From: an uncultured Candidatus Saccharibacteria bacterium | Lineage (GTDB): Bacteria; Patescibacteriota; Minisyncoccia; SW-4-49-11 | DNA: 64,000 bases | Direction of reading: 5' to 3' | Assembly (NCBI GenBank): GCA_964646465.1 | Contig: CAZYEN010000029.1 | Location: forward strand, 2,670 to 66,669 | In this document: piece after piece, positions 1 through 64,000 of the stretch | Numbering within the stretch: position 1 is the stretch's first letter | Layout: the number at the start of each line of letters is the position of its first letter | The notes under the pieces: generated by a model | What the model was told of the DNA's origin: nothing | The model's database searches: none | The model's input: only the letters and a program-made list of their open reading frames with translations | Program-made: the position numbers and the translations under genes

Positions 1-625
1 GTAGCGGAAAGGTTGAGGCTTGTACCATCGACTCCCAACCATAATAACTCAATATGCGAGGAGATGTAAAAGATTGTCTTACTTGTCTACTGCACAACCA
101 GAGCCCGAAATGTCTCCAATATTGGAAAAATTTGGGTATGGATGCAAACATGGTATCTCTTTCAGACATGAATATGGTGTTGAGATCTCCTACAATGATG
201 TCGTGGTCATTATCATTTAATATAGCTCTTAGCTCTCTTTCTCTTTTGACAGACGAATTAGCTTCTAAATATGTCACCGCTATCTTAACTCTATATATAT
301 CAAGGGAAACAAAGTTTCTATCCCCGTATAGGTTTTTAAGGGTACTAAATACAACCTCTTCAGGAATATCTTTTCTAACTAAGATGGCATAGTTCATATC
401 CTCTATATCTCCAAGAGGATACAATCCTTCCAATCTGTACTCTGGGAAGAGATGCTCAAATGTACCTTCCTGCCATTTATTCCAACCAAAAGCATCGATG
501 ATTGCCACCACTGATGGAGTAAAAAAATTTATGCATTCTGCGATTTGTCCTAGTCTTAGAGTATAGCCATAAATGTCTTTAATTTTGTAGTCTTTCTGAC
601 CTCCCTGGCAGATATTCCAAACCAT
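1..625 (-). CDS. Endonuclease/exonuclease/phosphatase (EEP) family protein, partial (C-terminus beyond window edge)
   Basis: My own minus-strand translation from the ATG (rc of 623-625) runs stop-free to position 1, more than 200 codons in ~30% GC DNA. The N-terminus reads MVWNICQGG and a later IIVGDLN motif is typical of the EEP fold. The ORF is absent from the track only because no stop codon falls inside the window. Confidence 0.55.
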   Translation of the reverse strand, partial: MVWNICQGGQKDYKIKDIYGYTLRLGQIAECINFFTPSVVAIIDAFGWNKWQEGTFEHLFPEYRLEGLYPLGDIEDMNYAILVRKDIPEEVVFSTLKNLYGDRNFVSLDIYRVKIAVTYLEANSSVKRERELRAILNDNDHDIIVGDLNTIFMSERDTMFASIPKFFQYWRHFGLWLCSRQVRQSFTSPRILSYYGWESMVQASTFPL

Positions 626-721
626 TAAGGTTAGAGAGTTTGTAGTGACCACTTGCAAAAGCTATAAAGAACATTATCTATATAACATATTTTAGCTATA
701 TTTGCAAGAGGGGGAGTAAAG

Positions 722-925
722 AAAAAACCCCGCTGCTTAGCGGGGTTGGATAGGTGTCCAAAGGCGTTCCAGCCATCTGGTACATTGCTCTGGGCTCATG
801 ATGAGCCAGAACCTGTCCATCTGGACAGGGGGGAGAACCACTGACTTCTCCCTATGGGGAGAGGAAGTTTCTGGTTGCTTGATCTCGAAAGAAATTTGAG
901 ACATTGTTTTATGTCTATTTTCAAT
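722..925 (-). ncRNA. Candidate structured RNA or cis-regulatory leader: GC-rich multi-hairpin transcript ending in an intrinsic terminator
   Basis: On the minus strand, a consensus promoter at 930-958 is followed by about 170 nt carrying at least four perfect 6-8 bp hairpins. Examples are cctgtcca-tc-tggacagg, ggctca-tga-tgagcc, cttctccc-tatg-gggagagg and ccag-atgg-ctgg. The region ends in the hairpin ccccgctaagcagcgggg plus a U6 tail (rc of 722-750). It is markedly GC-richer than its flanks. Confidence 0.35.
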
Positions 926-929
926 TACA

Positions 930-958
930 ATTATACCATAAAAACAGTGTTTTGTCAA
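930..958 (-). promoter_or_regulatory. Sigma-70-like promoter TTGACA-17-TGgTATAAT (extended -10), minus strand
   Basis: The rc of 953-958 is TTGACA. A 17-nt spacer follows, and the rc of 930-938 is TGGTATAAT. Confidence 0.4.
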
Positions 959-1010
959 CATATAGTGTCAAATATGAAAAATAAAAAGCCGTACAAATCA
1001 ATTGTGCGGC

Positions 1011-1796
1011 TTATAATGTTTTAGATGTGTTTTGTGAAGTCTGTGCTTCCAGACATTTTTTGAGGTTATTTAGTCTCCAATCAGCTATGTATATGAGTAG
1101 TCCGTAATTTATGTCATTATCTCGGTCTCTATGAGTTTTGTGTTTTCTTCTGTCTAACATTAAACTGGGGTTGCTCCATTCTTGAGTCAATATATCTAAA
1201 TCTATTGTGGTTATTTTGTTGTGTTGTGGTAGAAATCTCCTATTTAATAATATATCGAAATTAATTTTATATCTTAAGCAATATTCTTGTAGGTCTAGCT
1301 CGTGATACCCCCACCCTTTTACTCGTTTTATTTTTCTGATAGTTTGGTTTGATTGAATACAGATTAGATGAATATTTAGTTTGTCGGAGTATAGATTTTC
1401 TGATCTAAGTAAGATGTTAGATATTTCCTCTTTTGTACACTTGTCAAAAGATATATAAAGAATATTAGTGTCACGAATACATATTTTGGCTACATATATA
1501 TTGGGAGTTAGTTTCAATACTCTTATTTTGGCTGGAGATATGTAATAATCAGCAGTTGTTTTTAGAGTTGCTAGACAATACTGGTCATCACATATCCATT
1601 TTAGTTCATATTGATTCCTTATATCAATTATTTTTGTATCACCGGGTTTCGTATTTACAAATAAACAGTAAATTGGAGGGTCTTTTTGATCAAAAATGTC
1701 TTTAACATTTTGATTTCTTGGTAGTTTAGTTGGGTCAAGAATTAGCAAACTAAAGTATTCTGGTGATAAGGAGGTACTCATTTTGTAAAAGAACAA
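1011..1796 (-). CDS. Hypothetical protein
   Basis: A 261-aa ORF, AT-rich with no recognisable motif. The true start may be the internal Met (MSTSLSPEY). Confidence 0.45.
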   Translation of the reverse strand: MFFYKMSTSLSPEYFSLLILDPTKLPRNQNVKDIFDQKDPPIYCLFVNTKPGDTKIIDIRNQYELKWICDDQYCLATLKTTADYYISPAKIRVLKLTPNIYVAKICIRDTNILYISFDKCTKEEISNILLRSENLYSDKLNIHLICIQSNQTIRKIKRVKGWGYHELDLQEYCLRYKINFDILLNRRFLPQHNKITTIDLDILTQEWSNPSLMLDRRKHKTHRDRDNDINYGLLIYIADWRLNNLKKCLEAQTSQNTSKTL

Positions 1797-1898
1797 TTTG
1801 ATATTTTGATTATAACATATAATCTAATATCTTTAATATAAAATAAAAAGCCCACTCAGAATGTTCTGGGAGGGCTTTGGGTGAGTTAGGTTGGGCTA

Positions 1899-2666
1899 TC
1901 AAACTATAGCTTTAAAGCGAGGTCTTTTGCGCATTTTATTTATAAGCAGGCTAGAGGATAGGTACCAACAGTTCTCAAGGTGTTCGAGCTTAGTATCGAC
2001 AATATATATAATACACTTTGTGAAACTCCTATTTTGAAAATATCGAATTACTTCATCATTGAGCCGTTCTATGTTTCTTTCGGAAACAAAGTAATGTAAT
2101 CCTGCCTCATTCTCGTCGTGATGCTCAAAGTGTAGCCACTCCTGATAATCTCCTCCTTCATATTTTGTATTACAACTACAAATCATATCAAGGTCAGAGA
2201 CATTATAGTTTATAAGATTTAAGAAATCAAATACGTACCTTAGTTTTGTTATCTTCGGAATGTATAGTATCTTTAAATTTTTTAAATGTATTTCTAAAGA
2301 TTGCATTGGTCCCATCTTTAGCCTAGCAACAGGTGCATACCGTACATACTGGTTGTGGGGTTTATAGGAAGCTACACAATACTCTCCACACCATTGAATA
2401 TCCCATTGAATATCATAAAAATCAGTAATTTTATTGATGATTGGAGTTATTAAAAGTTTATTCCCGATAAAAATATAATGATTTACAGTATCTAGAGAAT
2501 TCTTATCTGGATCAGCCAATATATTGTTTGCAACCTCCTCCAACTCCTCTGCATAGAGTGGGAGTTGGACATTAATTATTATGGCCAACGAAGTGAGTCG
2601 GCGGGGTCTTACTCTTGGCTTTTCTCTGAACTTCATTTTAGTTCTCCAATTTTTGTGAAAGGGCAA
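1899..2666 (-). CDS. Hypothetical protein
   Basis: A 255-aa ORF with no recognisable motif. A -10-like TGGTATGAA abuts the annotated ATG, so the true start may be the downstream MKFREKP Met. Confidence 0.45.
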   Translation of the reverse strand: MPFHKNWRTKMKFREKPRVRPRRLTSLAIIINVQLPLYAEELEEVANNILADPDKNSLDTVNHYIFIGNKLLITPIINKITDFYDIQWDIQWCGEYCVASYKPHNQYVRYAPVARLKMGPMQSLEIHLKNLKILYIPKITKLRYVFDFLNLINYNVSDLDMICSCNTKYEGGDYQEWLHFEHHDENEAGLHYFVSERNIERLNDEVIRYFQNRSFTKCIIYIVDTKLEHLENCWYLSSSLLINKMRKRPRFKAIV

Positions 2667-2693
2667 GTTAATTCATACCATAAAAACAAGATG

Positions 2694-2713
2694 TTGTCAA
2701 ATTTCAGTGACAA
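2694..2713 (+). promoter_or_regulatory. Inverted repeat TTGTCA-N8-TGACAA in the divergent promoter region upstream of the ABC-2 exporter operon
   Basis: Perfect 6-bp arms are visible in the sequence, and an extended -10 TGTGGTATAAT lies at 2740-2750. The same ~45-nt motif block (ataccataaaaaca...ttgtcaa...agtg.caaata) recurs at 926-969. Confidence 0.3.
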
Positions 2714-2778
2714 ATAAAGTCTTATTTTAAGTATATTTTTGTGGTATAATGAATATATAAATTATAAAGTTTGCATTC

Positions 2779-3687
2779 ATGCCTAAAAAAATTTCTCTGG
2801 AGATTAAGAACTTATATAAAACTTATCAGGATGGAAAGGTAAAGGCTTTAAATGGCGTTGATCTTACTATTTATAAGGGGGAAATTTTTGGTCTTCTGGG
2901 GCCTAATGGAGCTGGGAAATCTACTTTGATTAATATTATAACTACTCTTGCTAATAAAACATCGGGTGATATTATAGTTAATGGTATTGATTTTGCAAAA
3001 TTTCCCTCAGAGGCCAAGACTTATCTCGGGGTGGTGCCACAGGAATTTAATTTTAATTGGTTTGAAAAGGTGGAAGATATTGTAGTTCAGCAAGCTGGAT
3101 TTTATGGGATGCCAGCGAGAGAAGCAAAAGAGCGGGCTGAAGTTTTACTCAAACGATTGGGTTTGTGGGATAAGAGGAATACAATCTCAATGAAATTGTC
3201 CGGAGGGATGAAGAGACGCTTGATGATTGTGCGGGCTCTGATTCATAAGCCTGAGATTTTGATACTAGACGAGCCCTCCGCAGGAGTAGATGTGGACTTG
3301 AGGCGAGAGATGTGGGAGTTTGTAAGAGAGTTGAATCAAGAGGGAGTGACTATTATCCTAACCACTCATTATTTGGAAGAGGCGGAGAATCTTTGTGATA
3401 GAGTAGGAATTATTAATAAAGGAAATATATTAGAAATAGGTACAGTCAAAGAATTATTATCTGAGCTTAAAAAAGATACTTTGGTACTGGATGTAGTGGG
3501 AGAGATAAGAGCTTTACCAGATAGGTATAGAATAGTTGAAGATGGTAGATTGGAGACAGATTTATTACAAGGAGAGGATTTATACAATGTTACAAATGAA
3601 TTACATAGCAAGGGGTTACAGGTGACGGGTATTAGGAATAAGACCAATCGTCTAGAAGAGGTGTTTATTAATAAAGTAAATCAATAA
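2779..3687 (+). CDS. ABC transporter ATP-binding protein (ABC-2/DrrA-like)
   Basis: Walker A GPNGAGKST, ABC signature LSGGMKRRL and Walker B ILILDEPSAGVD are all present. Confidence 0.9.
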   Translation: MPKKISLEIKNLYKTYQDGKVKALNGVDLTIYKGEIFGLLGPNGAGKSTLINIITTLANKTSGDIIVNGIDFAKFPSEAKTYLGVVPQEFNFNWFEKVEDIVVQQAGFYGMPAREAKERAEVLLKRLGLWDKRNTISMKLSGGMKRRLMIVRALIHKPEILILDEPSAGVDVDLRREMWEFVRELNQEGVTIILTTHYLEEAENLCDRVGIINKGNILEIGTVKELLSELKKDTLVLDVVGEIRALPDRYRIVEDGRLETDLLQGEDLYNVTNELHSKGLQVTGIRNKTNRLEEVFINKVNQ

Positions 3688-3688
3688 T

Positions 3689-4459
3689 ATGAAGGCTCCA
3701 GTTTTTACACCATTATATACGATTATCAATAAAGAAATGATTCGAATTTTTCGAATCTGGACACAAACATTATTACCTTCTGTTATTACTACGAGTCTTT
3801 ATTTTTTGATTTTTGGTTCTTTTGTGGGCTCTCAAATTAAGGATATTGAAGGTATTAGCTATATGCAGTTTATAGTACCTGGACTGGTGATGATGGCAAT
3901 TATTACTAATTCTTTTATGAATGTGGTAGGATCCTTTTTTGGAGCTAAATTTGGGAAAAGCATAGAGGAACTACTAGTATCTCCAACTCCAAACTGGGTA
4001 ATTGTCTGGGGTTATGTGATTGGAGGAGTGGTAAGAGGACTTGTAGTGGGAGTTTTGGTGCTGATTATCGCATTATTATTTACCAAGCTGACTATTATGA
4101 ATTTGTGGGCTGTTATTCTATTCTCAGTCTTAACGGCTGTAGTATTCTCATTAGGTGGACTTATGAATGCAGTTTTTGCTAAAAAATTTGACCATACAGC
4201 TATTGTACCGACTTTTGTACTAACCCCTCTTACTTATCTTGGAGGAGTGTTTTATTCGGTTAACGCTCTACCAGAATTTTGGCAAAATATCTCGAAATTT
4301 AATCCAATTCTATATATGGTAAATGGCTTTAGATTTGGATTTTTTGGAGTTACTGATGTCTCAATTACAATCTCAGTTGTAATCTTGGTGATGTTGGTCT
4401 TGATATTATCTATTACTGATGTAATTCTTTTGAGAAAAGGTGTGGGGTTGAGGAGTTAG
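3689..4459 (+). CDS. ABC-2 family transporter permease
   Basis: A six-TM hydrophobic profile, starting 2 nt after the ATPase stop in an operon arrangement. Confidence 0.8.
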   Translation: MKAPVFTPLYTIINKEMIRIFRIWTQTLLPSVITTSLYFLIFGSFVGSQIKDIEGISYMQFIVPGLVMMAIITNSFMNVVGSFFGAKFGKSIEELLVSPTPNWVIVWGYVIGGVVRGLVVGVLVLIIALLFTKLTIMNLWAVILFSVLTAVVFSLGGLMNAVFAKKFDHTAIVPTFVLTPLTYLGGVFYSVNALPEFWQNISKFNPILYMVNGFRFGFFGVTDVSITISVVILVMLVLILSITDVILLRKGVGLRS

Positions 4460-4479
4460 GGGGCGATAACATAATTATT

Positions 4480-4773
4480 ATGGAAACAATATATTTTATT
4501 TTAGTCTTATATACTATATTATTACCAATACCATTTGGCATATTTTGCATTATGTATACGATTAATTATAAAACTAAATATAAAAGTCAATTGTGGTGGA
4601 TATTAGGTCTTATTTGTATTTCTTATATACTTATGGCTATGGGAGGAATCATTAGCGATAATCTCGGTACAGATGGGGGGCAATTTAATTGGATTACTGA
4701 TATTATTATTACTATTAGCTATATCCTTGGATTTAGGTATCTATATAAAATAAAAAAATTAAGAGAAAAGTAA
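4480..4773 (+). CDS. Small hydrophobic membrane protein
   Basis: A 97-aa ORF with 2-3 predicted TM helices and no recognisable motif. Confidence 0.4.
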   Translation: METIYFILVLYTILLPIPFGIFCIMYTINYKTKYKSQLWWILGLICISYILMAMGGIISDNLGTDGGQFNWITDIIITISYILGFRYLYKIKKLREK

Positions 4774-4801
4774 AGTACTAGAAATACTTAGTAAATATTA
4801 A

Positions 4802-5146
4802 ATGAATATACTTAAAAATAACATTCTCACACTAACAATAATATTAGCGATAGCGATAATATTTTATTTTATTCCATTTATGTTTGGGCAATTCATATCT
4901 CCTTTTATAATTTTGATTGGGTTGAAAATGTCCCTACAAGCAAAAAGTTTAGATAAAATTATATTAGTTTTGGTGTCTATAGTATTTTATTGGTATTCTT
5001 TACAGATGATATCTTTAGAGATGGATCAATTAGATAATGTGATTGATAAAGAAGTACAAATTCCCACCAGTCAACTAACTCATAGTATTACAATATTTGT
5101 AGCTTGTTATGTAGTCGGTTTTGGGGCGATAAAAAGAAGAAAATAG
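4802..5146 (+). CDS. Small hydrophobic membrane protein
   Basis: A 114-aa hydrophobic ORF. Confidence 0.4.
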   Translation: MNILKNNILTLTIILAIAIIFYFIPFMFGQFISPFIILIGLKMSLQAKSLDKIILVLVSIVFYWYSLQMISLEMDQLDNVIDKEVQIPTSQLTHSITIFVACYVVGFGAIKRRK

Positions 5147-5147
5147 C

Positions 5148-5429
5148 TCACCCCTCCACTTTTTCAAATCTATTAACAATTTGTCCCTTTTCTAGTTGGA
5201 CGGGTGTATTCCAGCCATCCTCACCATTTACTTTTCTGACCCAGATTATTGAGTCGTCTAGACTTTGGTAAATTACTACAGGCTCTTCATCCCATTCTAA
5301 TAGGGCTAGATTGAGTACTTTGTAATGTTTTTGAGGACTTTTGTAATGATAATATTTAACTCCTATTTTTATATTATATTGCTCGAGATTTAATTTATCT
5401 AATAATTGAGTGGAGTCTGTATGTGCCAT
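5148..5429 (-). CDS. DUF1653-like small protein
   Basis: The pattern YYHYKSPQKHYKV...VVIYQSL...WVRKV...NRFEKV resembles the YrHYKG...VvYr...WvRP...RFe signature of DUF1653. Confidence 0.45.
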   Translation of the reverse strand: MAHTDSTQLLDKLNLEQYNIKIGVKYYHYKSPQKHYKVLNLALLEWDEEPVVIYQSLDDSIIWVRKVNGEDGWNTPVQLEKGQIVNRFEKVEG

Positions 5430-5480
5430 AGATTTTAAGTTTAGAATATACTTAATTATAGCATAATTATAGTCCCTCTA

Positions 5481-5511
5481 TATATAAATGCAAATGATTT
5501 GCATTTATATA
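5481..5511 (+). promoter_or_regulatory. Perfect 14-3-14 palindrome (tatataaatgcaaa-tga-tttgcatttatata), a candidate Zur/Fur-family operator
   Basis: The inverted repeat is seen directly in the sequence. It lies in the divergent intergenic region between the DUF1653 gene and the COG0523 GTPase gene, and COG0523 genes are classic Zur regulon members. Confidence 0.45.
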
Positions 5512-5527
5512 TATTCTTTGATATACT

Positions 5528-6631
5528 TTGAAAAGTAAATTAGATAATATTATGCAAGATAAGCAAACTAAACTTTTACCGGTGACGGTATTATCTGGAT
5601 TCTTAGGTAGTGGGAAAACCACTCTTCTTAATGCCATTCTCAAAAATAGGCAGGGTCTTAAGGTTGCTGTGATCGTGAATGATATGTCTGAAGTGAATAT
5701 TGATGCTGAATTGGTAGCTAATAATGAAGTCTCTCTAAGTCAGACTGAGGAAAAGTTAGTAGAGCTCAGCAATGGATGTATTTGTTGTACATTGCGGGAA
5801 GATTTATTGGTGGAGGTGAAAAAATTAGCTCAAGAAAATCGTTTTGATTATCTCGTGATTGAATCTACAGGAATATCTGAACCATTACCTATTGCTGAAA
5901 CTTTTACTTTTGATGATGAGTCTGGAGATATTTTGTCTAATTTCGCAAGATTAGATACTATGGTGACGGTGGTAGATACGGCTAATTTTATGAATTATCT
6001 TGCCTCAGAAGATCAGCTTAAAGATACTGATGAATCTCTTGGGGAAGAGGATACCCGAACCATTGTAGGACTCCTTACAGATCAAATTGAATTTGCTGAT
6101 GTGATTGTATTATCTAAAGTGGATTTGGTGGATAAGGGAACTGTGGGTACTATTCGAGGTATTGTAACCAAGCTTAACCCTGATGCCAGAATTATTGAAG
6201 CGGTGAAAGGCGATATTCCTCTTAATGAGATTCTCAATACCGGATTATTTGATTTTGATAAGGCTTCTCAAAATGTGGGGTGGCTCAAAGAGATGCGAGG
6301 AGAACATACTCCAGAAACTGAGGAATATGGCATTAGTAGTTTTGTCTATGAGTCCAAAAAGCCTTTTGATAGACAAAAGCTGATGGAATTATTGCAAAAT
6401 GGTACACTACAGGGCGTAGTCCGATCTAAAGGGTTTGCTTGGGATAATTCTGACCTTACGACAGCTTTATTATGGTCTCAAGCAGGGAATATTATCAATC
6501 TAGACCCGTATGGATATTGGAGTAAATCTAAGAGTGGGTATATTAAGGGGGAGCAAAAAATTGTCTTTATTGGAGCTAATATGGATAAAAAAGCTATTGC
6601 AGAAGCTTTAGATAAGTGTTTGGGGATATGA
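5528..6631 (+). CDS. COG0523 (CobW/YciC/ZigA-like) metallochaperone GTPase
   Basis: P-loop GFLGSGKTT, the CxCC metal motif GCICCTL, and a CobW C-terminal domain. Confidence 0.85.
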   Translation: MKSKLDNIMQDKQTKLLPVTVLSGFLGSGKTTLLNAILKNRQGLKVAVIVNDMSEVNIDAELVANNEVSLSQTEEKLVELSNGCICCTLREDLLVEVKKLAQENRFDYLVIESTGISEPLPIAETFTFDDESGDILSNFARLDTMVTVVDTANFMNYLASEDQLKDTDESLGEEDTRTIVGLLTDQIEFADVIVLSKVDLVDKGTVGTIRGIVTKLNPDARIIEAVKGDIPLNEILNTGLFDFDKASQNVGWLKEMRGEHTPETEEYGISSFVYESKKPFDRQKLMELLQNGTLQGVVRSKGFAWDNSDLTTALLWSQAGNIINLDPYGYWSKSKSGYIKGEQKIVFIGANMDKKAIAEALDKCLGI

Positions 6632-7461
6632 TTTTAGCATTTTTAGGTAAAGGTGGTAGTGGTAAGTCTTCTGTATCTGCTCAGATGTCCCTTTATCTTG
6701 CTTCTCAGAGGAAAAATGTATTGGCTATTGATGCTGATCATAATATGGATTTGTCATATAATCTGGAGGGAGAAGATATGATGTATTATGGAAATGCTTT
6801 AATGGATTTACAATTAGCAGTTGGTCTTGATAAAGAAGAAAAGTATTCAGCTGTATTTTTGCAGAATATAGTGAAACGATTTACTTTATCTCCATTATCT
6901 TCTGAAATTGAGAAGTATTCTATGAAGTTGGAGAATGGTATTCGATTGATGAGTGCTGGACCTCAAACTGATGATGTCCTGTATGGAAAAGCTTGTAGTC
7001 ATATTTTAACTACTCCATTAAAACTTCTTCTTCCTTTATTAGAGCTTCAAGAAAATGAGGTTGTGATAATTGATGAAAAAGCTGGAGCCGATGGAGTTTC
7101 TACAGGAATTATTACAGGGGTGGATATTGGAGTAATAGTTTGTGAACCAGCATTACATAGTATCAAAACTGCAAAGCAAATTGCAGAATTAATAAAATTT
7201 TATGAAACTCCTTATATGTTTGTAGGGAATAAAGTAACTTCAAGTGAAGACAAAAATTTTATTGAGGAAAGTTTGGGAGAGATTCCTATTGCTTACTTAA
7301 TGGAAAGTACGAATCTAAAAAGAAATCCCTCTCTCTTGGTTTCAGAGTGGAGTGATGAGCTGTCCATGATATTCGAACATGCACAAAAGATATCTCAGAA
7401 TAATCGTTTAGAAAGAACCATAAAGAAATTTCAACGAAATCAGAAATTTTCTCATAATTAG
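6628..7461 (+). CDS. CooC/MinD/ParA-family P-loop ATPase
   Basis: The deviant Walker A GKGGSGKSS is followed by AIDADHN. The start overlaps the upstream stop as ATGA (6628-6631), so the two genes are translationally coupled. Confidence 0.7.
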   Translation: MILAFLGKGGSGKSSVSAQMSLYLASQRKNVLAIDADHNMDLSYNLEGEDMMYYGNALMDLQLAVGLDKEEKYSAVFLQNIVKRFTLSPLSSEIEKYSMKLENGIRLMSAGPQTDDVLYGKACSHILTTPLKLLLPLLELQENEVVIIDEKAGADGVSTGIITGVDIGVIVCEPALHSIKTAKQIAELIKFYETPYMFVGNKVTSSEDKNFIEESLGEIPIAYLMESTNLKRNPSLLVSEWSDELSMIFEHAQKISQNNRLERTIKKFQRNQKFSHN

Positions 7462-7549
7462 TTGCCGTTACCAAAGAGCTCACGAGAATGGGTTCTTTGG
7501 TGATGGGAACATTACCAGGTTACAATCCCTTTACGGAGACTCACACATC

Positions 7550-8257
7550 ATGTGTAATGCACATTTCAATGAACATCTTGCTCCTCTTAATCGTCGGCAT
7601 TTGGAAGATGTTCAGACTTATTTTCCCTCTCAAGCTGAGTTTGCAGAAAAAGTCTTTCATGCGTTGATATCTAATTTGAATCCTCAGGTTAACCTTCTTG
7701 TTGCCTTTGTGGCTCTGAAGTATCAATATGATCTTGGTATGAGAGGTATTTTTGGAAGATTTGGCAGAGTGCTTTATGCTCCACTTTCTATCGTTGCAAA
7801 AACAGGCTCTCATGAATGGATTCGTTTCCGTCCCATCGTTGTGGAGGAACTTCACAAAAGTTTCCTTTCCCTTATGATGGCGAAAGAGAATCGTCTAGCT
7901 TTGGAGGGTGTGATGGGTGAGTATGGACTTACTCTATCGCAGAGACATTGCTGTGGCATTATCTTTGGAGAAAGTTCATCGGTATATCGCTTTGAGTCTT
8001 CAGATGAGTCAAAGTTGCGGAATGAAATGCGGAGTTATGCTGAATCAATGGGTATGCCTGTTAGAGTTGTAGAGTTTGATAATATCCCAAGTGAGAATAG
8101 TGATTTGGGAGTAGTTGAACGAGCATTTTATGATTTGTGCAGTGATGTGTTTGCTCGAATTGCATTGCAAGGATATGAATCTTATATTGATCCTCGGCAA
8201 GAATTGCTCTGGGATGAAATTGTTCTCTCAAAACCAGTTTTTATGAATACTTTGTGA
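7550..8257 (+). CDS. Hypothetical protein in a GC-elevated segment
   Basis: A 235-aa ORF. Sampled 60-nt lines here are about 38-40% GC, against roughly 28% in neighbouring genes. No motif was recognised. Confidence 0.4.
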   Translation: MCNAHFNEHLAPLNRRHLEDVQTYFPSQAEFAEKVFHALISNLNPQVNLLVAFVALKYQYDLGMRGIFGRFGRVLYAPLSIVAKTGSHEWIRFRPIVVEELHKSFLSLMMAKENRLALEGVMGEYGLTLSQRHCCGIIFGESSSVYRFESSDESKLRNEMRSYAESMGMPVRVVEFDNIPSENSDLGVVERAFYDLCSDVFARIALQGYESYIDPRQELLWDEIVLSKPVFMNTL

Positions 8258-8368
8258 GTTTGTACTCCATCAAGCCTGGCACCATGTGTTGGGCTTTTCT
8301 ATATTCAAAAAGATAATATTGTAGTACAATATATTTTAAATATTGTATCCCGAATCGATAAGAACAGA

Positions 8369-9073
8369 ATGATATATTGGAATCAAAGATTAGTAGTGGT
8401 ATTACTTACTATAATAGCGTTGGGGATTGTATCTATCAGTGCTATAGTATCTCCAAAGGGGGATGAGTTATTGGAGAAAAAAGCTTCTCTATCTTATAAT
8501 TCCATGTCTGATCCTAGTAGGACCTTTAGCGTGGACCAAGAGGCCAATATACCTACTTGGTTTACCAGTGGGATTGCTTTATATTTAGCTATGACTGCAG
8601 CTATGATTGCCTCCGTTGTAAAATCTCAAGGAAGTAAACAATCATGGGCTTGGAGAGGAATATCTATAATGGCAATTTATATCGCTCTTGATGAAGTGGC
8701 GGGATTCCATGAACTGGCAATTGAGCCTATAAGAGATACCTGGGAAATAAGCCCTTGGTTATATCAGGCTTGGGTCATACCAGCTATGCTAGGAGTGGTT
8801 TTTATCGGGATTATTTATTCTAGATTTTTGTGGAAATTACCTATTTATACAAAAATTTATTTATGTCTAGGGTCCTTAACTTATATTACTGGTGCTATTG
8901 GAGTAGAGGCAATTGGAGGGTTTGTATTGACTACTCAAGGTTTGAGTGATTGGTATGTTCAATTATCTCATATTGAAGAGTTTTTAGAAATGATGGGCTT
9001 GATCATTATTCTATATTCGGTTGTAGAATACGCTCGTCGTGAGCTTAAGTCTATGACAGTGATTTTAAAATAG
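8369..9073 (+). CDS. Polytopic membrane protein, hypothetical
   Basis: A 234-aa ORF with about six TM helices. Confidence 0.5.
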   Translation: MIYWNQRLVVVLLTIIALGIVSISAIVSPKGDELLEKKASLSYNSMSDPSRTFSVDQEANIPTWFTSGIALYLAMTAAMIASVVKSQGSKQSWAWRGISIMAIYIALDEVAGFHELAIEPIRDTWEISPWLYQAWVIPAMLGVVFIGIIYSRFLWKLPIYTKIYLCLGSLTYITGAIGVEAIGGFVLTTQGLSDWYVQLSHIEEFLEMMGLIIILYSVVEYARRELKSMTVILK

Positions 9074-9154
9074 AAAAATGTATGACAACTATTGACAAAA
9101 GTTCAAAAATATGTTAGTGTCCATGATAAATATAATTAGATTAGATGTGTCGCT

Positions 9155-10255
9155 ATGATTAGATTGTCTTTCCGCAAGTTTGCATTTATAGCTCAGTTGG
9201 TTGTTTTGACTTTAGTATATCTATTTTATATCATTTTTATTATACAACTATTAACAACAAAAGATTTAGGTAGATTAGAGTCTGCATGGTTAATAGTTTT
9301 AAGCGTTATAGGTCTATTTTGGATAAGTAATTTATTATTAAAAATTAAAATAGTTAAAAGACATATTCGCAGACTTTTTGTATTAAATATCAATTTACTA
9401 TTTAATAACCGTATAGTATGGTCTATTTTAGGTGTTTTTAATAAAAGATTTAAATTAATTAAAACTATATTTTTAGCATATCCAGCTAACCATAATTTCG
9501 CAAAAGAATATGTATTTGATAGTGTTTTAGAAGAGACTCGATGGTATCCTTGGTTTACAGGGTTTTTTATACAGAATGGAAAAGTCGGTTTAAAATTTGC
9601 TATATCTTCTACAGAGGATGACTTTAGAGATGAAAATAATTTAGATCAATTAAGAAGTGTTTGGTTAAAAATGAGTTATTTACAACATCTTTTAGAGTCT
9701 GACCAAATGACTTTTGCGGGTATTTTGCCAGGAGTATTTTATAAAAAGAATATTATTAACAATCTTCCGGTAGAGTTAGATAATACAGTTCAAGCTGTTA
9801 AGAAGTCAGTTTTATTAGTTATTGAAGAGTTGAACTTAAATAATAAAACGCCAATTATTGTGCTTGGAGGGAAGGGTTTTATAGGAGATAAATTTATTAC
9901 CGAGATGAGTGATAAAAAAATTTACTGTATTGATATAAAAGATAATAATTATAGTATAAATGAACTTATAAATTCTGCAAACGATAAAGTAATAATTCTC
10001 AATGTAGCAAGTCAGCGGGCGTTGCAAGATAACTTGATTTATTTTAATGAAAAAGTTATTATAATAAATGAAGTATATCCGGAACCTTCTACTGAAATAG
10101 TTAATCGAATAAAGTCTCAAGGTGGAACTATATTTCACATTGTGGGTGTTTCGGGAAGATCTTTCCCAAGATTTCCAAGAGCATATAGGAATGGGATACC
10201 TTGCTGTGCTAGTTGGAACAGTAAAAATACTGATGTTAAATTGATAAAAATATAA
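9155..10255 (+). CDS. Membrane-anchored protein with a C-terminal Rossmann-like (GxGxxG) domain, hypothetical
   Basis: N-terminal TM helices are followed by IIVLGGKGFIGDKF, a nucleotide-binding-like motif. Confidence 0.45.
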   Translation: MIRLSFRKFAFIAQLVVLTLVYLFYIIFIIQLLTTKDLGRLESAWLIVLSVIGLFWISNLLLKIKIVKRHIRRLFVLNINLLFNNRIVWSILGVFNKRFKLIKTIFLAYPANHNFAKEYVFDSVLEETRWYPWFTGFFIQNGKVGLKFAISSTEDDFRDENNLDQLRSVWLKMSYLQHLLESDQMTFAGILPGVFYKKNIINNLPVELDNTVQAVKKSVLLVIEELNLNNKTPIIVLGGKGFIGDKFITEMSDKKIYCIDIKDNNYSINELINSANDKVIILNVASQRALQDNLIYFNEKVIIINEVYPEPSTEIVNRIKSQGGTIFHIVGVSGRSFPRFPRAYRNGIPCCASWNSKNTDVKLIKI

Positions 10256-10268
10256 ATATAATACTGTA

Positions 10269-11885
10269 ATGATAGAATTAAATTTAATACAAATACTTTT
10301 AATTACAGTAGGTGTAACAAACTTTGCTTTAGGTCTATTGGTATTACTAAGCTTTAATAAGAAAAAAGATTATAGTAGTGGTTGGTTTGCTTTAGTTGCA
10401 TTTTCTGTTGTTCTATGGACCAGCTCAATGATTGTTTATAGAGGGTTTGATGATGTTAATAATATTGTGCTCTATACAAAAATATTATATAGCTCAGCTC
10501 TATTAATTCCTACAGTATTTTTAATATTTGTCAATAGATTGATTTCTAGTAAATATATATATATCAGTGAGTTTCTAGTTTTCTTTTTTTTCGTTGGTTT
10601 AGGTATATTAACCTTTTTCACCTCATATATTATTGAGTCTGTAATAATTTTTAAACCATTAGAAAATACAATTATATTTGGTGACTTATTTTTTCTTTAT
10701 GTACTATTTTTAATCATTGCATTCAATTTATCATTTTATAATTTACTTATAGAGTATAATCGTTATAAAGGGATAAGAAAAAAACAAATTTTGTTCATCA
10801 TTCTAGGTACAACATTATCTACATATCCTGCTTTTTTTACTAATTTAATATTGCCATGGATCGGAATATTTGCATTTAACTGGTTTGGACAATTATCGAC
10901 TATATTTCTTATTATCTTCACCACCTATGCTATTTTTAAACATCATCTATTTAATATAAAAATGATTCTATCAGAAATTCTTTTGGGAGTTATGGGAATT
11001 GTATTATTTATTTATATTTTTCTTTCTCGTAGCTTGTCTGAGGTAATAGTTAGTATTACATTTTTTATTATTTTTGTTATATTGGGATATAATTTGCTCA
11101 AGGAGTTATTAAGTGGAATCAAAAGAGAAAAAGAATTGGATATATCGAATAGGAAGTTAGAGGATACTATAGAGTCGAAGGATTTGTTTTTGAGAATGAC
11201 TTCCCATCAGCTTAGAACTCCCCTTACCTCTTTAAATGGCTTTTTATCTCTGATTTTAGAACAATGGCAAAGTAAATATAAGATGAATGAATATACCAAA
11301 AATGATATTGTAAAAGTATATATTAATGTACAACGATTGGTTGAATTAGTTAACGATGTACTTGCTCTAAATACAATCAAGGCCGGCAGATTTGGAGTTG
11401 TAATTAGGCCGAATATTGATATTAAAGAGGAGTTAACCTATTTAATTCAAGATAATAAATATATGCTTGATCATTTTACTACTAAAATCACTATAAAAAG
11501 CATAGGAGAAAATTTTATTGCTGATGTTGATAGTGTTAGAATGAAAAGTGTATTTCAGAATTTATTATCTAATGCTATTTATTATGGTAAAGATAAAATT
11601 TGGGTTACTTTGATTGATGAGGGTGATAGGATAAAAATTCGTTTTAGAGATAATGGGAATGGTATTGATATGAGTATAAGAGATAAAATTTTCAACCCTG
11701 GCTTTAGAGCGGTTGGTTTTGATGAAAGAAATCCTAATGGCTCTGGTTTTGGCTTATTTATATCAAAAAATATTATTGATCTTCATCATGGTTCCTTGAA
11801 GTTAAAATACTCGGGGACAGATAATGGTTCTTTATTTGAAATAAAATTACCTAAAAAACCTCTAATTGATAAATACAACAACTAA
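10269..11885 (+). CDS. Sensor histidine kinase (multi-TM sensor domain)
   Basis: The H-box MTSHQLRTPLTSLNGF, the G2 box GSGFGLFISKNI, and about eight N-terminal TM helices. Confidence 0.85.
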   Translation: MIELNLIQILLITVGVTNFALGLLVLLSFNKKKDYSSGWFALVAFSVVLWTSSMIVYRGFDDVNNIVLYTKILYSSALLIPTVFLIFVNRLISSKYIYISEFLVFFFFVGLGILTFFTSYIIESVIIFKPLENTIIFGDLFFLYVLFLIIAFNLSFYNLLIEYNRYKGIRKKQILFIILGTTLSTYPAFFTNLILPWIGIFAFNWFGQLSTIFLIIFTTYAIFKHHLFNIKMILSEILLGVMGIVLFIYIFLSRSLSEVIVSITFFIIFVILGYNLLKELLSGIKREKELDISNRKLEDTIESKDLFLRMTSHQLRTPLTSLNGFLSLILEQWQSKYKMNEYTKNDIVKVYINVQRLVELVNDVLALNTIKAGRFGVVIRPNIDIKEELTYLIQDNKYMLDHFTTKITIKSIGENFIADVDSVRMKSVFQNLLSNAIYYGKDKIWVTLIDEGDRIKIRFRDNGNGIDMSIRDKIFNPGFRAVGFDERNPNGSGFGLFISKNIIDLHHGSLKLKYSGTDNGSLFEIKLPKKPLIDKYNN

Positions 11886-11928
11886 AAATGGGTAGAATAA
11901 TTATATAATCGATTAATGAATATCTAAT

Positions 11929-14640
11929 ATGAAAAAAACTAAAAACTATTATCAGTTATCCATTGAAGAGTCTTTATTGGCTACTAAATCTAATCTTACT
12001 GGACTCACTAATCAGGAAGTATTGGATAGAAGGCGAGAATATGGTGAGAATATATTATTAACTAAGCAAGTAGAATCTCCTATTTGGCTGTTTTTAAAAC
12101 AATTTCATAATGGATTAGTATATGTGCTTTTACTAGCAGCTATTATATCTGTGATGTTTGATCATTGGGTGGATTTTTGGATTATTATTGTAATTATAGT
12201 TATAAACTCGATCATTGGATTTTATCAGGAGTATAGAGCTGAGAGAGCTGTAGTTGCTTTGGCTAAAAAAATATCTGTTAAGACCAAGGTCTATCGGGAT
12301 GGACATCTAGAAGAACATGATGCAAAGGATTTAGTACAAGGAGATATTATTGTGTTGGAGGAGGGTGATAAAGTTCCGGCTGATGCGAGGTTGATTGAGG
12401 CTGTCGAACTACAAACTATCGAGGCTTCTCTTACCGGAGAGTCTCAGCCATCTTATAAATCTATAGATATTATTACAGAAGATGTAGGTATTGGAGATAG
12501 AAGTAACTTAGTTTGGATGGGGACATTGGTAGCTACTGGATGGGCTAAGGCTGTAGTAGTAGCTACTGGAATGAATACAGCTATTGGAGTTATTGCAGAT
12601 GATTTAGACAAAGTAGAAATTGAAAGAACACACTTTCATATTCAAACAGATATATTAGCTAAACAACTGGCTATCTTTGCCTTTAGCTCGGCCGCTATAT
12701 TGTTTGTAATCGGATTTTGGTTTAGACAATTACCATTAGATGAAATGATTGGGTTTACTTTATCCGCTTTGGTTGGAGGCATTCCTGAAAGTTTACCTAT
12801 AGTATTGATTGTAGTATTGGCTATTGGAGCTAAGAGAATGAGTGATAAAAAGGCCATTATTCGCTCTTTACCAGTGACAGAATCTTTAGCTGTGATGGAC
12901 ACTATTATTACAGATAAAACTGGGACTTTGACTGAAAATAATATGACAGTGCAAAAAATATGGGTTTTAGGAGAGGAAATGGTAGATGTTAATGGTAGAG
13001 GCTTAGAGACAAAAGGAGAGTTTACACAAGGGACAAATAATATAATCCCCCTAGATTATCCCGGTATCTCTAAATTATTACATATAGCAGGTTTAGCTCA
13101 TAATGGTCAGATATATGAAGAAGTTTTAGAAGATGGAAGTTCTGTCGTGAAGAGTGTGGGGGACCCAACCGAGGTAGCTTTATCTATTGTCTCAATGAAG
13201 TCTAATCTCAATAAAGATTTACTGGATAGTGATTGGCATCGTTTGGCAGATTTGCCATTTCGTTCGGAGAATAAATTTCGAGCTACTTATCTTCACAATG
13301 TATCTCAAGATACCCATCAATTAATGGCTATTGGGGCTAGTGAGACATTATTGAATTTGAGCAATAAAATTCTAGACAAACAAGGAAATTTAATTTCCTT
13401 GAATGATGAGCATATTCAGGAGATCAATAAGCAAGTAGCACATTTGTCTAAACAAGCAATGCGAGTTATCGCTCTTGCTTATAAAGATGAAAAAGATAAT
13501 TTGAATGGCCTTAATGTTGAACAAGTACAGGATTTGGTCTTTGTAGGACTAGTAGGAATTATAGATCCACCAAGAGCTGAAGTGGCACAAGCCATTGCAC
13601 AAGCTAAACAAGCTGGAATTAGAGTGATTATGGCCACAGGAGACCATAAAGATACTGCTCTTGCTATTGCTAAATCTATTGGACTTATTGATGAGACAGG
13701 TCAAGCTCTTACGGATACTGAAATTCAAGAACTATCTGATAGAGAACTTTATAAAAAGTTAAAGACAATTTCTGTGCTAGCTAGATTAAGCCCTAGAACT
13801 AAAATGCGAGTAGCAGATATTTTTCAAAAACATAAACATATAGTGGCTATGACAGGAGATGGAGTCAACGATGCCCCGGCTCTTAAAAAGGCGGACATAG
13901 GTATATCTATGGGCATCAGAGGCACTGATGTGGCTCGGGAAGCGAGTGATATTGTGCTTACAGATGATAATTTTGTAAGTATAATATCCGCCGTAGAAGA
14001 GGGGAGGGTAATATTTAGGAATGTGCAACAAACTAGTATATTCTTGATTACTACCAGTGTAGCGGAGATTTTATTATTTATATTAAGTTTGAGTTTAGGT
14101 TTACCACTACCACTTTTAGCAATTCAAGTCCTGTGTCTTAACCTAGTCACTAATGGAATCTCAGATATTGCCCTAGCAACGGAGCGAAGTCATAAGAATA
14201 TTCTACTAGAGAAGCCATTACCAGTAAATATGCCAGTAGTCTCACCTAATACCTATCCATATATTATAATCATGACACTTACAATGACTGGTTTAGGATT
14301 TTGGATCTATCTAGCTTATTTGGGCAATGGAATAGAGCAGGCTAGAACAATGTTTTTCTTGTGCTTAGCCTTGATGCAATTAGCTAATACCTATAATATG
14401 CGATCCCCAAAAGAATCATTGTTTAGGATAGGATTTTTCTCTAATAAAATGATAAATCTAGCAGTTATAGCCTCATCCTTGATATTAGTAGCTATGATAA
14501 CTATGCCATTTTTACAAAATATCCTACAATTCACACCCGTTTCTCTATATGATGCAATCTATTATGGCTTTATCTCAATCGTGGTTGTCATCGCCGTCGC
14601 CGAATTCTATAAGTGGAGAATGAGGTTGGAGGGGAAGTAG
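11929..14640 (+). CDS. Cation-transporting P-type ATPase (P2-type, Ca2+/Mg2+-like)
   Basis: The phosphorylation motif DKTGTLT, the hinge motif MTGDGVNDAPAL, a TGES motif, and ten TM segments. Confidence 0.9.
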   Translation: MKKTKNYYQLSIEESLLATKSNLTGLTNQEVLDRRREYGENILLTKQVESPIWLFLKQFHNGLVYVLLLAAIISVMFDHWVDFWIIIVIIVINSIIGFYQEYRAERAVVALAKKISVKTKVYRDGHLEEHDAKDLVQGDIIVLEEGDKVPADARLIEAVELQTIEASLTGESQPSYKSIDIITEDVGIGDRSNLVWMGTLVATGWAKAVVVATGMNTAIGVIADDLDKVEIERTHFHIQTDILAKQLAIFAFSSAAILFVIGFWFRQLPLDEMIGFTLSALVGGIPESLPIVLIVVLAIGAKRMSDKKAIIRSLPVTESLAVMDTIITDKTGTLTENNMTVQKIWVLGEEMVDVNGRGLETKGEFTQGTNNIIPLDYPGISKLLHIAGLAHNGQIYEEVLEDGSSVVKSVGDPTEVALSIVSMKSNLNKDLLDSDWHRLADLPFRSENKFRATYLHNVSQDTHQLMAIGASETLLNLSNKILDKQGNLISLNDEHIQEINKQVAHLSKQAMRVIALAYKDEKDNLNGLNVEQVQDLVFVGLVGIIDPPRAEVAQAIAQAKQAGIRVIMATGDHKDTALAIAKSIGLIDETGQALTDTEIQELSDRELYKKLKTISVLARLSPRTKMRVADIFQKHKHIVAMTGDGVNDAPALKKADIGISMGIRGTDVAREASDIVLTDDNFVSIISAVEEGRVIFRNVQQTSIFLITTSVAEILLFILSLSLGLPLPLLAIQVLCLNLVTNGISDIALATERSHKNILLEKPLPVNMPVVSPNTYPYIIIMTLTMTGLGFWIYLAYLGNGIEQARTMFFLCLALMQLANTYNMRSPKESLFRIGFFSNKMINLAVIASSLILVAMITMPFLQNILQFTPVSLYDAIYYGFISIVVVIAVAEFYKWRMRLEGK

Positions 14641-14773
14641 TCAGTTGTAAGAAAATATGGGACAACTGAAATTAGAGGCTGCCGCCCCGGTAAAGTTTTG
14701 TTAAACATAGTTTATTCTATTGACAGTAATTGACAATAGTTATACTATAAAAGAGTAGTGTTAAAATAAATAT

Positions 14774-16474
14774 ATGTATATAAATCAAACATGGTATGTA
14801 AAAAAGTCTGTTTTGCTTGTGGCCTCATTAGCCACATTTTTTGTTTATGATGCTTATGCTTTGGCGAATGCCAATAATAATCAAGGGTTAAATGAATATG
14901 TTGACCCTAGTCAAAACCCTAAGTATTCTCAAGTTTATAATGAAATTACTTTTACAGGAGATGGAATTACCAAAGAAGAATTAGATGATATAAATAGCCT
15001 TATAAACTTAAAAGAAAATTCTATTGAAGAGCCTATAGCTGTGGTAGGTGAGGAAGTCGTCCCTATCTCTAAATTAAAAATAGGAGCTAAAATCAAAAGC
15101 CTAGCTTATAATAGTAGTCCTGAGGACACTAAATTTATAGAATTAAATTATTATAGAGGCAAAGATGAAAATTTAGAAAATAAAAAAGCCAAGAGAAAAG
15201 AATTAAAGGATAAAAAATCTAAAGAATTGGAAACAATAGTGGCTAAATTAGATTATGAAATTAATACACAAGAACAACGAATACAAAAAAATAAAACCAA
15301 CTGGGACAAAAAAGCTAAATCCAACAAAGCTCAAGTAGAGAAATTAAAATCTAAAACTCAAACAGCCATTAGCAATAACAATAAAGAAATAATGGATATT
15401 CTATACCCTAGTAAAGAGAGTATAGATAAACTTAATGCTGCAATTTTGGAAGAGCGAAATAAATCTAAGAATTTTTTGGAGCAGAATGCTAATCGACCAA
15501 AGTATATAAAGGAAAAACTGCAAACTTCGATTAAAATTCCGGAAGTTTTAGCCTGGGGAGATTCTTCTAACTCAGTTAATAATTTAGTTATTTATAATCG
15601 AGCAAACTGGGACTATATCTGGGATGTAGATTATGCAAATGCTGTGAATGGACAAACTTTCAAACTCTGGGGTAGAGCTAATGATGCTCCAAAACAATTT
15701 AGATTCATAGATGCTAGAGCTGAGATTAGATTTGTTGGAAAAAAGGGAGTAGAGAAATGTGTAGATGTAGATTTAGCTAATGGTAGATATGATAATGGAG
15801 ATAGAGTGCATCTTTGGGACTGTCATGGTGGTAATAATCAGAAATTTATAGTACAATCAGATGGTACTATTAGACCTAAATTTGCACAACATATGTGTCT
15901 TGATGCTAGTGCAGGAGTTAGTTATGGAAGTCGTATTCATCTTTGGCAATGCCATGGAGGGAGTAATCAAAAGTTCAATGCCGGGGAGTATGATTTTGAT
16001 GGCCAGAGATTTTATTTGAGGATACAATCTTTATCAACTCCAAACGCGCAGAATGTTGTAGGGCATACATTCGTTTCAGTATGGCGTACTGGTAGAGGAA
16101 TTACTAATACCTTTAGCTTCTGGCCTAATAAAGACTTTAATGATTCAAATTATAATGGTAGAAAAAATAATATAGGTACAGGAAATAATATCAATATAGA
16201 TCACGAAAATGATTGGAACAATTCATATTATGGGACTGAAAAAGGTTTTCGATATAAAGATATAAGCATAACAAAGCAAATGTATGATGAAATAAAATAT
16301 ATGAGAGGATATCAAGCTAAGAGTTCATACATAACCTATTCTTATGATTGGTGTTTATTAAATTGTGTTAGATTCTCAACAGATTTATGGAATAAATATA
16401 CTGGTGATTCACTAAGATCATACAGTTACTCAACAGGATGTCATTCTCCAGGAATTGTATATAATAGTCTTTAA
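14774..16474 (+). CDS. Secreted protein with a Lys-rich coiled-coil region and a ricin-B (beta-trefoil) lectin domain
   Basis: An N-terminal signal peptide is present. The repeated motifs HLWDCHGGNNQKF and HLWQCHGGSNQKF are QxW-type ricin-B repeats. The Cys-containing C-terminal domain was not recognised. Confidence 0.75.
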   Translation: MYINQTWYVKKSVLLVASLATFFVYDAYALANANNNQGLNEYVDPSQNPKYSQVYNEITFTGDGITKEELDDINSLINLKENSIEEPIAVVGEEVVPISKLKIGAKIKSLAYNSSPEDTKFIELNYYRGKDENLENKKAKRKELKDKKSKELETIVAKLDYEINTQEQRIQKNKTNWDKKAKSNKAQVEKLKSKTQTAISNNNKEIMDILYPSKESIDKLNAAILEERNKSKNFLEQNANRPKYIKEKLQTSIKIPEVLAWGDSSNSVNNLVIYNRANWDYIWDVDYANAVNGQTFKLWGRANDAPKQFRFIDARAEIRFVGKKGVEKCVDVDLANGRYDNGDRVHLWDCHGGNNQKFIVQSDGTIRPKFAQHMCLDASAGVSYGSRIHLWQCHGGSNQKFNAGEYDFDGQRFYLRIQSLSTPNAQNVVGHTFVSVWRTGRGITNTFSFWPNKDFNDSNYNGRKNNIGTGNNINIDHENDWNNSYYGTEKGFRYKDISITKQMYDEIKYMRGYQAKSSYITYSYDWCLLNCVRFSTDLWNKYTGDSLRSYSYSTGCHSPGIVYNSL

Positions 16475-16484
16475 GAGTAAAATT

Positions 16485-16709
16485 ATGAGAAAAAAACTAA
16501 TTGGAATATATTTTATCTTGCTAGGAACATCGGGTATAACTTTGATATCTAGTATAGTATTTATGGTCTATAACCTATCTAATATAAAAGCTGGTAAAGA
16601 AATTTTGTTTAATTATATTTTTATAATAAATATGTATACATTTATTGCTTTATTGGTTGTGGGAGCTATAAGTTCTATCTACTTTAGATATATAAAACAA
16701 AACAAATGA
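16485..16709 (+). CDS. Small membrane protein (paralog family member 1)
   Basis: A hydrophobic 74-aa ORF. The start was moved to MRKKL to avoid overlap with the upstream gene. Confidence 0.4.
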   Translation: MRKKLIGIYFILLGTSGITLISSIVFMVYNLSNIKAGKEILFNYIFIINMYTFIALLVVGAISSIYFRYIKQNK

Positions 16710-17098
16710 AGAAAATTTATTTATTCTATAGTCTGGTTATATTATCAAGTATTAGTTTTTTAGGTGAAAAGTTATCATGGGAGATAGTTAATATAAAATC
16801 GGATAATGGGTTAATGTCTATTCTAGCAACACTGTTATTTTTGAGTGTATCTTTAATTTTACCTTTTCTGAATACTTTAATATTTTCTTTCAATATCTTT
16901 GGAAAAAAGCCAATTTCAGATAAGAGTTTTTCTAGTCTCATTGCTATTTATGGCACAGTGTACTTAATATGGGCTACTATTATTGGATATAGACATATAG
17001 TTTCAGAGTGGATTTATGAAAATAGAGAAATAGGCTGGATAAGTCTAGGGGTATTATATATAACCATCTCATTATATAAGAAATTTCAAAAGGTTTAG
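16706..17098 (+). CDS. Small membrane protein (paralog family member 2)
   Basis: It shares MKK..., an ILPF...FGKK motif and MSILATL with the neighbouring genes. Confidence 0.45.
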   Translation: MKKIYLFYSLVILSSISFLGEKLSWEIVNIKSDNGLMSILATLLFLSVSLILPFLNTLIFSFNIFGKKPISDKSFSSLIAIYGTVYLIWATIIGYRHIVSEWIYENREIGWISLGVLYITISLYKKFQKV

Positions 17099-17171
17099 TG
17101 TAATGATGTATTTTAAACAGGGTATTTGATATACAATATAGGTTTTTACAAATTTAACTTAATAACATAAT

Positions 17172-17567
17172 ATGAAAAAACTATTCTTGAGTAAACATAT
17201 TCTAATATATCTTATGTCATTGAGTTCAGTTATTTTACTACTTGGATCGATTTTGAATATATCTGCATTGCAATTCAAAATAGGAATAATTGGAGACATA
17301 GCTTTTATTATATCTAGTATATTGCCGTTTATTATTTTACCTATATTTTTAGCCTCAGTTTTCGGACTTTTTCAGAATAAAAAATATATATTAACCTGGT
17401 ATCATAGGCTAATATATATTCTAATTGTAATTTTATCTACCATATATATCATAATTTCTTTTGGAAACCTGAATATTTTAGGTAATTTTATATATTCAAA
17501 TTCTTATTATATTTTATGGAGTATAATTGGCTTAAGTTTAGCTTGTATAAATATGATTAAAAAATAA
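17172..17567 (+). CDS. Small membrane protein (paralog family member 3)
   Basis: The ILPFIILPIF...FGLFQNKK motif parallels member 2. Confidence 0.45.
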   Translation: MKKLFLSKHILIYLMSLSSVILLLGSILNISALQFKIGIIGDIAFIISSILPFIILPIFLASVFGLFQNKKYILTWYHRLIYILIVILSTIYIIISFGNLNILGNFIYSNSYYILWSIIGLSLACINMIKK

Positions 17568-17570
17568 ACT

Positions 17571-17903
17571 ATGTCTATACTCGCCACCCTAACTGTTTTA
17601 ATCCCTTTTTTAACCCTTATGTTCAATGCAGGCTCAGATGATAAAGGGATATTTGTTGCAACTATATTTTTGGGATTTTTAATTCAATCTATTATATTTA
17701 TAACCTGGTTGCTTTTGAGCATAGTGAGCCTTCATACAAAATATAAATTATTCAAAATTATCCTGATAATCCTAGCTCATATACCTCTTTTATATATTAG
17801 ATATTTTGACAATATGGCTTATATGATTTGTTATGCTATAAGTTTATTTTTATGTATCATAATTATACTAATTGACTATAAATCAGGAAATTGGCTGGAG
17901 TAG
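17571..17903 (+). CDS. Small membrane protein (paralog family member 4)
   Basis: The MSILATL N-terminus is shared with member 2, and the protein is hydrophobic. Confidence 0.4.
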   Translation: MSILATLTVLIPFLTLMFNAGSDDKGIFVATIFLGFLIQSIIFITWLLLSIVSLHTKYKLFKIILIILAHIPLLYIRYFDNMAYMICYAISLFLCIIIILIDYKSGNWLE

Positions 17904-17984
17904 GATTTTGATTTATGTATTTTTGTCTCACTTAAAAGGTAAAAATATGCTATAATACAAACAACCATTAAATTCTCATAATCT

Positions 17985-18587
17985 ATGAAAGGAGTAGTCT
18001 ATATAATGACAACAGTAGTCGATGGACTAATAAAAATAGGACAGACAGGCAGTCAAAATTATCAAGAAAGGATGAGAAATCTAGAATCAAATGGATACTA
18101 CAATGTCTCAGGACTAAAGAGATTTTTTGCAATTGAACTAGAAGATTATATTTACAAAGAAAATCTACTCAAAGAAATTTTCAATAAGCATAGAGTAGCA
18201 GATAGTGAACTATTCGCCTTAGACTATGATTTGGTAAGGCAATTATTACTATCTTTTGAAGGTAACCTAATATATCCAAAAGACATAGACAAAGAAAAAG
18301 AATTTGATGAAGTAGCAAAATCCAGAGAACAAAGTGCAAAATTTAGTTTTTATAAAAAAGGCATACAAAATGGAGAAGGAATTGTCTTCATAGCCGACAA
18401 AGATATAACAGCAAAAGTAGTAGGGGAAAGAGATGTAGAATATGGGGGACAAATTTATAAACTATCTCCATTAACCCTTAAAATATATCAACAAAAAGGT
18501 AATAGCAATAAAAGTGGAGCCTATCAAGGAGCCGCCTATTGGCAATATAAAGGAAAGAAATTAAAAGATTTACCGGATAGGGAGTAG
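17985..18587 (+). CDS. GIY-YIG-like T5orf172 domain protein with a DUF4357-like C-terminus
   Basis: GVVYIM...GLIKIGQT matches the T5orf172/MUG113 motif G.vYil...g.iKIG.T. An extended -10 TGcTATAAT lies at 17948-17956. Confidence 0.5.
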   Translation: MKGVVYIMTTVVDGLIKIGQTGSQNYQERMRNLESNGYYNVSGLKRFFAIELEDYIYKENLLKEIFNKHRVADSELFALDYDLVRQLLLSFEGNLIYPKDIDKEKEFDEVAKSREQSAKFSFYKKGIQNGEGIVFIADKDITAKVVGERDVEYGGQIYKLSPLTLKIYQQKGNSNKSGAYQGAAYWQYKGKKLKDLPDRE

Positions 18588-18638
18588 GGGGTTGGGTTTT
18601 ATATAAAAAATTATAAAGACAGATGAGAGGCTTGTAAT

Positions 18639-19004
18639 TTATTCTTCAATCTTTGAATCTTTTTTTACTGGGTCTTTGTGCTTATCTAGTATCTGATATA
18701 CTCTTTGTCTAGTTATTTTGTACTTTTTGGCTATATCTTTAACTGACATATCAAATAAAGTATAATCTTTAAGTATTTTTAAGTGGTTATCATTTGCAAA
18801 CTTAGAGATATATATTTCTTTCTTCTTACTTTTGGAGTTGTTATGATATCTATCGACTATTTCCTTGTCGTATAATTTGACCCTTTCGCCTGTTTTCTTG
18901 AAGTATATAATCATTTCTATATTTACAAAAGTTGTAGTGGTTATAAGTTGCTTTTTAGCCTGCTGTGTATAATAGTCTTTTCCGTTTACATTTATTATAT
19001 CCAT
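18639..19004 (-). CDS. Small helix-turn-helix DNA-binding protein
   Basis: The C-terminal MSVKDIAKKYKITRQRVYQIL is HTH-like. Confidence 0.45.
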   Translation of the reverse strand: MDIINVNGKDYYTQQAKKQLITTTTFVNIEMIIYFKKTGERVKLYDKEIVDRYHNNSKSKKKEIYISKFANDNHLKILKDYTLFDMSVKDIAKKYKITRQRVYQILDKHKDPVKKDSKIEE

Positions 19005-19329
19005 ATTGTTAAGTTATTCATATAATTTCCTGCTTTTTCTACTACATTATATATTTCATATATCCAAACAGATTATGATTAATAATTAACCATATAATGT
19101 ATTATTATACTATACTTTTTTAAATAAAAAAGACCAGATAAACCTAAGTCGGATATATCTAGTCCTGTGCGTTGTCTAGCTTGTAACTAACTAACAAAAA
19201 AGTTACATAAATAATTTATCATAAAAAATAACAACAGTCAATAATTTGTATGGGATAAGAATGAAGTATAGTAGAGTAGATATTAATTTAACATAATGGC
19301 TTTTACGCACCTTAAGACGGAGTTAGAAT

Positions 19330-19450
19330 TTAGATTTGAACTATTTCACCCCCCTTTTTTTAGGAGGGGGTGCCTGAAAGGTAGGGGGTGGATTGCTTTT
19401 TGTCTCCCTTAGGAGGGAGTACCCGTAGGGGGAGGGAGGACAGAAAGCAT
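19330..19450. repeat. GC-rich hairpin repeat cluster. It contains a 44-bp unit (19398-19440) that recurs inverted at 30903-30946
   Basis: The hairpins cacccc...ggggtg, ctccct-tagg-agggag and ccc-gta-ggg are present. ttttgtctcccttaggagggagtacccgtagggggagggagga matches the rc of 30903-30946 with two mismatches. Confidence 0.6.
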
Positions 19451-19547
19451 TCATAATTTACAATTTATAACTTTATTATCTCATCTAGTGCCAATATTGA
19501 CAAAATATATTATTCCTGTTAATATATTTTCATATTCTACATATGTA

Positions 19548-19580
19548 GCGTCCCCCCTAGAGATAGGGGGCTTTCTTTTT
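19548..19580 (+). terminator. Hairpin gtcccccc-tagagata-ggggggc followed by a T-rich run. It is preceded by a TTGACA-17-TAATAT element at 19497-19525
   Basis: The hairpin is seen directly in the sequence. It is oriented as a plus-strand intrinsic terminator, and it also sits immediately 3' of the minus-strand MazF-like gene. Confidence 0.35.
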
Positions 19581-19980
19581 ATAATTTATATAATTTTTTA
19601 AATTGAGCTTTTATTTTTTTAGTGTCATTAACATCAATTCTACCAATTTTATTTTGTAGTCTTCTATAATCAATTACTCTAATTTGATGTAGACAAGCGA
19701 CCATATTTAGTTCTTTATGAATGAAATGTACAAACCAAGATCCAGATTTTATTTTGGTTGAAGTTGGTATAATTAAAAAGGTATGGGGAGAGAGTTTTTT
19801 GAAAATAATAACTGGTCTTGTATATCTGTTAGATTTACCACTAATTTCAGTCCCGATATTTTCTCCTAAATGAGCCCACCACAAGTCTCTTTCTGAAACA
19901 AAAGGAGGTTTGTGATTATTATTATCTAGTTTTGGTTTTAAAAGGAACCAAGCTTGGAAATTTTTTATAAATGTTTTCAT
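19579..19980 (-). CDS. MazF/PemK-family toxin (mRNA interferase), apparently solitary
   Basis: ERDLWWAHLGENIGTEISGK..RPVIIF ... IIPTSTK ... LHQIRVIDYRRLQNKIG parallels MazF, which reads GDvw.vdf.p..G.E..g.RPvlV...TS...qirtiDk.RL. No antitoxin ORF of at least 60 aa lies upstream. Confidence 0.6.
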   Translation of the reverse strand: MKTFIKNFQAWFLLKPKLDNNNHKPPFVSERDLWWAHLGENIGTEISGKSNRYTRPVIIFKKLSPHTFLIIPTSTKIKSGSWFVHFIHKELNMVACLHQIRVIDYRRLQNKIGRIDVNDTKKIKAQFKKLYKL

Positions 19981-20100
19981 ATATATTAGCTACTCTTTTT
20001 ATATTATACCTTTAAATAATTTCAAAGTAAAATATAGGAGAGGGAGAGAATATAGTTCCACCCCGTCAGTCAAAGCCTGCCACCCCTCAAAAGGGGAATT

Positions 20101-20128
20101 CTAAAATAATGTCGGCGAGGGCACCGAC
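20101..20128 (-). terminator. Intrinsic terminator downstream of the V-ATPase D-subunit gene
   Basis: On the minus strand, gtcggtgccctcgccgac is followed by auuauuuuag. Confidence 0.4.
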
Positions 20129-20158
20129 TCTACGAATTCATCATTTACAATTATTCTC

Positions 20159-20773
20159 CTACAATCCCAAAATTTCTTTGACTTTCATTATGGTGACTTT
20201 TTCTTGGCGGGTGAGTTCGTCTAGGGAGTTTTGGATGGATTTGAGATTGGTTTTCATCTCGGGGATGATGACATATTCTAGGGCATTGACTCGTCTTCTG
20301 GTGGCTTCTATTTCCTCAGCTAATAGCCTGGCGGTGAATTCTATCTCAGCTAATTTTACTAACAGGGGTAGTATATTTTGGATTGTTAAGAGGGATTGGT
20401 CTAAATCTTTGGGTGTGCCTAAAGTTCCATATTGGAAGGGGTCTCCTTGTAAATGAGGGATTATATGTGGGATGGTCACTCCCATAATAGATTTTTTTTG
20501 TAATTCTAGATAGGTCTTGGCTTGGGAGAGATGGATTAGTTCATTGATAGCTTCGGTTGAAATTTTGGTCTGAGCGAATTGAAATAATTGTATTGCTTCT
20601 ACAATTTTGGGAGTTAATTCTCCTCTTAGCTTGATTACTTCTTGGATAATGGCTAAAAACTCTTGTATTAGTCCATCTCTTTTGTCGGTGAGCAAACCAT
20701 GTCCACGAGAAGCGGTTTTAATCTTCTTTTTGAGCTTGAGGGCTTCTTGTCTGGTCGGTTTGACGGCAGGCAT
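20159..20773 (-). CDS. atpD: V/A-type ATP synthase subunit D
   Basis: The N-terminus has a subunit D-like profile, the protein is 204 aa, and it occupies the last position of the operon. Confidence 0.85.
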   Translation of the reverse strand: MPAVKPTRQEALKLKKKIKTASRGHGLLTDKRDGLIQEFLAIIQEVIKLRGELTPKIVEAIQLFQFAQTKISTEAINELIHLSQAKTYLELQKKSIMGVTIPHIIPHLQGDPFQYGTLGTPKDLDQSLLTIQNILPLLVKLAEIEFTARLLAEEIEATRRRVNALEYVIIPEMKTNLKSIQNSLDELTRQEKVTIMKVKEILGL

Positions 20774-20775
20774 AT

Positions 20776-22161
20776 TTATTTGGAATACTTATCTATAAAT
20801 TCGGGCTTGATTTTCTTTAGTTCTTTTCTCGGTAATATTGATAATAATTCCCAAGACAAATCTAAGGTGTCTAGAATGGTTCGGTTTTCTCGTCTTCCTT
20901 GCCTTATATATCTACTCTCAAATGCTTCAGCGAATTTGATATAGGCTTTATCTGTCTCTGATAGGGCTGATTCTCCTAGGATTAAGGCTAATTCCTTGAT
21001 TTCCATACCTTTGGCATAGGAGGAGGCCATTTGCTCTTTGACGGCGGATAAATCTTCTCGGCTGTATTTTTTATCTACGCCAATTCGGGATAATGATCCA
21101 ATTGGTTGGATTGGAGGGTATATTCCTTGATTATGTAGCTCTCTATTGACCATAATTTGGCCTTCTGTGATGTATCCGGTTAAATCTGGTATTGGATGCT
21201 GCTTATCATCATCTGGCATTGTAAGGATAGGGATTTGGGTGAGTGACCCTGTGGATCCTTTGACTATTCCTGCTCTTTCATACAGGGTTGCAAGGTCGGT
21301 ATATAGATATCCTGGATATCCTCGTCTTCCTGGAATTTCTTTTCTAGAGGCTGAGACTTCTCGGAGGGCATCAGCATAATTGGTCATATCTGTTAGGATG
21401 ACTAATACATGCATATTCTTCTCAAAGGCTAAGTATTCTCCTAGAGTGAGAGCTAATCTTGGTAGGGTAATTCGCTCTACAATTGGGTCGCTAGCGGTGT
21501 TGATAAACAAAGCTGCTCTCTCCATCGCTCCGGTTTTTTCAAATGAGTCTATGAAGAATTGAGCTTCTTCAAAGGTGACTCCCATAGCTGCAAAGATTAC
21601 TACGAAAGGTTCTTCGGCTTTGACTAAATCTGTTCCATTTTGTAGGGCTACAACTTGGGCTTGTTCAGCAATTTGGGTGGCTATTTCAGAATGTGGTAGT
21701 CCTGACCCTGAGAAAATAGGTAGTTTTTGTCCTCTTACTAGGGCATTTAGTCCGTCTATGGTGGAGATTCCAGTTTGAATAAATTCACTAGGGAATTGTC
21801 GCATTCCTGGATTGATAGGGGAGCCATTGATGTCTAGATATTTCTCAGCGATTATTTCTGGTCCGCCGTCTTTGACTTTACCAGCTCCTGTGAATACTCG
21901 TCCTAACATACTGTCTGAGACTCCAAATTTGAGAGTTTCTCCTAAGAAGGCTATCTCGGCATTCTTTACATCTAATCCGTCGGTACTAGTGAATAACTGT
22001 ACTACAGCGGTGTCTTTGCTGGCTTCTAGTACTCGTCCTTGTCGGATTTGTCCTTTTGAGTCTCTAATTTCCACCATTTCCTCGAAGGCAACTTGTGGGA
22101 CTTTCTCAACTACGACTAGGGGTCCGGCAATTTCTTTGATTGTGTTATACCATTTCTTCAT
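20776..22161 (-). CDS. atpB: V/A-type ATP synthase subunit B
   Basis: A 461-aa non-catalytic B subunit, highly conserved throughout. Confidence 0.9.
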
Positions 22162-22170
22162 ATAATTATC

Positions 22171-24003
22171 CTAAATTCCACTTATTACTTTATTGATACC
22201 AAAGTCCTCGGATTTATCATTATCTTTGAGATTTTGAATTGTGCTTGAGATATTTTCTATTAGAGACACTATATTCTCAATGTCTGATTCTGGAGTATTT
22301 TTGAGTCTAGCAATTTCTTCACGAATTGGTAGGTCTAGGATATCATTTATCTCAATTTGAGGATTATTTTTGGCGGTTTCAGTGGCTTCATTATGGAAGG
22401 TCATCATTGCTTTTAGCATCAAATACATTTTACGAGTTGAGGCAAAGGCATCAATTTCATCAAAGGCATTTTGTTGTAGATAATCTTCTCGAAGTCCTCG
22501 AGCTGTATCTAGGAGTATTTTCTCAGAGGTAGATAGGGCGTCCATTCCTACTAATTTTATAATATCGTCTAGCTCATTTTCTTTCTGTAAAATTTGCATT
22601 GCTAAATCTCTTAGGTCTTTCCAATCTGAATCAGTTGCATTGATGAAATATTCTTCTACATTATCTTTGTATAGGCTATAACTATTGAGCCAATGAATAG
22701 ATGGAAAATGTTTTTTGGCGGCTAGAGATGCATCTAATCCCCAAAAAGCTTTGGTCACTTTAAGAGTGGCTTGGCTAACTGGTTCAGATAAGTCTCCACC
22801 TGGAGGTGATACGGCTGCAATGATAGTGGCTGACCCAATTCTTTCTTCTGTTCCTAATGTGCTGACTATTCCGGCTCTTTCATAAAAGGCTGAAATTCTA
22901 GATCCAAGATAGGCAGGATATCCTTCTTCTCCTGGCATTTCTTCTAGTCTTCCTGACATTTCTCGCATAGCTTCTGCCCAACGAGAGGTTGAATCGGCCA
23001 TCATAGCTACATTGTATCCCATATCTCGATAGTATTCAGCTAAGGTAATACCTGTATAAACTGAGGCTTCACGAGCTGCGATTGGCATATTGGAGGTATT
23101 GGCAACTAAAATCGTTCTTTCCATCAAAGGTCGTCCAGATTTTGGATCTTTAAGGTGTGGAAATTCTACCAATACATCGGTAATTTCATTTCCTCTCTCT
23201 CCACAACCTACATAAACTACAATATCTGCATCTGACCATTTTGCTAATTGATGTTGAATAACTGTTTTTCCAGCTCCGAATGGTCCTGGTACGGCGGCTG
23301 CTCCTCCTTTTGGAATTGGGAAGAATGTATCTATAATTCTTTGTTGAGTTATTAGTGGAGTAGTTGGCACTTGTTTTGCTTTGTATGGTCTTGGGGTTCT
23401 AACTGGCCATTTGTGCATTAATTGGACTGGGTTTTCTCCAATTGTAGCTATTGTCTCGGTAATTGTGAATTCTCCTGCCTTGATATCCTTAACTTCTCCC
23501 TCTACTCCAAATGGAACTAAAATCTTATGAGTAATTAACTCGGTCTCTTGTACTGTACCTAATATGTCTCCAGTGGTTACAGAGTCTCCTTTTTTGACTA
23601 ATGGCTTAAATTCCCATTTCATCTCTCTGTCTAGGCTAGGAGCGGTTAAACCTCTTGCAATATATTCAGCATTCAATCCTTGGGCAGCTGCTTTCTCAGC
23701 AATTACATTTAGAGGTCGTAAAATTCCATCAAATAATCCAGAGGTCAAAAGTCCTGGGCCTAATTCAATACTAAGGGGCTCTCCAGTTGAGACAACAGGC
23801 TCTCCTACGATTAGACCAGAGGTGTCCTCATAGACTTGAATGGAGGCTGTATCACCTTTTAATTCAATGATTTCCCCCATTAATTCTAGATTTCCAACTT
23901 TCACTAAATCATACATTTTAGCTCCTTTCATGGAGTCTGCGATAACTAGTGGTCCTGAGATTTTGATGATAATTCCGGTATTCATAGTAATTAGTTTAAT
24001 CAA
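22171..24003 (-). CDS. atpA: V/A-type ATP synthase catalytic subunit A
   Basis: Walker [10 protein letters not shown], 610 aa with the A-subunit-specific non-homologous insert, and the ERGNE region. Confidence 0.92.
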
Positions 24004-24323
24004 GAGTTGAATAATTTGTCTAGGCTCATACCTACGGCTTTCTCGGTCAGCTGCTTTAGCTCCTCAACAGAGTTGCTATCTGAGCTAATAGGTAGCTGTG
24101 ATATAGGTATATTGAGGGAATTGAGAACTTTTCTTTGCTTGGTAGATAATATAATGTTGGATGCTATAAAGATAATTGCGTACATCTCTGCATCTTTCTG
24201 GATATTAGCTATTATCTGATCTATTTCCAAGTCATCACTATTCAAAGTTTCAAAACCAAATAGTTTAAATAGTAGTGTTATTTCAGTATCAGCGATTAGA
24301 GCTGGCTTTTTATAGTCTATCAT
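24000..24323 (-). CDS. atpF: V/A-type ATP synthase subunit F
   Basis: A 107-aa ORF with the N-terminal LIADTEI..LF.L.G profile, in the F position of the operon. Confidence 0.7.
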
Positions 24324-25258
24324 ATATTGGAATAATCTATAAATCTTAATTGAGCCTGTTTAGAATCAATTTGTTTGGAGTGGTGTAGAATCAATAATTT
24401 AAAGTTAGTAATTGTATATTGGAGCCTCTCGGTATATTGTATAATTCTATCCCCAGACATCCCTGTAAATTGAGCTTTACTTAAGGCTTTGATCTCATTT
24501 TTAATAAGGGTGTTTTCAATGTTTATTGTGTTAATATCTACCGGAGCTAGATTTAGATATTGGCCTATATCTCCTAACACATCTCCAAAACCAAAGCTTT
24601 TTACAGCATTTATAGCCAGACTTCCCTGAATAGGTAATAAATGTCTTAATATATGTTCTTTTGACTGTCCTTTTTGAGTTCTTGTTAAAACATTGAGTAG
24701 GGTATAGCTATCTATTTTAGCTAATATAAAATCCTTCATTATATCACTACTTCTGTTTAGGTTTTCAAATAGTAGAGTTAAAAATATTTCTTCTAAATAA
24801 GAGATTAGGCTAAAGCTATCTTGTGAGTGAATAAGTTTTTCCTCTTTGGCTAATAATTTAGACTTGAACTGTGCAGAATAATATAGTTTATCAGAGACTT
24901 CAGTTAGAATTTGTTCAAACCCTTTCTCTCCAAGTGTCTCCCCATAAATAGTTTTATTAATAGATAGTGTTTTGAGTTTTTCAAAGTCTTGAGACATCTT
25001 GAGATAAATAAAGGGGGCAGAGTTCTCTGGCAAAAGGGATAGGATTTCTGTTATTTGTTGGTGATAATACTGATTGAGTTTATTTATTAAATTTTCTAAA
25101 TTGAGTTCGGCTAGACCAAAGGACTCTCGAATTGTATTTAGAATTACTTCGATACTATCAGTTACTAAAAGTGCTTTAGTCGTATTAGACTCAGGTAAAT
25201 AACTTAGTCTAGTTACGTATCTACTAGTTACACCAATTAGAGGGACTTGTAAACTCAT
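24320..25258 (-). CDS. atpC: V/A-type ATP synthase subunit C (d)
   Basis: A 312-aa helical protein in the operon position between E and F. Confidence 0.7.
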   Translation of the reverse strand: MSLQVPLIGVTSRYVTRLSYLPESNTTKALLVTDSIEVILNTIRESFGLAELNLENLINKLNQYYHQQITEILSLLPENSAPFIYLKMSQDFEKLKTLSINKTIYGETLGEKGFEQILTEVSDKLYYSAQFKSKLLAKEEKLIHSQDSFSLISYLEEIFLTLLFENLNRSSDIMKDFILAKIDSYTLLNVLTRTQKGQSKEHILRHLLPIQGSLAINAVKSFGFGDVLGDIGQYLNLAPVDINTINIENTLIKNEIKALSKAQFTGMSGDRIIQYTERLQYTITNFKLLILHHSKQIDSKQAQLRFIDYSNI

Positions 25259-25791
25259 ATTTCCTTCATTATGGCAGGTAGTGTTTTTTGTTTTACTTTA
25301 TCAAGAATATCCTCTACAGTAATTTCTAAATTCACCTCATCTAATTTAGCAGTGATGGCTCCTAAGTTAGAGCCTTGTTCTAGGTTATTTTTTTTATACC
25401 CTAGACTTTGAGTAATGCTTGCTAATTCTTTAGAGTAGTTGCCACTTATATTTAAAGTTGTAGAATTGGGGATATCTTTTAATATCTTTTGGATTGAGTC
25501 TTTTACAAAGTTTGAGTTTATAATCTCTGGTATTATATCCTTATAAATAGAGTTAAGTTGAGTTTGGATTGAATAACCGTAGTTAAACTTTTGAGTTTTA
25601 CTTTGTTGAAATTTATGGAAATTAATTTGAGTTGCCACTGCCTCGTCAATTTTCTCGGCATGTATTTTTTTAGTCTCAGATACGACTCTGTCCCAAGTGT
25701 TTTTAGTCTCTTTTAACTCTGCTTGATACTGAGCCTCTAACTTCTTAACATCTTTATTTATCTGAGATTGTATTGAATCTGCTAAAGTCAT
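25255..25791 (-). CDS. atpE: V/A-type ATP synthase subunit E (peripheral stalk)
   Basis: A 178-aa ORF with an N-terminal coiled coil and a globular C-terminus, correctly placed in the operon. Confidence 0.7.
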   Translation of the reverse strand: MTLADSIQSQINKDVKKLEAQYQAELKETKNTWDRVVSETKKIHAEKIDEAVATQINFHKFQQSKTQKFNYGYSIQTQLNSIYKDIIPEIINSNFVKDSIQKILKDIPNSTTLNISGNYSKELASITQSLGYKKNNLEQGSNLGAITAKLDEVNLEITVEDILDKVKQKTLPAIMKEI

Positions 25792-25792
25792 A

Positions 25793-26308
25793 TTATCCTA
25801 CTGATACTCCGTTAATAATCAAAATAGAAACTAGAAGTCCGAACACAGCGAAAGTCTCTACCAAGGCTGCTAGAATAATAACTTGTCCAATTTTAGATTT
25901 ATCTCTAGAAATTAACTGTACACCACTGGCGATTACATCTCCTTGATATTTACCTGAAGCTAAACAAGTAAGTCCGACTGGAATTCCTGCAAAAGCCAAA
26001 ATCATACCGTTCTGCCAACTTAAATTTGCAAATTCACCAGATAAAACTCCTGTGTTTTGTAAAATCAGCACAGCTGCCAAAAGTCCATAGATGGCCTGGG
26101 ATCCTGGAAGAGCAGACAACAAAAGCACATTCCCAAATTGAGAATCATCTTCCGCTACCAATCCTGCTCCGGTTTTTCCTGCTGTAGATACTCCAATAGA
26201 TGAACCAGCACCAGCCAATCCTGCTGCAAGGGCTGCTCCTAATACTGCTAAACTTACTCCTAATATTTCCATATTTTCAACTTTAACTCTTATATAAGGG
26301 ACACTCAT
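25793..26308 (-). CDS. atpK: V/A-type ATP synthase proteolipid subunit K (c)
   Basis: A Gly/Ala-rich four-helix proteolipid of 171 aa. Confidence 0.85.
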   Translation of the reverse strand: MSVPYIRVKVENMEILGVSLAVLGAALAAGLAGAGSSIGVSTAGKTGAGLVAEDDSQFGNVLLLSALPGSQAIYGLLAAVLILQNTGVLSGEFANLSWQNGMILAFAGIPVGLTCLASGKYQGDVIASGVQLISRDKSKIGQVIILAALVETFAVFGLLVSILIINGVSVG

Positions 26309-26376
26309 TGTTTACTGGTATCCTTTTCACTATACTCCTAATTTAACCTATGAATACAGTGAAAGAGATCACAGTA

Positions 26377-28413
26377 TTATTCAATAACACTGTACTCTTG
26401 GGATCTTGTTACTACTTGCAGTGGTCTTCCTCCAGATTGGAAGAATTTGCTGAAAAACTCTACAAAGTGTAGCCTACCAACATTGATGTAAGTACCTAAT
26501 ACATTAAGAGCTATATTAAATACATTTCCAGCTACGAATATAATTGTCATAATTATATATCCAATTATTACCCAAGCTCCACCTTTTTCTACAAACCCAC
26601 TTCCTGCTAAGTTTGCTAAAGTACCAACTACTCCTGCAATAATTCCAGTAGCAAGGCCTAGAGCTACCAACCTAGTATAGGATAGTATGTCAGATAGATA
26701 TCCTACCACTCCAAAAAAGACATCGTAAGCTCCTTTTCCAAATTTAGCAAAAATGGATTTCATTTCTCTTCCCAAAAGATATATCATCACAAATATATAG
26801 GCTATATATACATATAGTAGGGGATCAATTAATAATTTTAGGCCATCTCCTAACAACTCCATATTAATTAAAATTAGGAATATTCCGAATATTAGAGCTC
26901 CGGCCCATAGAATTGAATCTAGACTGGCATCTAAAAAAGATTTAGAGTTATAAGCTTGAACTATATTGAGCACCAAACCAAATAGTAAATGTACTATTCC
27001 AAGAACGATTGTGAATCCCATTAAAGCGATAACACTATCCATTGGGTTAAGAATCTGCATCTTTTGTAAGAGAGGAATCAAACCAATGTTGATTAGAAAT
27101 TTCATATGTGGTGAGGCTGTAGCAGGATCTACAACATCTGGTGTAATCCCAAACCAACTACCAAATAAAGCTCCAATAATCAATGTAGAGATAGATGCAA
27201 TAAATACAACTGCAAAAATATCTCTAATACCTGATTTTAATCTAGGATTAATTAATCCAAGTCCTGTCAAAATAATCAAAATAAGAGCATACCCTGCCTC
27301 AGATAAAGCCAAACCGAACATAAAGGTGAAGAAAATTGCAATAGACAGGGTAGGGTCAATTTTACCGGCTTGTGGATACCCCATGATTTTTGTGACTGTC
27401 TCAAAATGTCTAATTATTGGAAGGTTCTTCAGTATCACTGGACTTGATTCAAAGTTTGCTGGTAACTCAACTACCTTGCCACTATCAGTGATTTTAGATA
27501 CTGATTGTCTGACAGAATCAAATTGTTCTTCATCTACCCATAATTGTATTGATGAGTTTTCTTCGGATTCTGGATTAAATGAATGTAAATAAGAAATTAA
27601 ATTCAGGTGTGAGTTTAGCACGTCAACTAATATAGCTAAATCCTTGAATTTGACGGGCGATTTTTTAAGTTCTCGTCTTAATTTAGTTAATAACTTATTA
27701 TTTGAGTTAAGCTCTTGTTTACTATTGTGATAAATGTCATAGAAAGATCCACTGACTTCGGCTGGGAATTGTATTAATGTTGCTTGATTCTGTATTATGT
27801 CAATGGCAATTTTAACTTGATTCTTCGGTAGTGCTAAAATATATACGTAATCAGTTCCAAGTTTTTTTACGGATTCCAGTACCATAGGAGATACCGCATG
27901 CTCTAATTGTTCTGCTATATAATGTGCTCTAGACTCGTCTATCAAAAATGGTAAAAAGCTAATGTATGAGTATGATTTAAAGATATTTATTTCAATATCT
28001 TTTAATGGTTCAGATTTAGCAATAATGTCCTGTAGAACCTCCTGACGTATTAGTAGGTCATCTTTTAGCTCTGCCTTCTCTACAATCTCCTTAGCCTTTA
28101 TAATAATATTATCTTTTTCTTTATCATAATGTTCAAACACATCTTCAGTTATACTAAATCTATCATCTAGTACGGCAGAAAGCATTGACTTTTTTTCTAA
28201 ATGGTATTCTTTATATACATCTAGAGCTTTATTGACTATATCTAAGTTTTCTAAAATATCTTCTTGTATAGCATGATGTTTCTTAGAAAGTGGTGTTCTT
28301 TCTACTTTTTCTATTATTTCACCAACTTGTTGTTTTTGAAAATATGATAACAGTTCGAGTTGATGTTTGTTAGGAACTGTAACTTGGATTAGTTTAGATG
28401 CTTTAACTCCCAT
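26377..28413 (-). CDS. atpI: V/A-type ATP synthase subunit I (a)
   Basis: A 678-aa ORF with a soluble N-terminal half and a C-terminal half of 7-8 TM helices, placed second in the operon. Confidence 0.85.
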   Translation of the reverse strand: MGVKASKLIQVTVPNKHQLELLSYFQKQQVGEIIEKVERTPLSKKHHAIQEDILENLDIVNKALDVYKEYHLEKKSMLSAVLDDRFSITEDVFEHYDKEKDNIIIKAKEIVEKAELKDDLLIRQEVLQDIIAKSEPLKDIEINIFKSYSYISFLPFLIDESRAHYIAEQLEHAVSPMVLESVKKLGTDYVYILALPKNQVKIAIDIIQNQATLIQFPAEVSGSFYDIYHNSKQELNSNNKLLTKLRRELKKSPVKFKDLAILVDVLNSHLNLISYLHSFNPESEENSSIQLWVDEEQFDSVRQSVSKITDSGKVVELPANFESSPVILKNLPIIRHFETVTKIMGYPQAGKIDPTLSIAIFFTFMFGLALSEAGYALILIILTGLGLINPRLKSGIRDIFAVVFIASISTLIIGALFGSWFGITPDVVDPATASPHMKFLINIGLIPLLQKMQILNPMDSVIALMGFTIVLGIVHLLFGLVLNIVQAYNSKSFLDASLDSILWAGALIFGIFLILINMELLGDGLKLLIDPLLYVYIAYIFVMIYLLGREMKSIFAKFGKGAYDVFFGVVGYLSDILSYTRLVALGLATGIIAGVVGTLANLAGSGFVEKGGAWVIIGYIIMTIIFVAGNVFNIALNVLGTYINVGRLHFVEFFSKFFQSGGRPLQVVTRSQEYSVIE

Positions 28414-28443
28414 ATAAATTTATATATTTACAAAATATGATTA

Positions 28444-28713
28444 TTAATTTAACTGACTTAAAATGATAGCTTTGATTTTTTGAATATCTAGCTTGATATC
28501 AGGTTGTTTAGAATCAGTAGATTGTTTTTCATAAGTAGATAACTTTTCTTCTACAATTTGATTCTTGTTCAAAATCTCTTTTTTTAAAATAGTTACTTTA
28601 TCTTTAGACCGAGTAACATATTCTTGAGATTGGACATTATAGTCTTTTTGTAAAGATTTCTTTTTACTAGCAAAAGACTTTTCAATTTCAATCAACTCAA
28701 CAAGTTTTTTCAT
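28444..28713 (-). CDS. Small coiled-coil protein, probable V/A-ATPase subunit G/H (peripheral stalk)
   Basis: An 89-aa charged helical protein encoded by the first gene of the operon. Confidence 0.4.
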   Translation of the reverse strand: MKKLVELIEIEKSFASKKKSLQKDYNVQSQEYVTRSKDKVTILKKEILNKNQIVEEKLSTYEKQSTDSKQPDIKLDIQKIKAIILSQLN

Positions 28714-28734
28714 AGGTGTTTATAATTACAACTC

Positions 28735-28763
28735 ATTATAGTCCAGAGAATCACATTTGTCAA
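28735..28763 (-). promoter_or_regulatory. Consensus sigma-70 promoter TTGACA-17-TATAAT driving the V-ATPase operon
   Basis: The minus strand reads ttgaca aatgtgattctctggac tataat. Confidence 0.5.
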
Positions 28764-28793
28764 TTATTTATTTTGTTTTTGTGTCAAATAGAA

Positions 28794-30239
28794 TTATAAA
28801 AAAAACTTTTTACGAATGATTTCATCCTGTTCTCTTTGCTTTTCTTCGATTAAATTGATGGCTTTAATTTTGAGGTCTTTTAGGTCTTGGGTGGCAAGTG
28901 CTTGGGATTGTGATTTGAGGTATTCAATATAATTTTTACTAGGGTCCTCTAAAATTTCAGCTAATAGCACATTGAGAATTATTCCTATAATTGGCCCAGG
29001 TTTAATATTGAGTTCATTTATCAAGATATTGCCATCAATTTTGAGCATGGATAAATCTATTGGGTCTAATAAAACCTTCTCAGTCATATATTCAAAGTGA
29101 CGTAGGCGATAGGGGCGGGCCTTTGGCGTACCTGATCCTATACGATCACATTCTCGCAGTTTAATCAAGTCTTTGATATTCTCAGCCCCTACATTACGTA
29201 CTAATTTACGAATTGAGGTCTCTGTAACTTCATTAGTATCATAGTAAAACATATGGTATCTAACTAGTTTAGAGATTCTAGCTGAAAACTTTTTGGGATA
29301 ATGTAATCTGTTCAAAATATCATAAGCCATACTGGCTCCTACTATTTCATGATTATGAAAGGTACAAGTTTTCCCAATACCTTCTTTGGTGCGGGGTTTG
29401 GCAATATCGTGTAGTAATCCGGCCATTCTTAAATCAAAACTCCAATCCATATCACAAGCATGTTGCATAGTTCGTAGTAAATGTTCCCATACGTCATAAA
29501 TATGATGCCCATTTTGCTCTACTCCAATACCTTCCTCTAGTTCTGGCATAATGTAGTGTAGTAGTCTGCTATCTCTGAGCAGAATATATCCATTCATAGC
29601 TCGCGGAGTCAGCATCATTTTGGTGAGTTCATCCCGAATTCTCTCTTGAGCAATATGTTTTAGATTTGGTGCTAACTGTTGTATAGCCTGTAAGGTTTTA
29701 GATTCAATCACAAAATCTAATTGCACAGCAAATCTCACAGCTCGCATTAGTCTCAAGGCATCTTCATTAAATCTATCTTGGGGCTCTCCCACCGTACGGA
29801 TGATTTTGGCTTGAAGGTCATCTAAACCTCCAAAAAAATCCTGAATTTCACCTTGTCTATTCATTGCAAGAGCATTTACAGTAAAATCTCGACGAGCTAG
29901 GTCTTGAGATAGTTCAGACACAAATTCTACTTGCTCAGGGTGTCTATTATCTGTATATTGAGACTCCTCACGGTAGGTTGTAACTTCAATAATCTCCACC
30001 GATTCATCAGGACGGCGATATTTTACCCCCACTGTGCCAAAAGTATTCTCATACACAGAGTCGGGGAATAGCTCTTGAATTTGTACAGGTAGGGCATTGG
30101 TAGTAATGTCCCAGTCTACGGGAGTTTTATTACCTAATACTAAATCTCTCACACTACCTCCAACGATAAAAGCCTCAAAACCAGCTTCTTCTAATGTGTG
30201 CAGGATGAAAAGTATGTGATTCGGTATATTATAATTCAT
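28794..30239 (-). CDS. cca: CCA-adding tRNA nucleotidyltransferase with an HD domain
   Basis: The head motif GGSVRDLVLG..DWDITT, the RFAVQLDF motif and the HD region LLHDIAK. Confidence 0.85.
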   Translation of the reverse strand: MNYNIPNHILFILHTLEEAGFEAFIVGGSVRDLVLGNKTPVDWDITTNALPVQIQELFPDSVYENTFGTVGVKYRRPDESVEIIEVTTYREESQYTDNRHPEQVEFVSELSQDLARRDFTVNALAMNRQGEIQDFFGGLDDLQAKIIRTVGEPQDRFNEDALRLMRAVRFAVQLDFVIESKTLQAIQQLAPNLKHIAQERIRDELTKMMLTPRAMNGYILLRDSRLLHYIMPELEEGIGVEQNGHHIYDVWEHLLRTMQHACDMDWSFDLRMAGLLHDIAKPRTKEGIGKTCTFHNHEIVGASMAYDILNRLHYPKKFSARISKLVRYHMFYYDTNEVTETSIRKLVRNVGAENIKDLIKLRECDRIGSGTPKARPYRLRHFEYMTEKVLLDPIDLSMLKIDGNILINELNIKPGPIIGIILNVLLAEILEDPSKNYIEYLKSQSQALATQDLKDLKIKAINLIEEKQREQDEIIRKKFFL

Positions 30240-30258
30240 AAAAATTTTTGATAAATTG

Positions 30259-30335
30259 TGGAGCCAATGGTGGGGATCGAACCCACGACCTATGCGTTAC
30301 GAATGCATTGCTCTACCAGACTAAGCTACATTGGC
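30259..30335 (-). tRNA. tRNA-Thr (anticodon CGU) with encoded CCA
   Basis: The rc reads GCCAATG-TA-GCTT-AGTCTGGTA-GAGC-A-ATGCA-TTCGTAA-CGCAT-AGGTC-GTGGG-TTCGATC-CCCAC-CATTGGC-T-CCA. I folded this cloverleaf by hand. The anticodon is CGT. Confidence 0.85.
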
Positions 30336-30393
30336 GCACTTTTAGTATAGTCTAAAATAGCTATTAGAGCAATATATAAATAAAAGCCCCCGA

Positions 30394-30741
30394 CTATCTT
30401 AGTGGGGGCTTTAATCTTTGAATTCTTGTGTTTGACCTTAATAATTTTGTATTTCTACGTATCAACTTGTCAATTAGACGATATATATTATCATCTAGTA
30501 AGATTGATATTTGAGGCATCTCAGAACATTGTTCTATTTGGTGGCGAATATGACTTATTGCAGAGTCTATAGTATTAATAGAGTTTCCACTTTTACCAAT
30601 ATCTCGTTGATCATTTTGAGTGATTATCTTTTCTAAACCTGATAAACTAGAAACTGAGATAGTCTTGGATTCTTTAGCTCTTTGTAATAGTTGAAGAATT
30701 TTATTCCATTGTTTATATGAATAAGTGCGTGAGGTCGACAT
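30394..30741 (-). CDS. Hypothetical protein
   Basis: A 115-aa ORF with a GAGG ribosome-binding site 5 nt upstream of the ATG. Confidence 0.45.
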   Translation of the reverse strand: MSTSRTYSYKQWNKILQLLQRAKESKTISVSSLSGLEKIITQNDQRDIGKSGNSINTIDSAISHIRHQIEQCSEMPQISILLDDNIYRLIDKLIRRNTKLLRSNTRIQRLKPPLR

Positions 30742-30819
30742 GAGACTTTCCTCTGTAGATTGGTATTTAGACTATCAAAATCTAAGTTTTATGTCAAATT
30801 ATGATTTATGTCCTCCTTT

Positions 30820-31020
30820 GGAGGAGGTGGCACGAAGTGGCGGTGGTGTATTAGGTTTAATATTATTACAAACAAGTGTTTATTTTAGTATTTCAAAATT
30901 TATCCACCCTCCCCCTACGGGTACTCCCTCCGAAGGGAGACAAAATATCAAATACAGGAGACTGCAAGGTCGCCCCTACGGAAAAACATTATGGAGGGGT
31001 AAACCCTCCGCTACGAGAAA
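30820..31020. repeat. GC-rich hairpin repeat cluster, an inverted copy of the 19330-19450 family
   Basis: The hairpin tcctcc-aaa-ggagga is present. tccaccctccccctacgggtactccctccgaagggagacaaaa (30903-30946) is the reverse complement of 19398-19440. An internal partial duplication (gtaggggcgacc...agtctcc) is also visible. Confidence 0.6.
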
Positions 31021-31044
31021 AAAAAGCCCCGCTGAGTGCGGGGC
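31013..31044 (-). terminator. Intrinsic terminator (gccccgcactcagcggggc plus U8) downstream of the GC-rich gene
   Basis: The hairpin and T-run are seen on the minus strand. Confidence 0.55.
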
Positions 31045-31065
31045 TTGAGTTGTAGGATCGGTGTC

Positions 31066-31632
31066 TCAGGAAGCCATGAGATCAAACAGAAGTTGGTACC
31101 ATTGATCGAGACCATCATTCAGGAGCTCCAATGCTTGGTCATCGATCACCTCCATCACTGGGGGGTGAGGTTTCCCGATGATGGCTGGTTTGCTACCTAG
31201 TTCTTCTCGGACACTCTCCCAATATGAGGCCGTCTTAGTTGAAAGCTGGAAACGTTCTCCAAGGAAGGTGGTATCCATTGAGGGCACCTGCCCAGGTAGG
31301 GTTCTATTAAACTCATTCCGCTCCTCCTGAGCGGCGAGAGACACCAAAGCCTCACGGGCTTTGGTGGCCTGCCCGTAATCAATACGGGCTAGATCCCGTT
31401 CGAGCTCTATGAGCTCAGCACTTCTGTCGCACCAAGGCGACACAAGTCGGTAAAATTCCACCAGCTGAGTGAGAGGAGTTCCTCCATGACTACGGAGAGA
31501 TAGGGCAGTATGAGTCCCTGTAGCTTTCTTCTTCAAGTGTTCCAGCTTCTGCTCCACTTGAGCAGAAGAGGTTCCTAGCGAGCGAAGTCGCTGAGGAATA
31601 TGAAAATTGGAGAGGACTGTGGTGATAGCCAT
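31066..31632 (-). CDS. Hypothetical protein encoded in a ~50% GC island
   Basis: A strong AAGGAG ribosome-binding site lies 8 nt upstream of the Met at 31632. Sampled lines are 45-57% GC, against about 28% for their neighbours. No motif was recognised. Confidence 0.5.
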   Translation of the reverse strand: MAITTVLSNFHIPQRLRSLGTSSAQVEQKLEHLKKKATGTHTALSLRSHGGTPLTQLVEFYRLVSPWCDRSAELIELERDLARIDYGQATKAREALVSLAAQEERNEFNRTLPGQVPSMDTTFLGERFQLSTKTASYWESVREELGSKPAIIGKPHPPVMEVIDDQALELLNDGLDQWYQLLFDLMAS

Positions 31633-31711
31633 TAGGCTAACTCCTTGTAAAATGTACAGAATTAACCATACCACAAAATCAACAAAATGTCAATATATAT
31701 AGACAAATATT

Positions 31712-33127
31712 TTAAGATTTTATAATTACACTTTGCCCGTCTTTATCCTGGATGGTATAGCCTAAATTAGATAATTCTTGTCTTAGTTTGTCAGCTTGTG
31801 CAAAGTCTTTATTAGCTCGAGCTTGATTGCGTTGATTAAAAATTTCTACTATCTCAGCGGGGATTGAGGTTTTGGTGAGGGGTAAATCTAGAGCCAGTAC
31901 TCGCTCTAATCTCTGGAACAATTTGAGTATATGGCGTCTTGGGATGGGCTCTTGTGCGTCTATTGCTGTGTTGACTTCTTTTATAAACTCAAACATAAAA
32001 GCAATAGCCTTTGGGGAGTCTAGGTCAGAGAATAGGGATTTTTTGAAATTATTATAAGTATCTCGGATTAATTTTTGGAGTTTTGGGTTTTTGCGATGGG
32101 GTTTGACTAAATTCACTCTATTAATAAAGTCTATAATTCGCTGGCGTGTTTGTTTGGCTTGCTGTAATGATTCCCAAGAAAAATCTATATCGGAGCGATA
32201 ATGTGCCATCAAGACCAATAATCTTAAATCTAATGGGGAATAGCCTTGAGTAATAATATCATCTAGGGTTATAAAAGTTCCCGCTGATTTTGACATCTTA
32301 TCTGTGTTGATAGTTAGAAAATAGTTATGAAGCCAATAATTAGCCATTGTCTTGCCAGTATCTGCTTTGAACTGAGCTATTTCATTAGTATGATGAATTG
32401 GGATATGGTCTTTGCCTCCTGTATGTATGTCAAATGGTGCATGAAGCAAGGAATCTGCCATTACCACACATTCAGAATGCCAACCAGGGAATCCAATACC
32501 CCAAGGGCTATTCCATTCCATTTGTCTTGTCTCTCCTTTAGGTGAGAACTTCCATAGAGCAAAATCTGAGGGGGATTTTTTCTCTCCCATCTCAACTCTA
32601 GCTCCAGCCTCTTGAGCTTGTAATTTTAAGTGAGCAAAGTCAGAGTATTCTTGTAATTTGGTAGTATCAAAGTATACTCCATCACTTGTAATATAGGTAT
32701 AGCCCTTTTTTTCTAATCTTTTGATTAAATTTATTTGCTCTCTTATATATTCGGTAGCTTTAGGGTAGTGATCGGATGGAAGTACATTAAGCTTAGCTAG
32801 ATCTTCTTGCCAGAGCTTAGTATATTTGATTGCTACTTCTTGGGCGGTAAGTTGTTCTCTTCTGGCTCCTTTTTCTAATTTATCCTCACCAGTGTCCTCA
32901 TCACTAACTAGATGTCCTACATCAGTAATATTAGTGACGGAGTAGACATTATAATTATGTAATTTTAGAGTTCTTTTGAGTAAGTCGTCAAACAGAGATT
33001 TTCTTAAATTTCCAATATGTTGCCTGTCATACACGGTTGGCCCACAACTATATATAGAGACTCTTTTGGGGTGAATGGGTTTGAATGGTATCACTGCTCG
33101 GGCTGGAGTATTATAAAGTTTAATCAT
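31712..33127 (-). CDS. cysS: Cysteinyl-tRNA synthetase
   Basis: The HIGH-type motif CGPTVYDRQHIGN and the KMSKS motif. Confidence 0.9.
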   Translation of the reverse strand: MIKLYNTPARAVIPFKPIHPKRVSIYSCGPTVYDRQHIGNLRKSLFDDLLKRTLKLHNYNVYSVTNITDVGHLVSDEDTGEDKLEKGARREQLTAQEVAIKYTKLWQEDLAKLNVLPSDHYPKATEYIREQINLIKRLEKKGYTYITSDGVYFDTTKLQEYSDFAHLKLQAQEAGARVEMGEKKSPSDFALWKFSPKGETRQMEWNSPWGIGFPGWHSECVVMADSLLHAPFDIHTGGKDHIPIHHTNEIAQFKADTGKTMANYWLHNYFLTINTDKMSKSAGTFITLDDIITQGYSPLDLRLLVLMAHYRSDIDFSWESLQQAKQTRQRIIDFINRVNLVKPHRKNPKLQKLIRDTYNNFKKSLFSDLDSPKAIAFMFEFIKEVNTAIDAQEPIPRRHILKLFQRLERVLALDLPLTKTSIPAEIVEIFNQRNQARANKDFAQADKLRQELSNLGYTIQDKDGQSVIIKS

Positions 33128-33135
33128 AAAAAAGA

Positions 33136-34779
33136 TTATTGTAATGGATTGGATGTAACTTTATTCGGTGGGCGATATGTAGAGTAGAAGGCATCTCTTT
33201 TTATCATAACATCACCTTCATATATTTCACGATAAGCTACTGTTTTCATTGAGCCATCTGAGCTAGATTCTAAGACAACAGGTTCAATGGTTTTAGCGGT
33301 TCGTCCTGTTGAGGTTCCATAAATTTCATAGTAAAGAATAGTCCCCACAATATAATGTTGAATTAAAATATGGTTGTTAGTATCATTTTGGAACCTAAAA
33401 TCTGGTTTTGGTAAATAAATTGTGGCATCAAGTCCTGGCTTCCCATAGTAATTTACCACATATGAGTGATTTCTTCTCTCTGTAATTTGTAGTCCGGCAT
33501 TCAGTGCAGCTCTAAATAGTGTAGTGGATACTTGGCAAATACCTCCTCCATATTCAGGTATGGTTTTATTCCCTTTTATTACTAGTTCTGGTAAATATCC
33601 ATTGCGAGCATCAACTTTACCTAATGTATTTACAAATGAAAACTCTTCTCCTGGTTTTAGTAGAGTGCTTGAGATTTTATTAGCAGCTACATTAATATTT
33701 CTAACTCTACTTTTACTAGACCCTCTAAAGTTAGATTCACCTTTTCCCAATAAAGTTTTCAGCCCCAGAGCATCAAACTGAGACTCATCAATCAAGGGTG
33801 AGGTTACTGCTACAAATAGTTCAGTTTTAGTGATGCCAGATAAAATATCATTTCTAATCCTCTTAGAACTTTCCTCCATCATTAATTTGGTACCTTCTTT
33901 TCCAGGCTCTAAGATCTCTATTTGTTGAAGTTCAGGATTAAATCTTAATTTAGCATTAACTGGTTGGCTGGTTAGTGTTTTTTGTACGGATTCAAGATAT
34001 TCTTTGATGATGTCTTGGGAAATATCAATTTCTTTAGTTGTCTGATCAATGGTAATCCAAGTAATAATTTCTTCAGGAGGTACTTTTATATTTATATCAT
34101 TAAAGAATATAGTATGTTCTCTTATCATAGAGTCAAGGTCACTTTTTTGAGACTCCCAAGAAGCTGTAGTAATAGCAGGGAGTTCTTTATTAAGTGGAAT
34201 TTCTAACCTAATACTTTCTTCTTTTAGCTTTGCAGTTATAGCGGGAGCAATGTTTTCAACATCCAGACTTTCTCCGGCTTGTTCAGGAATTATAATTATT
34301 ACTCCGTCTTTATAATCTAATTTAGCATCAGCAAGAGTTTTAAGAGCAGGATTTACTTTAGCTCCCAGTGATGATTCCAACACTTCATTGTCACTTGTAT
34401 ATATCCAATTGACATCTGTATCTTGTAGTATATGACTCAGACTAGTTATAATATTACTCTTTCTCTTTATTTTATAGGCTTGTACTAAAGTGTCATCTAT
34501 ATTAAGCTTGATACCCAATTCTTCTAATGTTGTAATATACTCCTGTCCTCCATAAGTTAGAGTAATATTTTTATTACTTAGATTTTTATTCTTTTTATCT
34601 AATATATCGAAAGCCTCTTTTAGATTTTTAGAACTAATATCTAATCCTTGTACTGACACACGAGGATAGACTGAGTCACGATAAGAATAAGCTACTACAC
34701 CAAATACAGTAGATAGGATTAATAATATAAAACTGATAATGATTAATGGTAGCTTAAATTTTTGCACAAATAATTTCAT
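33136..34779 (-). CDS. VanW-family protein (membrane-anchored)
   Basis: An N-terminal TM helix, and the C-terminal GGGICQVSTTLFRAALNAGL motif characteristic of the VanW domain. Confidence 0.7.
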   Translation of the reverse strand: MKLFVQKFKLPLIIISFILLILSTVFGVVAYSYRDSVYPRVSVQGLDISSKNLKEAFDILDKKNKNLSNKNITLTYGGQEYITTLEELGIKLNIDDTLVQAYKIKRKSNIITSLSHILQDTDVNWIYTSDNEVLESSLGAKVNPALKTLADAKLDYKDGVIIIIPEQAGESLDVENIAPAITAKLKEESIRLEIPLNKELPAITTASWESQKSDLDSMIREHTIFFNDINIKVPPEEIITWITIDQTTKEIDISQDIIKEYLESVQKTLTSQPVNAKLRFNPELQQIEILEPGKEGTKLMMEESSKRIRNDILSGITKTELFVAVTSPLIDESQFDALGLKTLLGKGESNFRGSSKSRVRNINVAANKISSTLLKPGEEFSFVNTLGKVDARNGYLPELVIKGNKTIPEYGGGICQVSTTLFRAALNAGLQITERRNHSYVVNYYGKPGLDATIYLPKPDFRFQNDTNNHILIQHYIVGTILYYEIYGTSTGRTAKTIEPVVLESSSDGSMKTVAYREIYEGDVMIKRDAFYSTYRPPNKVTSNPLQ

Positions 34780-34827
34780 ATATAATATATATTTCTAATT
34801 ATAGTTTACTACAGCTTAATTATATTA

Positions 34828-35829
34828 TCAAATAAACTTACCTCTTATTTGACGGAATATTTTATAAAAATTAAAAATAAGTCTTTTATGAATTAAAATT
34901 TGGCTATTTGGGTAATCAATAGTTTTACCTCCAAACTGTTTCTTGAATCTTGAAATTCCTTGCCAAGATTTTTTAGTATTAGATATTCCCCAAAAGTCAT
35001 AGATTCTTTTGCTGATTTTTTTTGCTTCCAAAATAGAATGCCACTGTAATAGGGGAGGAGCCATCAGATTACGATACTGATTACTGGAAGCTCCGTGTAG
35101 ATAAACTCTTTGGTCTAATATATCTAAAATAATATTTGCAGCTAAAACTTTCCCTTCGTGTTCGGCTATAATTAAAGATACTTTTAGGTGAGATGATTCA
35201 CTTTTGAATAAATGTCTGTAATGTGATTTTGAATGAACAGCAAAGTCACCTCGTTCACTAGTTTCTTGTATAAGATTGAAAAATATATCAAAGTATTTAT
35301 TAAACTCAGGTTCATTTATTGTAATTTTTTTAATTTCTACTCCTTTTTTTTGAGCCAATTTAATATTATATCGCATTTTGGAATGCATATTTTTTAGCAA
35401 ATTTTCTTCTGATAAGCTTAAATCTAATATTTGAGTTTGATGGGGAAGTCTTTCTAATGTACTATTTTGAGTATATTTATCAAAAAATTGAATATAATTA
35501 TTATATATATCTTTAGCTGGTTCTAGCAAAGTAAATATAGCATTATACTTTTGAGCTAGTTCTTTAATATTATCCCAAAATTCTTGAATTTGTTTTTGAG
35601 ACAGTTTGTCGGAGTATAAAATTGGACCCCTTGGGATATATAATTGGGTATATCTTGAAATTAATTTATAAACATAAATTTGGGCAAATATTATTATGTT
35701 ATTATTTTTATCTTTTATAATAACTCTCTCTAGAGTCAGATAGTCTGTCCTAATCAACTCTGCCCAATCTAAAAATTGATAATATTCTGATATATTGTCT
35801 GGGGATTTTTGATTAGGGGCTAATATCAT
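34828..35829 (-). CDS. FemAB/MurM-like aminoacyltransferase (GNAT-fold), tentative
   Basis: The C-terminus reads LHGASSNQYRNLMAPPLLQWHSILEAKKISKRIYDFWGI, which resembles the FemABX family. Confidence 0.4.
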   Translation of the reverse strand: MILAPNQKSPDNISEYYQFLDWAELIRTDYLTLERVIIKDKNNNIIIFAQIYVYKLISRYTQLYIPRGPILYSDKLSQKQIQEFWDNIKELAQKYNAIFTLLEPAKDIYNNYIQFFDKYTQNSTLERLPHQTQILDLSLSEENLLKNMHSKMRYNIKLAQKKGVEIKKITINEPEFNKYFDIFFNLIQETSERGDFAVHSKSHYRHLFKSESSHLKVSLIIAEHEGKVLAANIILDILDQRVYLHGASSNQYRNLMAPPLLQWHSILEAKKISKRIYDFWGISNTKKSWQGISRFKKQFGGKTIDYPNSQILIHKRLIFNFYKIFRQIRGKFI

Positions 35830-36785
35830 ATTAACTGTGGCTCTAATGTTGTTGCTATTTCAATAATTTCATCCATAGTAGCAAGCCCATTGACTGATCC
35901 TATCTCTCGCAATACTGAGGAGCTTTGTATGATACCCCATTTTAAAGCCTCAGATATATTTTGTGATTGAATAAAATTAGCTAAGAACCCAGCAGCAAAG
36001 GCGTCTCCAGCTCCAGTAGTCTCTCTTTTTTCTACTACTCTAGCTGGTAAATGTAGAATAGTATTATTATCACTAACATAAGCCCCATTATTACCATCAG
36101 TTAGTCCAATAGTTTTGACTCCCATATTATGTAATTTCTGAATCAAGTTAGGAATATGTTCATCAGAAGAATTTAATATATGCTGAGCTTCTTCTTTATT
36201 TAAAAATATCACATCGGCTTTTGGCAAAATTTGATGAATGAAACTCATATTATGTTTGAGTAAATATGATCCTGGATTAAAGGCAATTTTATATGAATAA
36301 TCTGTATTAATTAAGCTTTCTAATAATTTTTCACTACCATTGCTAAGAGATGTAATGTATATCCATTCACTCTCGGGTATAGTTAACCTAGTATAATCTT
36401 TAGGTTTATGATGAGATAAAACCACTCTCTCACCATTAATAGAAAGTATAGTAGATTGATTAATTCCAGAATTTTCACTAGGAATGATATGATCAGTATT
36501 TAAATTAGTGTCTCTAAGAGCTTTTAATACATAAGTAGATATGGAATCAGTACCTATTGAAGCTACAAAAGAGGTTTGAATCCCTAATAAACTTAAGCCA
36601 TAAGTTAAATTATAAGCATTTCCTCCTATATATTCATGCATTTCTGAGATTGGTATTTTATGTCCAATCTCTAAGTTAACCACAAAATTACCAGGATTTA
36701 TATCAGAGGGTACTATATCAATTTTAGGTAATACTAAAAATCTATCTAAGGTTATATCTCCAATTACAGCACATTGATAAGACAT
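35826..36785 (-). CDS. PfkB-family carbohydrate kinase (ribokinase-like)
   Basis: The C-terminal GAGDAFAAGFL signature and the overall fold profile. Confidence 0.8.
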   Translation of the reverse strand: MSYQCAVIGDITLDRFLVLPKIDIVPSDINPGNFVVNLEIGHKIPISEMHEYIGGNAYNLTYGLSLLGIQTSFVASIGTDSISTYVLKALRDTNLNTDHIIPSENSGINQSTILSINGERVVLSHHKPKDYTRLTIPESEWIYITSLSNGSEKLLESLINTDYSYKIAFNPGSYLLKHNMSFIHQILPKADVIFLNKEEAQHILNSSDEHIPNLIQKLHNMGVKTIGLTDGNNGAYVSDNNTILHLPARVVEKRETTGAGDAFAAGFLANFIQSQNISEALKWGIIQSSSVLREIGSVNGLATMDEIIEIATTLEPQLI

Positions 36786-36790
36786 ATTAA

Positions 36791-37225
36791 TTATGGGTTA
36801 ATATTAATAATTCTCTCATTTGAATTAATAACTTCAAATTCGATTTTAGTATTAGGGATGTTCTTCCAGAGATTTGGAGTTTTGCTAGCCCATTCGATCA
36901 ACAAAATATTTTTAGTGTTTTGAATCATATCCATAATACCTAAATCTAAAACCTCCCATTCTTGATTCAATCTGTATAAATCAAGATGATAAATTTTATA
37001 GTCAGAATCTGGTATAGAATATGGCTTCATGATTACGAAGGTAGGGCTTGTGACGGGTTGGACTACTCCTAAGCCAGCTAAAAACCCTTGGCTAAAAGTT
37101 GTTTTGCCTCCCCCCAATTCACCCTCTAGTAATACGACATTAGGTTTTTTGTTGTCTAAAACATCTTTAGCTATATCTTTAGCAAGATTTTTAGTTTCAA
37201 CTATAGATTTTGAAATTATTCGCAT
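36791..37225 (-). CDS. tsaE: tRNA t6A biosynthesis ATPase TsaE (YjeE)
   Basis: The P-loop LEGELGGGKTTFSQGF in a ~144-aa protein. Confidence 0.8.
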   Translation of the reverse strand: MRIISKSIVETKNLAKDIAKDVLDNKKPNVVLLEGELGGGKTTFSQGFLAGLGVVQPVTSPTFVIMKPYSIPDSDYKIYHLDLYRLNQEWEVLDLGIMDMIQNTKNILLIEWASKTPNLWKNIPNTKIEFEVINSNERIININP

Positions 37226-37227
37226 AT

Positions 37228-40227
37228 TTATAATACTTTTATTCCCAAGACTCTTTCTAGTTCTGCAAAATCAGTAGTATGGTCTAATACCTTTAGGATA
37301 CCAGAAACTTCTAAAGTTGTCATCCCTTCCTCAATAGCTAGGCTCTTGATATTAGCAGTTGAGGCATTAGATATAATAGTTTCTTTGATTCTGGGTGTCA
37401 GTACTAATACCTCAAATATAGCAGTGATGCCATTATATCCATTTGGATGCTCGGGGCTAGACTTAGACTCAAGAATAGTATCAGGTATTATACTATGATA
37501 TCTCTCTGGTAATTTAGATTTGATTATATCTTTTTGTTCATCAGAAAGGGTAATAGGGGTTGCATTAGTAGGGTCTATTTTTCTAACAATTCTCTGAGCA
37601 ATAGTCACATTTACAAAAGTAGCTATTTCAGACAGTCCCACTCCCAAGTCATATAATCTTAAAATAGCCGAAGCAGCATCATTGGTATGTAGAGTAGACA
37701 ATAATAAATGTCCAGTAGCTGCTGTTTGCATCGCTACCTTAGCAGTCTCTCCATCTCTTATCTCCCCGATTAAGACAATGTTTGGATTTTGTCTTAAAAG
37801 AGCTCTGATAGCATTAGGGAAACTATAACCAGTCTCTTCATTGATACTGGTCTGTAAAATTCCAGATAATTTATATTCAATTGGATCTTCTATAGTGATA
37901 ATTTTGACTCCAGGTTGATTTAGCGTGTTGAGGGTGGCGTAAAGAGTTGTAGACTTACCAGCACTGGTAGGCCCGGTTACTAAAATTAGTCCAGTAGTTG
38001 CTTTTAACTGTTCCTGTAAAAGTTTAATATTATACTCATCCATGCCGAGGTCTTGTAATTTTATATTAGTAATATCTGATCTTAGTATTCTAAGTACAAT
38101 AGTCTGTCCATAACCTCCTGGAATGATAGAAACTCTGACATCAAAGTTTTTGTCTGTAAAAATAGTGAATCTACCTTCTTGGATTTTATTAGCAATATCT
38201 AAAGGTAGCCCAGTAAAAATTTTAATTTGGCTTAAAATTTGAGGATAGAGTGATTTCGGAACACGAGCTTCCTCATACAATACTCCATCAATCCGAAATC
38301 TAATTATAAGATCAGACATATCTGGCTCAAGGTGAATGTCGGTGGCTCTTTTAGTTAATGCAGCATTAGTAATAGCTGTAAGTTGGTCGTTAATAGACAT
38401 CGATTCAGATATATGGTCAATTTCGGGTAGAGAATCACCAGATTTGTTAATATGAATTCCTCGAGATAAGGCTGACGTCAAAGTAGTCTCATAAATTTCA
38501 TCTACATAAGATATATCTCCCGCCACAGATAAAACCTCTTCAAGGGAAGTCTCTCCATCTACTGCATGTAATACTCCATCTTGAAACAGAGTAACCATAC
38601 CATTTTCAATAGCTTTTCTAAAGATTTTAAATTCTGGAGTATTGTTAATAATTAAATCTTTAATATTGTCACGGGTTTCAAATAATTCATATAAAGCAAG
38701 TCTGCCCTTATAACCTATACCATAACACTTAAAGCAACCTTTTGGACGATATAATCTAGTAATATCTTGAGGTATGGTTAAGTTAGATTTAGGCGATATT
38801 ATAGCCAAGGCTTTTTTTATATAATCTAATTCATTTTCTTCTGGAATATACTCTTCCTTACAATCACATAGCCTCCTTACTAATCTCTGAGCTACAAAAA
38901 GATTCATTGCCGAGATTATTAGTTGGGGGCTAGAACCAAACTCTTTTAATCTAGTAATAATTCCTACCGAATCATTTGTATGAATAGTAGAGAAAACTAA
39001 ATGTCCTGTAATAGCTGCGTTAACAGATATACTAGCTGTTTCATTATCTCTAATTTCTCCAACCATAATTACATCAGGGTCTTGTCTTACAATAGCTTTT
39101 AGTCCATTGGCAAAAGTATATCCTTTTTTATTATCTACTTGAGTTTGATTAATGTTGTGTAATCTATATTCAATAGGATCCTCAATAGTAATTATATTCG
39201 TTTCACTCCGATTAACATAATTAAGAAAAGAGTATAGACTAGTAGTTTTACCTGAACCTGTAGGCCCAGATAACATTATCATTCCTTGAGGTTTGTCTAG
39301 ATTTCTAACTATAATATCTAAAAAAGATTCACGAATGCCAAAATCATAAATATCTAAACTATGAACTGCTGTATTAAGCAGTCTCATAACGATAATCTCT
39401 CCAGTTTTACTAGGTAAGATAGAAACTCTAACGTCAATAGATTGCTTTATATTCCCATTACTCTCTTTGATGGTAATAGAAAATCGACCATCTTGAGCAA
39501 TAGTTTTAATATTTAAAACTAGAGAGGCTAAATTCTTGACTCTTGAAATTAATAATTTATACATTTCATTATCAAAGTTCAAAATATCTTGTAAAACTCC
39601 ATCTATACGGTATCTAAGACGAGTAATATCTCCTTTTGGCTCAATATGTATATCACTAGCAAGTGCTGTTATAGCCCCAGCACAAATTATTTGAGTTAAT
39701 TCAGAAGTGTCAATAGCGTCAATTTTACGAGCAAAATCTTCTAATGAGACTACTCCTTGATTAAACTCATCGATCATTGTAAGAGGAATTATTAATTTAT
39801 CTTTAACAATTTCACTTCTCTCCTGTAAAAATTCATAGGAATTATAACCCTTCTCTAAACTATACTGTGAAACTAGATACAAATCCAGTCCATACTTATT
39901 TTGATACAACCTTTGCAATATTGTTTTAGCTATAGGATTATCTAGATCTTGTAGCGCTATCTTAAGATTTAGTCCAGATCTTTGAAAAATTATCATCTTA
40001 GCTTTTTGGGCCTGTTCTTTAGTTAGAATTTTAAGAGCATCTGGATTAATTGGAATAAATTGCAAGTTAAGATAAGGTATACCAAGACTATCTGCTAAAT
40101 TTTGAGTATTAGATTCTTCTTCTTTTTTACGGATAGTAGATAAATTCATATCTACCACATTGTCAGAATGTAATTTATCTCGAAAGCTTTGCCGATTGGA
40201 TTTTTTTTGTTTTAATATTGTGCTCAT
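37228..40227 (-). CDS. pilB: Tandem-fused double GspE/PilB-type secretion ATPase (type IV pilus/T2SS assembly ATPase x2)
   Basis: Two complete units are present. Each has a GspE N-domain-like region (ASDIHIEP), a Walker A (GPTGSGKTT and GPTSAGKST), an Asp box (VGEIRD and IGEIRDGETA) and a His box (GHLVFSTIHTND and GHLLLSTLHTND). A CxxC...CxxC tetracysteine motif sits between them. Confidence 0.85.
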   Translation of the reverse strand: MSTILKQKKSNRQSFRDKLHSDNVVDMNLSTIRKKEEESNTQNLADSLGIPYLNLQFIPINPDALKILTKEQAQKAKMIIFQRSGLNLKIALQDLDNPIAKTILQRLYQNKYGLDLYLVSQYSLEKGYNSYEFLQERSEIVKDKLIIPLTMIDEFNQGVVSLEDFARKIDAIDTSELTQIICAGAITALASDIHIEPKGDITRLRYRIDGVLQDILNFDNEMYKLLISRVKNLASLVLNIKTIAQDGRFSITIKESNGNIKQSIDVRVSILPSKTGEIIVMRLLNTAVHSLDIYDFGIRESFLDIIVRNLDKPQGMIMLSGPTGSGKTTSLYSFLNYVNRSETNIITIEDPIEYRLHNINQTQVDNKKGYTFANGLKAIVRQDPDVIMVGEIRDNETASISVNAAITGHLVFSTIHTNDSVGIITRLKEFGSSPQLIISAMNLFVAQRLVRRLCDCKEEYIPEENELDYIKKALAIISPKSNLTIPQDITRLYRPKGCFKCYGIGYKGRLALYELFETRDNIKDLIINNTPEFKIFRKAIENGMVTLFQDGVLHAVDGETSLEEVLSVAGDISYVDEIYETTLTSALSRGIHINKSGDSLPEIDHISESMSINDQLTAITNAALTKRATDIHLEPDMSDLIIRFRIDGVLYEEARVPKSLYPQILSQIKIFTGLPLDIANKIQEGRFTIFTDKNFDVRVSIIPGGYGQTIVLRILRSDITNIKLQDLGMDEYNIKLLQEQLKATTGLILVTGPTSAGKSTTLYATLNTLNQPGVKIITIEDPIEYKLSGILQTSINEETGYSFPNAIRALLRQNPNIVLIGEIRDGETAKVAMQTAATGHLLLSTLHTNDAASAILRLYDLGVGLSEIATFVNVTIAQRIVRKIDPTNATPITLSDEQKDIIKSKLPERYHSIIPDTILESKSSPEHPNGYNGITAIFEVLVLTPRIKETIISNASTANIKSLAIEEGMTTLEVSGILKVLDHTTDFAELERVLGIKVL

Positions 40228-40342
40228 GAATATAGTGTATATATTAAAATTATATCATAAAACACTAAAAATAACAAATTTACGGGCTATATTGAACATA
40301 GCAATTTTTATATTTGTGATTAATATGATATAATATTTTTAT

Positions 40343-41413
40343 ATGAGATATATAAAAGATTATACAAGCTCTCTAGAAGGTAAATGTGTTCTGGTGAGAA
40401 TAGATGTTAATGAGCCTGTGGATGAACGGGGTTATCCTCAAGATACCTTTAGAATAAAAAAGTCTTTAGAAACTATTAATTTTTTACGAGAGGCTGGGGC
40501 TAAGATTATTCTAATAGCTCACTTGGGGGATCCTCAAAAAGACGGTAGAGAAGGTTTGTCTTTAGAGCCAATTTCTAAAGTATTGGGTCAGGTTGGTGCC
40601 TTTGAGATTAAATTTATCTCTGAAAATATTGATGATATACATCCTAATGTCATCAAAAATATGTTAAATTCTGAGGTTGTACTTTTAGAAAATTTGAGAT
40701 TTGATTCCAGAGAAGAGGAGAATAGTCAAGAATTTGCTAAGATATTAGAGCAATTTGCTGACTTGTATGTTAGTGATGCTTTTTCAGTTATGCATCGCAA
40801 ACATAGTTCAGTAGTTGCTATTACGGAAATTTTGCCTTCCTTTGGTGGTCTTGTTCTGGAGCAGGAGTTAGATGCTTTAAATTATATATTAAATAATCCG
40901 AATAAACCAGCCGTCGCTATTATTGGAGGGGCTAAAATATCTACTAAATTACCAGTTATTAAGGCATTGGAGTCCATTTTTGATAATATTCTTGTGGGGG
41001 GTAAAATTGCAAATGAATATATTGATGAATATGGTGTAGCACAAAATGAGAAAATTATTTTACCAATAGATTTTATTGATAAAGAGAGATATGATATTGG
41101 TCCAAAAACAAGAGAATTATTTGCAAGTTATATCTCTCAAGCCTCGACTGTGATCTGGAATGGTCCTATGGGTTGGTTTGAACAAAATCCTTATGATGAG
41201 GGAACTGAATTTATAGCTAAAGCTATTGCTGAGAATGAGGCTAGTTATTCTGTAATTGGTGGGGGAGAAACTATAGATGAAGTTCATAATTTACATCAAG
41301 AGTCTAAAATAGATTTCATCTCTACTGGTGGAGGGGCTATGTTGGAGTATATAGCAACTAAAGGGCAGTTACCTGGAATCAAGGCTCTTGCAAGTAATAA
41401 TTTAGATATATGA
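40343..41413 (+). CDS. pgk: Phosphoglycerate kinase
   Basis: The N-terminus reads VLVRIDVNEP..D...RI...L.TI..L...GAKIILIAHLG, which is a PGK signature. Confidence 0.85.
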   Translation: MRYIKDYTSSLEGKCVLVRIDVNEPVDERGYPQDTFRIKKSLETINFLREAGAKIILIAHLGDPQKDGREGLSLEPISKVLGQVGAFEIKFISENIDDIHPNVIKNMLNSEVVLLENLRFDSREEENSQEFAKILEQFADLYVSDAFSVMHRKHSSVVAITEILPSFGGLVLEQELDALNYILNNPNKPAVAIIGGAKISTKLPVIKALESIFDNILVGGKIANEYIDEYGVAQNEKIILPIDFIDKERYDIGPKTRELFASYISQASTVIWNGPMGWFEQNPYDEGTEFIAKAIAENEASYSVIGGGETIDEVHNLHQESKIDFISTGGGAMLEYIATKGQLPGIKALASNNLDI

Positions 41414-42528
41414 GAATAGCTGTACACGGTTCACATTTGTGTCAGGAGCGGGAGGATGGAAATCAGACTTATATTTTGAATTTATTCCGAGCTATTCGAG
41501 ATATTGATAGGGTTAATCAATATACTTTTTATTATAATAAACCTATTAATAAAAAGGTAGAAGCTCCCAATTTTGTGCACAAAGTACAGCAAACTCCTTT
41601 TATGTGGACTCAGAGAGTATTCCCATTTTTATTGCGCCGAGATAAACCGGATGTACTGTTTATGCCGATTCAAATGTTACCTTTTTTGAAGGCACAAAAA
41701 CAAAAATCTGTAGTTACAATTCATGACTTAGCCTTTCTTTTATATCCAGAAACTTTTCCTGCGAAGGATGCTTTTTTACATAAACTGTATGTCAGAGAAG
41801 CGATTACCAAGGCTGACCATCTAATTGCTATTACAGAGGCTACCAAACAAGATATAGTTAAATTTTATAAAGTTAATCCAAATAAAATTACTGTAGTTTA
41901 TCATGGTGTGGATAAAGATAGATTTAGATTAATGCAAGAAGGAGAGGAAAATCTAGTTGCAGATGTTAAGACTAAATACAATATTACTAAGCCTTATATT
42001 TTATATATTGGGAATGTGCAACCTCGTAAAAATATCCAGGGCTTAATCAAGGCTTATCAAAAATTAAGGAAAACTTCTGATCATAATTATCAGTTAGTTA
42101 TTGCAGGAGCGAAGGCTTGGTTAGTAGAAGAGGTGATGAAGGAAATAGGAGCTGCATACAGAGATGATATAGTTTTTACCGGTAGATTTGAAGATGCAGA
42201 ATTAGCACCACTTCTGTGGGGAGCGAATCTATTTGTATTACCTAGCTTTTATGAAGGATTTGGGTTGCCAATTTTAGAGGCTATGGCTTGTGGAGTTCCT
42301 ACATTAGTTTCCAACACCCCTAGTTTGGTGGAGGTTGGGGGCGAAGCCTCACTATCTTTTGACCCTCATAGTATTGACGATATGGCAAAAGTGTTAGACA
42401 ATGTAATAAGTAATCCTGATTTGAGAATTGAAATGAGGAAAAAAGGGTTAAAAAGAGTAGCGGAATTCTCTTGGAATCTTTGTGCAAAGCAAACTATAGA
42501 TGTAATTCAAAAGATTAACTCACTATGA
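41410..42528 (+). CDS. Glycosyltransferase family 4
   Basis: The EGFGLPILEAMACGVPTLVSN motif, with an ATGA overlap onto pgk. Confidence 0.8.
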   Translation: MRIAVHGSHLCQEREDGNQTYILNLFRAIRDIDRVNQYTFYYNKPINKKVEAPNFVHKVQQTPFMWTQRVFPFLLRRDKPDVLFMPIQMLPFLKAQKQKSVVTIHDLAFLLYPETFPAKDAFLHKLYVREAITKADHLIAITEATKQDIVKFYKVNPNKITVVYHGVDKDRFRLMQEGEENLVADVKTKYNITKPYILYIGNVQPRKNIQGLIKAYQKLRKTSDHNYQLVIAGAKAWLVEEVMKEIGAAYRDDIVFTGRFEDAELAPLLWGANLFVLPSFYEGFGLPILEAMACGVPTLVSNTPSLVEVGGEASLSFDPHSIDDMAKVLDNVISNPDLRIEMRKKGLKRVAEFSWNLCAKQTIDVIQKINSL

Positions 42529-43577
42529 GAAAAATTATACCTAATGACAAAAAGTTGCCAAAGAAAAAAATGAAGCCTTGGAAAAAAAGGTTATTGATTA
42601 TCTTTGTAATACTTTTCTTGATAGGTGTTTCTGTGCTTGGATATTTTGCTTATAAAGCTAATAAATCCATTAATAATATTACTGGAGAAAATCAGTCTAT
42701 TTTTGATACTGCTAAGTCACTATTATCTGGGGCTGCAAATAAACAACTAAAATCAGATAATGGTAGAACAAATATAGTACTATTAGGTATGCGTGGCGAA
42801 AACGACCCTAACGGAGGATTACTGTCTGACTCTATAATGATTCTTTCAATACAACAAGAATCTAAAAAAGTGGCTATGATATCTATCCCTAGAGATTTAA
42901 GAGTAGAAGTCCCAGGTATAAAAGGATATAGTAAGCTAAACTCAGCTCATGCAGTTGGTTTTAAACAAAACCCATCACAAGGTTTGCAATATACTATGAA
43001 AGTTTTAGAAGAGGTTACAGGTATGCCTATGCATTATGGAGTTAGTGTGGACTTTATTGCTTTTAAAGGAATTATTGATGCTTTAGGAGGTGTTACAATT
43101 AATGCTGCAAGTGACTTTTATGACCCTAACTATGATGGAGGAATTAGAGTTAAAAAGGGCTTGAATGATTTAAATAGTGATAGAGCTTTGAAGTATGTTC
43201 AAGCAAGATTAACTAGTAATGATTTTGACCGTTCCCGTCGTCAAAGAGAGGTAATTACTGCGATAAAAGATAAAGCTGATCAGAACGGTTCTCTTAGAAA
43301 TCCAATCTTTATGCTAGATCTGTTAGAAAATTTTGGAACTAATGTAAGGACTACTATGACAGTTGACGAGTTGAGAATGACAGCTGATACTATTGGTACT
43401 TTGGATATGAACAATATGATTCAAAAGGGTTATGATACTTCTGCAGAAGGTCCTTTTACATCTCAAACTTTGCCTAGTATTGGGTATGTTATTGTTCCAA
43501 GAGGTGGTAACTTTAATGTATTCCAAAAAGATATACAAAGTGTATTTGATGCTGAGACTGACTTAACTCAACCTTAA
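42525..43577 (+). CDS. LytR-CpsA-Psr (LCP) family phosphotransferase
   Basis: An N-terminal TM helix and IVLLGMRGEND....SDSIMILSI, with an ATGA overlap onto the upstream gene. Confidence 0.85.
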   Translation: MRKIIPNDKKLPKKKMKPWKKRLLIIFVILFLIGVSVLGYFAYKANKSINNITGENQSIFDTAKSLLSGAANKQLKSDNGRTNIVLLGMRGENDPNGGLLSDSIMILSIQQESKKVAMISIPRDLRVEVPGIKGYSKLNSAHAVGFKQNPSQGLQYTMKVLEEVTGMPMHYGVSVDFIAFKGIIDALGGVTINAASDFYDPNYDGGIRVKKGLNDLNSDRALKYVQARLTSNDFDRSRRQREVITAIKDKADQNGSLRNPIFMLDLLENFGTNVRTTMTVDELRMTADTIGTLDMNNMIQKGYDTSAEGPFTSQTLPSIGYVIVPRGGNFNVFQKDIQSVFDAETDLTQP

Positions 43578-43580
43578 AGT

Positions 43581-44405
43581 ATGTACAAATATAAGTATAA
43601 GGTAGCTATTACAATTGTAAATTACAATACAAAAGATCTACTTTTATATTGCTTAAAAAAAATTTATAATGCTCAAATCAGTATTCCATTTCAAGTTATA
43701 GTTTTAGACAATGCTTCTAATGATACTGATGATATAGAAGAAGAAGTCAATGATAAATATCCTCTAGTAGAATTCTTAAAGCAACCTACAAATGATGGAT
43801 ATACTAAAGGCGTCAATATTTGTGCTAAATATGCTCAGTCTGAGTATATATTTAATTTGAATACAGATGCTTTTCTAGACAAAGGAGTGGTCGAACAGAT
43901 GGTTAGTTATTTGGAAAAAAATCCATCAGTTGGTTTGATCGGTCCACAGCTTTTAAATTTTGATAGTTCAATACAAGAGTCAACATATCACTTTTTAACT
44001 CCATTATTAGCACTTTATCGTAGAACCCCAATAGGGCTACTTCCATTTGCAAAAAAAGCAATTGATAAGTTTAAAATGTCTGATTGGAATCATCAATCTG
44101 TAAAAGAGGTGGATTGGGTACTGGGAGCTGCCTATATGTTCCCTAAAACTATAATTGAAAAAATTAATTATCTTGATGAAGATATGTTTTTATATTTATC
44201 TGATACTTATTTTGCTTGGCAAGTCTGGTTGAGCGGGTATAAGGTTGTCTATTATCCAGAGGTTAAAATGTATCATTATCATCGTAAATCTAGTCAAAAT
44301 GGTTTTATATTTAGGTTATTATTTAAAAAAATTTACTGGATACATATTCAAGACGGAATTAAGTTCTTCCGTAAAACATGGGCTAAGCCCAATCCTCATC
44401 AATAG
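43581..44405 (+). CDS. Glycosyltransferase family 2
   Basis: AITIVNYNTKDLL...VLDNASND, the GT-A DxD region. Confidence 0.8.
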   Translation: MYKYKYKVAITIVNYNTKDLLLYCLKKIYNAQISIPFQVIVLDNASNDTDDIEEEVNDKYPLVEFLKQPTNDGYTKGVNICAKYAQSEYIFNLNTDAFLDKGVVEQMVSYLEKNPSVGLIGPQLLNFDSSIQESTYHFLTPLLALYRRTPIGLLPFAKKAIDKFKMSDWNHQSVKEVDWVLGAAYMFPKTIIEKINYLDEDMFLYLSDTYFAWQVWLSGYKVVYYPEVKMYHYHRKSSQNGFIFRLLFKKIYWIHIQDGIKFFRKTWAKPNPHQ

Positions 44406-44424
44406 TTAACTTGAAATTTACATT

Positions 44425-45606
44425 ATGAAATTATATAACTTTTTATTCACAGCTATTCTTCTAATTATATCTTTTGTTTTAGGAGGATTTTATTTTCAAG
44501 ATTATGTGTATAGTTTTATTTCTTCTAATTCTAAATTGTCAAATAATTTAGAGACTGATTCTTTACAAAAAGTATATAACTTTTTACGAGAGGAATATCT
44601 TTATCCTGATAAATTTGAAGACAAATTAAATGCAGAGTTAGGTGCAGTAAAAGGGGTAGTAGAATCTCTTGATGATCCATATACTGTTTACTTATCTAAA
44701 GATGAATATAAGGATTTTTCAGAGAGTTTAGATGGTAAATTTCAAGGAATTGGAGCTGAAATTGGACTCAAAGAGGGTCAGTTAATAGTTATCTCTCCAA
44801 TTGCAGGTACTCCAGCTAGTAAGGCTGGGTTATTGCCAGGAGATGCTATTATTAATATTAATGGTGAAAATACGTTTGGTCTCAGTGTAGACAAAGCAGT
44901 TTCCAAAATTAGAGGAGAAAAAGGAACCGAAGTTAAATTAGAAATAGCAAGAGAAGGGCAGGATGGAATAAAAGAATTTGTTATAGTTAGAGATACTATA
45001 GATGTTCCAAATATTACAATTAAAGAAAAAGATGAAGTTGGTATTATTACTTTATCTCAATTCCAGGTGGAAACAGCTCAAGAATTAGATAAAGAAATAG
45101 TAAAGTTGCAAAAAAAAGGTATTAATAATGTAATACTAGACTTAAGAAATAATCCTGGAGGCTATTTACAGGCAGCCGTTGAAGTAGTTGAATTATTTAC
45201 TCCAAAAGGATCGGTCGCAGTGATAGAAAAAGGCAGAGAATCTAATATGGTAAAAGAGATAAAAACTAAAAAGGCTCCCAAATATGAAGAAATAAAGTTA
45301 GTAGTACTAGTCAATCAAGGCTCAGCCAGTGCTTCTGAAATAGTAGCAGGTGCTCTGAGAGATTTGAAAGATATTAAGTTAGTTGGGCAGCAGACTTTTG
45401 GTAAAGGTTTAGTACAAAGTACTAAAGAGTTTCCTGATGGATCTGTTTTAAAGTATACTATTGCAGAATGGTTTACTCCTGATGGATCGGCTCTTAACAA
45501 AGAAGGAATTAAGCCAGATTTTGAAGTAAAATTAACAGCTGATGATATTAAAGCAGAAAAAGACCCTCAATTAGATAAAGCAATAGAAATAATAAAATCC
45601 AAATAA
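44425..45606 (+). CDS. ctpA: Carboxyl-terminal processing protease (S41, CtpA-like)
   Basis: The PDZ region GLLPGDAIININGEN, and the catalytic region LVNQGSASASEIVAGAL with a downstream Lys. Confidence 0.85.
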   Translation: MKLYNFLFTAILLIISFVLGGFYFQDYVYSFISSNSKLSNNLETDSLQKVYNFLREEYLYPDKFEDKLNAELGAVKGVVESLDDPYTVYLSKDEYKDFSESLDGKFQGIGAEIGLKEGQLIVISPIAGTPASKAGLLPGDAIININGENTFGLSVDKAVSKIRGEKGTEVKLEIAREGQDGIKEFVIVRDTIDVPNITIKEKDEVGIITLSQFQVETAQELDKEIVKLQKKGINNVILDLRNNPGGYLQAAVEVVELFTPKGSVAVIEKGRESNMVKEIKTKKAPKYEEIKLVVLVNQGSASASEIVAGALRDLKDIKLVGQQTFGKGLVQSTKEFPDGSVLKYTIAEWFTPDGSALNKEGIKPDFEVKLTADDIKAEKDPQLDKAIEIIKSK

Positions 45607-45610
45607 ATAT

Positions 45611-46825
45611 TTATATTTGATCGAAAGAAACTATGTTCCCATTGATCTCTACTCCATTTTGAGAAATGCTTTTAGAGCTAATAATAACTCTTTTATTAAT
45701 TCCGAGTAAATCAGCTTCTGCGAATTTTATGCCAGGTCTTTCATTACGGTTATCGAATAAAACGCTTTGATTATTTTCTTTAAGATTATCATATAGTTCC
45801 CCGGCTTTTTGCATAACTTCTACCGAGTCCGTGTTTAGGGCGATAAGATGAATGTTAAAGGGGCTAACCTCAACAGGCCACTTCATTTTAGCTTCATTTT
45901 CAGCAAAAACCTCTACTAAAGTTCCCATTAATCTAGAAATTCCAATTCCATAACATCCCATAATTACAGGTTTATTTATACCATTCTCATCAGTAAATTC
46001 TAAGTCAAAAGCTTCAGAGTATTTTGTTTGTAATTTGAATATATTTCCAACTTCAATGGATTGTCTTTGAGTTAAATCAGAGTTATTACACTCAGGACAA
46101 GTTTTTTGTTCTTCTATAATTTCTTTATTGATAGCAATATTACATTTTTCACATATAAAAATCGTATCTTCTCCAATATCAGATATGGTTTGGAATTCGT
46201 GAGAATATTTACTAAAAGTACCGCCTGAAGCATAAGTCTTAAGAGTAATATCACCAATACCAAGCCTTTTATAAATGTTCAAGTAGGCTTGAGTTACGAT
46301 CTCGTAATATGTATCTAAATCTTCAGAAGAACTATGAAAGGAATATAAATCTTTCATAATAAACTCTCGACCTCTTAATATGCCTGATTTTGCCCTTTTT
46401 TCATCCCTAAATTTAGTTTGAATTTGATAAGCAGCTAAAGGTAAATCTTGATATGATTGAATAAGATTTTTTGCTATAGGTGTTATAATCTCTTCATGAG
46501 TAGAACCTAAAGCTAACTCTGTTGAAGTGTAGTAAGAAGTAAATCTGTAAAGTACATCTAAACTATCCCATCTACCAGTTTTTTCCCAATAAGATTTTGG
46601 TTGTAAGGCTGGTAACAATAGTTCTTGAGCTGATATTTTATTAAGTTCTTGTCTCACTATACTTTCAATATTTTGTAAAACACGATAACCTAATGGTAGG
46701 TAAGCATAAACTCCAGCCATAACTTGTTCCACGTAGCCTGCTTTTATTAGAATTTTGGCGTTTAAAGACTCTTCAGATTGAGATATATATTTTCTAGTTT
46801 TTGAAATTAATTCAGATTGATACAT
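45611..46825 (-). CDS. proS: Prolyl-tRNA synthetase, bacterial type, lacking the INS editing domain (a CxxC...CPEC mini-insert is present instead)
   Basis: Motif 2 reads QIQTKFRDEKRAKSGILRGREFIMKDLYSFH and motif 3 reads GCYGIGISR. The protein is only 404 aa. Confidence 0.8.
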   Translation of the reverse strand: MYQSELISKTRKYISQSEESLNAKILIKAGYVEQVMAGVYAYLPLGYRVLQNIESIVRQELNKISAQELLLPALQPKSYWEKTGRWDSLDVLYRFTSYYTSTELALGSTHEEIITPIAKNLIQSYQDLPLAAYQIQTKFRDEKRAKSGILRGREFIMKDLYSFHSSSEDLDTYYEIVTQAYLNIYKRLGIGDITLKTYASGGTFSKYSHEFQTISDIGEDTIFICEKCNIAINKEIIEEQKTCPECNNSDLTQRQSIEVGNIFKLQTKYSEAFDLEFTDENGINKPVIMGCYGIGISRLMGTLVEVFAENEAKMKWPVEVSPFNIHLIALNTDSVEVMQKAGELYDNLKENNQSVLFDNRNERPGIKFAEADLLGINKRVIISSKSISQNGVEINGNIVSFDQI

Positions 46826-46833
46826 ATTAAGTT

Positions 46834-47295
46834 TTAATTATTAAGTAAGGTACTTATTTTATCTTGAGGGAAGTATTTCATAACAATGTGCCATACTGGT
46901 TTGCGATATTCATGTAGAAATTTTTCAATTTTATTTTGAGATACCCATAGAAATCCTCCTAATTCTCGTCTATCTACTCTAATTGATTGGGTTCCTCCAT
47001 TGAACCGTAACAACATAATGGTTTGCTCTTGTCCTAAGTTTTCGTCCCTGATTAATCTTTTAGGAAAATAGAAAGTGTGTTTTTCTGGACATTTATCCAA
47101 AATTGTAAAATCAGTAGTGTTTAATTCTTCTCCTAACTCTCTTATTATGGCTTCTTCATGAGTTTCATTTTCATTAACTCCGCCTTGAGGAAATTGCCAG
47201 TGTAGAGGGTCATTTGCCCTAGATACAATTAATACATTTTCATCTTTATCGAATATGATTGCTAGTACATTTTTTCTTAGCTTACCATAGGACAT
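46834..47295 (-). CDS. Nudix hydrolase
   Basis: The Nudix box reads QGGVNENETHEEAIIRELGEELN, matching GX5EX7REUXEEXGU. The gene lies 8 nt upstream of proS on the same strand. Confidence 0.75.
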   Translation of the reverse strand: MSYGKLRKNVLAIIFDKDENVLIVSRANDPLHWQFPQGGVNENETHEEAIIRELGEELNTTDFTILDKCPEKHTFYFPKRLIRDENLGQEQTIMLLRFNGGTQSIRVDRRELGGFLWVSQNKIEKFLHEYRKPVWHIVMKYFPQDKISTLLNN

Positions 47296-47458
47296 ATATT
47301 TTTAAAATTAGGCTATTATCATAATTGCATATATTATAGCTTATATTTAGTATTTTGTATATATTTAAAGTATTTTTATTTAAAAAGATGAGAAATATCG
47401 TAGACAAAAATTTAAAAACATGGTATATTATACTATATTAATATAATATAGTATAAAT

Positions 47459-47698
47459 ATGAGTAAAAAACTATTAGAAAAACACCCAGATCACAAAGAA
47501 TTCATTTATAAGACTGAGATTATAGCAAGATATGCTCTAAAAGCTATGGTAATATTAGTAGCTATTACACTTGTCCTGTATCAGGTATTGTTCGCTTTGT
47601 CATATCTTGGGTTAACTTCATATCAAGAATATAAGCAAGAGCAACAACAGAAGCAGCAGCAAGAAGCTCTAGAGCAGTTACAAGAAGATAAAAAATAA
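47459..47698 (+). CDS. Small protein with one TM helix and a Gln/Lys-rich tail
   Basis: A 79-aa ORF followed by a clean terminator. Confidence 0.35.
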   Translation: MSKKLLEKHPDHKEFIYKTEIIARYALKAMVILVAITLVLYQVLFALSYLGLTSYQEYKQEQQQKQQQEALEQLQEDKK

Positions 47699-47728
47699 AT
47701 AATAATTTTTTTCACTACCTTTGCAATA

Positions 47729-47751
47729 GAAGCCGGTAATTCCGGTTTTTA
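47729..47751 (+). terminator. Intrinsic terminator (agccgg-taatt-ccggtt plus T5)
   Basis: The hairpin and T-run are seen in the sequence. Confidence 0.5.
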
Positions 47752-47814
47752 TTGTAAATATATTCAATATGGTATAAACTAAATATAGTTTAGAAATTAC
47801 ACTTTTATTTAAAT

Positions 47815-48876
47815 ATGAACATCATAGAATTTAAGGCTGAGTTTCAGTCCGTATTAGCCCAAGCTATTAAATCAAAATTTACAGAATATAGTCAGTATAC
47901 TGATGATCAGGAGATTTTAGAGATAATTAATTATGCTAAATCTATTATAGGTGGAGGAAAATGTATTCGACCTTATATGGCATATATCTTGTATGAAACC
48001 TTGGGATGTGATAACAAAGAGGTTGTTATGGATTTATTAGTATCTTTAGAAATCTTCCATTCCTTTGCATTGATACATGATGATGTAATTGATGAAGGCA
48101 AAATGCGTCATAAGGTAGAAACTTTACACACTTTTGTATCAAAAAGGATACAATATAATCATAGGACTTTTGCACACAGAATCCATTATGGCCATTCTCA
48201 GGCTATCTTGGTAGGTGATTTATTATTCTCGTGGTCCATTAGTAGATTTCATCAATTTAGTCACTTACCTTATTATAATGAAGCTTGTAAAATTTTTCAT
48301 ACAATGATAGATGAGGTGGCTATAGGACAGATGATAGATGTTAATGTTATGACTAGAGATGCAATTAGTTCTCAATTGATAGAAACTAAAATGCGACTCA
48401 AAACAGCAGGATATACTTTTGTAAGGCCAATGCAGATAGGCGTTGCACTGGCAGGTAAGGAAAAAGAACTAACCCAGTTTTGTGTGGACTTTGGGATAGC
48501 TTTGGGCTTGGCCTTTCAAACTCAAGATGATATTTTGGATGTTATTGCTGATCCGAAAATAATTAAGAAATCAGTTCTATCAGATATAAGAGAGCATCAA
48601 CATACTTTTTTAACACAATATGTGCTTGAAAATGGTAAAAACTCAGACATTGTAGAATTAGAAAAATATTGGGGAAAATCTGAATTAAATGACAGTGATC
48701 AGTTCCATATTGTTAAACTTTTCGAAAAAACTGGAGCATTATCTTATGCTAGATCTAAAGTCGCAGAATATCTAGATCAAGCTAAACAGATTACCTTAAA
48801 GGAAAAAAATATTACTGATAAAACTAAACTGGTATTAAATCAATTAATAAAGTATATCGAAGATAGAGGTTATTAA
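47815..48876 (+). CDS. Polyprenyl diphosphate synthase (trans-isoprenyl transferase)
   Basis: FARM LIHDDVIDEGKMR and SARM FQTQDDILDV. Confidence 0.85.
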   Translation: MNIIEFKAEFQSVLAQAIKSKFTEYSQYTDDQEILEIINYAKSIIGGGKCIRPYMAYILYETLGCDNKEVVMDLLVSLEIFHSFALIHDDVIDEGKMRHKVETLHTFVSKRIQYNHRTFAHRIHYGHSQAILVGDLLFSWSISRFHQFSHLPYYNEACKIFHTMIDEVAIGQMIDVNVMTRDAISSQLIETKMRLKTAGYTFVRPMQIGVALAGKEKELTQFCVDFGIALGLAFQTQDDILDVIADPKIIKKSVLSDIREHQHTFLTQYVLENGKNSDIVELEKYWGKSELNDSDQFHIVKLFEKTGALSYARSKVAEYLDQAKQITLKEKNITDKTKLVLNQLIKYIEDRGY

Positions 48877-48880
48877 GAAT

Positions 48881-49741
48881 ATGGATAAATATACTCAATC
48901 AGTAGAATCTATCACCAAGCAATTTGGAACAAGCTATTATTTTGCAACCAGATTTTTACCCATTGATTTGAGAGAGGCGACCTATGCTTTATATAGTTTT
49001 TTTCGTATTCCAGATGAGATTGTGGATAATTCCATTCACGAAAAAGAAGATTATATCTTAGCGGAACTAGAAGATTGGGAAGAAATGTGGTATAAAGCGT
49101 ATAAGGGGGAAACAACAATATATCCAATTTTAAACTTAACGAATCAAGTTTTTAAGCAATATAATATACCTTATCAGTATAGTCTAGATTTTCTAAAAGC
49201 TATGAAACAGGATGTTTATACTACAAGATATGATACATATAAGGATTTGAAAAATTATATGCATGGTTCCGCCTCAGTTGTTGGTTTAATGATGAGTTAT
49301 GTCATAGGGTTTAACAATGAAAGAGCTTTATATTATGCTTCATACTTAGGTGAAGCTATGCAACTTACTAACTTCATTAGGGATATAGGAGAAGATTATA
49401 AAGAAAGAGGTCGAATTTATTTACCTCAAGAAGATATGAATAAGTATAGTGTAAAAGAAATAGATATTAAAGATAATAAAGTTACTGATAATTTTATTGA
49501 ATTAATAAAATTTGAAATTAAGAGAGCAAGAAGTTTATATAGAAAATCTGATAAAGGTATTAAATATCTCAATAAAAGAGGTAGATTTGCTGTTATAATG
49601 GCAAGTCGTATGTATGAAGCTATTTTAGATAAAGTAGAGCAAAATAATTATAATGTTTTAACTAGAAGAGCAAGAACTTCTAAAAGAGAAAAAATATATA
49701 TATTGGGTAAATCAGCTTTAGAATATGGATTTCAAGGCTGA
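48881..49741 (+). CDS. Squalene/phytoene synthase family protein (CrtB/CrtM/HpnD-like)
   Basis: Asp-rich motifs YSFFRIPDEIVD and NFIRDIGEDYKERGRIYLP. Confidence 0.8.
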   Translation: MDKYTQSVESITKQFGTSYYFATRFLPIDLREATYALYSFFRIPDEIVDNSIHEKEDYILAELEDWEEMWYKAYKGETTIYPILNLTNQVFKQYNIPYQYSLDFLKAMKQDVYTTRYDTYKDLKNYMHGSASVVGLMMSYVIGFNNERALYYASYLGEAMQLTNFIRDIGEDYKERGRIYLPQEDMNKYSVKEIDIKDNKVTDNFIELIKFEIKRARSLYRKSDKGIKYLNKRGRFAVIMASRMYEAILDKVEQNNYNVLTRRARTSKREKIYILGKSALEYGFQG

Positions 49742-49807
49742 AGCTTTTGTATTTGAATATACTTAATATATATGATATAATTGATTTAATACTAAATAAT
49801 AAGTAAT

Positions 49808-50881
49808 ATGGCAAAGAATAAATCCAAATCTACAGACAAGATTAGTAAGAATGATAAAATACAATCAGTATTAGAAGATATAAAAAGTAAATTCGGAGAT
49901 GAGTCAATGATGAAATTGGGAGATGTCAAAAAAGTTGACATTAAAGCTTATTCAACTGGATCTATTTCTCTTGATAGAGCTCTTGGAATTGGCGGAATGC
50001 CACAAGGAAGAATTATAGAAATTTATGGGCCAGAATCCAGTGGTAAAACCACTATTTGTTTGCAAGTAATTGCTAATGCCCAAAAAGAAGGAGGAGTGGC
50101 TGCTTTTATAGATACAGAACATGCTTTGGATCCAGAATATGCAAAAAAATTAAAAGTTAATACGGATGATCTTTTGATTTCTCAGCCTAATACAGGAGAG
50201 GAAGCTTTATCTATTGTAGAGGCTTTGGTGCATTCAGGGAATGTAGATATTATTGTATTAGACTCAGTTGCTGCTATTGTTCCTAAAGCAGAAATTGAGG
50301 GTGATATGGGAGACTCACATGTAGCAATTCAGGCCAGATTAATGTCCCAGGCTCTTCGTAAGTTAACAGCTATTTCAGCTAAAGCTAATACTACAATTAT
50401 TTTTACCAATCAAACTCGTATGAAAATTGGAATGATGGGATATGGTAGTCCAGTTGAAACTCCAGGTGGTAAAGCTTTAAAATTTTATGCTTCAGTTAGA
50501 ATAGAAATTAAAAGAGTAGCTCAGATTAAGAAAGGAGAAGAGGTTATTGGAGCTAGAACTAAAGCTAAAATTGTTAAGAATAAAGTTGCTGCACCATTCA
50601 AGGTTGCAGAATTTGATATTATGTATAATGAGGGAGTCTCTCTTGAGACAGATTTAATTAATTTGGCACTTAAAGTGGGTGTTCTTAAGAAAAAAGGTAC
50701 ATATATTCAAGATTTAGAAGGTAATACTTTAGGTCAAGGTTTAGAATCAGCTAGAAAAGCCTTAAGAGATAATCCGGAGTTATTACAGCAAGTATATGCT
50801 GATGTATTAGCTAAGGAAGATGCTAATATTGATAGTATAGATACGGTTGATAGTGTCATTGCTAATTCTGTGGAAGAGTAA
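49808..50881 (+). CDS. recA: Recombinase RecA
   Basis: Walker [10 protein letters not shown], conserved throughout. Confidence 0.95.
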
Positions 50882-50883
50882 AT

Positions 50884-51642
50884 ATGGCTTATACCTTAGT
50901 GTTAATGCGACATGGAGAGAGTGTTTGGAATCAGCTAGATAAATTTACTGGTTGGACTGATGTTGAATTATCTACTAAAGGTATTCAAGAAGCGAAAACA
51001 GCTGGGGTAATGTTGCTACAAAATGGTTTTGAATTTGATATAGCTTATACTTCTATGTTAGATAGAGCTATAGATACATTACAATATGCATTAGAAGGAG
51101 CCCATATGACCTGGATACCTGTCGTTAAGGACTGGCATCTCAACGAAAGACATTATGGCGGTTTGCAGGGTAAAAATAAAGCTGAATCTATAGATGAATT
51201 TGGAGAGTATCAGGTAAAAGTGTGGAGAAGAGCATTTGCTATTAAACCTCCATTATTATCTGAGTATGATTCTAGATATCCTGCTAATGATGAGAGATAC
51301 ATTGATATCCCAGCTGAACAACTTCCTATTGGAGAGTCTCTCAAGGATACTTTAGATAGAGTTCAGCCATATTGGGAATCAGAGTTAAAACCAGCTATTT
51401 TATCTGGCAAAAGGTTAGTTATTTCAGCTCACGGTAATAGTTTAAGAGCTCTGTTGAAATTTTTAGAAAATATTTCAGATAATAAAATTATTGATATAGA
51501 AATACCAACTGGAAATCCATTGATTTATGAATTAGAAGAACATACATTAAAAGTTTTAAAGAAATATTACTTAATAGATATAAAAAATAAAAGTAATAAA
51601 AATATATTTAGTAAATTGAAATCTATTTTTAAATTAACTTAA
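50884..51642 (+). CDS. gpmA: 2,3-bisphosphoglycerate-dependent phosphoglycerate mutase
   Basis: LMRHGESVWN ... ERHYG, the histidine phosphatase signature of dPGM. Confidence 0.85.
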   Translation: MAYTLVLMRHGESVWNQLDKFTGWTDVELSTKGIQEAKTAGVMLLQNGFEFDIAYTSMLDRAIDTLQYALEGAHMTWIPVVKDWHLNERHYGGLQGKNKAESIDEFGEYQVKVWRRAFAIKPPLLSEYDSRYPANDERYIDIPAEQLPIGESLKDTLDRVQPYWESELKPAILSGKRLVISAHGNSLRALLKFLENISDNKIIDIEIPTGNPLIYELEEHTLKVLKKYYLIDIKNKSNKNIFSKLKSIFKLT

Positions 51643-51645
51643 ATT

Positions 51646-52323
51646 ATGTCAAAGATTATTTTAGTAAGACATGGTGATAGTCAATGGGATCAAGAAAATA
51701 GATTTATAGGTTGGGTAGATGTTCCGTTATTGGAAAGGAAAGATTTACTTAAGAATATAGGTAACGTATTATTAAATAATAATACGGATATAGATGTTGT
51801 TATAACATCAACATTAGAAAGATCAATTGTAAGTGCTTGGACTATTATGAATAGTATGTATCATTCTTGGATAACAGAAATACATGATTGGCGACTAAAC
51901 CCAAGACATTATGGAATAATACAGGGCTTAACCTATCAAGAGGCTATTTTAAAATACCCTAATATTAATGAGATTAATTTGAGTTGGGATCAAACGGTAA
52001 ACCCAATTGCATTAGATGATAAAAATCATCCCAGGTATGATAGGAGGTATTCTAATGTAGAACCAGAAAAATTACCTTCAGTTGAAAGTTTAAAAGATGT
52101 TTATTCAAGGGTAGAGACTTTCATTACAGATGTCTTATTGCCAATCTTGGCTAAAAATGAGAATATTTTAATTGTTGCTCATCATGATAGTATTCGTTCT
52201 ATATTAAAATATTTTCAAAAATTATCGATTGAGGATACTATTGCATTTAATATTAATCCTTCTCATTCTATAGTATTAGAGTATGATGCTAATACAGGAA
52301 TATCAACTCAATCTCTCTTATAA
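51646..52323 (+). CDS. Histidine-phosphatase (dPGM-family) paralog
   Basis: LVRHGDSQWD ... PRHYG. It is a tandem paralog of gpmA with a shortened C-terminus. Confidence 0.75.
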   Translation: MSKIILVRHGDSQWDQENRFIGWVDVPLLERKDLLKNIGNVLLNNNTDIDVVITSTLERSIVSAWTIMNSMYHSWITEIHDWRLNPRHYGIIQGLTYQEAILKYPNINEINLSWDQTVNPIALDDKNHPRYDRRYSNVEPEKLPSVESLKDVYSRVETFITDVLLPILAKNENILIVAHHDSIRSILKYFQKLSIEDTIAFNINPSHSIVLEYDANTGISTQSLL

Positions 52324-52345
52324 ATATAATTAAATTATTGAGTAT

Positions 52346-55315
52346 ATGTATAATCATAGAATTATTGAACAGAAATGGGTTCAAAAGTGGTCCGAGGGAT
52401 TTGTAGATTACACAATTAATCCTCAAACATCTGAGGATAAAAAATATATTTTAGTTGAATTCCCTTTCCCTTCAGGAGCTGGACTTCATGTAGGACATAT
52501 CAGAAGTTATGTAGCTCAGGACATTAAAGCTAGAATATATAGAATGCAAGGAAATCAGGTGTTATATCCCATAGGTTGGGATGCTTTTGGTTTGCCAACA
52601 GAAAATTATGCTATTAAAAATAATATATCCCCAGCAGTAGCAACAGCAGATAATATAAAGAATTTTAAAAAACAATTAGCAGTCCTAGGGTTGTCTTTTG
52701 ATTGGAGTCGTGAAATCAATACCACTGACCCTAAATATTATAAATGGACTCAATGGATTTGGCTACAAATGTTTAAGTCAGGCCTTGCCTATCAAGATAC
52801 CACTCAAGTTTGGTGGTGTGAAGAATTAAAGACTGTCTTAGCTAATGAAGAGGTGATTGATGGTAAATCAGAGCGGGGAGGACATCCTTGTATTAGAGTT
52901 CCACTTCGGCAATGGATGTTAGCTATTACTAAGTATGCAGATAGATTAGACCGAGATTTAGAAAAAGTAGATTATTTACCAATTATCAAAACTCAACAAA
53001 GAAATTGGATAGGACGTAGTGAGGGGTTTGAGTTAAAATTTCAAGTTCAAGATATAGATCAGAATATAGAAATATTCACCACTAGAATCGATACTATTTT
53101 TGGAGTGACTTTTTTAGTTTTAGCTCCGGAACATCCACTTTTAGATAAAATTGTAAAAGCAGAATATAAGAATCAAGTTAAAGAGTATCAAGAGCAAACA
53201 AAATCTAAAAGTGATCTTGACAGACAACAAAGTAAAGATAAAACCGGGGTATTTACTGGAGCTTATGCTATACATCCACTAACAGAAGAACTAATCCCAA
53301 TTTGGATAGCTGATTATGTATTGGCAAGTTATGGTACAGGGGCTATAATGGCGGTCCCTGCCCACGATGAGAGAGATCAGGAATTTGCCAAAGAGTTTGG
53401 ATTATCTATTAAGCAGGTAGTTGCTCAATATACTACTCTTACAGGGCAAGATGCTCCAAAGAGTGATGAAAATATTGTGGAATTTGATGCTGCAACGGTA
53501 ATTATTAAACATTGGGTAGAAGAGTTATATTATGTCGTTCAATTTAGTAATAAAGCACAAGGTTTTGTTGGGGGGCATGTTGAATTAGGTGAGACAACAG
53601 AACAAACCGCAATTCGTGAGACGGCAGAAGAATCTGGATATATAGATATTAAAAATATTGAGCAGCTTATAGCACATGCATATGGCCGTGGATATAAGCC
53701 ACGTAAATCAAGAGAGGAATTATGCCATGATTCTCTTTACTTAATACATTTGAAAAGTGGTGAGAGGGTTGATGTTAATGATCATGAGATTAAAAATGGT
53801 GACTGGCTGAGTGCAGAAGAAATTGTAAGATCACAATTATTTTCTGATGGACACCGTTTATTTTTTGAATATTATCTCAATCAAAAACCATTTACAGGGT
53901 ATGGAAAACTTGTTAACTCAGGAGAATTTGATGGACTATTTTCAGAAGAGGCAAAGAAATCTATTATTACAATATTAGAAGAGCAAAATATCGGACACAG
54001 AAAAGTCCAATATAAACTTCGTGATTGGGTTTTCTCCAGACAAAGATATTGGGGAGAACCATTTCCTATTGTTTGGATAATTGAAGAGCATTATAAAAAA
54101 ATATCAGGAGAGATTGCTAGATTTTTACCTAGTCAAGCAGTAACTAGAGAAATAGAGGGGGTATTGCAGTATGCTGTCCCAATTGCAGTTTCAGATTTGC
54201 CATTAGAATTACCAGAAGTAGATTCTTATGTCCCTCAAGGATTAGGTGAAAGCCCATTAGCTCAAGCTACAGATTGGTTAGAAGTTTGGTATAATGTCCA
54301 AACTGGCCAAGCCATATCCAGGCAAAATCACAAGCCAGATAGTAATTGGGTAGAAGCCTTACGAGAAACCGATACAATGCCTAATTGGGCAGGAAGTTCT
54401 TGGTATTATCTTAGATATATTGATCCTAATAATGATGAGAAATTAGCTGACCCAGAATTATTAAAAAATTGGCTACCAGTATACTTATATAATGGAGGAA
54501 TGGAGCATGTTACATTACATCTATTATATTCAAGATTTTGGCATAAATTTTTATATGATATTGGAGTAGTCCATACCATAGAACCATATCAGACCAGAAT
54601 TAAGCACGGTATGATTTTAGCTGAAGGTGGTGTAAAAATGTCCAAGTCCAAAGGGAATACTGTTGACCCGATTGAAATGGTAGAGTCATTTGGAGCAGAT
54701 TCTCTGAGAGTTTATGAAATGTTTATGGGGCCTTATGATGAAGCCATAGCTTGGGACACTAAAGGTTTAATTGGATGTAGTCGCTTTTTAAAAAGAATCT
54801 ATCAATGGGTAAATGATATGAAAGAGCAAAAATTACAACCCAATAATGATAAAGCTAATCTAGACTATGAGACACATTCATTAATCAAGAAAATTACTCA
54901 AGATATAGATAATCAGAAATATAATACTTGTGTTAGTAGTTTGATGGAATATCTTAATTTATACAATACTCAAGATATAGGTATAGATAATATTAAAATA
55001 TATATTAAATTATTAGCTCCATTTGCCCCACATTTAACAGAAGAATTATGGGAAATAGTAGGGGAGAAGAATACAGTACATAAGTCCATATGGCCAATTT
55101 ATGATGATACTAAATTAGTCCAAAGCCAGTTAGATTATCAAATCCATATCAATGGTAAAATGCGAGATATCATCACAGTATCGAATGCATCCAACGAGGA
55201 AGAAATTCAAATACAAGCCCTCAACTCAGACAAAGTAAAACATATTCTGTCAGACAATATTCCAAAAAAAATTATAATAAATCAAGATAAACAAATAGTA
55301 ATAATTATTGTATAG
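52346..55315 (+). CDS. leuS: Leucyl-tRNA synthetase with a ~155-aa MutT-like Nudix domain inserted after the CP1 editing domain
   Basis: HVGH, the CP1 region TTRIDT...GTGAIMAVPAHDERD and KMSKS are all present. Between GLSIKQVV and LVNSGEFDGL there is an extra segment with the Nudix box GGHVELGETTEQTAIRETAEESGY. Confidence 0.9.
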   Translation: MYNHRIIEQKWVQKWSEGFVDYTINPQTSEDKKYILVEFPFPSGAGLHVGHIRSYVAQDIKARIYRMQGNQVLYPIGWDAFGLPTENYAIKNNISPAVATADNIKNFKKQLAVLGLSFDWSREINTTDPKYYKWTQWIWLQMFKSGLAYQDTTQVWWCEELKTVLANEEVIDGKSERGGHPCIRVPLRQWMLAITKYADRLDRDLEKVDYLPIIKTQQRNWIGRSEGFELKFQVQDIDQNIEIFTTRIDTIFGVTFLVLAPEHPLLDKIVKAEYKNQVKEYQEQTKSKSDLDRQQSKDKTGVFTGAYAIHPLTEELIPIWIADYVLASYGTGAIMAVPAHDERDQEFAKEFGLSIKQVVAQYTTLTGQDAPKSDENIVEFDAATVIIKHWVEELYYVVQFSNKAQGFVGGHVELGETTEQTAIRETAEESGYIDIKNIEQLIAHAYGRGYKPRKSREELCHDSLYLIHLKSGERVDVNDHEIKNGDWLSAEEIVRSQLFSDGHRLFFEYYLNQKPFTGYGKLVNSGEFDGLFSEEAKKSIITILEEQNIGHRKVQYKLRDWVFSRQRYWGEPFPIVWIIEEHYKKISGEIARFLPSQAVTREIEGVLQYAVPIAVSDLPLELPEVDSYVPQGLGESPLAQATDWLEVWYNVQTGQAISRQNHKPDSNWVEALRETDTMPNWAGSSWYYLRYIDPNNDEKLADPELLKNWLPVYLYNGGMEHVTLHLLYSRFWHKFLYDIGVVHTIEPYQTRIKHGMILAEGGVKMSKSKGNTVDPIEMVESFGADSLRVYEMFMGPYDEAIAWDTKGLIGCSRFLKRIYQWVNDMKEQKLQPNNDKANLDYETHSLIKKITQDIDNQKYNTCVSSLMEYLNLYNTQDIGIDNIKIYIKLLAPFAPHLTEELWEIVGEKNTVHKSIWPIYDDTKLVQSQLDYQIHINGKMRDIITVSNASNEEEIQIQALNSDKVKHILSDNIPKKIIINQDKQIVIIIV

Positions 55316-55482
55316 TAGAGTTTGGCCTAAAATTTTACCCTCTTTAAGGGTTTTTTACCTCGATAGAAGAGATGATTTTAGTTAACTGAAATTTATTTCA
55401 CTACGATATGGATATAATTTTTATAGCTTAGGGTTTATTCTCCTCCATACATATATTTAAAGCACCCACTTCCAAGCTAAAT

Positions 55483-57102
55483 TTAACTCTTATATCCCTT
55501 ACGAATATATTCTAGTACCATGCGATGAGTATTATAATAGCTTCCAATTAAAGATATAGCTGATCTTTGCATTTTGCTAAATTTATCTCTATCATTATAA
55601 AATACATCAATGGCATTATTAATATTGTCATACATACTATTAATCTCCTGATACTCATCACTGCCGGCAATTGTCCATCCATTGACATTATGTATCCCAC
55701 TTTCTGGCCACCAACCATCATAGGTTGAAATATTCAAAACTCCATTTAAGGAGGCTTTCATACCACTTGTACCAGAGGCTTCATAGCAAATTCTTGGAGT
55801 ATTCAGCCAAACATCAACTCCGCTAACTAATAGTTTTGACATCTCCATACTATAATTTGGTAGATAAATTATTTTTAGATATTCATTATTATACTCTTTC
55901 GCAATAGATAATATTCTTTTAATGATGTCTGCACCTACTAAATCTGTATGATAGGCTTTACCGGCAAATATAATGTTAATCCCTTTATACTTTTCAGCTA
56001 AACTAACTAATCTTTCAATATCTGAAAAAATTAAATGAGCCCTTTTATATTCAGTTGCTCTTCTAGCAAATCCGATAGTAAATGCATTGGGTAGAAAATC
56101 TATATTTGTCTGTTGTATTAGATAATTAGCTAGATTATCTTTATTAATTTGATGGGCTTGTTTTATATCTTCAGCTGGAATTCCTTCTACATATCTTAAT
56201 ATCTCAGGATGCATTTGCCAACTGGGAAAATATGATTGTAAAACCTGATTGATTGAACTCGAAACCCAAGTAGGGCTATGAATGCCATTGGTAACATAGT
56301 CAATTTTATGTTCAGGAAACATGGCAGAAGAAACCTCTTGATGTTTGGCTGATACAGCATTGGAATAGTCTGCTAAAGACAGAGCTAATCTAGTTAAATT
56401 AATTGTATCTTCAGCTTCAAAAGCTTCTTTTGGTATATTTTGTAATTGCTCTGGCTTACATATATTCCTTAGCCATTCTATTGGTAATCTAGTATGTCCC
56501 CCAATTAGAGGTGTGTGTGTGGTAAAGACAACCTGTGCTGTTGGATGGTCTATTTCTAAAGCAATTAAAGCACTATGACTTTCATTTAGATGAAATGTAT
56601 GTATTTCTGTACATCCAAGGATATTGAGAGCATATTTACTACCAAGTCCTAATACTAATAATTGTCTTCTGAAAATTTCTGAATCGGGGGAATAAACTTT
56701 ATCTGATACGGCTCTGAATTCAGCTGAGTTTTCTTCTAAGTCAGTATCTAGGAGAAGAATAGAAATTGATTTATTGGATAGGGGAGAAGTATATATAAAT
56801 TCCCAGATGTTGACCTTAACTATTTCATTGGCAAGGGGTATGGTGGTTTTTCCAATTAAATTTAGGAGTTTAATATAATCCCATTCTTGGGGATGAGCAA
56901 TTTGTCCATCCATATCATCTAGAGTCTGATCTAGATACCCGTGTTTATATAGTATACCAACTCCTACTACAGGTAAACCTAGATCAGCATAGCTTTTTAT
57001 TGTATCTCCTGCTAGTATGCCAAGTCCTCCGGTGTATAATTTTATATCATCAGATAGCCCAAATTCCATACAAATATAGGCAGTTTTTGGTGTATAATTC
57101 AT
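55483..57102 (-). CDS. glgP: Alpha-glucan phosphorylase (GT35, short GlgP-type)
   Basis: The N-terminal YICMEFGL...GGLGILAGD and the PLP-Lys region EASGTSGMK. Confidence 0.85.
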   Translation of the reverse strand: MNYTPKTAYICMEFGLSDDIKLYTGGLGILAGDTIKSYADLGLPVVGVGILYKHGYLDQTLDDMDGQIAHPQEWDYIKLLNLIGKTTIPLANEIVKVNIWEFIYTSPLSNKSISILLLDTDLEENSAEFRAVSDKVYSPDSEIFRRQLLVLGLGSKYALNILGCTEIHTFHLNESHSALIALEIDHPTAQVVFTTHTPLIGGHTRLPIEWLRNICKPEQLQNIPKEAFEAEDTINLTRLALSLADYSNAVSAKHQEVSSAMFPEHKIDYVTNGIHSPTWVSSSINQVLQSYFPSWQMHPEILRYVEGIPAEDIKQAHQINKDNLANYLIQQTNIDFLPNAFTIGFARRATEYKRAHLIFSDIERLVSLAEKYKGINIIFAGKAYHTDLVGADIIKRILSIAKEYNNEYLKIIYLPNYSMEMSKLLVSGVDVWLNTPRICYEASGTSGMKASLNGVLNISTYDGWWPESGIHNVNGWTIAGSDEYQEINSMYDNINNAIDVFYNDRDKFSKMQRSAISLIGSYYNTHRMVLEYIRKGYKS

Positions 57103-57149
57103 TTTTATTAATCTTTATATGTTATTTACTAAGTATAACATATTATTGA

Positions 57150-57176
57150 AAAATAAAAAATCCCCAATTTGGGGAA
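57150..57176 (-). terminator. Intrinsic terminator downstream of rpmA (uccccaaauugggga plus a U-run)
   Basis: The hairpin and T-run are seen on the minus strand. Confidence 0.5.
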
Positions 57177-57206
57177 TATTTTATTACAGTATAAAGAAGA
57201 TTATAT

Positions 57207-57479
57207 TTAGACTACGGAAACAGTTTTAACTATTTTTCTCTTTCCAGTAAAAGATGTCTTTTTAGTGTCTTTAAATGCAATCACTCCATTGGCTACAGAA
57301 TACAAAGTATCATCAGCTCCTTTCGCTACATTTAGTCCAGGATGAAACTTGGTTCCTCTTTGTCTAATAATAATTTGTCCTTTCTCTACTTTTTGTCCAG
57401 CGTATAGTTTAACTCCAAGGTATTTTGGATTTGAATCTCGTCCTAAAGTTGTAGATCCACCAGCTTTTCTATGTGCCAT
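57207..57479 (-). CDS. rpmA: 50S ribosomal protein L27
   Basis: [24 protein letters not shown]...[13 protein letters not shown]. The start was trimmed to the conserved MAH. Confidence 0.9.
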
Positions 57480-57516
57480 ATCGAATATTATTACTATATA
57501 TGATATAATAATACAT

Positions 57517-57909
57517 ATGAAACATAAATTTGTCAAGAAGATTGAAGTCTTTTTACTAGCTATGTCAGCTATATTAATAGGTGGCAGCGCTTATCTTATT
57601 GGGAATATGAATGCTCTTGAATCGAATCTAAGTGAAATCCAGATAGTTTATCCAGGTTCCATTGTTACTCAACCTGATACGACAATTAAGGGAATTAAGT
57701 CAAATCAAACTATAACTAAACCTATTGATAATACTGTATCTACCATAGATACGGGTAAAATAGTTGCTAGTAAAAATGGTAAAAGATATTATTATCCAAA
57801 TTGTGGCGGGATTAATAGAATTAAATCAGAAAATCGTATATACTTTGATACAAAGGAGCAGGCAGAAGCTAAGGGCTTGACTCTTGCTTCAGGATGTAAA
57901 GCACTATGA
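57517..57909 (+). CDS. Membrane-anchored or secreted small protein with a Cys-containing C-terminal domain
   Basis: The start was set at MKHKF because the upstream part of the track ORF overlaps rpmA. An N-terminal TM helix is present. The C-terminal YYYPNCGG...[15 protein letters not shown] motif was not confidently assigned. Confidence 0.45.
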
Positions 57910-58730
57910 GAAAAACTTATATTCCAAAGACATATAATAGAAATGAAAAAACAATTGCTAGGTCTAAATCTAGAAATTTAATTATAGATTTATTAAAGTT
58001 TATAATGGTAGCCTTGATAATAGGTGGAATTGGATATATATTGTATTCACCAATTTTAAATATAATTCGTTTTGAAGTTAACTTAGAAGACGCAGTACTG
58101 AAAGATGACATTATATCTAGAACACAAAACCTGGTAGAAGATCAAACTTATTGGTGGTATAATAATAAGAATATAATTTTACTAAAAGCTAAAGAATTAG
58201 AAAAATACTTATTACAAGAGTTTCCACAAATTAAAAGTGCTGTAATTAAAAGAAATTTATTTGATAGAGTGATAGATTTAGATATTATACTTAGAACTGC
58301 TACTTTTTATAGTTGTTATGATGAGATCTGCTATAATATAAGTGAAGATGGCTTTAATATGGGGGCTAATCCAGTTTTAGATGCAAACTTAGTTGAAATA
58401 AAAGGATTATCTACAAAACAAGTTGGAGAAACATTTCTCTCGGAAAGAGAAATGAATTGGCTTAAGAATATTGTAGAGGAATACAATACAATAGATAATA
58501 TTAAAATTAATACTATTTATATTCAGCAAAAATCTAAAGATAGTATAGATAGTGTTTTGGTCTATACAGAAAAGGGATATTATATTATGCTAGATTTAGA
58601 TACAGATATAATTTATCAGGCACAAGTATTAAAGCAAGTATTTATTTCTCAAATTCCTTTAGAGAGGCAAAATTCATTAGAGTATATTGATTTGAGAATA
58701 AAAGATAGAGCTTATTATAAATTCAAGTAA
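57906..58730 (+). CDS. FtsQ/DivIB-like cell-division protein (single TM plus POTRA-like), tentative
   Basis: The topology is a cytoplasmic N-terminus, one TM helix, then a region with an (IRF)EVN.....L..L..FP.IKSA.IKR profile. Confidence 0.4.
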   Translation: MRKTYIPKTYNRNEKTIARSKSRNLIIDLLKFIMVALIIGGIGYILYSPILNIIRFEVNLEDAVLKDDIISRTQNLVEDQTYWWYNNKNIILLKAKELEKYLLQEFPQIKSAVIKRNLFDRVIDLDIILRTATFYSCYDEICYNISEDGFNMGANPVLDANLVEIKGLSTKQVGETFLSEREMNWLKNIVEEYNTIDNIKINTIYIQQKSKDSIDSVLVYTEKGYYIMLDLDTDIIYQAQVLKQVFISQIPLERQNSLEYIDLRIKDRAYYKFK

Positions 58731-58733
58731 TCT

Positions 58734-60524
58734 ATGTTGAATAAGTTATTACAAGTATATAATAAAACTCCATTATGGGTTTTTATCTTAGGTTTAACTT
58801 TAATTTTAGGAGTTTTGGCTTTTGGATCTAGTGCTGGAGATTCTTTGACTGTAGATGAAAGTCCACATATTGTAGCGGGGTATTCTTATGTAGTTGAGGG
58901 TGATTATCGTTTAAATCCAGAACATCCGCCACTGCTAAAATTATTATCAGGGATATCTATTTGGTTAGGGGATAAATTAACTTCTCAAAATATATATTTT
59001 CCTAACAATATACCGGCCTGGAATGAAAAGGTTAATGCTCAATGGGATATGGGTTATGAACTCTTATTTCAATCTGGAAATGATGCCGATACTATAATTT
59101 GGTGGGCTAGATTACCTACAATTCTAATTTTATTGTTGGGAGTTGTATGTATTGCGTATTCAGTCAATTATCATACAAAGAGTAAAAGTATTGCTATTAT
59201 TAGTAGTGTTTTGTATGTTTTTTCGCCAAATGTGATTGCTCATGGCAGATTAGTGACTACGGATTTAATCGCGAGTCTAACCTTTTTAGTAGTGATAGAT
59301 TTTTGGATTAGATATCTTAAAATTCCTAGTTGGAGACATATTATATATCTGACTTTAGCCATAGGCATAGCTTTCTTAGCTAAATTTTCCACAATACTAT
59401 TAATTCCATTAATGATATTGACTGGTTTTAGTTATATATTTATAAAATATTGGAAGGATAAAAGATTAATTTTTAAAAATATAATTTTAATACGAGATTT
59501 TATAATTATTGGTCTTGGGGTCTTTATAATAATAAATTTAGTTTATTTTATTACAATGCGTAATATGAGTCTAGATACTCAGCTGAGGTTAGTACAAGAA
59601 TCTTTTCCACAAGAAAATCAGATTTCTGATTTAACTAAACAAGGTTTATCTAATATTATTCAAACCCCATCTCTTAGATATTTTGGACAATACATGCTAG
59701 GTCAGGCTATGGTGATTCAGAGAGTCGGAGGCGGGAACACAACCTTTTTATTAGGTGAGTTTACCAACCAAAGTTTTATAGAGTATTTCCCACTAACCTA
59801 TTTACTAAAAGAAAATCTAGCGGCCATTCTTAGCTTATTTAGTATATTATTAATATCAGTAATTAAATTAACACATATATTTAGAGATAAAAAAATTAAT
59901 CTCAAGTCTAGGATTCTTAATAATTGGTATCTAATTACCATTATCTGTATGATAGCAATATACTGGATAATTAGTGTTAGAGGTAATCTAAATCTAGGGA
60001 TTAGACATATTTTACCAGCTGTTATTTTGACCTATATTGTTATTGCTTTTGGAATTGTCAAATTACTAATACCTATGAAATTTTCTAGGGTAATATTAGG
60101 GATATTTTTATCTTGGTATATTTTAGCTGCAATATTGACATATCCAAACTATATTTCAAGTTTGAATATATTAGCTGGTCAAAATCAAGGATATCAAACT
60201 TTCACAGATTCCAACTTAGATTGGGGACAAGATTTGAAAAGACTAAATAATTGGACTAAACAAAAAAACATTGATACACTATATATAGATTATTTTGGTA
60301 CTGGAGATGTGAAATATTATCTGCCTGATATCAACATAATACCCATTAAGTCAACTGATGGCCCACAAATTGGGTACACGGCAATTAGCGCCACTATGTT
60401 TCAAGATTCTTTCTATAATAGACAAAATGACCCATATTATCAAGAATATTGGTGGTTAGTATGGAGAAGGCCGGACTATATTATAGGAAATTCCATTCTA
60501 ATTTATTATAATGACAAATATTAA
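58734..60524 (+). CDS. GT39/GT83-like polytopic glycosyltransferase (PMT/ArnT-type)
   Basis: DESPHIVAGY...EHPPL lies in the first loop, and the protein has 10 or more TM helices. Confidence 0.7.
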   Translation: MLNKLLQVYNKTPLWVFILGLTLILGVLAFGSSAGDSLTVDESPHIVAGYSYVVEGDYRLNPEHPPLLKLLSGISIWLGDKLTSQNIYFPNNIPAWNEKVNAQWDMGYELLFQSGNDADTIIWWARLPTILILLLGVVCIAYSVNYHTKSKSIAIISSVLYVFSPNVIAHGRLVTTDLIASLTFLVVIDFWIRYLKIPSWRHIIYLTLAIGIAFLAKFSTILLIPLMILTGFSYIFIKYWKDKRLIFKNIILIRDFIIIGLGVFIIINLVYFITMRNMSLDTQLRLVQESFPQENQISDLTKQGLSNIIQTPSLRYFGQYMLGQAMVIQRVGGGNTTFLLGEFTNQSFIEYFPLTYLLKENLAAILSLFSILLISVIKLTHIFRDKKINLKSRILNNWYLITIICMIAIYWIISVRGNLNLGIRHILPAVILTYIVIAFGIVKLLIPMKFSRVILGIFLSWYILAAILTYPNYISSLNILAGQNQGYQTFTDSNLDWGQDLKRLNNWTKQKNIDTLYIDYFGTGDVKYYLPDINIIPIKSTDGPQIGYTAISATMFQDSFYNRQNDPYYQEYWWLVWRRPDYIIGNSILIYYNDKY

Positions 60525-60532
60525 ACAAATTT

Positions 60533-60997
60533 ATGCCAGAAATACCTAATAATACTGAAAATAATATTATTGAACAAAGTCAACACTCAATAGAGAGGCA
60601 GACTGAAAGTTTAAATTCAATAGAATATATTAAATCTGAATTTAATATAGAAACAGCTCAACCCAGAGTGGAGCAGCCTGTTGTGTATGAGAACGAGAAA
60701 CATATAAAGCAAGTTGTAGAAACTCAGAAACAAATATATCAATCCAATATATCTAATAAGCAGCTCTCAGATAAGATCCAAGAAAAATATAGTTGGCTCT
60801 TAAGTATTCCAGAAGCAAATAGAATAGATGTTTCTGTCAAACTGATTACCACCAAAGGAAAAGATATATTAGAAGTGATTCATGCCTTCTTGGCGATTGA
60901 GGATTATGTATCACTAGATAGGTTAGAAGAAAGTCTCAATGCAATTTACCCTACTCTAGTAAGTGAGGGTTTGCTTCCCGATGTACACGATAAATAA
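60533..60997 (+). CDS. Hypothetical protein
   Basis: A 154-aa ORF immediately upstream of the TraD-like ATPase gene. Confidence 0.4.
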   Translation: MPEIPNNTENNIIEQSQHSIERQTESLNSIEYIKSEFNIETAQPRVEQPVVYENEKHIKQVVETQKQIYQSNISNKQLSDKIQEKYSWLLSIPEANRIDVSVKLITTKGKDILEVIHAFLAIEDYVSLDRLEESLNAIYPTLVSEGLLPDVHDK

Positions 60998-61005
60998 AAT
61001 TTATT

Positions 61006-63429
61006 ATGCTTACAGTTCTATATATAATTCTAATCATTTGGGCAGTAGCTATGATATATCTAATTACTAATTTGATTGTTCAGCCCTTTTGGGAAAAAAG
61101 AAGAGTAAATAGAGGTCTATCAATGACACAATATCAGATTATTGTTCCTCGTAACATCCCTAAACCTGAGTCTAATATCAAAGATCTGATTAGTATAATG
61201 GAACAAGTTTATGCTAGTTTTTCTTATCTAAAATTAGAAAACTTTATAAATAGAATTCGTTATAGTAATCCATATATATCTCTTGAAATCGTTAGTCCAA
61301 CTGAGAGAGATGAGATTAACTTTTATATTGGTGTGCCTAAAGGCTATGAGTCTATTTTTGAGAAACAAATTCATGGAGTATATCCTGAAGCTGAATTAAA
61401 AAGAATTACCGATTATAATGTTCTCGTGCCAGGAGCAGAGATTAGAGCTGGTTACCTAAAACTAAAAAAACCTTACGTTTTACCAGTTAAAACCTATAGA
61501 GAGTTGGAATCAAACCCTTTGAATGTTATAACTTCAGCTTTATCTAAAATTCAGGAAGATGAAAGTGCGGTCGTCCAGATCTTAATTCAAAGGATATCTG
61601 ATAATTGGATTGATAATGGACAAAAAGTAATGAAAAAGATGCAAAAAGGGGAGTCTTTCAAAGACGCTTACTCTGATGTTTTTGGAAGTTTAGATAGACA
61701 ATTTATCAAGACTTTAGGTCAAGTTACAAAATCAAAGAACCTTTCAGAAAATGAACCTAAAATACTATTACCTCAAGAATCTGTGATGTTAGAAAAAATT
61801 AGTCAGAAGACTTCTAAGGTAGCTTACGCAACTAATATTAGGCTATTAACTATATCTAAAGACAAGCATAGAGCAGATATGTTATTTGACCAGCTAGAAG
61901 GAGCTTTCGCTCAATTTGCTAACGGAGATCTGAATGAATTTAAGGTTGTTAAGTATCCAATTTATAATGTCAAACAATTCATCTATACATTTATATTTAG
62001 GTTATTCTCCGGCAAAGAGGCTATGATTTTGAATACTGAAGAGTTAACTAGTATCTATCATATCCCAGCTGTCGGAGTGGAGACGCCTAAAGTTACTTGG
62101 ATTACTTCCAAAACCTCACACCCTCCAGTAGATCTACCAAAAACAGGATTATTAATTGGTAAGAATATATATAGAGGAGAAGAAGTGGAAATTCGAATGA
62201 AAGAAGAAGACCGTAGGAGGCATATGTATCTGATTGGACAAACTGGAACGGGTAAAAGCTCTTTGATGAAAAAAATGATTCAAGAAGATTTAGAATCAGG
62301 ACATGGGTTAGCTTTACTTGATCCTAATGGAGACTTTGCAGTAGAGGTGTTAGGAATGATACCAGAGCATCGTATGAATGATGTTATTTACTTTAACCCT
62401 GCTGATACTCAATATCCAATGGGACTTAATATTCTTGAAGCTCGTATCCATGAAGAAAAAGACTTCTTGATTCAAGAAATGATTTCTATATTCTATAAAT
62501 TAGTCTCTGACCCTAGTATGATAGGTCCAATTTTTGAGCATAATATGCGAATGGCAATGGCAGCTTTAATGTCTGATGTTAATAATCCTAGAACTTTAGT
62601 TGAAATCCCTTTGATGTTTACAGACGAAGCTTTTAGAAGAGAAGTGTTATTAACTGTAGATGATCCAGTGATTAGACATTTCTGGGAAAAAGAATTTCCA
62701 GCTACTCAAAAAGGCTCCCAAGCAGGAGATACTTTAGGATATCTTTTGAGTAAATTAGGAAGATTTATTGAAAATGAAATGGTGAGAAACATAATTGGAC
62801 AATCTAGGTCAGCTTTTGATTTTCAAGATATTATGAATTCAGGTAAAATTTTGATTGGCAATTTATCCAAAGGGGGCTTAGGAGAACAAAATAGTAATCT
62901 ATTAGGTATGTTATTAGTCTCCAAATTGCAAATGGCGGCTTTTAAGCGAAATGAAATTCCAGAAGAGCAAAGACGAGACTTCTATCTTTATCTAGATGAG
63001 TTCCAAAACTTCACAACAGACAGCATCTCTACCATATTATCAGAAGCTCGTAAATATAGATTATGTCTAATTCTGGCTCACCAATATATAGGGCAATTAT
63101 CTGATGGAATTAGGAATGCAGTCTTTGGAAATGTTGGAACTGTTGTAAGTTTCAGGATTAGCTCCGATGATGCTGAAATTATAGCTCAAAGAATGCAACC
63201 ATATTATACAGTTGAAGATTTAGTGTTAATAGATAATCTTAAAGCAGTAATTACTTTAATGATTGATGGTAAAACCAGTAAAGCTTTTAATATGGAAGTA
63301 ATCTTTGCCAATAAATCAGATTTATCTCTACAACAAACGGTAATCATGCAATCAAGGCAAAAATATGCAAAACCAGTAGCTGAGATTAGAGCAGATATTG
63401 AGAGTCGCACCCATAGTATGTTACAATAA
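61006..63429 (+). CDS. TraD/TraG/VirD4-like coupling-protein ATPase (T4SS DNA-binding domain family)
   Basis: An N-terminal TM helix, Walker A GQTGTGKSS, Walker B LYLDEFQNF, and a TraG-D_C-like region LILAHQYIGQL...VSFRIS. Confidence 0.65.
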   Translation: MLTVLYIILIIWAVAMIYLITNLIVQPFWEKRRVNRGLSMTQYQIIVPRNIPKPESNIKDLISIMEQVYASFSYLKLENFINRIRYSNPYISLEIVSPTERDEINFYIGVPKGYESIFEKQIHGVYPEAELKRITDYNVLVPGAEIRAGYLKLKKPYVLPVKTYRELESNPLNVITSALSKIQEDESAVVQILIQRISDNWIDNGQKVMKKMQKGESFKDAYSDVFGSLDRQFIKTLGQVTKSKNLSENEPKILLPQESVMLEKISQKTSKVAYATNIRLLTISKDKHRADMLFDQLEGAFAQFANGDLNEFKVVKYPIYNVKQFIYTFIFRLFSGKEAMILNTEELTSIYHIPAVGVETPKVTWITSKTSHPPVDLPKTGLLIGKNIYRGEEVEIRMKEEDRRRHMYLIGQTGTGKSSLMKKMIQEDLESGHGLALLDPNGDFAVEVLGMIPEHRMNDVIYFNPADTQYPMGLNILEARIHEEKDFLIQEMISIFYKLVSDPSMIGPIFEHNMRMAMAALMSDVNNPRTLVEIPLMFTDEAFRREVLLTVDDPVIRHFWEKEFPATQKGSQAGDTLGYLLSKLGRFIENEMVRNIIGQSRSAFDFQDIMNSGKILIGNLSKGGLGEQNSNLLGMLLVSKLQMAAFKRNEIPEEQRRDFYLYLDEFQNFTTDSISTILSEARKYRLCLILAHQYIGQLSDGIRNAVFGNVGTVVSFRISSDDAEIIAQRMQPYYTVEDLVLIDNLKAVITLMIDGKTSKAFNMEVIFANKSDLSLQQTVIMQSRQKYAKPVAEIRADIESRTHSMLQ

Positions 63430-63448
63430 AATTTATTAAATAATATTT

Positions 63449-64000
63449 ATGATTAATATTTGTCTTACCGGAATTAAACCCACAGGAAGTTTGCATATTG
63501 GTAACTATTTTGGAGCTATGAAACCCATTTTAGAGCTATCTAAACAAGCTGAATTTGATAGAACTTTAGTATTTATAGCTAATTTACATTCGCTTAATAG
63601 TATTAAAGATGGGGAAACTCTGCGAACCTATACCCAAGACATTGCGCTTGATTATTTAGCATTAGATTTAGATTTAGCTAAAACAAGTTTATTTTTACAA
63701 TCAGACATTAAACCGCTGACTGAGCTTACATGGATATTCAATAATCTAGTTACAGTCGCTTATTTAGAGAGGTCTCATGCCTATAAAGATGCAATTGATA
63801 ATGGCAAAGAAGCCAATATGGGATTATTTGACTATCCGGTTTTGATGGCAGCAGATATTTTATTGTATCAATCCAATGTAGTACCAGTGGGACAAGACCA
63901 AAAACAACATATTGAAATTGCTCAAACTATAGCCAAAAAATTCAACTCTCAATATGGTCAATTCTTCATCATCCCCAAACCGTATATTCAAGAAAATACA
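63449..64000 (+). CDS. trpS: Tryptophanyl-tRNA synthetase, partial (3' end beyond window)
   Basis: My own translation from the ATG at 63449 gives TGIKPTGSLHIGNY (HIGH) and YPVLMAADIL, with no stop before the window ends. Confidence 0.85.
   Translation, partial: MINICLTGIKPTGSLHIGNYFGAMKPILELSKQAEFDRTLVFIANLHSLNSIKDGETLRTYTQDIALDYLALDLDLAKTSLFLQSDIKPLTELTWIFNNLVTVAYLERSHAYKDAIDNGKEANMGLFDYPVLMAADILLYQSNVVPVGQDQKQHIEIAQTIAKKFNSQYGQFFIIPKPYIQENT

Follow-up and report, generated by a model that had tools for sequence, protein, structure and literature searches.

Inverted repeats on either side of a V-ATPase operon are probably copies of a dispersed REP/BIME-like palindromic family

We analysed 64 kb of DNA (the window) from a CPR bacterium (Paceibacteria), in which a GC-rich sequence recurs in opposite orientation on either side of a V-ATPase operon. 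Both 43-nt arms are probably subtype A copies of a dispersed family of extragenic palindromic REP/BIME-like repeats. The family is a variant of the REP/BIME-like dispersed repeat, with whalefall-1 and REP/BIME/REPIN as its closest known counterparts. It has multiple copies both in Candidatus Paceibacteria/Parcubacteria, to which the window belongs, and in Bacteroidota. A sequence-only reading of the window had already suspected a REP- or MITE-like family, and the repeat that we find in many related genomes is indeed palindromic, dispersed, present in many copies and strictly extragenic.

Family members in the window

The inverted pair that this reading reported is real. Positions 19398-19440 (+) and 30903-30945 (-) are complementary at 41 of 43 bases (95%; blastn-short E=7.7e-15), the arms are separated by 11,462 nt, and the window holds no longer inverted repeat. 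A covariance model (R1), built from related sequences and used to search the window, matched five members, spread over three intergenic regions (19350-19442, 20055-20101 and 30808-30943), which gives five family copies within the 64 kb available of the source genome (Table 1).

Table 1. Repeat units and GTAG-tagged hairpins in the window
Feature	Position	Strand	Sequence parts	Support
Type D-like unit, degenerate	19350..19394	+		R1 22.8 bits, E=5e-4; compare type D consensus
Type A unit, left arm of inverted pair	19400..19442	+	TGTC; hairpin 1 CUCCCU/AGGGAG, UAGG loop; hairpin 2 CCC-GUA-GGG; tail GGAGGGAGGAC	R1 50.7 bits, E=1e-11; RF01762 22.6 bits; inverted repeat
Type C unit	20055..20101	-	TTCCCCTTTTGAGGGG-TGGCAGGCTTTGACTGAC-GGGGTGGAAC	R1 36.7 bits, E=7e-8; type C consensus seen in loci
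GTAG-tagged hairpin module	20109..20133	-	GTAGAGTCGGTGCCCTCGCCGACAT	Terminator scan; module recurs 8 times in loci
Type B unit	30808..30852	+	GTCCTCCTTTGGAGGAGG-TGGCACGAAGTGGC-GGTGGTGTAT	R1 41.8 bits, E=3e-9
Type A unit, right arm of inverted pair	30901..30943	-		R1 53.4 bits, E=2e-12; RF01762 22.1 bits
GTAG-tagged hairpin module	30957..30979	-	GTAGGGGCGACCTTGCAGTCTCC	27 copies of module type in loci
GTAG-tagged hairpin	30993..31014	-	GTAGCGGAGGGTTTACCCCTCC	Sequence read; hairpin also in terminator scan

Each arm lies, as described, in a GC-rich multi-hairpin cluster. On the left, the type D-like unit, with an enlarged hairpin-1 loop, stands in tandem directly upstream of the type A copy. On the right, the type B and type A units form a convergent doublet, and the type A copy is identical in a contig from the same metagenome (L001). 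What had been taken for a partial internal duplication at 30820-31020 is indeed a related unit, but one of a distinct subtype, type B, oriented opposite to type A. The copy proposed at 20040-20100 is a member by sequence plus structure, the type C unit found with R1, although it shows no BLAST similarity to the 43-nt unit; it has the V-ATPase operon terminator on one side and the MazF-like gene on the other. A further copy placed at 722-900 is matched neither by BLAST nor by the covariance model, and that region is occupied by a short GC-rich ORF (740-905, -) that has a promoter and a terminator of its own.

The first GTAG-tagged module is also an intrinsic-terminator-like site after V-ATPase subunit D. 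The module at 30957-30979 lies directly upstream of the right type A copy, in a G-A-B order shared with the relative L237 (orthologous arrangement at 9448-9595), and the hairpin at 30993-31014 immediately follows the terminator of a 202-aa ORF. The latter two are both GTAG-tagged and of unrelated sequence.

Dispersal, unit architecture and a possible RNA function

Exact-pattern scans found the family in no fewer than 119 stretches of metagenome and no fewer than 114 of genome sequence, with 9-14 loci per Candidatus Paceibacteria/Parcubacteria MAG (12 in JBEAQD01, 14 in CALMJI01, 9 in JBIKVS01) and matches also in many Bacteroidota. R1 matched 237 times in 716 kb and 145 times in 346 kb, and 141 times in 282 kb of Paceibacteria loci, densities that are inflated because the loci were selected for carrying a copy. 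None of 145 copies examined lies within a long ORF; all are extragenic. Elements occur in unidirectional (19%), convergent (21%) and divergent (29%) intergenic regions, with no preference for unidirectional or convergent ones, and they face either direction relative to neighbouring genes. Among those neighbours are RhuM, Fic, Bro-N and restriction-modification genes and, frequently, housekeeping genes.

The unit spans about 45 nt. A 5' TGTC leads into hairpin 1, whose 6-bp pyrimidine/purine stem carries a UNGG loop. Hairpin 2 has 3-6 bp of variable sequence with strong covariation, and its loop is often a GNA triloop or a tetraloop; the last part is an unpaired, conserved G-rich tail, GGNGGTGGA. 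Paired cells make up 90% in the alignment, compensatory changes occur in 6 of 6 hairpin-2 pairs, and covariation scores 0.53, compared with 0.19 for shuffles and 0.11-0.15 for slid partners; the hairpin-1 statistics are inflated, since the search patterns demanded that stem. One identical version of the 38-mer core recurs in 31 different sequence contexts, and there are 70 distinct cores overall.

The Balneolaceae form of the family is Rfam whalefall-1 (RF01762), which is classed as an sRNA and was rated a likely RNA by Weinberg et al. 2010 (PMC2864571). Whalefall-1 resembles the window unit in its GU(A/G)UC lead, its hairpin 1 (5' arm of pyrimidines, UNGG loop), its second hairpin and its unpaired AG(A/G)GGNGAGGAC-type tail, the last 10 nt of which, in the seed sequences, equal those of the left copy in the window. 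Two subtypes form inverted pairs on the same contigs in the whalefall-1 seed, as they do in the window family; bona fide RF01762 members in Balneolaceae are multi-copy doublets, and R1 finds partner copies of these members that no search pattern had selected. The two differ in host (a CPR bacterium for the window copies, Bacteroidota for whalefall-1) and in hairpin 2, which measures about 9-13 nt in the window family and about 22-24 nt in the whalefall-1 seed. The type A copies in the window score 22 bits against RF01762, below its gathering threshold of 37 bits.

On an alternative reading, the units would be functional structured RNAs, either whalefall-1-like small RNAs or cis-acting elements, transcribed from TGTC to GGA and with the G-rich tail as an interaction site. 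Covarying hairpins, stable loop types (UUCG-like, GAAA, CUUG) and very strong conservation are consistent with this, and a near-invariant 38-mer with a conserved unpaired tail, a point against our main reading, would also suit an RNA with a function or a site bound by a protein. Type A is also mildly biased towards co-orientation with the upstream gene (65 versus 36) and towards the G-rich strand (24 versus 11), though many loci are orthologous and the counts are not independent, and the left cluster lies between a promoter-like site (19302-19329, +) and a + strand terminator (19553-19580). We nevertheless consider RNA function unlikely. Copies are many per genome, of several subtypes and in mosaic arrays; they take both orientations to neighbouring genes and use all three kinds of intergenic region. 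Stems show neither a G·U bias nor a strand asymmetry (G·T 25, A·C 23), either strand of a doublet folds as well as the other (-17.6 and -18.4 kcal/mol), no T-run follows the unit, and the window copies fall short of the RF01762 threshold. Where Rfam lists an sRNA gene, our data point to a dispersed repeat.

Doublets, mosaic clusters and likeness to REP elements

One common plan unites no fewer than six sequence subtypes (A-F), and where intergenic regions are longer these build mosaic clusters together with GTAG-tagged hairpins. Among 68 adjacent pairs, 32 are convergent, 23 tandem and 13 divergent, and the commonest arrangement is the A/B convergent doublet (19 pairs), in which the two tails are mutually complementary and pair in the DNA fold. 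The doublet in the window has a 48-nt AT-rich spacer (30853-30900) homologous to doublet spacers in other genomes, and as a whole it is 71-78% identical to nine loci over 155-212 nt. In metagenome contig L122, ten or more doublets follow one another in an alternating tandem array.

This organisation is shared with the REP/BIME/REPIN elements of Proteobacteria, including the GTAG- and CGTC-tagged REPs (Di Nocera et al. 2013, PMC3733652) and the REP-RAYT systems (PMC6006769): short imperfect palindromes, strictly extragenic, in many copies and several subtypes per genome, with closely spaced units of opposite orientation, larger folds, mosaic clusters and alternating arrays. The GTAG tag of the hairpins that accompany A-F units is itself a REP feature. 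The A-F units differ from classical REPs in having two hairpins, a conserved G-rich tail and a TGTC start in place of a GTAG or CGTC tag, and they lack the preference of REP elements for positions downstream of genes.

By analogy with REP/BIME or REPIN, the units would be non-autonomous palindromic DNA that multiplies and decays in intergenic regions through an enzyme acting in trans, with hairpins expected to fold wherever the DNA is single-stranded and in any transcript that reads through them. The leading candidate is a putative Y1 HUH enzyme (RAYT-like), and recombination between copies probably contributes too; a crude search for HUH/Y motifs across about 1.7 Mb of loci found no mobilising enzyme and no RAYT, only one IS200-type TnpA that is not repeat-flanked. 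Transcript effects such as 3'-end protection or help with termination, if there are any, would be secondary.

Bacterial MITEs such as Correia/NEMIS, RUP and BOX are comparable: dispersed, non-coding elements of small size whose ends are inverted and whose folds are stable, and which are at times transcribed together with adjacent genes. With its length of about 135-145 nt, the A-spacer-B doublet might be such an element, a deletion derivative of a DDE-type IS moved by the transposase of that IS, with imperfect TIRs of about 40 nt (TGTC...GACA). Its ends are inverted, it is dispersed together with its spacer as one unit, as the nine similar loci attest, and it is present or absent in orthologous intergenic regions (L097 compared with window 11886-11928; L180 and L237 with 40228-40342). 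We think this origin quite improbable: the doublets inspected have no flanking direct repeats, the A/T flanks belong to the palindrome, and neither a target-site duplication nor a parent insertion sequence was seen, with no matching autonomous element in the 1.7 Mb of loci. The organisation is modular and variable, not that of a fixed element, and the common single units, tandems, other subtype mixes and long alternating arrays fit BIME-like assembly better.

No sign that the repeats delimit a mobile V-ATPase block

The pair had been proposed to delimit a laterally transferred 11.5-kb V-ATPase block, which our results do not support. On a related reading, its arms would be either terminal inverted repeats that make the segment a composite transposon or crossover sites at which it inverts, with tRNA-Thr, CCA, V-ATPase and MazF as cargo. 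An inverted repeat matching at 41 of 43 positions across 11.5 kb invites this idea, as do a distant relative (L238, CCA 65% identical) that has CysRS and CCA without V-ATPase at the locus, and an ORF adjoining the left copy (18639-19004) with a weak resolvase-type HTH match (E=4e-4, below cut-off). This reading is largely refuted, and we rate it extremely improbable. Relatives whose CCA enzyme is 84-91% identical keep the order of the window (T2SSE, TsaE, PfkB, FemAB, VanW, CysRS, CCA, V-ATPase subunits I to D), with the operon in the same place, and L237 does so although the stretch downstream of its subunit D lacks a repeat. None of the candidate boundaries showed a target-site duplication, and no transposase or recombinase was found among 40 ORFs scanned; two other assemblies of the same organism (L001 and L239) show the arrangement of the window only, with no inversion. 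The family's many, variably oriented copies are not tied to the block, and because the same 38-mer core occurs in dozens of unrelated contexts, the two arms are not special. Their opposite orientation across the operon is coincidental, and the arms do not form the two ends of a single element. The segment that does vary, window 14.7-20.1 kb, between a P-type ATPase and V-ATPase subunit D, lies outside the bracket.

Repeat clusters at synteny breaks and cassette borders

For the MazF segment (19449-20039), L197 has a 95% identical counterpart in a different gene context, and the homology stops at module clusters on both sides. Clusters also lie at synteny breaks in L180 and L237. Because they coincide with such breakpoints and with the borders of accessory cassettes, such as that of the MazF-like gene, the clusters probably act as, or accumulate at, hot spots of recombination or insertion.

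A more specialised role, with the repeats serving a cassette-exchange system as attC-like sites at which recombination reshuffles the MazF-like toxin and other small accessory genes, seems very unlikely to us. It would account for a nearly identical cassette between repeat clusters in two genomes, for three copies about 1 kb apart in L006, each with a conserved flank, and for the RhuM, Fic, Bro-N and restriction-modification neighbours. No integrase or recombinase was found nearby, however; many clusters and arrays are gene-free, housekeeping neighbours are frequent, and the clusters flanking the two MazF copies consist of different modules in different orientations.

A dispersed family of two-hairpin repeats

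The inverted repeat around the V-ATPase operon consists of two members of a repeat family that we class as REP/BIME-like, related to the Rfam family whalefall-1 (RF01762), found in a new host lineage and carrying a shortened second hairpin. The pair described in the sequence-only reading is genuine: its arms at 19398-19440 (+) and 30903-30945 (-) are 43 nt long, 95% complementary and 11,462 nt apart, and they form the longest inverted repeat of the window. The pair is recovered by blastn-short at E=7.7e-15, with no other significant match among the five regions that the reading had named, and the repeats do stand out, as it had said, as GC-rich islands in a window of 33% GC. A covariance model of the family (R1), built from an alignment of 40 representatives (A2) and run on the window with filters off, found exactly five members, all of them intergenic (table below), with the next match at 11.5 bits.

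Other copies that had been proposed fared unevenly. The R1 match overlapping 20040-20100 makes that region a true but diverged relative, of type C, with no significant BLAST similarity to the unit. A supposed internal duplication near 30820 does contain a related unit, which is an inverted type B partner. The region 722-900 has neither BLAST similarity nor an R1 match, and we rejected it as a copy; what lies there is a small GC-rich ORF (740-905, -) flanked by a consensus promoter and a terminator. At gathering thresholds, Rfam reported only the tRNA-Thr in the window.

The window unit reads UUGUCUCCCUUAGG.AGGGAGUA, then CCCGUAGGG, then GGAGGGAGGAC, and forms two short stem-loops in 43-47 nt. 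The flanks of matched copies yielded further GC-rich modules of the same plan and different sequence, and together these make up subtypes A to F, which start with (T)TGTC and end with GGNGGTGGA. Across the 40 sequences of A2, which span all six subtypes, 90% of cells are paired in the two-hairpin structure. Hairpin 2, which was free of any search-pattern constraint, shows two-sided changes at all six of its pairs, and the covariation score is 0.53, against 0.19 for shuffled alignments and 0.11-0.15 with partners slid; the statistics of hairpin 1 are inflated because the search patterns constrained it. RNAfold prefers for single copies a long-range fold of the 5' arm with the tail, which we set aside as poorly supported by comparison: one of its pairs is unpaired in 33 of the 40 sequences, and the remaining pairs vary almost only via G·U. 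Where a type A and a type B unit converge as a doublet, their complementary G-rich tails close an AT-rich spacer.

Repeat units and genes around the V-ATPase operon (window positions)
Feature	Position	Strand	Remarks
Type A unit	30901-30943	-	R1 53.4 bits
Type A unit	19400-19442	+	R1 50.7 bits
Type B unit	30808-30852	+	R1 41.8 bits
Type C unit	20055-20101	-	R1 36.7 bits
Degenerate type D unit	19350-19394	+	R1 22.8 bits
GTAG-tagged hairpin	20109-20133	-	beside A-F units
GTAG-tagged hairpin	30957-30979	-	beside A-F units
GTAG-tagged hairpin	30993-31014	-	beside A-F units
CysRS	31712-33127	-	first in the block's minus-strand order
202-aa ORF	31066-31674	-	46% GC; no Pfam match; promoter 31665-31693, terminator 31018-31046
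Repeat cluster			between the 202-aa and 115-aa ORFs in minus-strand gene order
115-aa ORF	30394-30741	-	after the repeat cluster
tRNA-Thr	30259-30335	-	
CCA-adding enzyme	28794-30239	-	
89-aa ORF		-	between the CCA-adding enzyme and the V-ATPase subunits
V-ATPase subunits I, K, E, C, F, A, B, D	20159-28413	-	
Terminator-like hairpin, then repeat			between V-ATPase D and the PemK/MazF-like ORF in minus-strand gene order
PemK/MazF-like ORF	19579-19980	-	
Repeat cluster			between the PemK/MazF-like and 121-aa ORFs in minus-strand gene order
121-aa ORF	18639-19004	-	weak HTH match
T5orf172 ORF	17985-18587	+	beside the block

Distribution and organisation

Homologs of the CCA-adding enzyme place the window in Candidatus Paceibacterota (Parcubacteria of the CPR), and the repeats extend well beyond it. 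A pattern spanning hairpin 1 and the tail occurs in at least 119 stretches of JGI metagenomes, those listed containing 135 pattern matches, and a narrower pattern occurs in at least 114 stretches of species-representative genomes. The 38-nt form found in the window is present in MAGs named Candidatus Parcubacteria, Paceibacteria or Paceibacterota and also in Saprospiraceae, while longer forms are carried by Balneolaceae, Schleiferiaceae, Cryomorphaceae, Sphingobacteriales and other Bacteroidota. The suggestion of a REP-like multi-copy family is borne out for related MAGs, in which there are at least 9-14 exact-pattern loci each (at least 12 in JBEAQD01, 14 in CALMJI01 and 9 in JBIKVS01); for this genome the count is five copies in 64 kb. 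Among the matches listed, an identical 38-mer core stands in 31 different flanking contexts, so that the 41/43 identity of the window pair reflects no more than how well the family as a whole is conserved. R1 gave 237 matches in 716 kb of genome loci and 145 in 346 kb made up of Paceibacteria loci and the window (141 within 282 kb of loci), densities that run too high, since possession of a copy was the criterion for choosing the loci.

The family is extragenic, with none of the 145 copies inside a long ORF. By crude ORF calls in these ascertained loci, the element occurs in 19% of unidirectional, 21% of convergent and 29% of divergent intergenic regions, and the same survey revealed no preference for the unidirectional or convergent regions downstream of coding regions. 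Neighbouring units within 200 nt of each other form 32 convergent pairs (19 of them A/B), 23 tandem and 13 divergent pairs. At the extreme, one contig (L122) carries at 10015-11264 an alternating array of more than 20 units and at least 10 A/B doublets with a 135-nt period, which continues up to the point where both the locus and the contig end. A similar array, with a 171-nt period, lies on a Schleiferiaceae chromosome (L142). The A/B doublet had no match in phage and plasmid collections; the single match in viral contigs falls within a GC-rich coding region and was taken as chance.

Accessory and housekeeping families are mixed among the genes beside the repeats (61 ORFs surveyed), and include RhuM, Fic/DOC, Bro-N and type I restriction-modification components; no transposase appears among the 25 families listed. 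Homologs of the HTH, small and GC-rich ORFs that adjoin the window's clusters were absent near repeats elsewhere in the loci.

Several other motifs were met along the way. Two of the window's three GTAG-tagged hairpin types also recur in other genomes. Between repeat clusters and gene starts, at 19449-19471 and 20134-20156, there is an AT-rich motif of the AATTCAYAATTYACAATT type. This motif recurs next to clusters at many loci of Paceibacteria and may be a protein-binding or promoter element. The first search pattern also retrieved a separate 37-nt repeat, TCTCCCCTCGGAGGGAGAGGRTTRRGGTGAGGGGGGA, at about 45 loci within L004-L121 (e.g. L013, L033 and L040), on contigs of 29-71% GC. This repeat, a hairpin followed by a G-quadruplex-like run, is possibly unrelated and was set aside from the family.

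Relationship to whalefall-1

In a permissive Rfam scan both type A copies of the window match whalefall-1, the left one on the + strand and the right one on the - strand, at 22.6 and 22.1 bits; these scores lie below the gathering score of 37, and at that threshold RF01762 has no match in the window. The architecture is that of RF01762: a first hairpin, capped by a UNGG-type loop, is followed by another hairpin and then by a 3' tail that is purine-rich and conserved. The published seed reads GUAUCUCCCCUCGG.GGGGAGAC, then a second hairpin, then AGAGGGAGGAC, and consists of 16 sequences in two subtypes, with inverted pairs on the same contigs (Weinberg et al. 2010, PMC2864571). The first hairpin and tail of the window unit are like those of the seed, whereas its second hairpin is much shorter. 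Bona fide RF01762 members, at 38-75 bits, also occur among the loci recovered by our patterns, both on metagenome contigs and in several MAGs of Balneolaceae. Nearly all of them are inverted doublets at a spacing of 25-31 nt, and three such doublets share a single 8-kb locus. R1, which was built from Paceibacteria subtypes only, detects these members, including partner copies that the search pattern had not selected. Since RF01762 matches the window copies weakly and R1 matches RF01762 members, the relationship holds in both directions, and the window copies are related to whalefall-1 though they fall below the threshold of RF01762 itself.

The main rival to a REP/BIME-like reading, and a less probable one, is that the units are functional RNAs, as was first proposed for whalefall-1. 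The stems have no bias of G·U over A·C: G·T occurs 25 times and A·C 23 times, which gives no indication that selection favours a single transcribed strand, and the two strands of the doublet fold about equally well. Nor do the units keep a fixed polarity towards neighbouring genes. Type A is mildly biased towards co-orientation with the upstream gene (65 vs 36) and lies on the G-rich strand in 24 cases vs 11, counts that are not independent because many of the loci are orthologous. The results suggest that whalefall-1, rather than being a conventional sRNA gene, is a repeat dispersed in inverted doublets. An orphan Rfam family, treated in the literature searched solely by the 2010 paper, is tied here to CPR repeats, and its hosts now include Balneolaceae. 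In two Balneolaceae genomes a whalefall-1 doublet adjoins the RNase P RNA gene (L153, 4382-5045; L155, 3156-3991).

Comparison with REPs, BIMEs and MITEs

The family shares with REPs and BIMEs a short imperfect palindrome with a stem-loop (20-40 bp in the classical elements), although the present unit is longer and, with two stem-loops, more complex than a single REP stem. Extragenic location is also common to both, as are opposite-orientation pairs (dimers, REPINs), mosaic arrays and dispersal at high copy number, the last seen here in related MAGs, next to five copies in the 64 kb of this genome. One end of the REP palindrome carries an unpaired tag, GTAG or CGTC (PMC3733652); the A-F units have no such tag, though GTAG-tagged hairpins adjoin them, and they also differ in lacking the REP/BIME preference for sites downstream of coding regions. 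The inverted ends of the doublet (TGTC...GACA) and its dispersal as a unit are reminiscent of MITEs, whereas target-site duplications were not seen in the inspected doublet copies and the loci yielded no parent IS. Small, gene-dense CPR (Paceibacteria) genomes are rich in structured repeats of REP/BIME-like kinds. In the literature searched, no description of REP- or MITE-like repeats from CPR bacteria came to light.

The anatomy of the units, their dispersal and extragenic position, their doublets and arrays, the symmetry of the strands, the synteny kept in the absence of a bracket and the coincidence of clusters with variable junctions are all observed here; the family's mode of spread and its role we infer from better-known elements. 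By analogy with REPs, BIMEs and REPINs (PMC3733652, PMC6006769), the units would form hairpins wherever the DNA is single-stranded, a putative trans-acting enzyme would multiply them, and recombination would reshuffle them. A crude scan for HUH/Y motifs, covering ORFs of at least 90 aa in about 1.7 Mb of loci plus the window, found one IS200-type TnpA (L082); it has no repeat flanks and was rejected as a cognate RAYT. In Bacteroidetes, 'atypical secondary structures' flank genes of subclass 2.6 (PMC6006769). A more far-reaching scheme strikes us as improbable: that a single CPR Paceibacteria-Bacteroidota superfamily, whalefall-1 included, provides recognition sites for a putative enzyme or binding protein reading the TGTC lead and the GGNGGTGGA tail, and so drives accessory-cassette exchange and genome rearrangement in streamlined CPR genomes, rather than being passive REPs. 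Under this scheme, the sharing of repeats with Bacteroidota could reflect DNA traffic between epibionts and their hosts.

The repeats do not delimit a mobile V-ATPase block

The inverted pair had been read as delimiting a mobile segment around the V-ATPase operon. Gene order in relatives does not support this. On L237, a contig from a close relative (CCA 91% identical), the order is T2SSE, TsaE, PfkB, FemAB, VanW, CysRS, a small ORF, tRNA-Thr (a gene read from the sequence) and CCA, followed by three small ORFs, V-ATPase I to D and a methyltransferase. Repeats lie there in the CysRS-CCA intergenic region, in a G-A-B order orthologous to that of the window, and also upstream of T2SSE; there are none downstream of subunit D, and the operon thus keeps its place without a bracket. 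The contig encoding P0013, another relative's CCA protein (84% identical), has the same gene order, with V-ATPase D followed by three small genes and then the P-type ATPase that is the window's gene 11929-14640. The P-type ATPase and V-ATPase D keep their relative orientation on a further contig (L097), with 7 kb of unrelated genes between them.

Other signs of mobility were likewise missing. No direct repeat of at least 4 nt, as a target-site duplication would leave, was found at five candidate boundary pairs. Pfam identified no transposase or recombinase in 40 ORFs (all those in 16.7-40.2 kb plus the left 17 kb), the sole near-match to a recombinase being a sub-threshold HTH_7 in the 121-aa ORF. 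In look-ups with the 115-aa and MazF proteins every match had the arrangement of the window, with no inversion or alternative junction, and the same arrangement is present in L001 and L239, independent assemblies of the same organism. A false lead is thus removed, in that the repeats do not flag the V-ATPase operon as a mobile block. A more distant Paceibacteria contig of 1.17 Mb (L238, CCA 65% identical) has CysRS and CCA, lacks the V-ATPase operon at this locus and has no repeat units in 21 kb. Operon and repeats are therefore both patchy within the group, and an older gain or loss of the operon, not linked to the repeats, is possible.

Variable junctions and accessory cassettes

The repeat clusters do coincide with variable junctions. 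Relatives differ in the stretch from the P-type ATPase to V-ATPase D (14.7-20.1 kb), and within it the MazF-like cassette (19449-20039) is 95% identical to a locus of a Paceibacteria MAG (L197), as against roughly 73-84% for long syntenic matches; its gene context in L197 is a different one. This homology stops on both sides at clusters of hairpin modules whose composition differs between the two genomes. Repeat clusters also lie at synteny breaks upstream of T2SSE in L180 and L237. A comparison of filled with empty orthologous sites gave no precise insertion boundaries, as divergence or rearrangement of the intergenic sequences has gone too far. The 202-aa ORF next to the right-hand cluster is not at the corresponding position in L237, and so looks like a recently acquired single-gene cassette. 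The repeats also interrupt metagenome assembly: L239, L237 and L122 are contigs that end in them. They mark synteny breakpoints and accessory-gene borders, which makes them useful for MAG curation and for studies of CPR genome plasticity.

Several genes near the clusters have features of their own. No antitoxin ORF is adjacent to the PemK/MazF-like ORF. Its conserved 3' flank carries a promoter-like site on the + strand (19497-19525), and a + strand terminator (19553-19580) overlaps the stop codon of the ORF, an arrangement that could encode a short convergent antisense RNA. The T5orf172-domain gene (17943-18579) has 90-91% DNA identity to copies on L067 and L071, metagenome contigs that otherwise have no match to the window, and to judge by this pattern it behaves like a mobile gene. 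The 202-aa ORF, at 46% GC in a 33% GC genome, has a consensus promoter and a strong terminator. A 53-nt promoter-bearing direct repeat (TTGACA-17-TATAAT type) at 922-974, 2664-2716 and 31657-31709 precedes three minus-strand units, namely the 55-aa ORF (740-905), a 255-aa ORF (1899-2666) and the 202-aa ORF, and the terminators of the 55-aa and 202-aa ORFs resemble each other, both being of the form CCCCGC...GCGGGG. The neighbouring ORFs 1011-1796 (-) and 1899-2666 (-), of 261 and 255 aa, have no Pfam match; they have in common a short Cys-containing motif and may be paralogous.

Follow-up and report, generated by a model that had tools for sequence, protein, structure and literature searches.

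A GC-rich, hypervariable gene of an uncharacterised helical protein family in a conserved chromosomal slot of an AT-rich CPR genome

A single gene for a 188-aa protein, here called gene X, stands out by its base composition in the window (the whole 64-kb stretch of DNA that was analysed), and on balance we judge it probable that X is a coding gene in a conserved slot, hypervariable and mosaic, present in several allele classes and carrying excess secondary structure, and that it is not a recently gained island. X genuinely codes for a protein. Its family, unannotated and uncharacterised, consists of helical proteins of ~180 aa and is found both throughout Parcubacteria, which belong to the Candidate Phyla Radiation (CPR), and on large phage contigs. 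The features of the region are as follows.

28794..30239, minus strand: CCA-adding enzyme gene (cca), the conserved downstream neighbour
30259..30335, minus strand: conserved tRNA-Thr (CGU), bounding the variable interval on its downstream side
30394..30741, minus strand: fast-evolving 115-aa gene of no family, the second small gene of the variable interval
30808..31012, minus strand: clustered hairpin repeats, short, GC-rich, and REP/BIME-like, several units of which begin with CGTAG
31014..31046, minus strand: intrinsic terminator of gene X (9-bp GC-rich stem, 7 of its pairs being G-C, followed by a T-run)
31066..31632, minus strand: gene X, the GC-rich allele of a hypervariable gene (188 aa; helical protein of an uncharacterised family)
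31641..31646, minus strand: ribosome-binding site of gene X, AAGGAG, 8 nt before the ATG, assigned by reading of the sequence
31665..31693, minus strand: sigma-70-type promoter of gene X (TTGACA, 17 nt, TATGGT with the extended -10 TG; score, 10/12)
31712..33127, minus strand: cysS, the conserved upstream boundary

The GC content of gene X was 51.5% (GC1/2/3, 0.62/0.42/0.50), and the codon position with the largest GC rise was the third. Among the 46 window ORFs with 150 aa or more, X ranked top in GC and GC3, the remaining 45 having GC3 values of 0.16–0.40; in a 300-nt profile, a peak of 0.51–0.53 lay over the gene with ~0.36 to either side. In this atypical base composition relative to the host (51.5% vs 32.9% for the window), X is like a genomic island. 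The first-pass annotation, which had described a compositionally alien gene at 31066–31632 and had proposed the comparison of GC3 with the genome, was borne out here; its value of ~28% GC for the neighbours was slightly low (cysS and cca, 37–38%). The ribosome-binding site (31646–31641) and the terminator (31046–31014) that it had assigned to the gene were likewise found. Note that the TTGACA-17-TATGGT promoter is absent from that annotation. The terminator stem (AAGCCCCGC...GCGGGGCTTTTTT) was kept 3' of all allele classes of gene X, the AT-rich and decayed alleles included, and a TTGACA-17-TATGAT arrangement was present 5' of the very different slot allele of genome L052.

The coding status of X was evident from the dN/dS ratio, which was 0.22–0.57 across all 15 allele pairs, and from the indels between alleles, which were in frame. 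Structure prediction with AlphaFold2 gave a pLDDT of 92.2 and a pTM of 0.84 when 122 family sequences were used, and a poor model (pLDDT, 51) with 26 close alleles only. The model was a soluble helical bundle, and no signal peptide or lipobox was seen by eye in the N-terminus (MAITTVLSNFHIPQRLRSLG); some distant family members have N-terminal transmembrane helices. A profile search found 201 clusters at E<=1e-3, so that the family comprises at least 200; the shared motifs were VSPW(H/C)DR, (N/D)YGQ, AGR..YG.NRT..GE.VT, FLG..GL.T..V..W, and QA, and the invariant residues include S65, D69, R105, N109-R110-T111, and W138. The broad family alignments contained no stretch conserved enough for locus searches in the genome collection. 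Outside the X allele class, the nearest sequences in a collection of ~15 billion proteins were 30–35% identical. The homologues on large phage contigs had a GC content of 33%, equal to that of their phage contigs; therefore, the high GC content is not imposed by the fold. A GenBank phage search with one of these homologues returned one unannotated record, and searches with the close X alignment gave nothing in IMG/VR and three loci only in the JGI metagenomes. That the protein has no recognisable motif, as stated in the first pass, agreed with the searches of X and 60 family members against Pfam, NCBIfam, PHROGs, and PADLOC, in which no match was obtained. Neither was any match obtained for the longer fusion-like members against Pfam, nor for the predicted fold against PDB and BFVD; the search of X against PDB sequence profiles gave noise only, and PHROG annotation of the genes beside the phage homologues was uninformative.

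In every relative examined (freshwater Paceibacteria/Parcubacteria, including five GTDB species representatives), a member of the X family occupied the same slot, in the order cysS, X, spacer, tRNA-Thr, and cca; thus, the site was empty in none of these relatives. The wider gene order (T2SSE-TsaE-PfkB-FemAB-VanW-CysS-X-...-CCA-V-ATPase) was unchanged in 10 of 10 look-ups of slot alleles, GC-rich or not, and the slot architecture recurred in ~20 assemblies from different projects. The CysS protein was 87–92% identical to that of the relatives, and on the other side of the variable interval the nucleotide identity climbed back to 91–100% at tRNA-Thr. Most slot alleles had a GC content of 50–55% (orthologue range, 44–55%) vs ~33–35% for the flanks and the genomes, and the GC-rich lineage was common to at least 12 distinct genomes or assemblies. 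The 115-aa gene of the same interval has a putative TTGACA box upstream and a C-terminal ...TPLN common to the relatives; it was just 50% identical to its homologue in genome L045, the flanks being ~90% identical, and had no match in Pfam or PHROG. A toxin-antitoxin pair formed by X and this ORF is an unsupported possibility: the promoters are separate, a terminator and repeats lie between the two genes, and there are no family matches.

Within the conserved slot, X is hypervariable and mosaic, with several allele classes. Between L005 and L007, the flanking proteins were 93–99% identical and X only 67%; between L052 and L045, the values were 91–95% and only 21%. Synonymous divergence followed the same pattern (dS between L005 and L009, 1.13 for X vs 0.083 for cysS), with an X-to-cysS dS ratio of 3–14 among the most closely related pairs, and between X alleles it was saturated (0.5–2). 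Near-identical blocks were found within X alleles otherwise 64–76% identical, and in the quartet L003/L005/L007/L009, 102 consecutive sites backed one grouping and the following 63 sites another, with none for the third, which shows one clean crossover. The flanks also bear signs of exchange, cysS and cca being 96–98% identical across lineages with other genes at 62–83%. The allele classes include an AT-rich family member in the close relative L045 (GC, 30%; GC3, 23%; 26% identity to X; flanks, 84–91% identical to the window), which a neighbour-joining tree did not place as sister to the X class, and a motif-less allele with 38% GC in L052. Two alleles are pseudogenes, one with an in-frame TAA (L011) and the other frameshifted (P0029). 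X thus corresponds to what is described for antigenic variation as a hypervariable expressed gene with mosaic recombination; silent cassettes or paralogues were sought by tblastn and blastn, and no second copy of X was found in the 64-kb window. As for a target of a diversity-generating retroelement, this candidate was rejected, given that no reverse transcriptase was present among the called genes from the T2SSE-like gene to the V-ATPase genes and that X varies in blocks over the whole gene, not confined to a short 3' region.

The coding sequence of X carries excess secondary structure. Its folding energy was well under that of dinucleotide, codon-permutation, and synonymous-codon shuffles in all GC-rich alleles (z, -3.4 to -5.1 with synonymous-codon shuffles), and X was first of 45 ORFs of the window (z, -6.05; mean of the others, -0.56, sd 1.26). 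In a central block of six hairpins, 84% of the cells were paired vs 32–40% with the partners slid, and 10 pairs were changed on both sides. A second GC-rich structured mini-unit was seen at 737–904 of the window.

The tRNA and rRNA genes of AT-rich genomes are GC-rich through selection for RNA structure, and X might similarly be a large structured non-coding or dual-function RNA, with the ORF secondary and the GC content derived from such selection. This explanation, to which we give a minor chance, accords with the shuffling results and with the first rank of X among the ORFs, and also with the compensatory changes in the central hairpins (some nonsynonymous, and including G-U wobble pairs, which are functional in sense RNA only), the mini-unit at 737–904, and the degenerate L052 allele, which has lost its motifs and, along with them, both the GC excess and the structure. 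However, the constraint at the protein level is clear, and coevolution in the family alignment backs the confident fold. No gathering-score match to Rfam was obtained in the window, and at E<=1 over 30200–31800 there was only weak terminator-like noise; the consensus fold of the whole gene had a structure conservation index (SCI) of just 0.21; and hairpin positions or an RNA architecture in common with distant family members were not supported. Furthermore, AT-rich family members fold well too without GC-richness, and one member, from Sungbacteria, was without excess (z, -1.07, with one control segment there at -3.56). A pure non-coding RNA is therefore excluded; selection on mRNA structure may contribute to the GC content of X. 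A related proposal, which we put forward with considerable doubt, is that selection acts on the nucleic acid of X-family genes, favouring closely packed local hairpins along the whole coding sequence, and that this selection, not a foreign origin, makes the gene GC-rich in its very AT-rich host; if true, X would be a protein-coding counterpart to tRNA and rRNA genes, which are likewise GC-rich. Such hairpins could protect the transcript of a conflict gene from single-strand-specific RNases, or could instead mark fold-back (quasi-palindrome) template switching, a source of multi-site changes that diversify the protein.

GC-biased gene conversion has been proposed for recombining bacterial genes, and its known effects in bacteria are of a few percent. 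Heteroduplex repair in the swapped cassette could raise the GC content at a recombination hot spot; such an origin is improbable for X, in which ~30 points of GC3 would have to be explained. Recombination is, in fact, intense exactly at gene X, the rise is biggest at GC3, and the vls locus of Borrelia is comparably GC-rich (47% in a genome of 24–29% GC; PMC5995427). However, the GC content of X changes abruptly at its start codon and at its terminator, although conversion tracts would be expected to extend into the flanks, and cysS and cca, themselves exchanged, still have a GC content of 37–39%. In addition, the AT-rich allele of L045 lies in the same hot slot and is not GC-enriched.

The first-pass annotation had proposed that X was an island of one gene, recently acquired, and that the repeats beside it had possibly mobilised it. 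The foreign composition at all three codon positions, like that of a gene from a genome of ~50% GC, and the repeats and tRNA gene nearby agree with this proposal; nevertheless, we regard it as very improbable, and it is largely refuted by synteny. Presence of the gene in all relatives with a similar GC skew had been named in that annotation as the observation that would speak against recent gain, and this is what the relatives hold: the slot is filled in every one of them, the five species representatives included, and most alleles are equally GC-rich. The saturated divergence of the alleles (dS, 0.5–2) means that the GC-rich lineage is old, and the promoter and terminator are in common with AT-rich or decayed alleles. 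Neither an integrase nor a transposase gene was present between cysS and cca; direct repeats flanking X were absent, the repeat search yielding short pairs that are probably due to chance; and tRNA-Thr, 730 nt from gene X, faces it with its 5' end, not its 3' end. What remains of the proposed horizontal transfer is allele replacement and intragenic recombination among relatives. As for the repeats, the cluster adjoining X is a dispersed intergenic family of REP-like hairpin repeats: it consists of short palindromic units, the unit set varies among strains, related units also occur at 19340–19445 and 20040–20140 of the window, and CGTAGGGG was observed three times vs 0.24 expected. Nothing shows that these repeats moved the gene, and a role of the cluster in the turnover or movement of X is unproven. 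An assembly chimera or contamination, in which a fragment of a GC-richer organism was joined to an AT-rich contig, has the abrupt composition change as its sole support and is almost certainly wrong, since a JGI contig and a Logan contig, which are independent assemblies, were each 100% identical to the window over both junctions of X and make a chimera unlikely, ~20 assemblies from different projects have the same architecture, and the ORF is directly adjoined by a promoter and a terminator of host type.

Under the preferred reading, that of an old, hypervariable coding gene in a conserved slot, the conserved promoter, ribosome-binding site, and terminator make up an expression slot that is fixed in this freshwater Paceibacteria clade, with cysS on one side and tRNA-Thr/cca on the other, and homologous recombination between strains and species replaces and reshuffles the coding sequence inside it; such swapping leads to deeply diverged alleles in nearly identical genomic backgrounds. 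The GC content of ~50% is then a property of one old allele lineage and not the mark of a recent insertion, other genomes having an AT-rich or decayed intermediate-GC allele at the slot. Since the family member in the slot of L045 is AT-rich, the GC-rich form would be one such lineage, possibly a xenologue. It might have come from a GC-richer Parcubacterium and have taken the place of the resident homologue. No donor was found, the nearest outside sequences were 30–35% identical, and IMG/VR gave nothing; thus, a xenologous origin is unproven. The allele replacement among relatives and the AT-rich member in L045 make an old foreign origin of the lineage plausible. Because X has not drifted to the 22% GC3 of the host despite saturated synonymous divergence, we tentatively suggest that its GC content is upheld by selection for stable transcript hairpins and/or by recombination (allele renewal or GC-biased conversion). 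A test of the direction of change with singleton changes (34 from G/C to A/T vs 25 from A/T to G/C) was underpowered, and the counts at third positions (12 vs 5) fit slow decay and equilibrium alike. The protein may act in a genetic conflict, with phage and host as the most likely parties; the grounds for such a role are solely the rapid turnover, the occasional pseudogenes, the phage-borne homologues, and the stand-alone genomic context.

CPR bacteria have tiny genomes, which are usually called streamlined and stable. Here, one conserved chromosomal slot of such a genome holds a gene that turns over faster than all of its surroundings, with alleles down to 21% identity between strains otherwise ~93% identical, a pattern that points to a strong conflict still under way, probably with phages, in which an unstudied protein family is involved. 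The 20-point GC excess has outlasted saturated synonymous divergence, the hairpin excess of the coding sequence is significant, and X is therefore a tractable natural case of what keeps the composition of one gene off the mutational equilibrium of its genome, the candidate forces being mRNA-structure selection, biased conversion, and repeated import. X also serves as a warning to annotation pipelines that a compositional island is not necessarily a recent acquisition.

Among known systems, the GOLLD and ROOL RNAs resemble X in length (~600 nt for X), strong predicted structure, position beside a tRNA gene, occurrence in lake metagenomes, and phage relatives; membership of X in this type was rejected, since there is no covariance-model match in Rfam and since X has purifying selection at the protein level (dN/dS, 0.22–0.57), in-frame indels, and a confident predicted protein fold (pLDDT, 92). 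The Borrelia vls locus (47% GC in a genome of 24–29% GC; PMC5995427) is likewise hypervariable, recombination-shuffled, and GC-rich in an AT-rich genome, with alternating conserved and variable blocks. However, vlsE encodes a surface lipoprotein and varies within one cell line via adjacent silent cassettes, whereas X varies between strains, is without a silent copy in the 64-kb window, and has no sequence or fold similarity to vlsE; a secreted or surface product, as in cassette systems of the vls/pil type, was not indicated for X by the N-terminus (by eye, without a signal peptide) or by the soluble model. The repeat cluster is similar to REP/BIME elements in its short, GC-rich, imperfect palindromes, which are intergenic, follow terminators, and form mosaic, strain-variable clusters dispersed over several loci, although in sequence the units have no relation to enterobacterial REPs. 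Lastly, replacement-type flexible genomic islands and xenologous displacement at a conserved locus (e.g., strain-specific O-antigen and capsule loci and marine hypervariable regions) share with X a constant chromosomal position across strains, conserved flanks that act as recombination arms, allele divergence well beyond that of the genome, and diversity kept within one environment. They differ in that what is swapped at the X locus is not a surface-polysaccharide cluster but one small, cytoplasmic-looking gene that has a promoter and a terminator to itself; X also recombines inside the gene and has one lineage that is 20 GC points off the genome.

The GC-rich gene X is placed on the minus strand with its own expression signals, predicted from the sequence as follows.

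31693-31665, minus strand: promoter, TTGACA-17-TATGGT with an extended -10 TG
8 nt upstream of the ATG, minus strand: ribosome-binding site, AAGGAG
31066-31632, minus strand: ORF of X, 188 codons (188 aa)
31046-31014, minus strand: terminator, 9-bp GC-rich hairpin with a T-run

X is a self-contained expression unit. The gene, its ribosome-binding site and its terminator had been recognized in the first-pass annotation, and the alien composition reported there was confirmed: the GC content of X is 51.5% (GC1/GC2/GC3, 0.62/0.42/0.50) vs 32.9% for the whole window, and both its GC and its GC3 are the highest among the 46 window ORFs of at least 150 aa (GC3 of the others, 0.16-0.40). The rise in GC is limited to about 30800-31700 in a 300-nt composition profile. 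Mis-assembly into a chimeric contig can be excluded within the limits of sequence evidence; two independently assembled contigs, one from JGI and one from Logan, match the window at 100% identity over both X junctions.

The homologue search covered 5.8 billion protein clusters and gave 28 homologues of X (about 190 aa, 48-69% identity, no Pfam domain). The position was identical for all GC-rich homologues whose contig was looked up, in the gene order T2SSE-like ATPase, TsaE, PfkB, FemAB, VanW, CysS, X, variable spacer, tRNA-Thr, CCA-adding enzyme, 88-aa ORF, and V-type ATPase genes (the interval from cysS to cca is referred to as the slot). The X orthologues have 50-55% GC (GC3, 0.49-0.63) with flanks of 33-35% GC; the allele of the relative L041 is lower (44% GC; GC3, 0.38). 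The recent horizontal acquisition proposed in the first-pass annotation was not borne out, because sister genomes hold X at the same slot with a similarly anomalous GC, an outcome that the annotation itself had named as refuting it; X is not a recent island. Among GTDB species representatives, X is carried by MAGs with the labels Paceibacterota, Parcubacteria, Paceibacteria, and Minisyncoccia, and by one with the label Saccharibacteria; by these labels, the host is a bacterium of the Parcubacteria group of the Candidate Phyla Radiation (CPR).

Two relatives have other alleles at the slot. In L045, of which the flanks are as close to the window (CysS 91%, CCA 89%, VanW 84%) as those of the GC-rich genomes, the allele (P0177) keeps the family motifs at 30% GC (GC3, 0.23) and is 26% identical to the window X. 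In L052, a near relative of L045 (PfkB 77%, FemAB 71%, VanW 84%, and CysS 92% identical to the window), the 174-aa allele has kept the N-terminus of the GC-rich class and lost the core motifs (38% GC; GC3, 0.37; 34% identity to the window X). When 122 family members were placed in a neighbour-joining tree, the GC-rich class formed a clade with P0031 and the degenerate P0034, P0044, and P0036; the AT-rich slot allele ranks 20th of 121 in closeness to them, no nearer than members from other Parcubacteria. No close donor of the GC-rich class was found, the nearest relatives outside it being 30-35% identical. In Parcubacteria with GC-richer genomes (47-58%), family members have 50-55% GC, so donors of fitting composition are present in the phylum; phage members have 33% GC, matching their contigs, so the fold does not require GC-richness. 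Separately, the V-type ATPase subunit I (window 26377-28413, minus strand) is 52% identical to that of L045 (10612-12654) vs 81-85% for other relatives, and may be a further replaced gene in L045.

In the alignments, the slot is a hot spot at which alleles are replaced and recombination takes place within the gene. Between the X-bearing relatives L005 and L007, the flanking proteins are 93-99% identical and the X protein 67%; between L052 and L045, the values are 91-95% for the flanks and 21% for the slot protein. The dS of X is inflated relative to that of cysS (L005-L009, 1.13 vs 0.083; L005-L007, 0.52 vs 0.185), and therefore the X alleles are much older than their genomic backgrounds. In nucleotide-identity scans, allele divergence begins near the start codon and stops mid-gene or in the spacer, and the halves of X held in common differ from pair to pair. 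For the quartet L003/L005/L007/L009, the first 102 consecutive informative sites support L003+L005 and L007+L009, the following 63 support L003+L009 and L005+L007, and none supports the third grouping; this pattern marks a single clean crossover at alignment columns 360-403 (window 31297-31257). Other allele pairs have near-identical blocks within alleles otherwise 64-76% identical. Every allele class has the conserved terminator, and the L052 allele, too, is preceded by the TTGACA promoter; both elements could act as recombination arms. CysS and the CCA enzyme show 96-98% identity between L003 and the L005/L007 lineage, against just 62-83% for PfkB, FemAB, VanW, and V-ATPase subunit I; the flanks were thus exchanged as well, and a segment spanning the slot (equivalents of window 28794-33127) has been transferred between species-level lineages. 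The L011 allele (8001-8576) is intact except for one TAA in frame, at a position coding for Glu (GAA/GAG) or Gln (CAA/CAG) in other alleles, and a frameshift affects the second half of the database allele P0029. Such cases are either occasional pseudogenes or errors of sequencing; if they are not errors, X is dispensable and can be lost. Since several alleles derive from one sampling series (KRAE22-1), X alleles co-exist in one environment.

The surroundings of X and the related sites are as follows.

30808-31012, intergenic, beside X: cluster of short GC-rich hairpin units, several starting with CGTAG
19340-19445 and 20040-20140, intergenic: related hairpin units
30394-30741, minus strand: small ORF of 115 aa downstream of X, with its own putative TTGACA promoter box

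The adjacent repeat element had been suggested as a possible vehicle of X; given the two further sites, its units belong to a dispersed REP/BIME-like family rather than to a local mobile element. The unit set of the cluster varies among strains, units such as TGTCTCCCTTAGGAGGGAGTACCCGTAGGGGGAGGG recur across the dispersed hairpin family of the window, and CGTAGGGG was observed 3 times (0.24 expected). The 115-aa ORF had no family match and evolves rapidly, with 50% identity to its L045 counterpart where the flanks stand at about 90%; a C-terminal ...TPLN is common to its relatives, and different small ORFs (84-106 aa) are present in place of it or alongside it in other strains. With X and this gene, the whole interval from cysS to tRNA-Thr is a variable islet flanked by conserved genes. 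Another small unit of high GC was observed at 720-904 (minus strand), namely, a 55-codon ORF (MSQISFEIKQ...; 51% GC; GC3, 0.59) that has a GC-rich terminator of its own (726-747). Its folding is stronger than that of shuffles (synonymous z, -3.2; codon z, -3.7), it had no Rfam match, and it is either a gene for a small protein or a non-coding RNA.

X is a protein gene belonging to a wider unannotated family. The pairwise dN/dS among six alleles is 0.22-0.57 (adjacent cysS, 0.06-0.13), and indels among the alleles keep the frame; a known non-coding RNA was rejected, no Rfam family being matched. When 1.84 billion representative proteins were searched by profile, 201 family clusters were obtained (E<=1e-3), mostly of 170-200 aa, with the common motifs VSPW(H/C)DR, (N/D)YGQ, AGR..YG.NRT..GE.VT, FLG..GL.T..V..W, and QA. 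The named carriers are Candidatus Sungbacteria and Paceibacterota, and the phage-side homologues (150-170 aa) are on IMG/VR contigs, mostly of 140-190 kb, and in one GenBank gut phage. The first-pass annotation had recognized no motif in the protein, and the family likewise had no match in Pfam, NCBIfam, PHROGs, or PADLOC, or among the PDB sequence profiles. The AlphaFold2 model from 122 family sequences (pLDDT 92.2, pTM 0.84; the model from only 26 close alleles was poor, pLDDT 51) predicts a bundle of helices in which a partly extended insert (about residues 100-158) bears the most conserved motif; Foldseek gave no fold match in PDB and BFVD (E>0.3). Beyond this clade, the family genes are solitary among unrelated neighbours, and the context is uninformative on function. 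One or more N-terminal transmembrane helices are present in P0070, P0095, P0125, and a phage member (L019 5770-6222), of which the conserved domain would be membrane-anchored. In a parcubacterial genome of about 58% GC (L015 3000-10300), the family member lies within about 10 small hypothetical genes (45-53% GC) between a DUF4012 gene and murJ, a stretch that may be a variable islet as well.

The hairpin excess in the GC-rich class is regarded as real. The folding energy of the X transcript with its terminator is -237.5 kcal/mol vs -200 +/- 6.4 for dinucleotide shuffles (z, -5.8); among the GC-rich alleles (11 of full length, plus the truncated L011 ORF), z is -1.2 to -5.5, and for seven segments from neighbouring genes it is -1.3 to +0.6. 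The excess persists under codon-order permutation (z, -2.7 to -7.2) and, in GC-rich alleles, under synonymous-codon shuffling (z, -3.4 to -5.1), which preserves protein and codon usage. By codon permutation, X has the strongest excess among 45 window ORFs (z, -6.05; others, mean -0.56, sd 1.26, minimum -3.55), and three of the seven distinct GC-rich perfect hairpins (stem of at least 7 bp) of the 64-kb window fall inside its 567 bp. In the conserved central block, six hairpins have 84% of cells paired vs 32-40% with partners slid by 1-3 columns, and both-side changes were found in 10 pairs (15 cells; equalled by 3/500 and 0/500 shuffles), the structure tested having been derived from the very sequences scored. 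One helix stays paired despite nonsynonymous changes (CGGG/CCCG, CGAU/AUCG, CAAGA/UCUUG, CGAGC/GCUCG). G-U wobble pairs in helix 2 favour sense RNA over DNA; both strands of X score well in folding, and the structure conservation index across the whole gene is only 0.21. Excess was also found in the distant members of L015 (z, -4.9) and of the phages L021 (z, -4.4) and L019 (z, -3.4), and it is lost in the motif-less L052 allele (z, -0.7). Hairpin positions are not conserved between distant family members, and the Sungbacteria member has no excess (z, -1.07; one control segment there, -3.56).

Three forces, which can be combined, were considered for the persistent GC-richness. Foreign origin followed by slow decay is possible and is consistent with two alleles, that of L041 with its lower GC and the degenerate one of L052. 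Selection for stable hairpins is also possible, as GC excess, structure, and intact motifs occur together and are jointly lost in L052. A recombination-linked force, either renewal out of the allele pool or GC-biased conversion, is possible too, but conversion as the sole cause is opposed by the sharp GC boundaries of X and by the presence of an AT-rich allele in this recombining slot. The singleton changes in X were 34 G/C to A/T and 25 A/T to G/C (third positions, 12 vs 5), numbers too small to favour one force; if host mutation pressure acted alone on the current composition, a ratio of about 4.6 to 1 would be expected.

Overall, we rate X as a single-gene cassette that is hypervariable and recombining, from an uncharacterised protein family of CPR bacteria and phages; its evolutionary pattern suggests a possible role in conflict with phages. 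Like the vls locus of Borrelia (47% GC vs 24-29%; PMC5995427), X joins hypervariability to GC-richness within an AT-rich genome. Membership in the vls/pil type was rejected, since X has no signal peptide, no silent cassette within the 64-kb window, and no sequence or fold similarity to that type. In its behaviour the locus is closest to replacement-type flexible islands and xenologous displacement at a conserved site, and the cassette combines a GC excess of 20 points, which has persisted, with a coding sequence dense in hairpins.

What the first reader, a model, noticed from the sequence alone, without database searches (positions are those of the whole stretch)
37228..40227. Tandem-fused double PilB/GspE secretion ATPase in one 999-aa polypeptide
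Two full ATPase units sit in tandem on one chain. Each has its own N-domain, Walker A, Asp box and His box, and a tetracysteine motif lies after unit 1. PilB/GspE enzymes are normally homohexamers of single units. A covalent dimer would form a trimer of dimers, which fits the C2-symmetric pseudo-hexamers seen in structures. It would also allow the two halves to specialise: Walker A is GSGKTT in the first unit and SAGKST in the second. No pilM, pilN, pilO or pilC genes are adjacent; the neighbours are tsaE and pgk.
Basis: seen in the sequence. Interest (0 to 1): 0.6.

Follow-up and report, generated by a model that had tools for sequence, protein, structure and literature searches.

The report
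Natural two-in-one pilus motor ATPase
This gene really encodes two complete, apparently active copies of a pilus-assembly motor ATPase joined in one protein; the fusion is conserved in a group of ultra-small bacteria, where the same conserved chromosomal site holds one-, two- or three-copy versions, and I found no report of it in the papers I could search.

Summary
Window 37228-40227 (-) is one uninterrupted 999-aa ORF with two full PilB/GspE-type ATPase units that are 37% identical to each other.

It is not a sequencing artefact. More than 130 full-length relatives of about 1000 aa (40-91% identity) come from independent Patescibacteria assemblies (Minisyncoccia, Parcubacteria, Moranbacteria).

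Both units keep every catalytic residue. Both are under equal purifying selection (dN/dS 0.066 and 0.067). Neither is PilT-like or degenerate.

- Only unit 1 has the N1 domain.
- The tetracysteine lies inside unit 1, not after it.
- Unit 2 lost its own tetracysteine in this clade only.
- The Walker A difference is not a degeneration.
- A trimer of dimers gives C3 chain symmetry, not C2.

New findings: the protein belongs to a patescibacterial "orphan" PilB paralogue, separated from pilus-operon PilBs in 197 of 200 bootstraps. This paralogue sits at a conserved tsaE/ruvB housekeeping and DNA-repair locus, with no pilus genes within 10 kb. That locus carries single, tandem or triple-unit versions. 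The tandem form arose at least three times there.

Most likely the protein forms a PilB-like six-unit ring from three chains. The ring geometry and the partner machine are inferred, not shown.

The parts
37228..40227 (-). Whole 999-aa tandem PilB/GspE-type ATPase gene (stop codon 37228-37230)
   Evidence: ORF list and translation. Two T2SSE stretches in Pfam. Full-length homologues at 40-91% identity.
39808..40137 (-). N1 domain (aa 31-140, GspE-N1/MshEN type), present once per chain
   Evidence: Pfam PF05157 at aa 48-126, 25.1 bits against a cutoff of 23.1. The AF2 model shows a folded alpha/beta domain with pLDDT 81-89. It is less conserved than the ATPase cores: mean pairwise identity 0.33, dN/dS 0.156.
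39328..39705 (-). Unit 1 N2 domain (aa 175-300), with invariant arginines R266 and R281
   Evidence: Invariant columns in alignment A1. R266 and R281 have the same 15-residue spacing as R271 and R286 of Geobacter PilB, which contact the Asp box and the nucleotide (PMC5424180).
38518..39327 (-). Unit 1 C-terminal ATPase domain (aa 301-570). Walker A is at aa 320-327 (nt 39247-39270). It also holds the Asp box, Walker B E390, His box H408/H415 and the tetracysteine C453/C455/C497/C500 (nt 38728-38871).
   Evidence: Foldseek matches to PilB/PilF/GspE cores, TM up to 0.89 when normalised by target length.
38416..38517 (-). Inter-unit segment (aa 571-604). It contains a conserved helix with the motif Y..(D/E)(D/E).Y(D/E)..L...LSRG(I/V), then a short strand. 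By position it corresponds to the N-terminal extension found in single-unit, N1-less orthologues.
   Evidence: Y578 is invariant and L586 is at least 90% conserved. Sequence logo listing. The AF2 model has helix 572-586 and strand 589-591 at pLDDT 61-77. Spacers of 38-47 aa occur in all independent tandems and in the triple.
38038..38415 (-). Unit 2 N2 domain (aa 605-730), with invariant arginines R697 and R712
37231..38037 (-). Unit 2 C-terminal ATPase domain (aa 731-999). Walker A GPTSAGKS is at aa 751-758 (nt 37954-37977). It holds Asp box E779/E783, Walker B E821 and His box H839/H846. The tetracysteine is lost in this clade (KIDPTNA...HPNGYNG).
   Evidence: dN/dS is 0.067, equal to unit 1.
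36791..37225 (-). tsaE, immediately downstream on the same strand. It is the conserved synteny marker of this ATPase locus across Patescibacteria.
   Evidence: Pfam TsaE, E 1e-32. tsaE lies next to the orthologous ATPase in almost all related loci.

Best explanation
The gene encodes a natural covalent tandem of two catalytically competent PilB/GspE-type type IV filament assembly ATPase units. The layout is N1-N2-CTD, then a spacer of about 35 aa, then N2-CTD.

It is a member of a Patescibacteria-specific 'orphan' PilB paralogue. This paralogue is encoded away from the pilus operons, at a conserved tsaE/ruvB housekeeping and DNA-repair locus. Internal tandem duplication at that locus has repeatedly produced two-unit chains, and once a three-unit chain.

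Shown:
- The fusion is real and conserved.
- Both units are PilB/GspE type.
- Both keep all catalytic residues, nucleotide-sensing residues and pore-loop acidic residues.
- Both units are equally constrained.
- Unit 2 in this clade has lost its zinc site.
- Only unit 1 carries N1.
- The locus is orthologous to loci with single-unit and triple-unit versions.

Inferred:
- Three chains assemble into one PilB-like ring of six units in alternating order U1-U2. The ring would present three N1 domains instead of six.
- The ring hydrolyses ATP in all six sites.
- It drives a PilC-type platform, encoded elsewhere, to polymerise a type IV filament. This could be a pilus or a competence pseudopilus for DNA uptake.
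For: Real and conserved:
- It is one ORF.
- All of the best 120 hits are about 1000 aa at 95-100% query coverage, except one 763-aa partial protein (P0029, 76% coverage) and the 1460-aa three-unit P0028, and they come from many independent assemblies.
- 132 of the 269 fetched proteins have two units.
- About 14 cluster representatives at 50% identity have two units, out of 1.84 billion representatives searched.
- dN/dS is 0.066 for unit 1, 0.067 for unit 2 and 0.21 across the junction.

Both units competent:
- These residues are invariant across 31 diverse tandems: Walker A K326/K757; Asp box E348, E352/E779, E783; Walker B E390/E821; His box H408, H415/H839, H846; N2 arginines R266, R281/R697, R712; T406/T837; R450/R881.
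- They correspond to the functional residues of Geobacter PilB (PMC5424180).
- The pore-loop residues D393/D824 and E826 are at least 90% conserved.

Type:
- Each unit scores highest for GspE/PilB and low for PilT.
- The best solved relatives are PilB, GspE and PilF.

Orphan paralogue:
- In a neighbour-joining tree of unit cores, pilus-operon PilBs (followed by pilT) separate from orphan singles plus all patescibacterial tandem units in 197 of 200 bootstraps.

Synteny:
- tsaE lies next to the ATPase in Saccharibacteria, Doudnabacteria, Staskawicz-, Nealson- and Wildermuthbacteria and Moranbacteria, and ruvB in all of these except the Wildermuthbacteria locus L026.
- None of these loci has a prepilin motif within 10 kb. 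Two genuine pilus operons, used as controls, have three each.

Unit number:
- The same locus holds a 431-aa single unit (L022), tandems, and the 1460-aa triple P0028, whose three units are 45-58% identical with all motifs intact.
- Independent duplications: P0122 (200/200) and P0132 (200/200).
- Unit counts of 1, 2 and 3 are all divisors of six, as a single six-unit ring would require (inference).
Against: - No oligomer was modelled or measured. The AF2 monomer has good domain confidence (pLDDT 82.8) but pTM of only 0.50, and no coordinates or PAE were available, so the inter-unit geometry is unknown.
- No platform, pilin or alignment genes lie in the 64-kb window or near any orthologue, so the partner machine is unidentified.
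- Each unit alone falls below the curated PilB and GspE equivalog cutoffs.
- Whether the same genome also has a pilus-operon PilB could not be tested.
- The link to DNA uptake rests only on neighbourhood: ruvA/B/C, polA, fpg, and a ComEA-like HhH-LTD protein in three loci, all below curated cutoffs. In very small genomes this may be plain housekeeping synteny.
- Monophyly of unit 2 in the main family has only moderate support (133/200).
Confidence: 0.6

Rival explanations
1. It is an artefact: two adjacent genes (pilB-pilB or pilB-pilT) were merged by a sequencing or assembly error, or the two units are made as separate proteins from an internal start.
For: Tandem ATPase genes such as pilB-pilT are common; they appear in many control loci. 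One 416-aa 'unit 2 only' protein (P0134) exists in the databases.
Against: The uninterrupted ORF of about 1000 aa recurs in more than 130 clusters from JGI, ENA, NCBI and Logan assemblies. The junction is under purifying selection. P0134 is only a contig-end fragment. Met609 is not conserved (Ala in 13 of 31 sequences) and has no Shine-Dalgarno upstream. Unit 2 is not PilT-like.
Confidence: 0.02
2. One unit is a catalytically silent scaffold or regulatory pseudo-ATPase, as in F1 alpha/beta or dynein. The ring would then have only three working sites.
For: In the window's clade, unit 2 has lost the tetracysteine zinc site, and zinc coordination is essential in EpsE (PMC5061722, title). Unit 2's C-terminal subdomain is less conserved than unit 1's (0.44 versus 0.57). 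An unrelated non-patescibacterial tandem, P0145, does have a degenerate first unit.
Against: All Walker A, Asp box, Walker B, His box and arginine residues are invariant in both units. Core identity is equal (0.658 versus 0.655) and dN/dS is equal. Most family members keep the unit 2 cysteines.
Confidence: 0.12
3. The tandem forms two stacked hexameric rings (six chains), like NSF/p97, ClpB or KaiC, rather than one ring of three chains.
For: Many tandem P-loop ATPases stack in this way (general knowledge). The AF2 pTM of 0.50 does not fix the inter-unit geometry.
Against: I know of no stacked-ring structure for a PilB/GspE/PilT-type ATPase, and the PDB hits retrieved here are ordinary single-unit chains. 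The spacer is only 35-47 aa and corresponds to the native N-terminal extension of single-unit orthologues. A three-unit relative exists at the same locus, which would require a triple stack. Unit numbers 1, 2 and 3 all divide six.
Confidence: 0.15
4. The orphan ATPase does not power a type IV filament at all. It acts in DNA uptake or recombination, or another process linked to its conserved ruv/polA/tsaE neighbourhood, without a PilC platform.
For: It is never next to pilus genes. It lies directly upstream of ruvB in Saccharibacteria, Moranbacteria and several Parcubacteria lineages, among ruvA, ruvC, yebC, polA and fpg, and ComEA-like HhH-LTD genes lie nearby in L019, L022 and L026.
Against: The acidic pore-loop residues are retained in both units; PMC5424180 describes the conserved, negatively charged PilB pore and proposes that PilC sits in it. 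No DNA-binding domain is present. In small genomes most neighbours are housekeeping genes. In the window's clade the link to ruvB is already broken.
Confidence: 0.15

Closest known systems
PilB, the type IVa pilus extension ATPase (Geobacter metallireducens PilB 5TSG/5TSH/6OLJ; Thermus PilF 5OIU/5IT5)
   Same: Each unit has the same N2D + CTD fold (TM 0.87-0.89 normalised by target length, 35-42% identity). The Walker A, Asp box, atypical Walker B, His box, N2 arginines and pore-loop acidic residues are the same. Unit 1 has the N1 domain and the tetracysteine.
   Different: There are two units on one chain. There is one N1 domain per two units. Unit 2 has lost the zinc site in this clade. The gene is not in a pilus operon. 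Each unit falls below the TIGR02538 cutoff. The protein forms a separate clade from pilus-operon PilBs, including patescibacterial ones (197/200).
GspE/EpsE, the type II secretion ATPase (Vibrio 1P9R, 4KSR, 4PHT)
   Same: It is the best NCBIfam model for both units. It shares the core fold and the tetracysteine CM subdomain.
   Different: No gsp genes are present, and Patescibacteria are reported to lack a Gram-negative envelope (PMC6744442). Scores are below the equivalog cutoff. Natural GspE is single-unit; hexamers were obtained only by engineered Hcp1 fusion (the molecule name of 4KSR/4KSS).
ComGA, the competence pseudopilus ATPase of Gram-positive bacteria
   Same: It is a PilB-family ATPase lacking the N1 domain, like unit 2 and like the single-unit N1-less orthologues of 431-450 aa. 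A possible link to DNA uptake comes from the neighbourhood.
   Different: Each unit scores 219-236 bits against a cutoff of 300. There is no comG operon. ComGA is single-unit.
Two cooperating extension motors, PilB and TfpB, in Acinetobacter baylyi (PMC8213720)
   Same: Two diverged PilB-type paralogues serve extension in one organism.
   Different: There they are separate genes and proteins. Here the two paralogous units are covalently joined in a fixed 1:1 ratio.
Covalently linked or tandem ring ATPases (engineered single-chain ClpX; natural KaiC, NSF/p97; F1 alpha3beta3) - comparison from general knowledge
   Same: The ring is built from fewer chains or from alternating non-identical units. 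This allows subunit-specific mutation.
   Different: These belong to different ATPase superfamilies. Most natural tandems stack as two rings or have one silent unit. Here both units look active, and a single ring is the more likely form.

Membership tests
PilB/GspE-type type IV filament assembly ATPase (Pfam T2SSE, PilT/VirB11-like superfamily) | Two-domain core (N2D + RecA-like CTD with a C-terminal subdomain) | tested here: met
   Two T2SSE stretches. The AF2 model has pLDDT 82.8. Foldseek against PilF, PilB and GspE gives TM up to 0.89 normalised by target length, E 1e-42.
PilB/GspE-type type IV filament assembly ATPase (Pfam T2SSE, PilT/VirB11-like superfamily) | Walker A, Asp box, atypical Walker B, His box and N2 arginines, in each unit | tested here: met
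   All are present in both units and invariant in 31 diverse tandems. They were mapped onto Geobacter PilB residues.
PilB/GspE-type type IV filament assembly ATPase (Pfam T2SSE, PilT/VirB11-like superfamily) | Tetracysteine zinc-binding motif in the CTD | tested here: inconclusive
   Met in unit 1 (C453, C455, C497, C500, all invariant). Not met in unit 2 of the window's clade. Unit 2 of the other clade keeps it.
PilB/GspE-type type IV filament assembly ATPase (Pfam T2SSE, PilT/VirB11-like superfamily) | N-terminal N1 (GspE-N1/MshEN) domain | tested here: met
   PF05157 at aa 48-126, 25.1 bits against a cutoff of 23.1. It occurs once per chain, on unit 1 only. The c-di-GMP-binding motif was not examined.
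PilB (TIGR02538) / GspE (TIGR02533) equivalogs | Score above the curated cutoff for one unit | tested here: not met
   Unit 1 scores 427.6 for PilB and 427.6 for GspE. Unit 2 scores 344.4 and 367.5. The cutoffs are 675.65 and 630.25. The whole protein passes only because the two units add up.
PilB/GspE-type type IV filament assembly ATPase (Pfam T2SSE, PilT/VirB11-like superfamily) | Encoded with the platform (PilC/GspF), the alignment proteins (PilM/N/O or GspL/M) and prepilins | tested here: not met
   No such Pfam hit among the ORFs scanned in the 64-kb window (about 15 small ORFs were not scanned), and no prepilin motif anywhere in it. No prepilin motif within 10 kb of any orthologue and no T2SSF or PilM/N/O family among the precomputed gene calls of the loci fetched by the look-up of encoding contigs. 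Control pilus operons L004 and L005 show three prepilins each. Many type IVa systems are multi-locus (PMC6668835), so this does not exclude the function.
PilB/GspE-type type IV filament assembly ATPase (Pfam T2SSE, PilT/VirB11-like superfamily) | Assembles as a six-unit ring | not testable with these tools
   Only a monomer could be predicted (pTM 0.50) and no coordinates were returned.
PilT/PilU retraction ATPase (TIGR01420) | Score above the cutoff of 319.1; short CTD without the zinc subdomain | tested here: not met
   The units score 165.9 and 174.4. Both have the long PilB-type C-terminal subdomain.
ComGA competence ATPase (NF041000) | Score above the cutoff of 300 for one unit; comG operon context | tested here: not met
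   The units score 235.7 and 218.8. There is no com operon.
Patescibacterial orphan PilB paralogue at the tsaE/ruvB locus (group defined in this work) | Phylogenetic placement with the tsaE/ruvB-flanked single-unit ATPases, apart from pilus-operon PilBs | tested here: met
   NJ tree of 65 unit cores over 393 columns; the split has 197/200 bootstrap support.
Patescibacterial orphan PilB paralogue at the tsaE/ruvB locus (group defined in this work) | tsaE adjacent; ruvB immediately downstream | tested here: inconclusive
   tsaE is adjacent in the window. ruvB is absent from the window. In the window's clade the order is pgk | ATPase-tsaE-pfkB-femAB. ruvB follows the ATPase in the other tandem clade and in most single-unit loci.

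The most novel reading that the evidence does not exclude
Patescibacteria carry a previously unrecognised extra PilB-like motor, separate from their pilus operons and anchored at the ruv/polA/tsaE locus. It works in DNA uptake or another pilus-independent process. Its ring is repeatedly rebuilt from covalent dimers or trimers. In that case reduced chain symmetry (C3 from tandems, C2 from triples) and a halved number of N1 domains would be functionally selected, not neutral. This would make these proteins natural 'single-chain' versions of the PilB motor.
Probability: 0.2. Interest if true: 0.75.

Novelty: new variant of a known kind. Interest (0 to 1): 0.55.

Why it matters
PilB-family motors are thought to work as homohexamers that cycle through C2-symmetric states. 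How many subunits must be active, and whether the C3 and C6 states matter, is still debated (PMC5424180, PMC6858323).

A natural chain with two active units, or three in a relative, fixes the order of units in the ring. Unit-specific mutations become possible, for example E390Q versus E821Q, or removing N1. This has not, to my knowledge, been done for this motor family.

The finding also points to an overlooked orphan PilB paralogue. It is conserved across Patescibacteria next to tsaE and ruvB, and its role in these host-dependent, naturally competent bacteria is unknown.

The repeated, independent origin of the tandem at one locus suggests a selective advantage rather than an accident.

Tried and rejected
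- **Artefact or split gene:** rejected.
- **PilB-PilT fusion:** rejected.
- **Degenerate half:** no support within the patescibacterial family. It is true only for the unrelated P0145.
- **Genome-contig scan with alignment A1:** Only L001 was a tandem. These loci later proved useful as single-unit orthologues and pilus-operon controls.
- **Literature:** eight full-text searches and reading of the CPR protein-family paper, the PilB review, the type IV filament evolution paper and the TM7x pili paper. I found no mention of a tandem PilB or of the orphan locus. Absence from this library is not proof of novelty.
- **Foldseek against afdb50:** the library was not available.
- **Inter-unit geometry:** the predicted model's coordinates and PAE are not exposed, so this could not be read.
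- **The DHH neighbour:** only weakly NrnA-like. The HhH-LTD neighbour is ComEA-like but below cutoff. I treat both as weak context only.


Full report
**1. The observation**

Window 37228-40227 (-) is one ATG-to-stop ORF of 999 codons. Pfam finds two T2SSE stretches (E 1e-208) and an N-terminal MshEN/GspE-N1 domain at aa 48-126. NCBIfam's best models are GspE and PilB, each with two matched stretches.

The two halves align over 396 residues at 37% identity, E 6e-81. An HMM I built from the unit cores finds two complete units and no other member of the family in the window.

Unit 1 has Walker A GPTGSGKT, an Asp box, Walker B and His box, and the tetracysteine C453/C455/C497/C500. Unit 2 has Walker A GPTSAGKS and the same Asp box, Walker B and His box, but no cysteine motif.

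Downstream on the same strand lie tsaE, pfkB, femAB, a VanW protein and cysS. Upstream and divergent lie pgk, glycosyltransferases, LytR and an S41 protease. The rest of the window has a V/A-type ATPase operon, recA, aminoacyl-tRNA synthetases and so on. I found no pilC, pilM/N/O or pilT among the ORFs scanned (about 15 small ORFs were left unscanned) and no prepilin motif anywhere in the window.

**2. Not an artefact**

- Nearly all of the best 120 database hits are about 1000 aa long and cover 95-100% of the query at 40-91% identity. The exceptions are a 763-aa partial protein (P0029, 76% coverage) and the 1460-aa three-unit P0028. The hits come from JGI, ENA, NCBI and Logan assemblies, and are named Minisyncoccia, Parcubacteria, Moranbacteria or Patescibacteria where a name exists.
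- Of the 269 proteins fetched, 132 have two units and one has three.
- In the exhaustive search of 1.84 billion representatives at 50% identity, about 14 representatives are two-unit proteins. The remainder of the top 150 are ordinary PilBs of about 550 aa.
- Against a relative at 83% identity (L081), dN/dS is 0.066 for unit 1, 0.067 for unit 2, 0.16 for N1 and 0.21 for the junction.
- The only 'unit 2 alone' protein, P0134, is a contig-end fragment.
- Met609 is not conserved and has no Shine-Dalgarno sequence upstream.

**3. Both units are PilB/GspE type and look active**

Scanned separately, unit 1 scores 427.6 bits for both PilB and GspE. Unit 2 scores 367.5 for GspE and 344.4 for PilB. The PilT family scores only 166 and 174 against a cutoff of 319. 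Each unit is below the curated PilB and GspE equivalog cutoffs, so 'member of the equivalog' is not met, although the type is clear.

The best solved relatives are Myxococcus and Geobacter PilB, Vibrio GspE and Thermus PilF. The AF2 model has mean pLDDT 82.8 and pTM 0.50. It matches PilF, PilB and GspE cores with TM up to 0.89 normalised by target length. No solved chain contains two units.

In an alignment of 31 diverse tandems, these positions are invariant in both units:
- Walker A Lys: K326 / K757
- Asp box Glu: E348, E352 / E779, E783
- Walker B Glu: E390 / E821
- His box: H408, H415 / H839, H846
- N2 arginines: R266, R281 / R697, R712
- T406 / T837 and R450 / R881

These correspond to R271, R286, E357, T411, H413, H420 and R455 of Geobacter PilB, which bind nucleotide and transmit its state between packing units (PMC5424180). 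The pore-loop acidic residues D393/D824 and E826 are at least 90% conserved. Core identity is the same in both units, 0.658 and 0.655.

The Walker A variant SAGKS is a clade feature that fits the P-loop consensus. Most relatives have GSGKT in both units.

Real asymmetries do exist:
- There is one N1 domain per chain.
- In the window's clade only, unit 2 has lost the zinc-binding cysteines. The Moranbacteria-type clade keeps them.
- Zinc coordination is essential in EpsE (PMC5061722), so this loss is a genuine, clade-specific divergence.

**4. What the gene is in evolutionary terms**

Gene neighbourhoods of relatives show that the ATPase is not in a pilus operon in any of the loci fetched. They also show that it occupies a conserved site.

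- *Window clade:* pgk or def | tandem, tsaE, pfkB, femAB.
- *Other tandem clade and the triple-unit P0028:* polA, tsaE | DHH, tandem, ruvB, a bPH_2 protein, an LTD/PKD protein, then yebC and ruvC further on.
- *Single-unit PilB-like genes between tsaE and ruvB,* found by tblastn over the fetched loci:
  - Saccharibacteria: L009, L011, L014, L015 (L009 shows ruvB only, not tsaE); also L006, recorded only as 'Patescibacteria group', which clusters with them
  - Doudnabacteria: L010
  - Staskawiczbacteria: L019
  - Nealsonbacteria: L022
  - Wildermuthbacteria: L026
  - UBA6220: L027
  - Five of these (L014, L019, L022, L026, L027) are N1-less, 431-450 aa.
- *The Saccharibacteria locus L011* reads ruvA, fpg..., polA, tsaE | ATPase, ruvB, yebC..., ruvC.

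None of these loci has a prepilin motif within 10 kb. Two genuine patescibacterial pilus operons (L004, L005, where PilB is followed by PilT) have three each.

A neighbour-joining tree of 65 unit cores separates pilus-operon PilBs, including the patescibacterial ones, from the orphan singles plus all patescibacterial tandem units in 197 of 200 bootstraps.

Within the orphan group:
- The main tandem family has its unit 2 sequences together (133/200). This is consistent with one old duplication and fusion.
- P0122 has sister units (200/200) and nests among N1-less Parcubacteria singles (187/200).
- P0132 has sister units (200/200) and nests among Saccharibacteria singles (199/200).
- Both sit at the same locus, so they are independent duplications.
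- The triple P0028 has units 45-58% identical, with every motif intact in all three.
- The inter-unit spacer is always 38-47 aa. By position it corresponds to the N-terminal extension of the N1-less singles.

In short, the window protein is an N1-bearing unit joined end to end with an N1-less unit.

**5. How it most likely works**

*Shown:* two competent PilB-type units on one chain.

*Inferred:* three chains form one six-unit ring with alternating U1 and U2 and three N1 domains. The ring acts on a PilC-type platform encoded elsewhere.

Arguments for a single ring:
- The family is known as single-ring hexamers built from N2D(n)-CTD(n+1) packing units (PMC5424180).
- The spacer is short and native.
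- Unit numbers at this locus are 1, 2 and 3, all divisors of six.

A ring of three tandem chains has C3 chain symmetry. The C2 PilB states would pair a U1 with a U2, which is possible because both are competent. The chain pattern also matches the C3 OCOCOC class seen in this family (PMC6858323). The triple-unit form would give C2 chain symmetry.

I could not test any of this. No multimer prediction, coordinates or PAE were available.

The partner machine is unknown. The conserved position next to ruvB, among ruvA/C, polA and fpg, suggests a link to DNA uptake or recombination. So do the ComEA-like HhH-LTD genes in L019, L022 and L026. This context is weak, however, because these genomes are small, and in the window's clade only the tsaE link remains.

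**6. Comparison and novelty**

Each unit works like, and is structurally, a PilB/GspE assembly ATPase. The protein as a whole differs in four ways: the covalent tandem, the single N1, the orphan location and the distinct clade.

I found no description of a tandem PilB/GspE or of this orphan locus in eight full-text searches and five relevant papers. Databases simply label these proteins 'GspE/PulE family' or 'PilB'.

I rate it a new variant of a known kind, of moderate interest. It is not a new mechanism. It is a natural 'linked-subunit' PilB that would allow unit-specific experiments, and it is a pointer to an unstudied patescibacterial paralogue.

Noticed in passing
window 52346-55315 (+): The 989-aa leucyl-tRNA synthetase carries a NUDIX domain (PF00293, aa 402-503, E 2e-12) inserted after the editing domain. 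A LeuRS in a related locus (L092, 931 aa) shows no such hit.
   Followed up: no
L087 10001-14383 (P0028, JGI contig Ga0248662_100121): A 1460-aa protein with three complete PilB-type units sits at the same tsaE/DHH locus. The units are 45-58% identical and all catalytic motifs are intact in all three. Two such chains would make six units. It is known from a single contig only.
   Followed up: partly
L093 10001-13144 (P0145, NCBI GCA_964384625.1): In a non-patescibacterial genome (sulfatase-rich context), a 1047-aa protein combines N-terminal T2SSF (platform) domain hits with two ATPase units. The first unit lacks the Walker A, Asp box and His box. This is an independent tandem with a degenerate half.
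   Followed up: partly
L006, L009-L011, L014, L015, L019, L022, L026, L027 (ATPase at about 10001-11600 in each): A single-unit PilB-like gene sits beside tsaE and/or ruvB, away from pilins, across several Patescibacteria lineages. These include Saccharibacteria, where published work on TM7x describes only PilB1 and PilB2 in pilus loci. Whether TM7x itself has this third gene was not checked.
   Followed up: partly
window 20159-28413 (-): A V/A-type ATPase operon (subunits I, c, F, A, B and D, plus two unassigned ORFs) in this 32% GC patescibacterial genome.
   Followed up: no
window 61006-63429 (+): An 807-aa protein with TrwB/TraG-type coupling-protein and HerA/DUF87 domains. It may be part of the patescibacterial type IV secretion or conjugation-like system.
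   Followed up: no
window 14774-16474 (+): A 566-aa protein with a ricin-type beta-trefoil lectin domain. It may be a surface or host-binding factor.
   Followed up: no
P0095: One tandem homologue is labelled 'Candidatus Bathyarchaeia archaeon' in NCBI. Given the otherwise patescibacterial distribution, this is probably a binning error.
   Followed up: no
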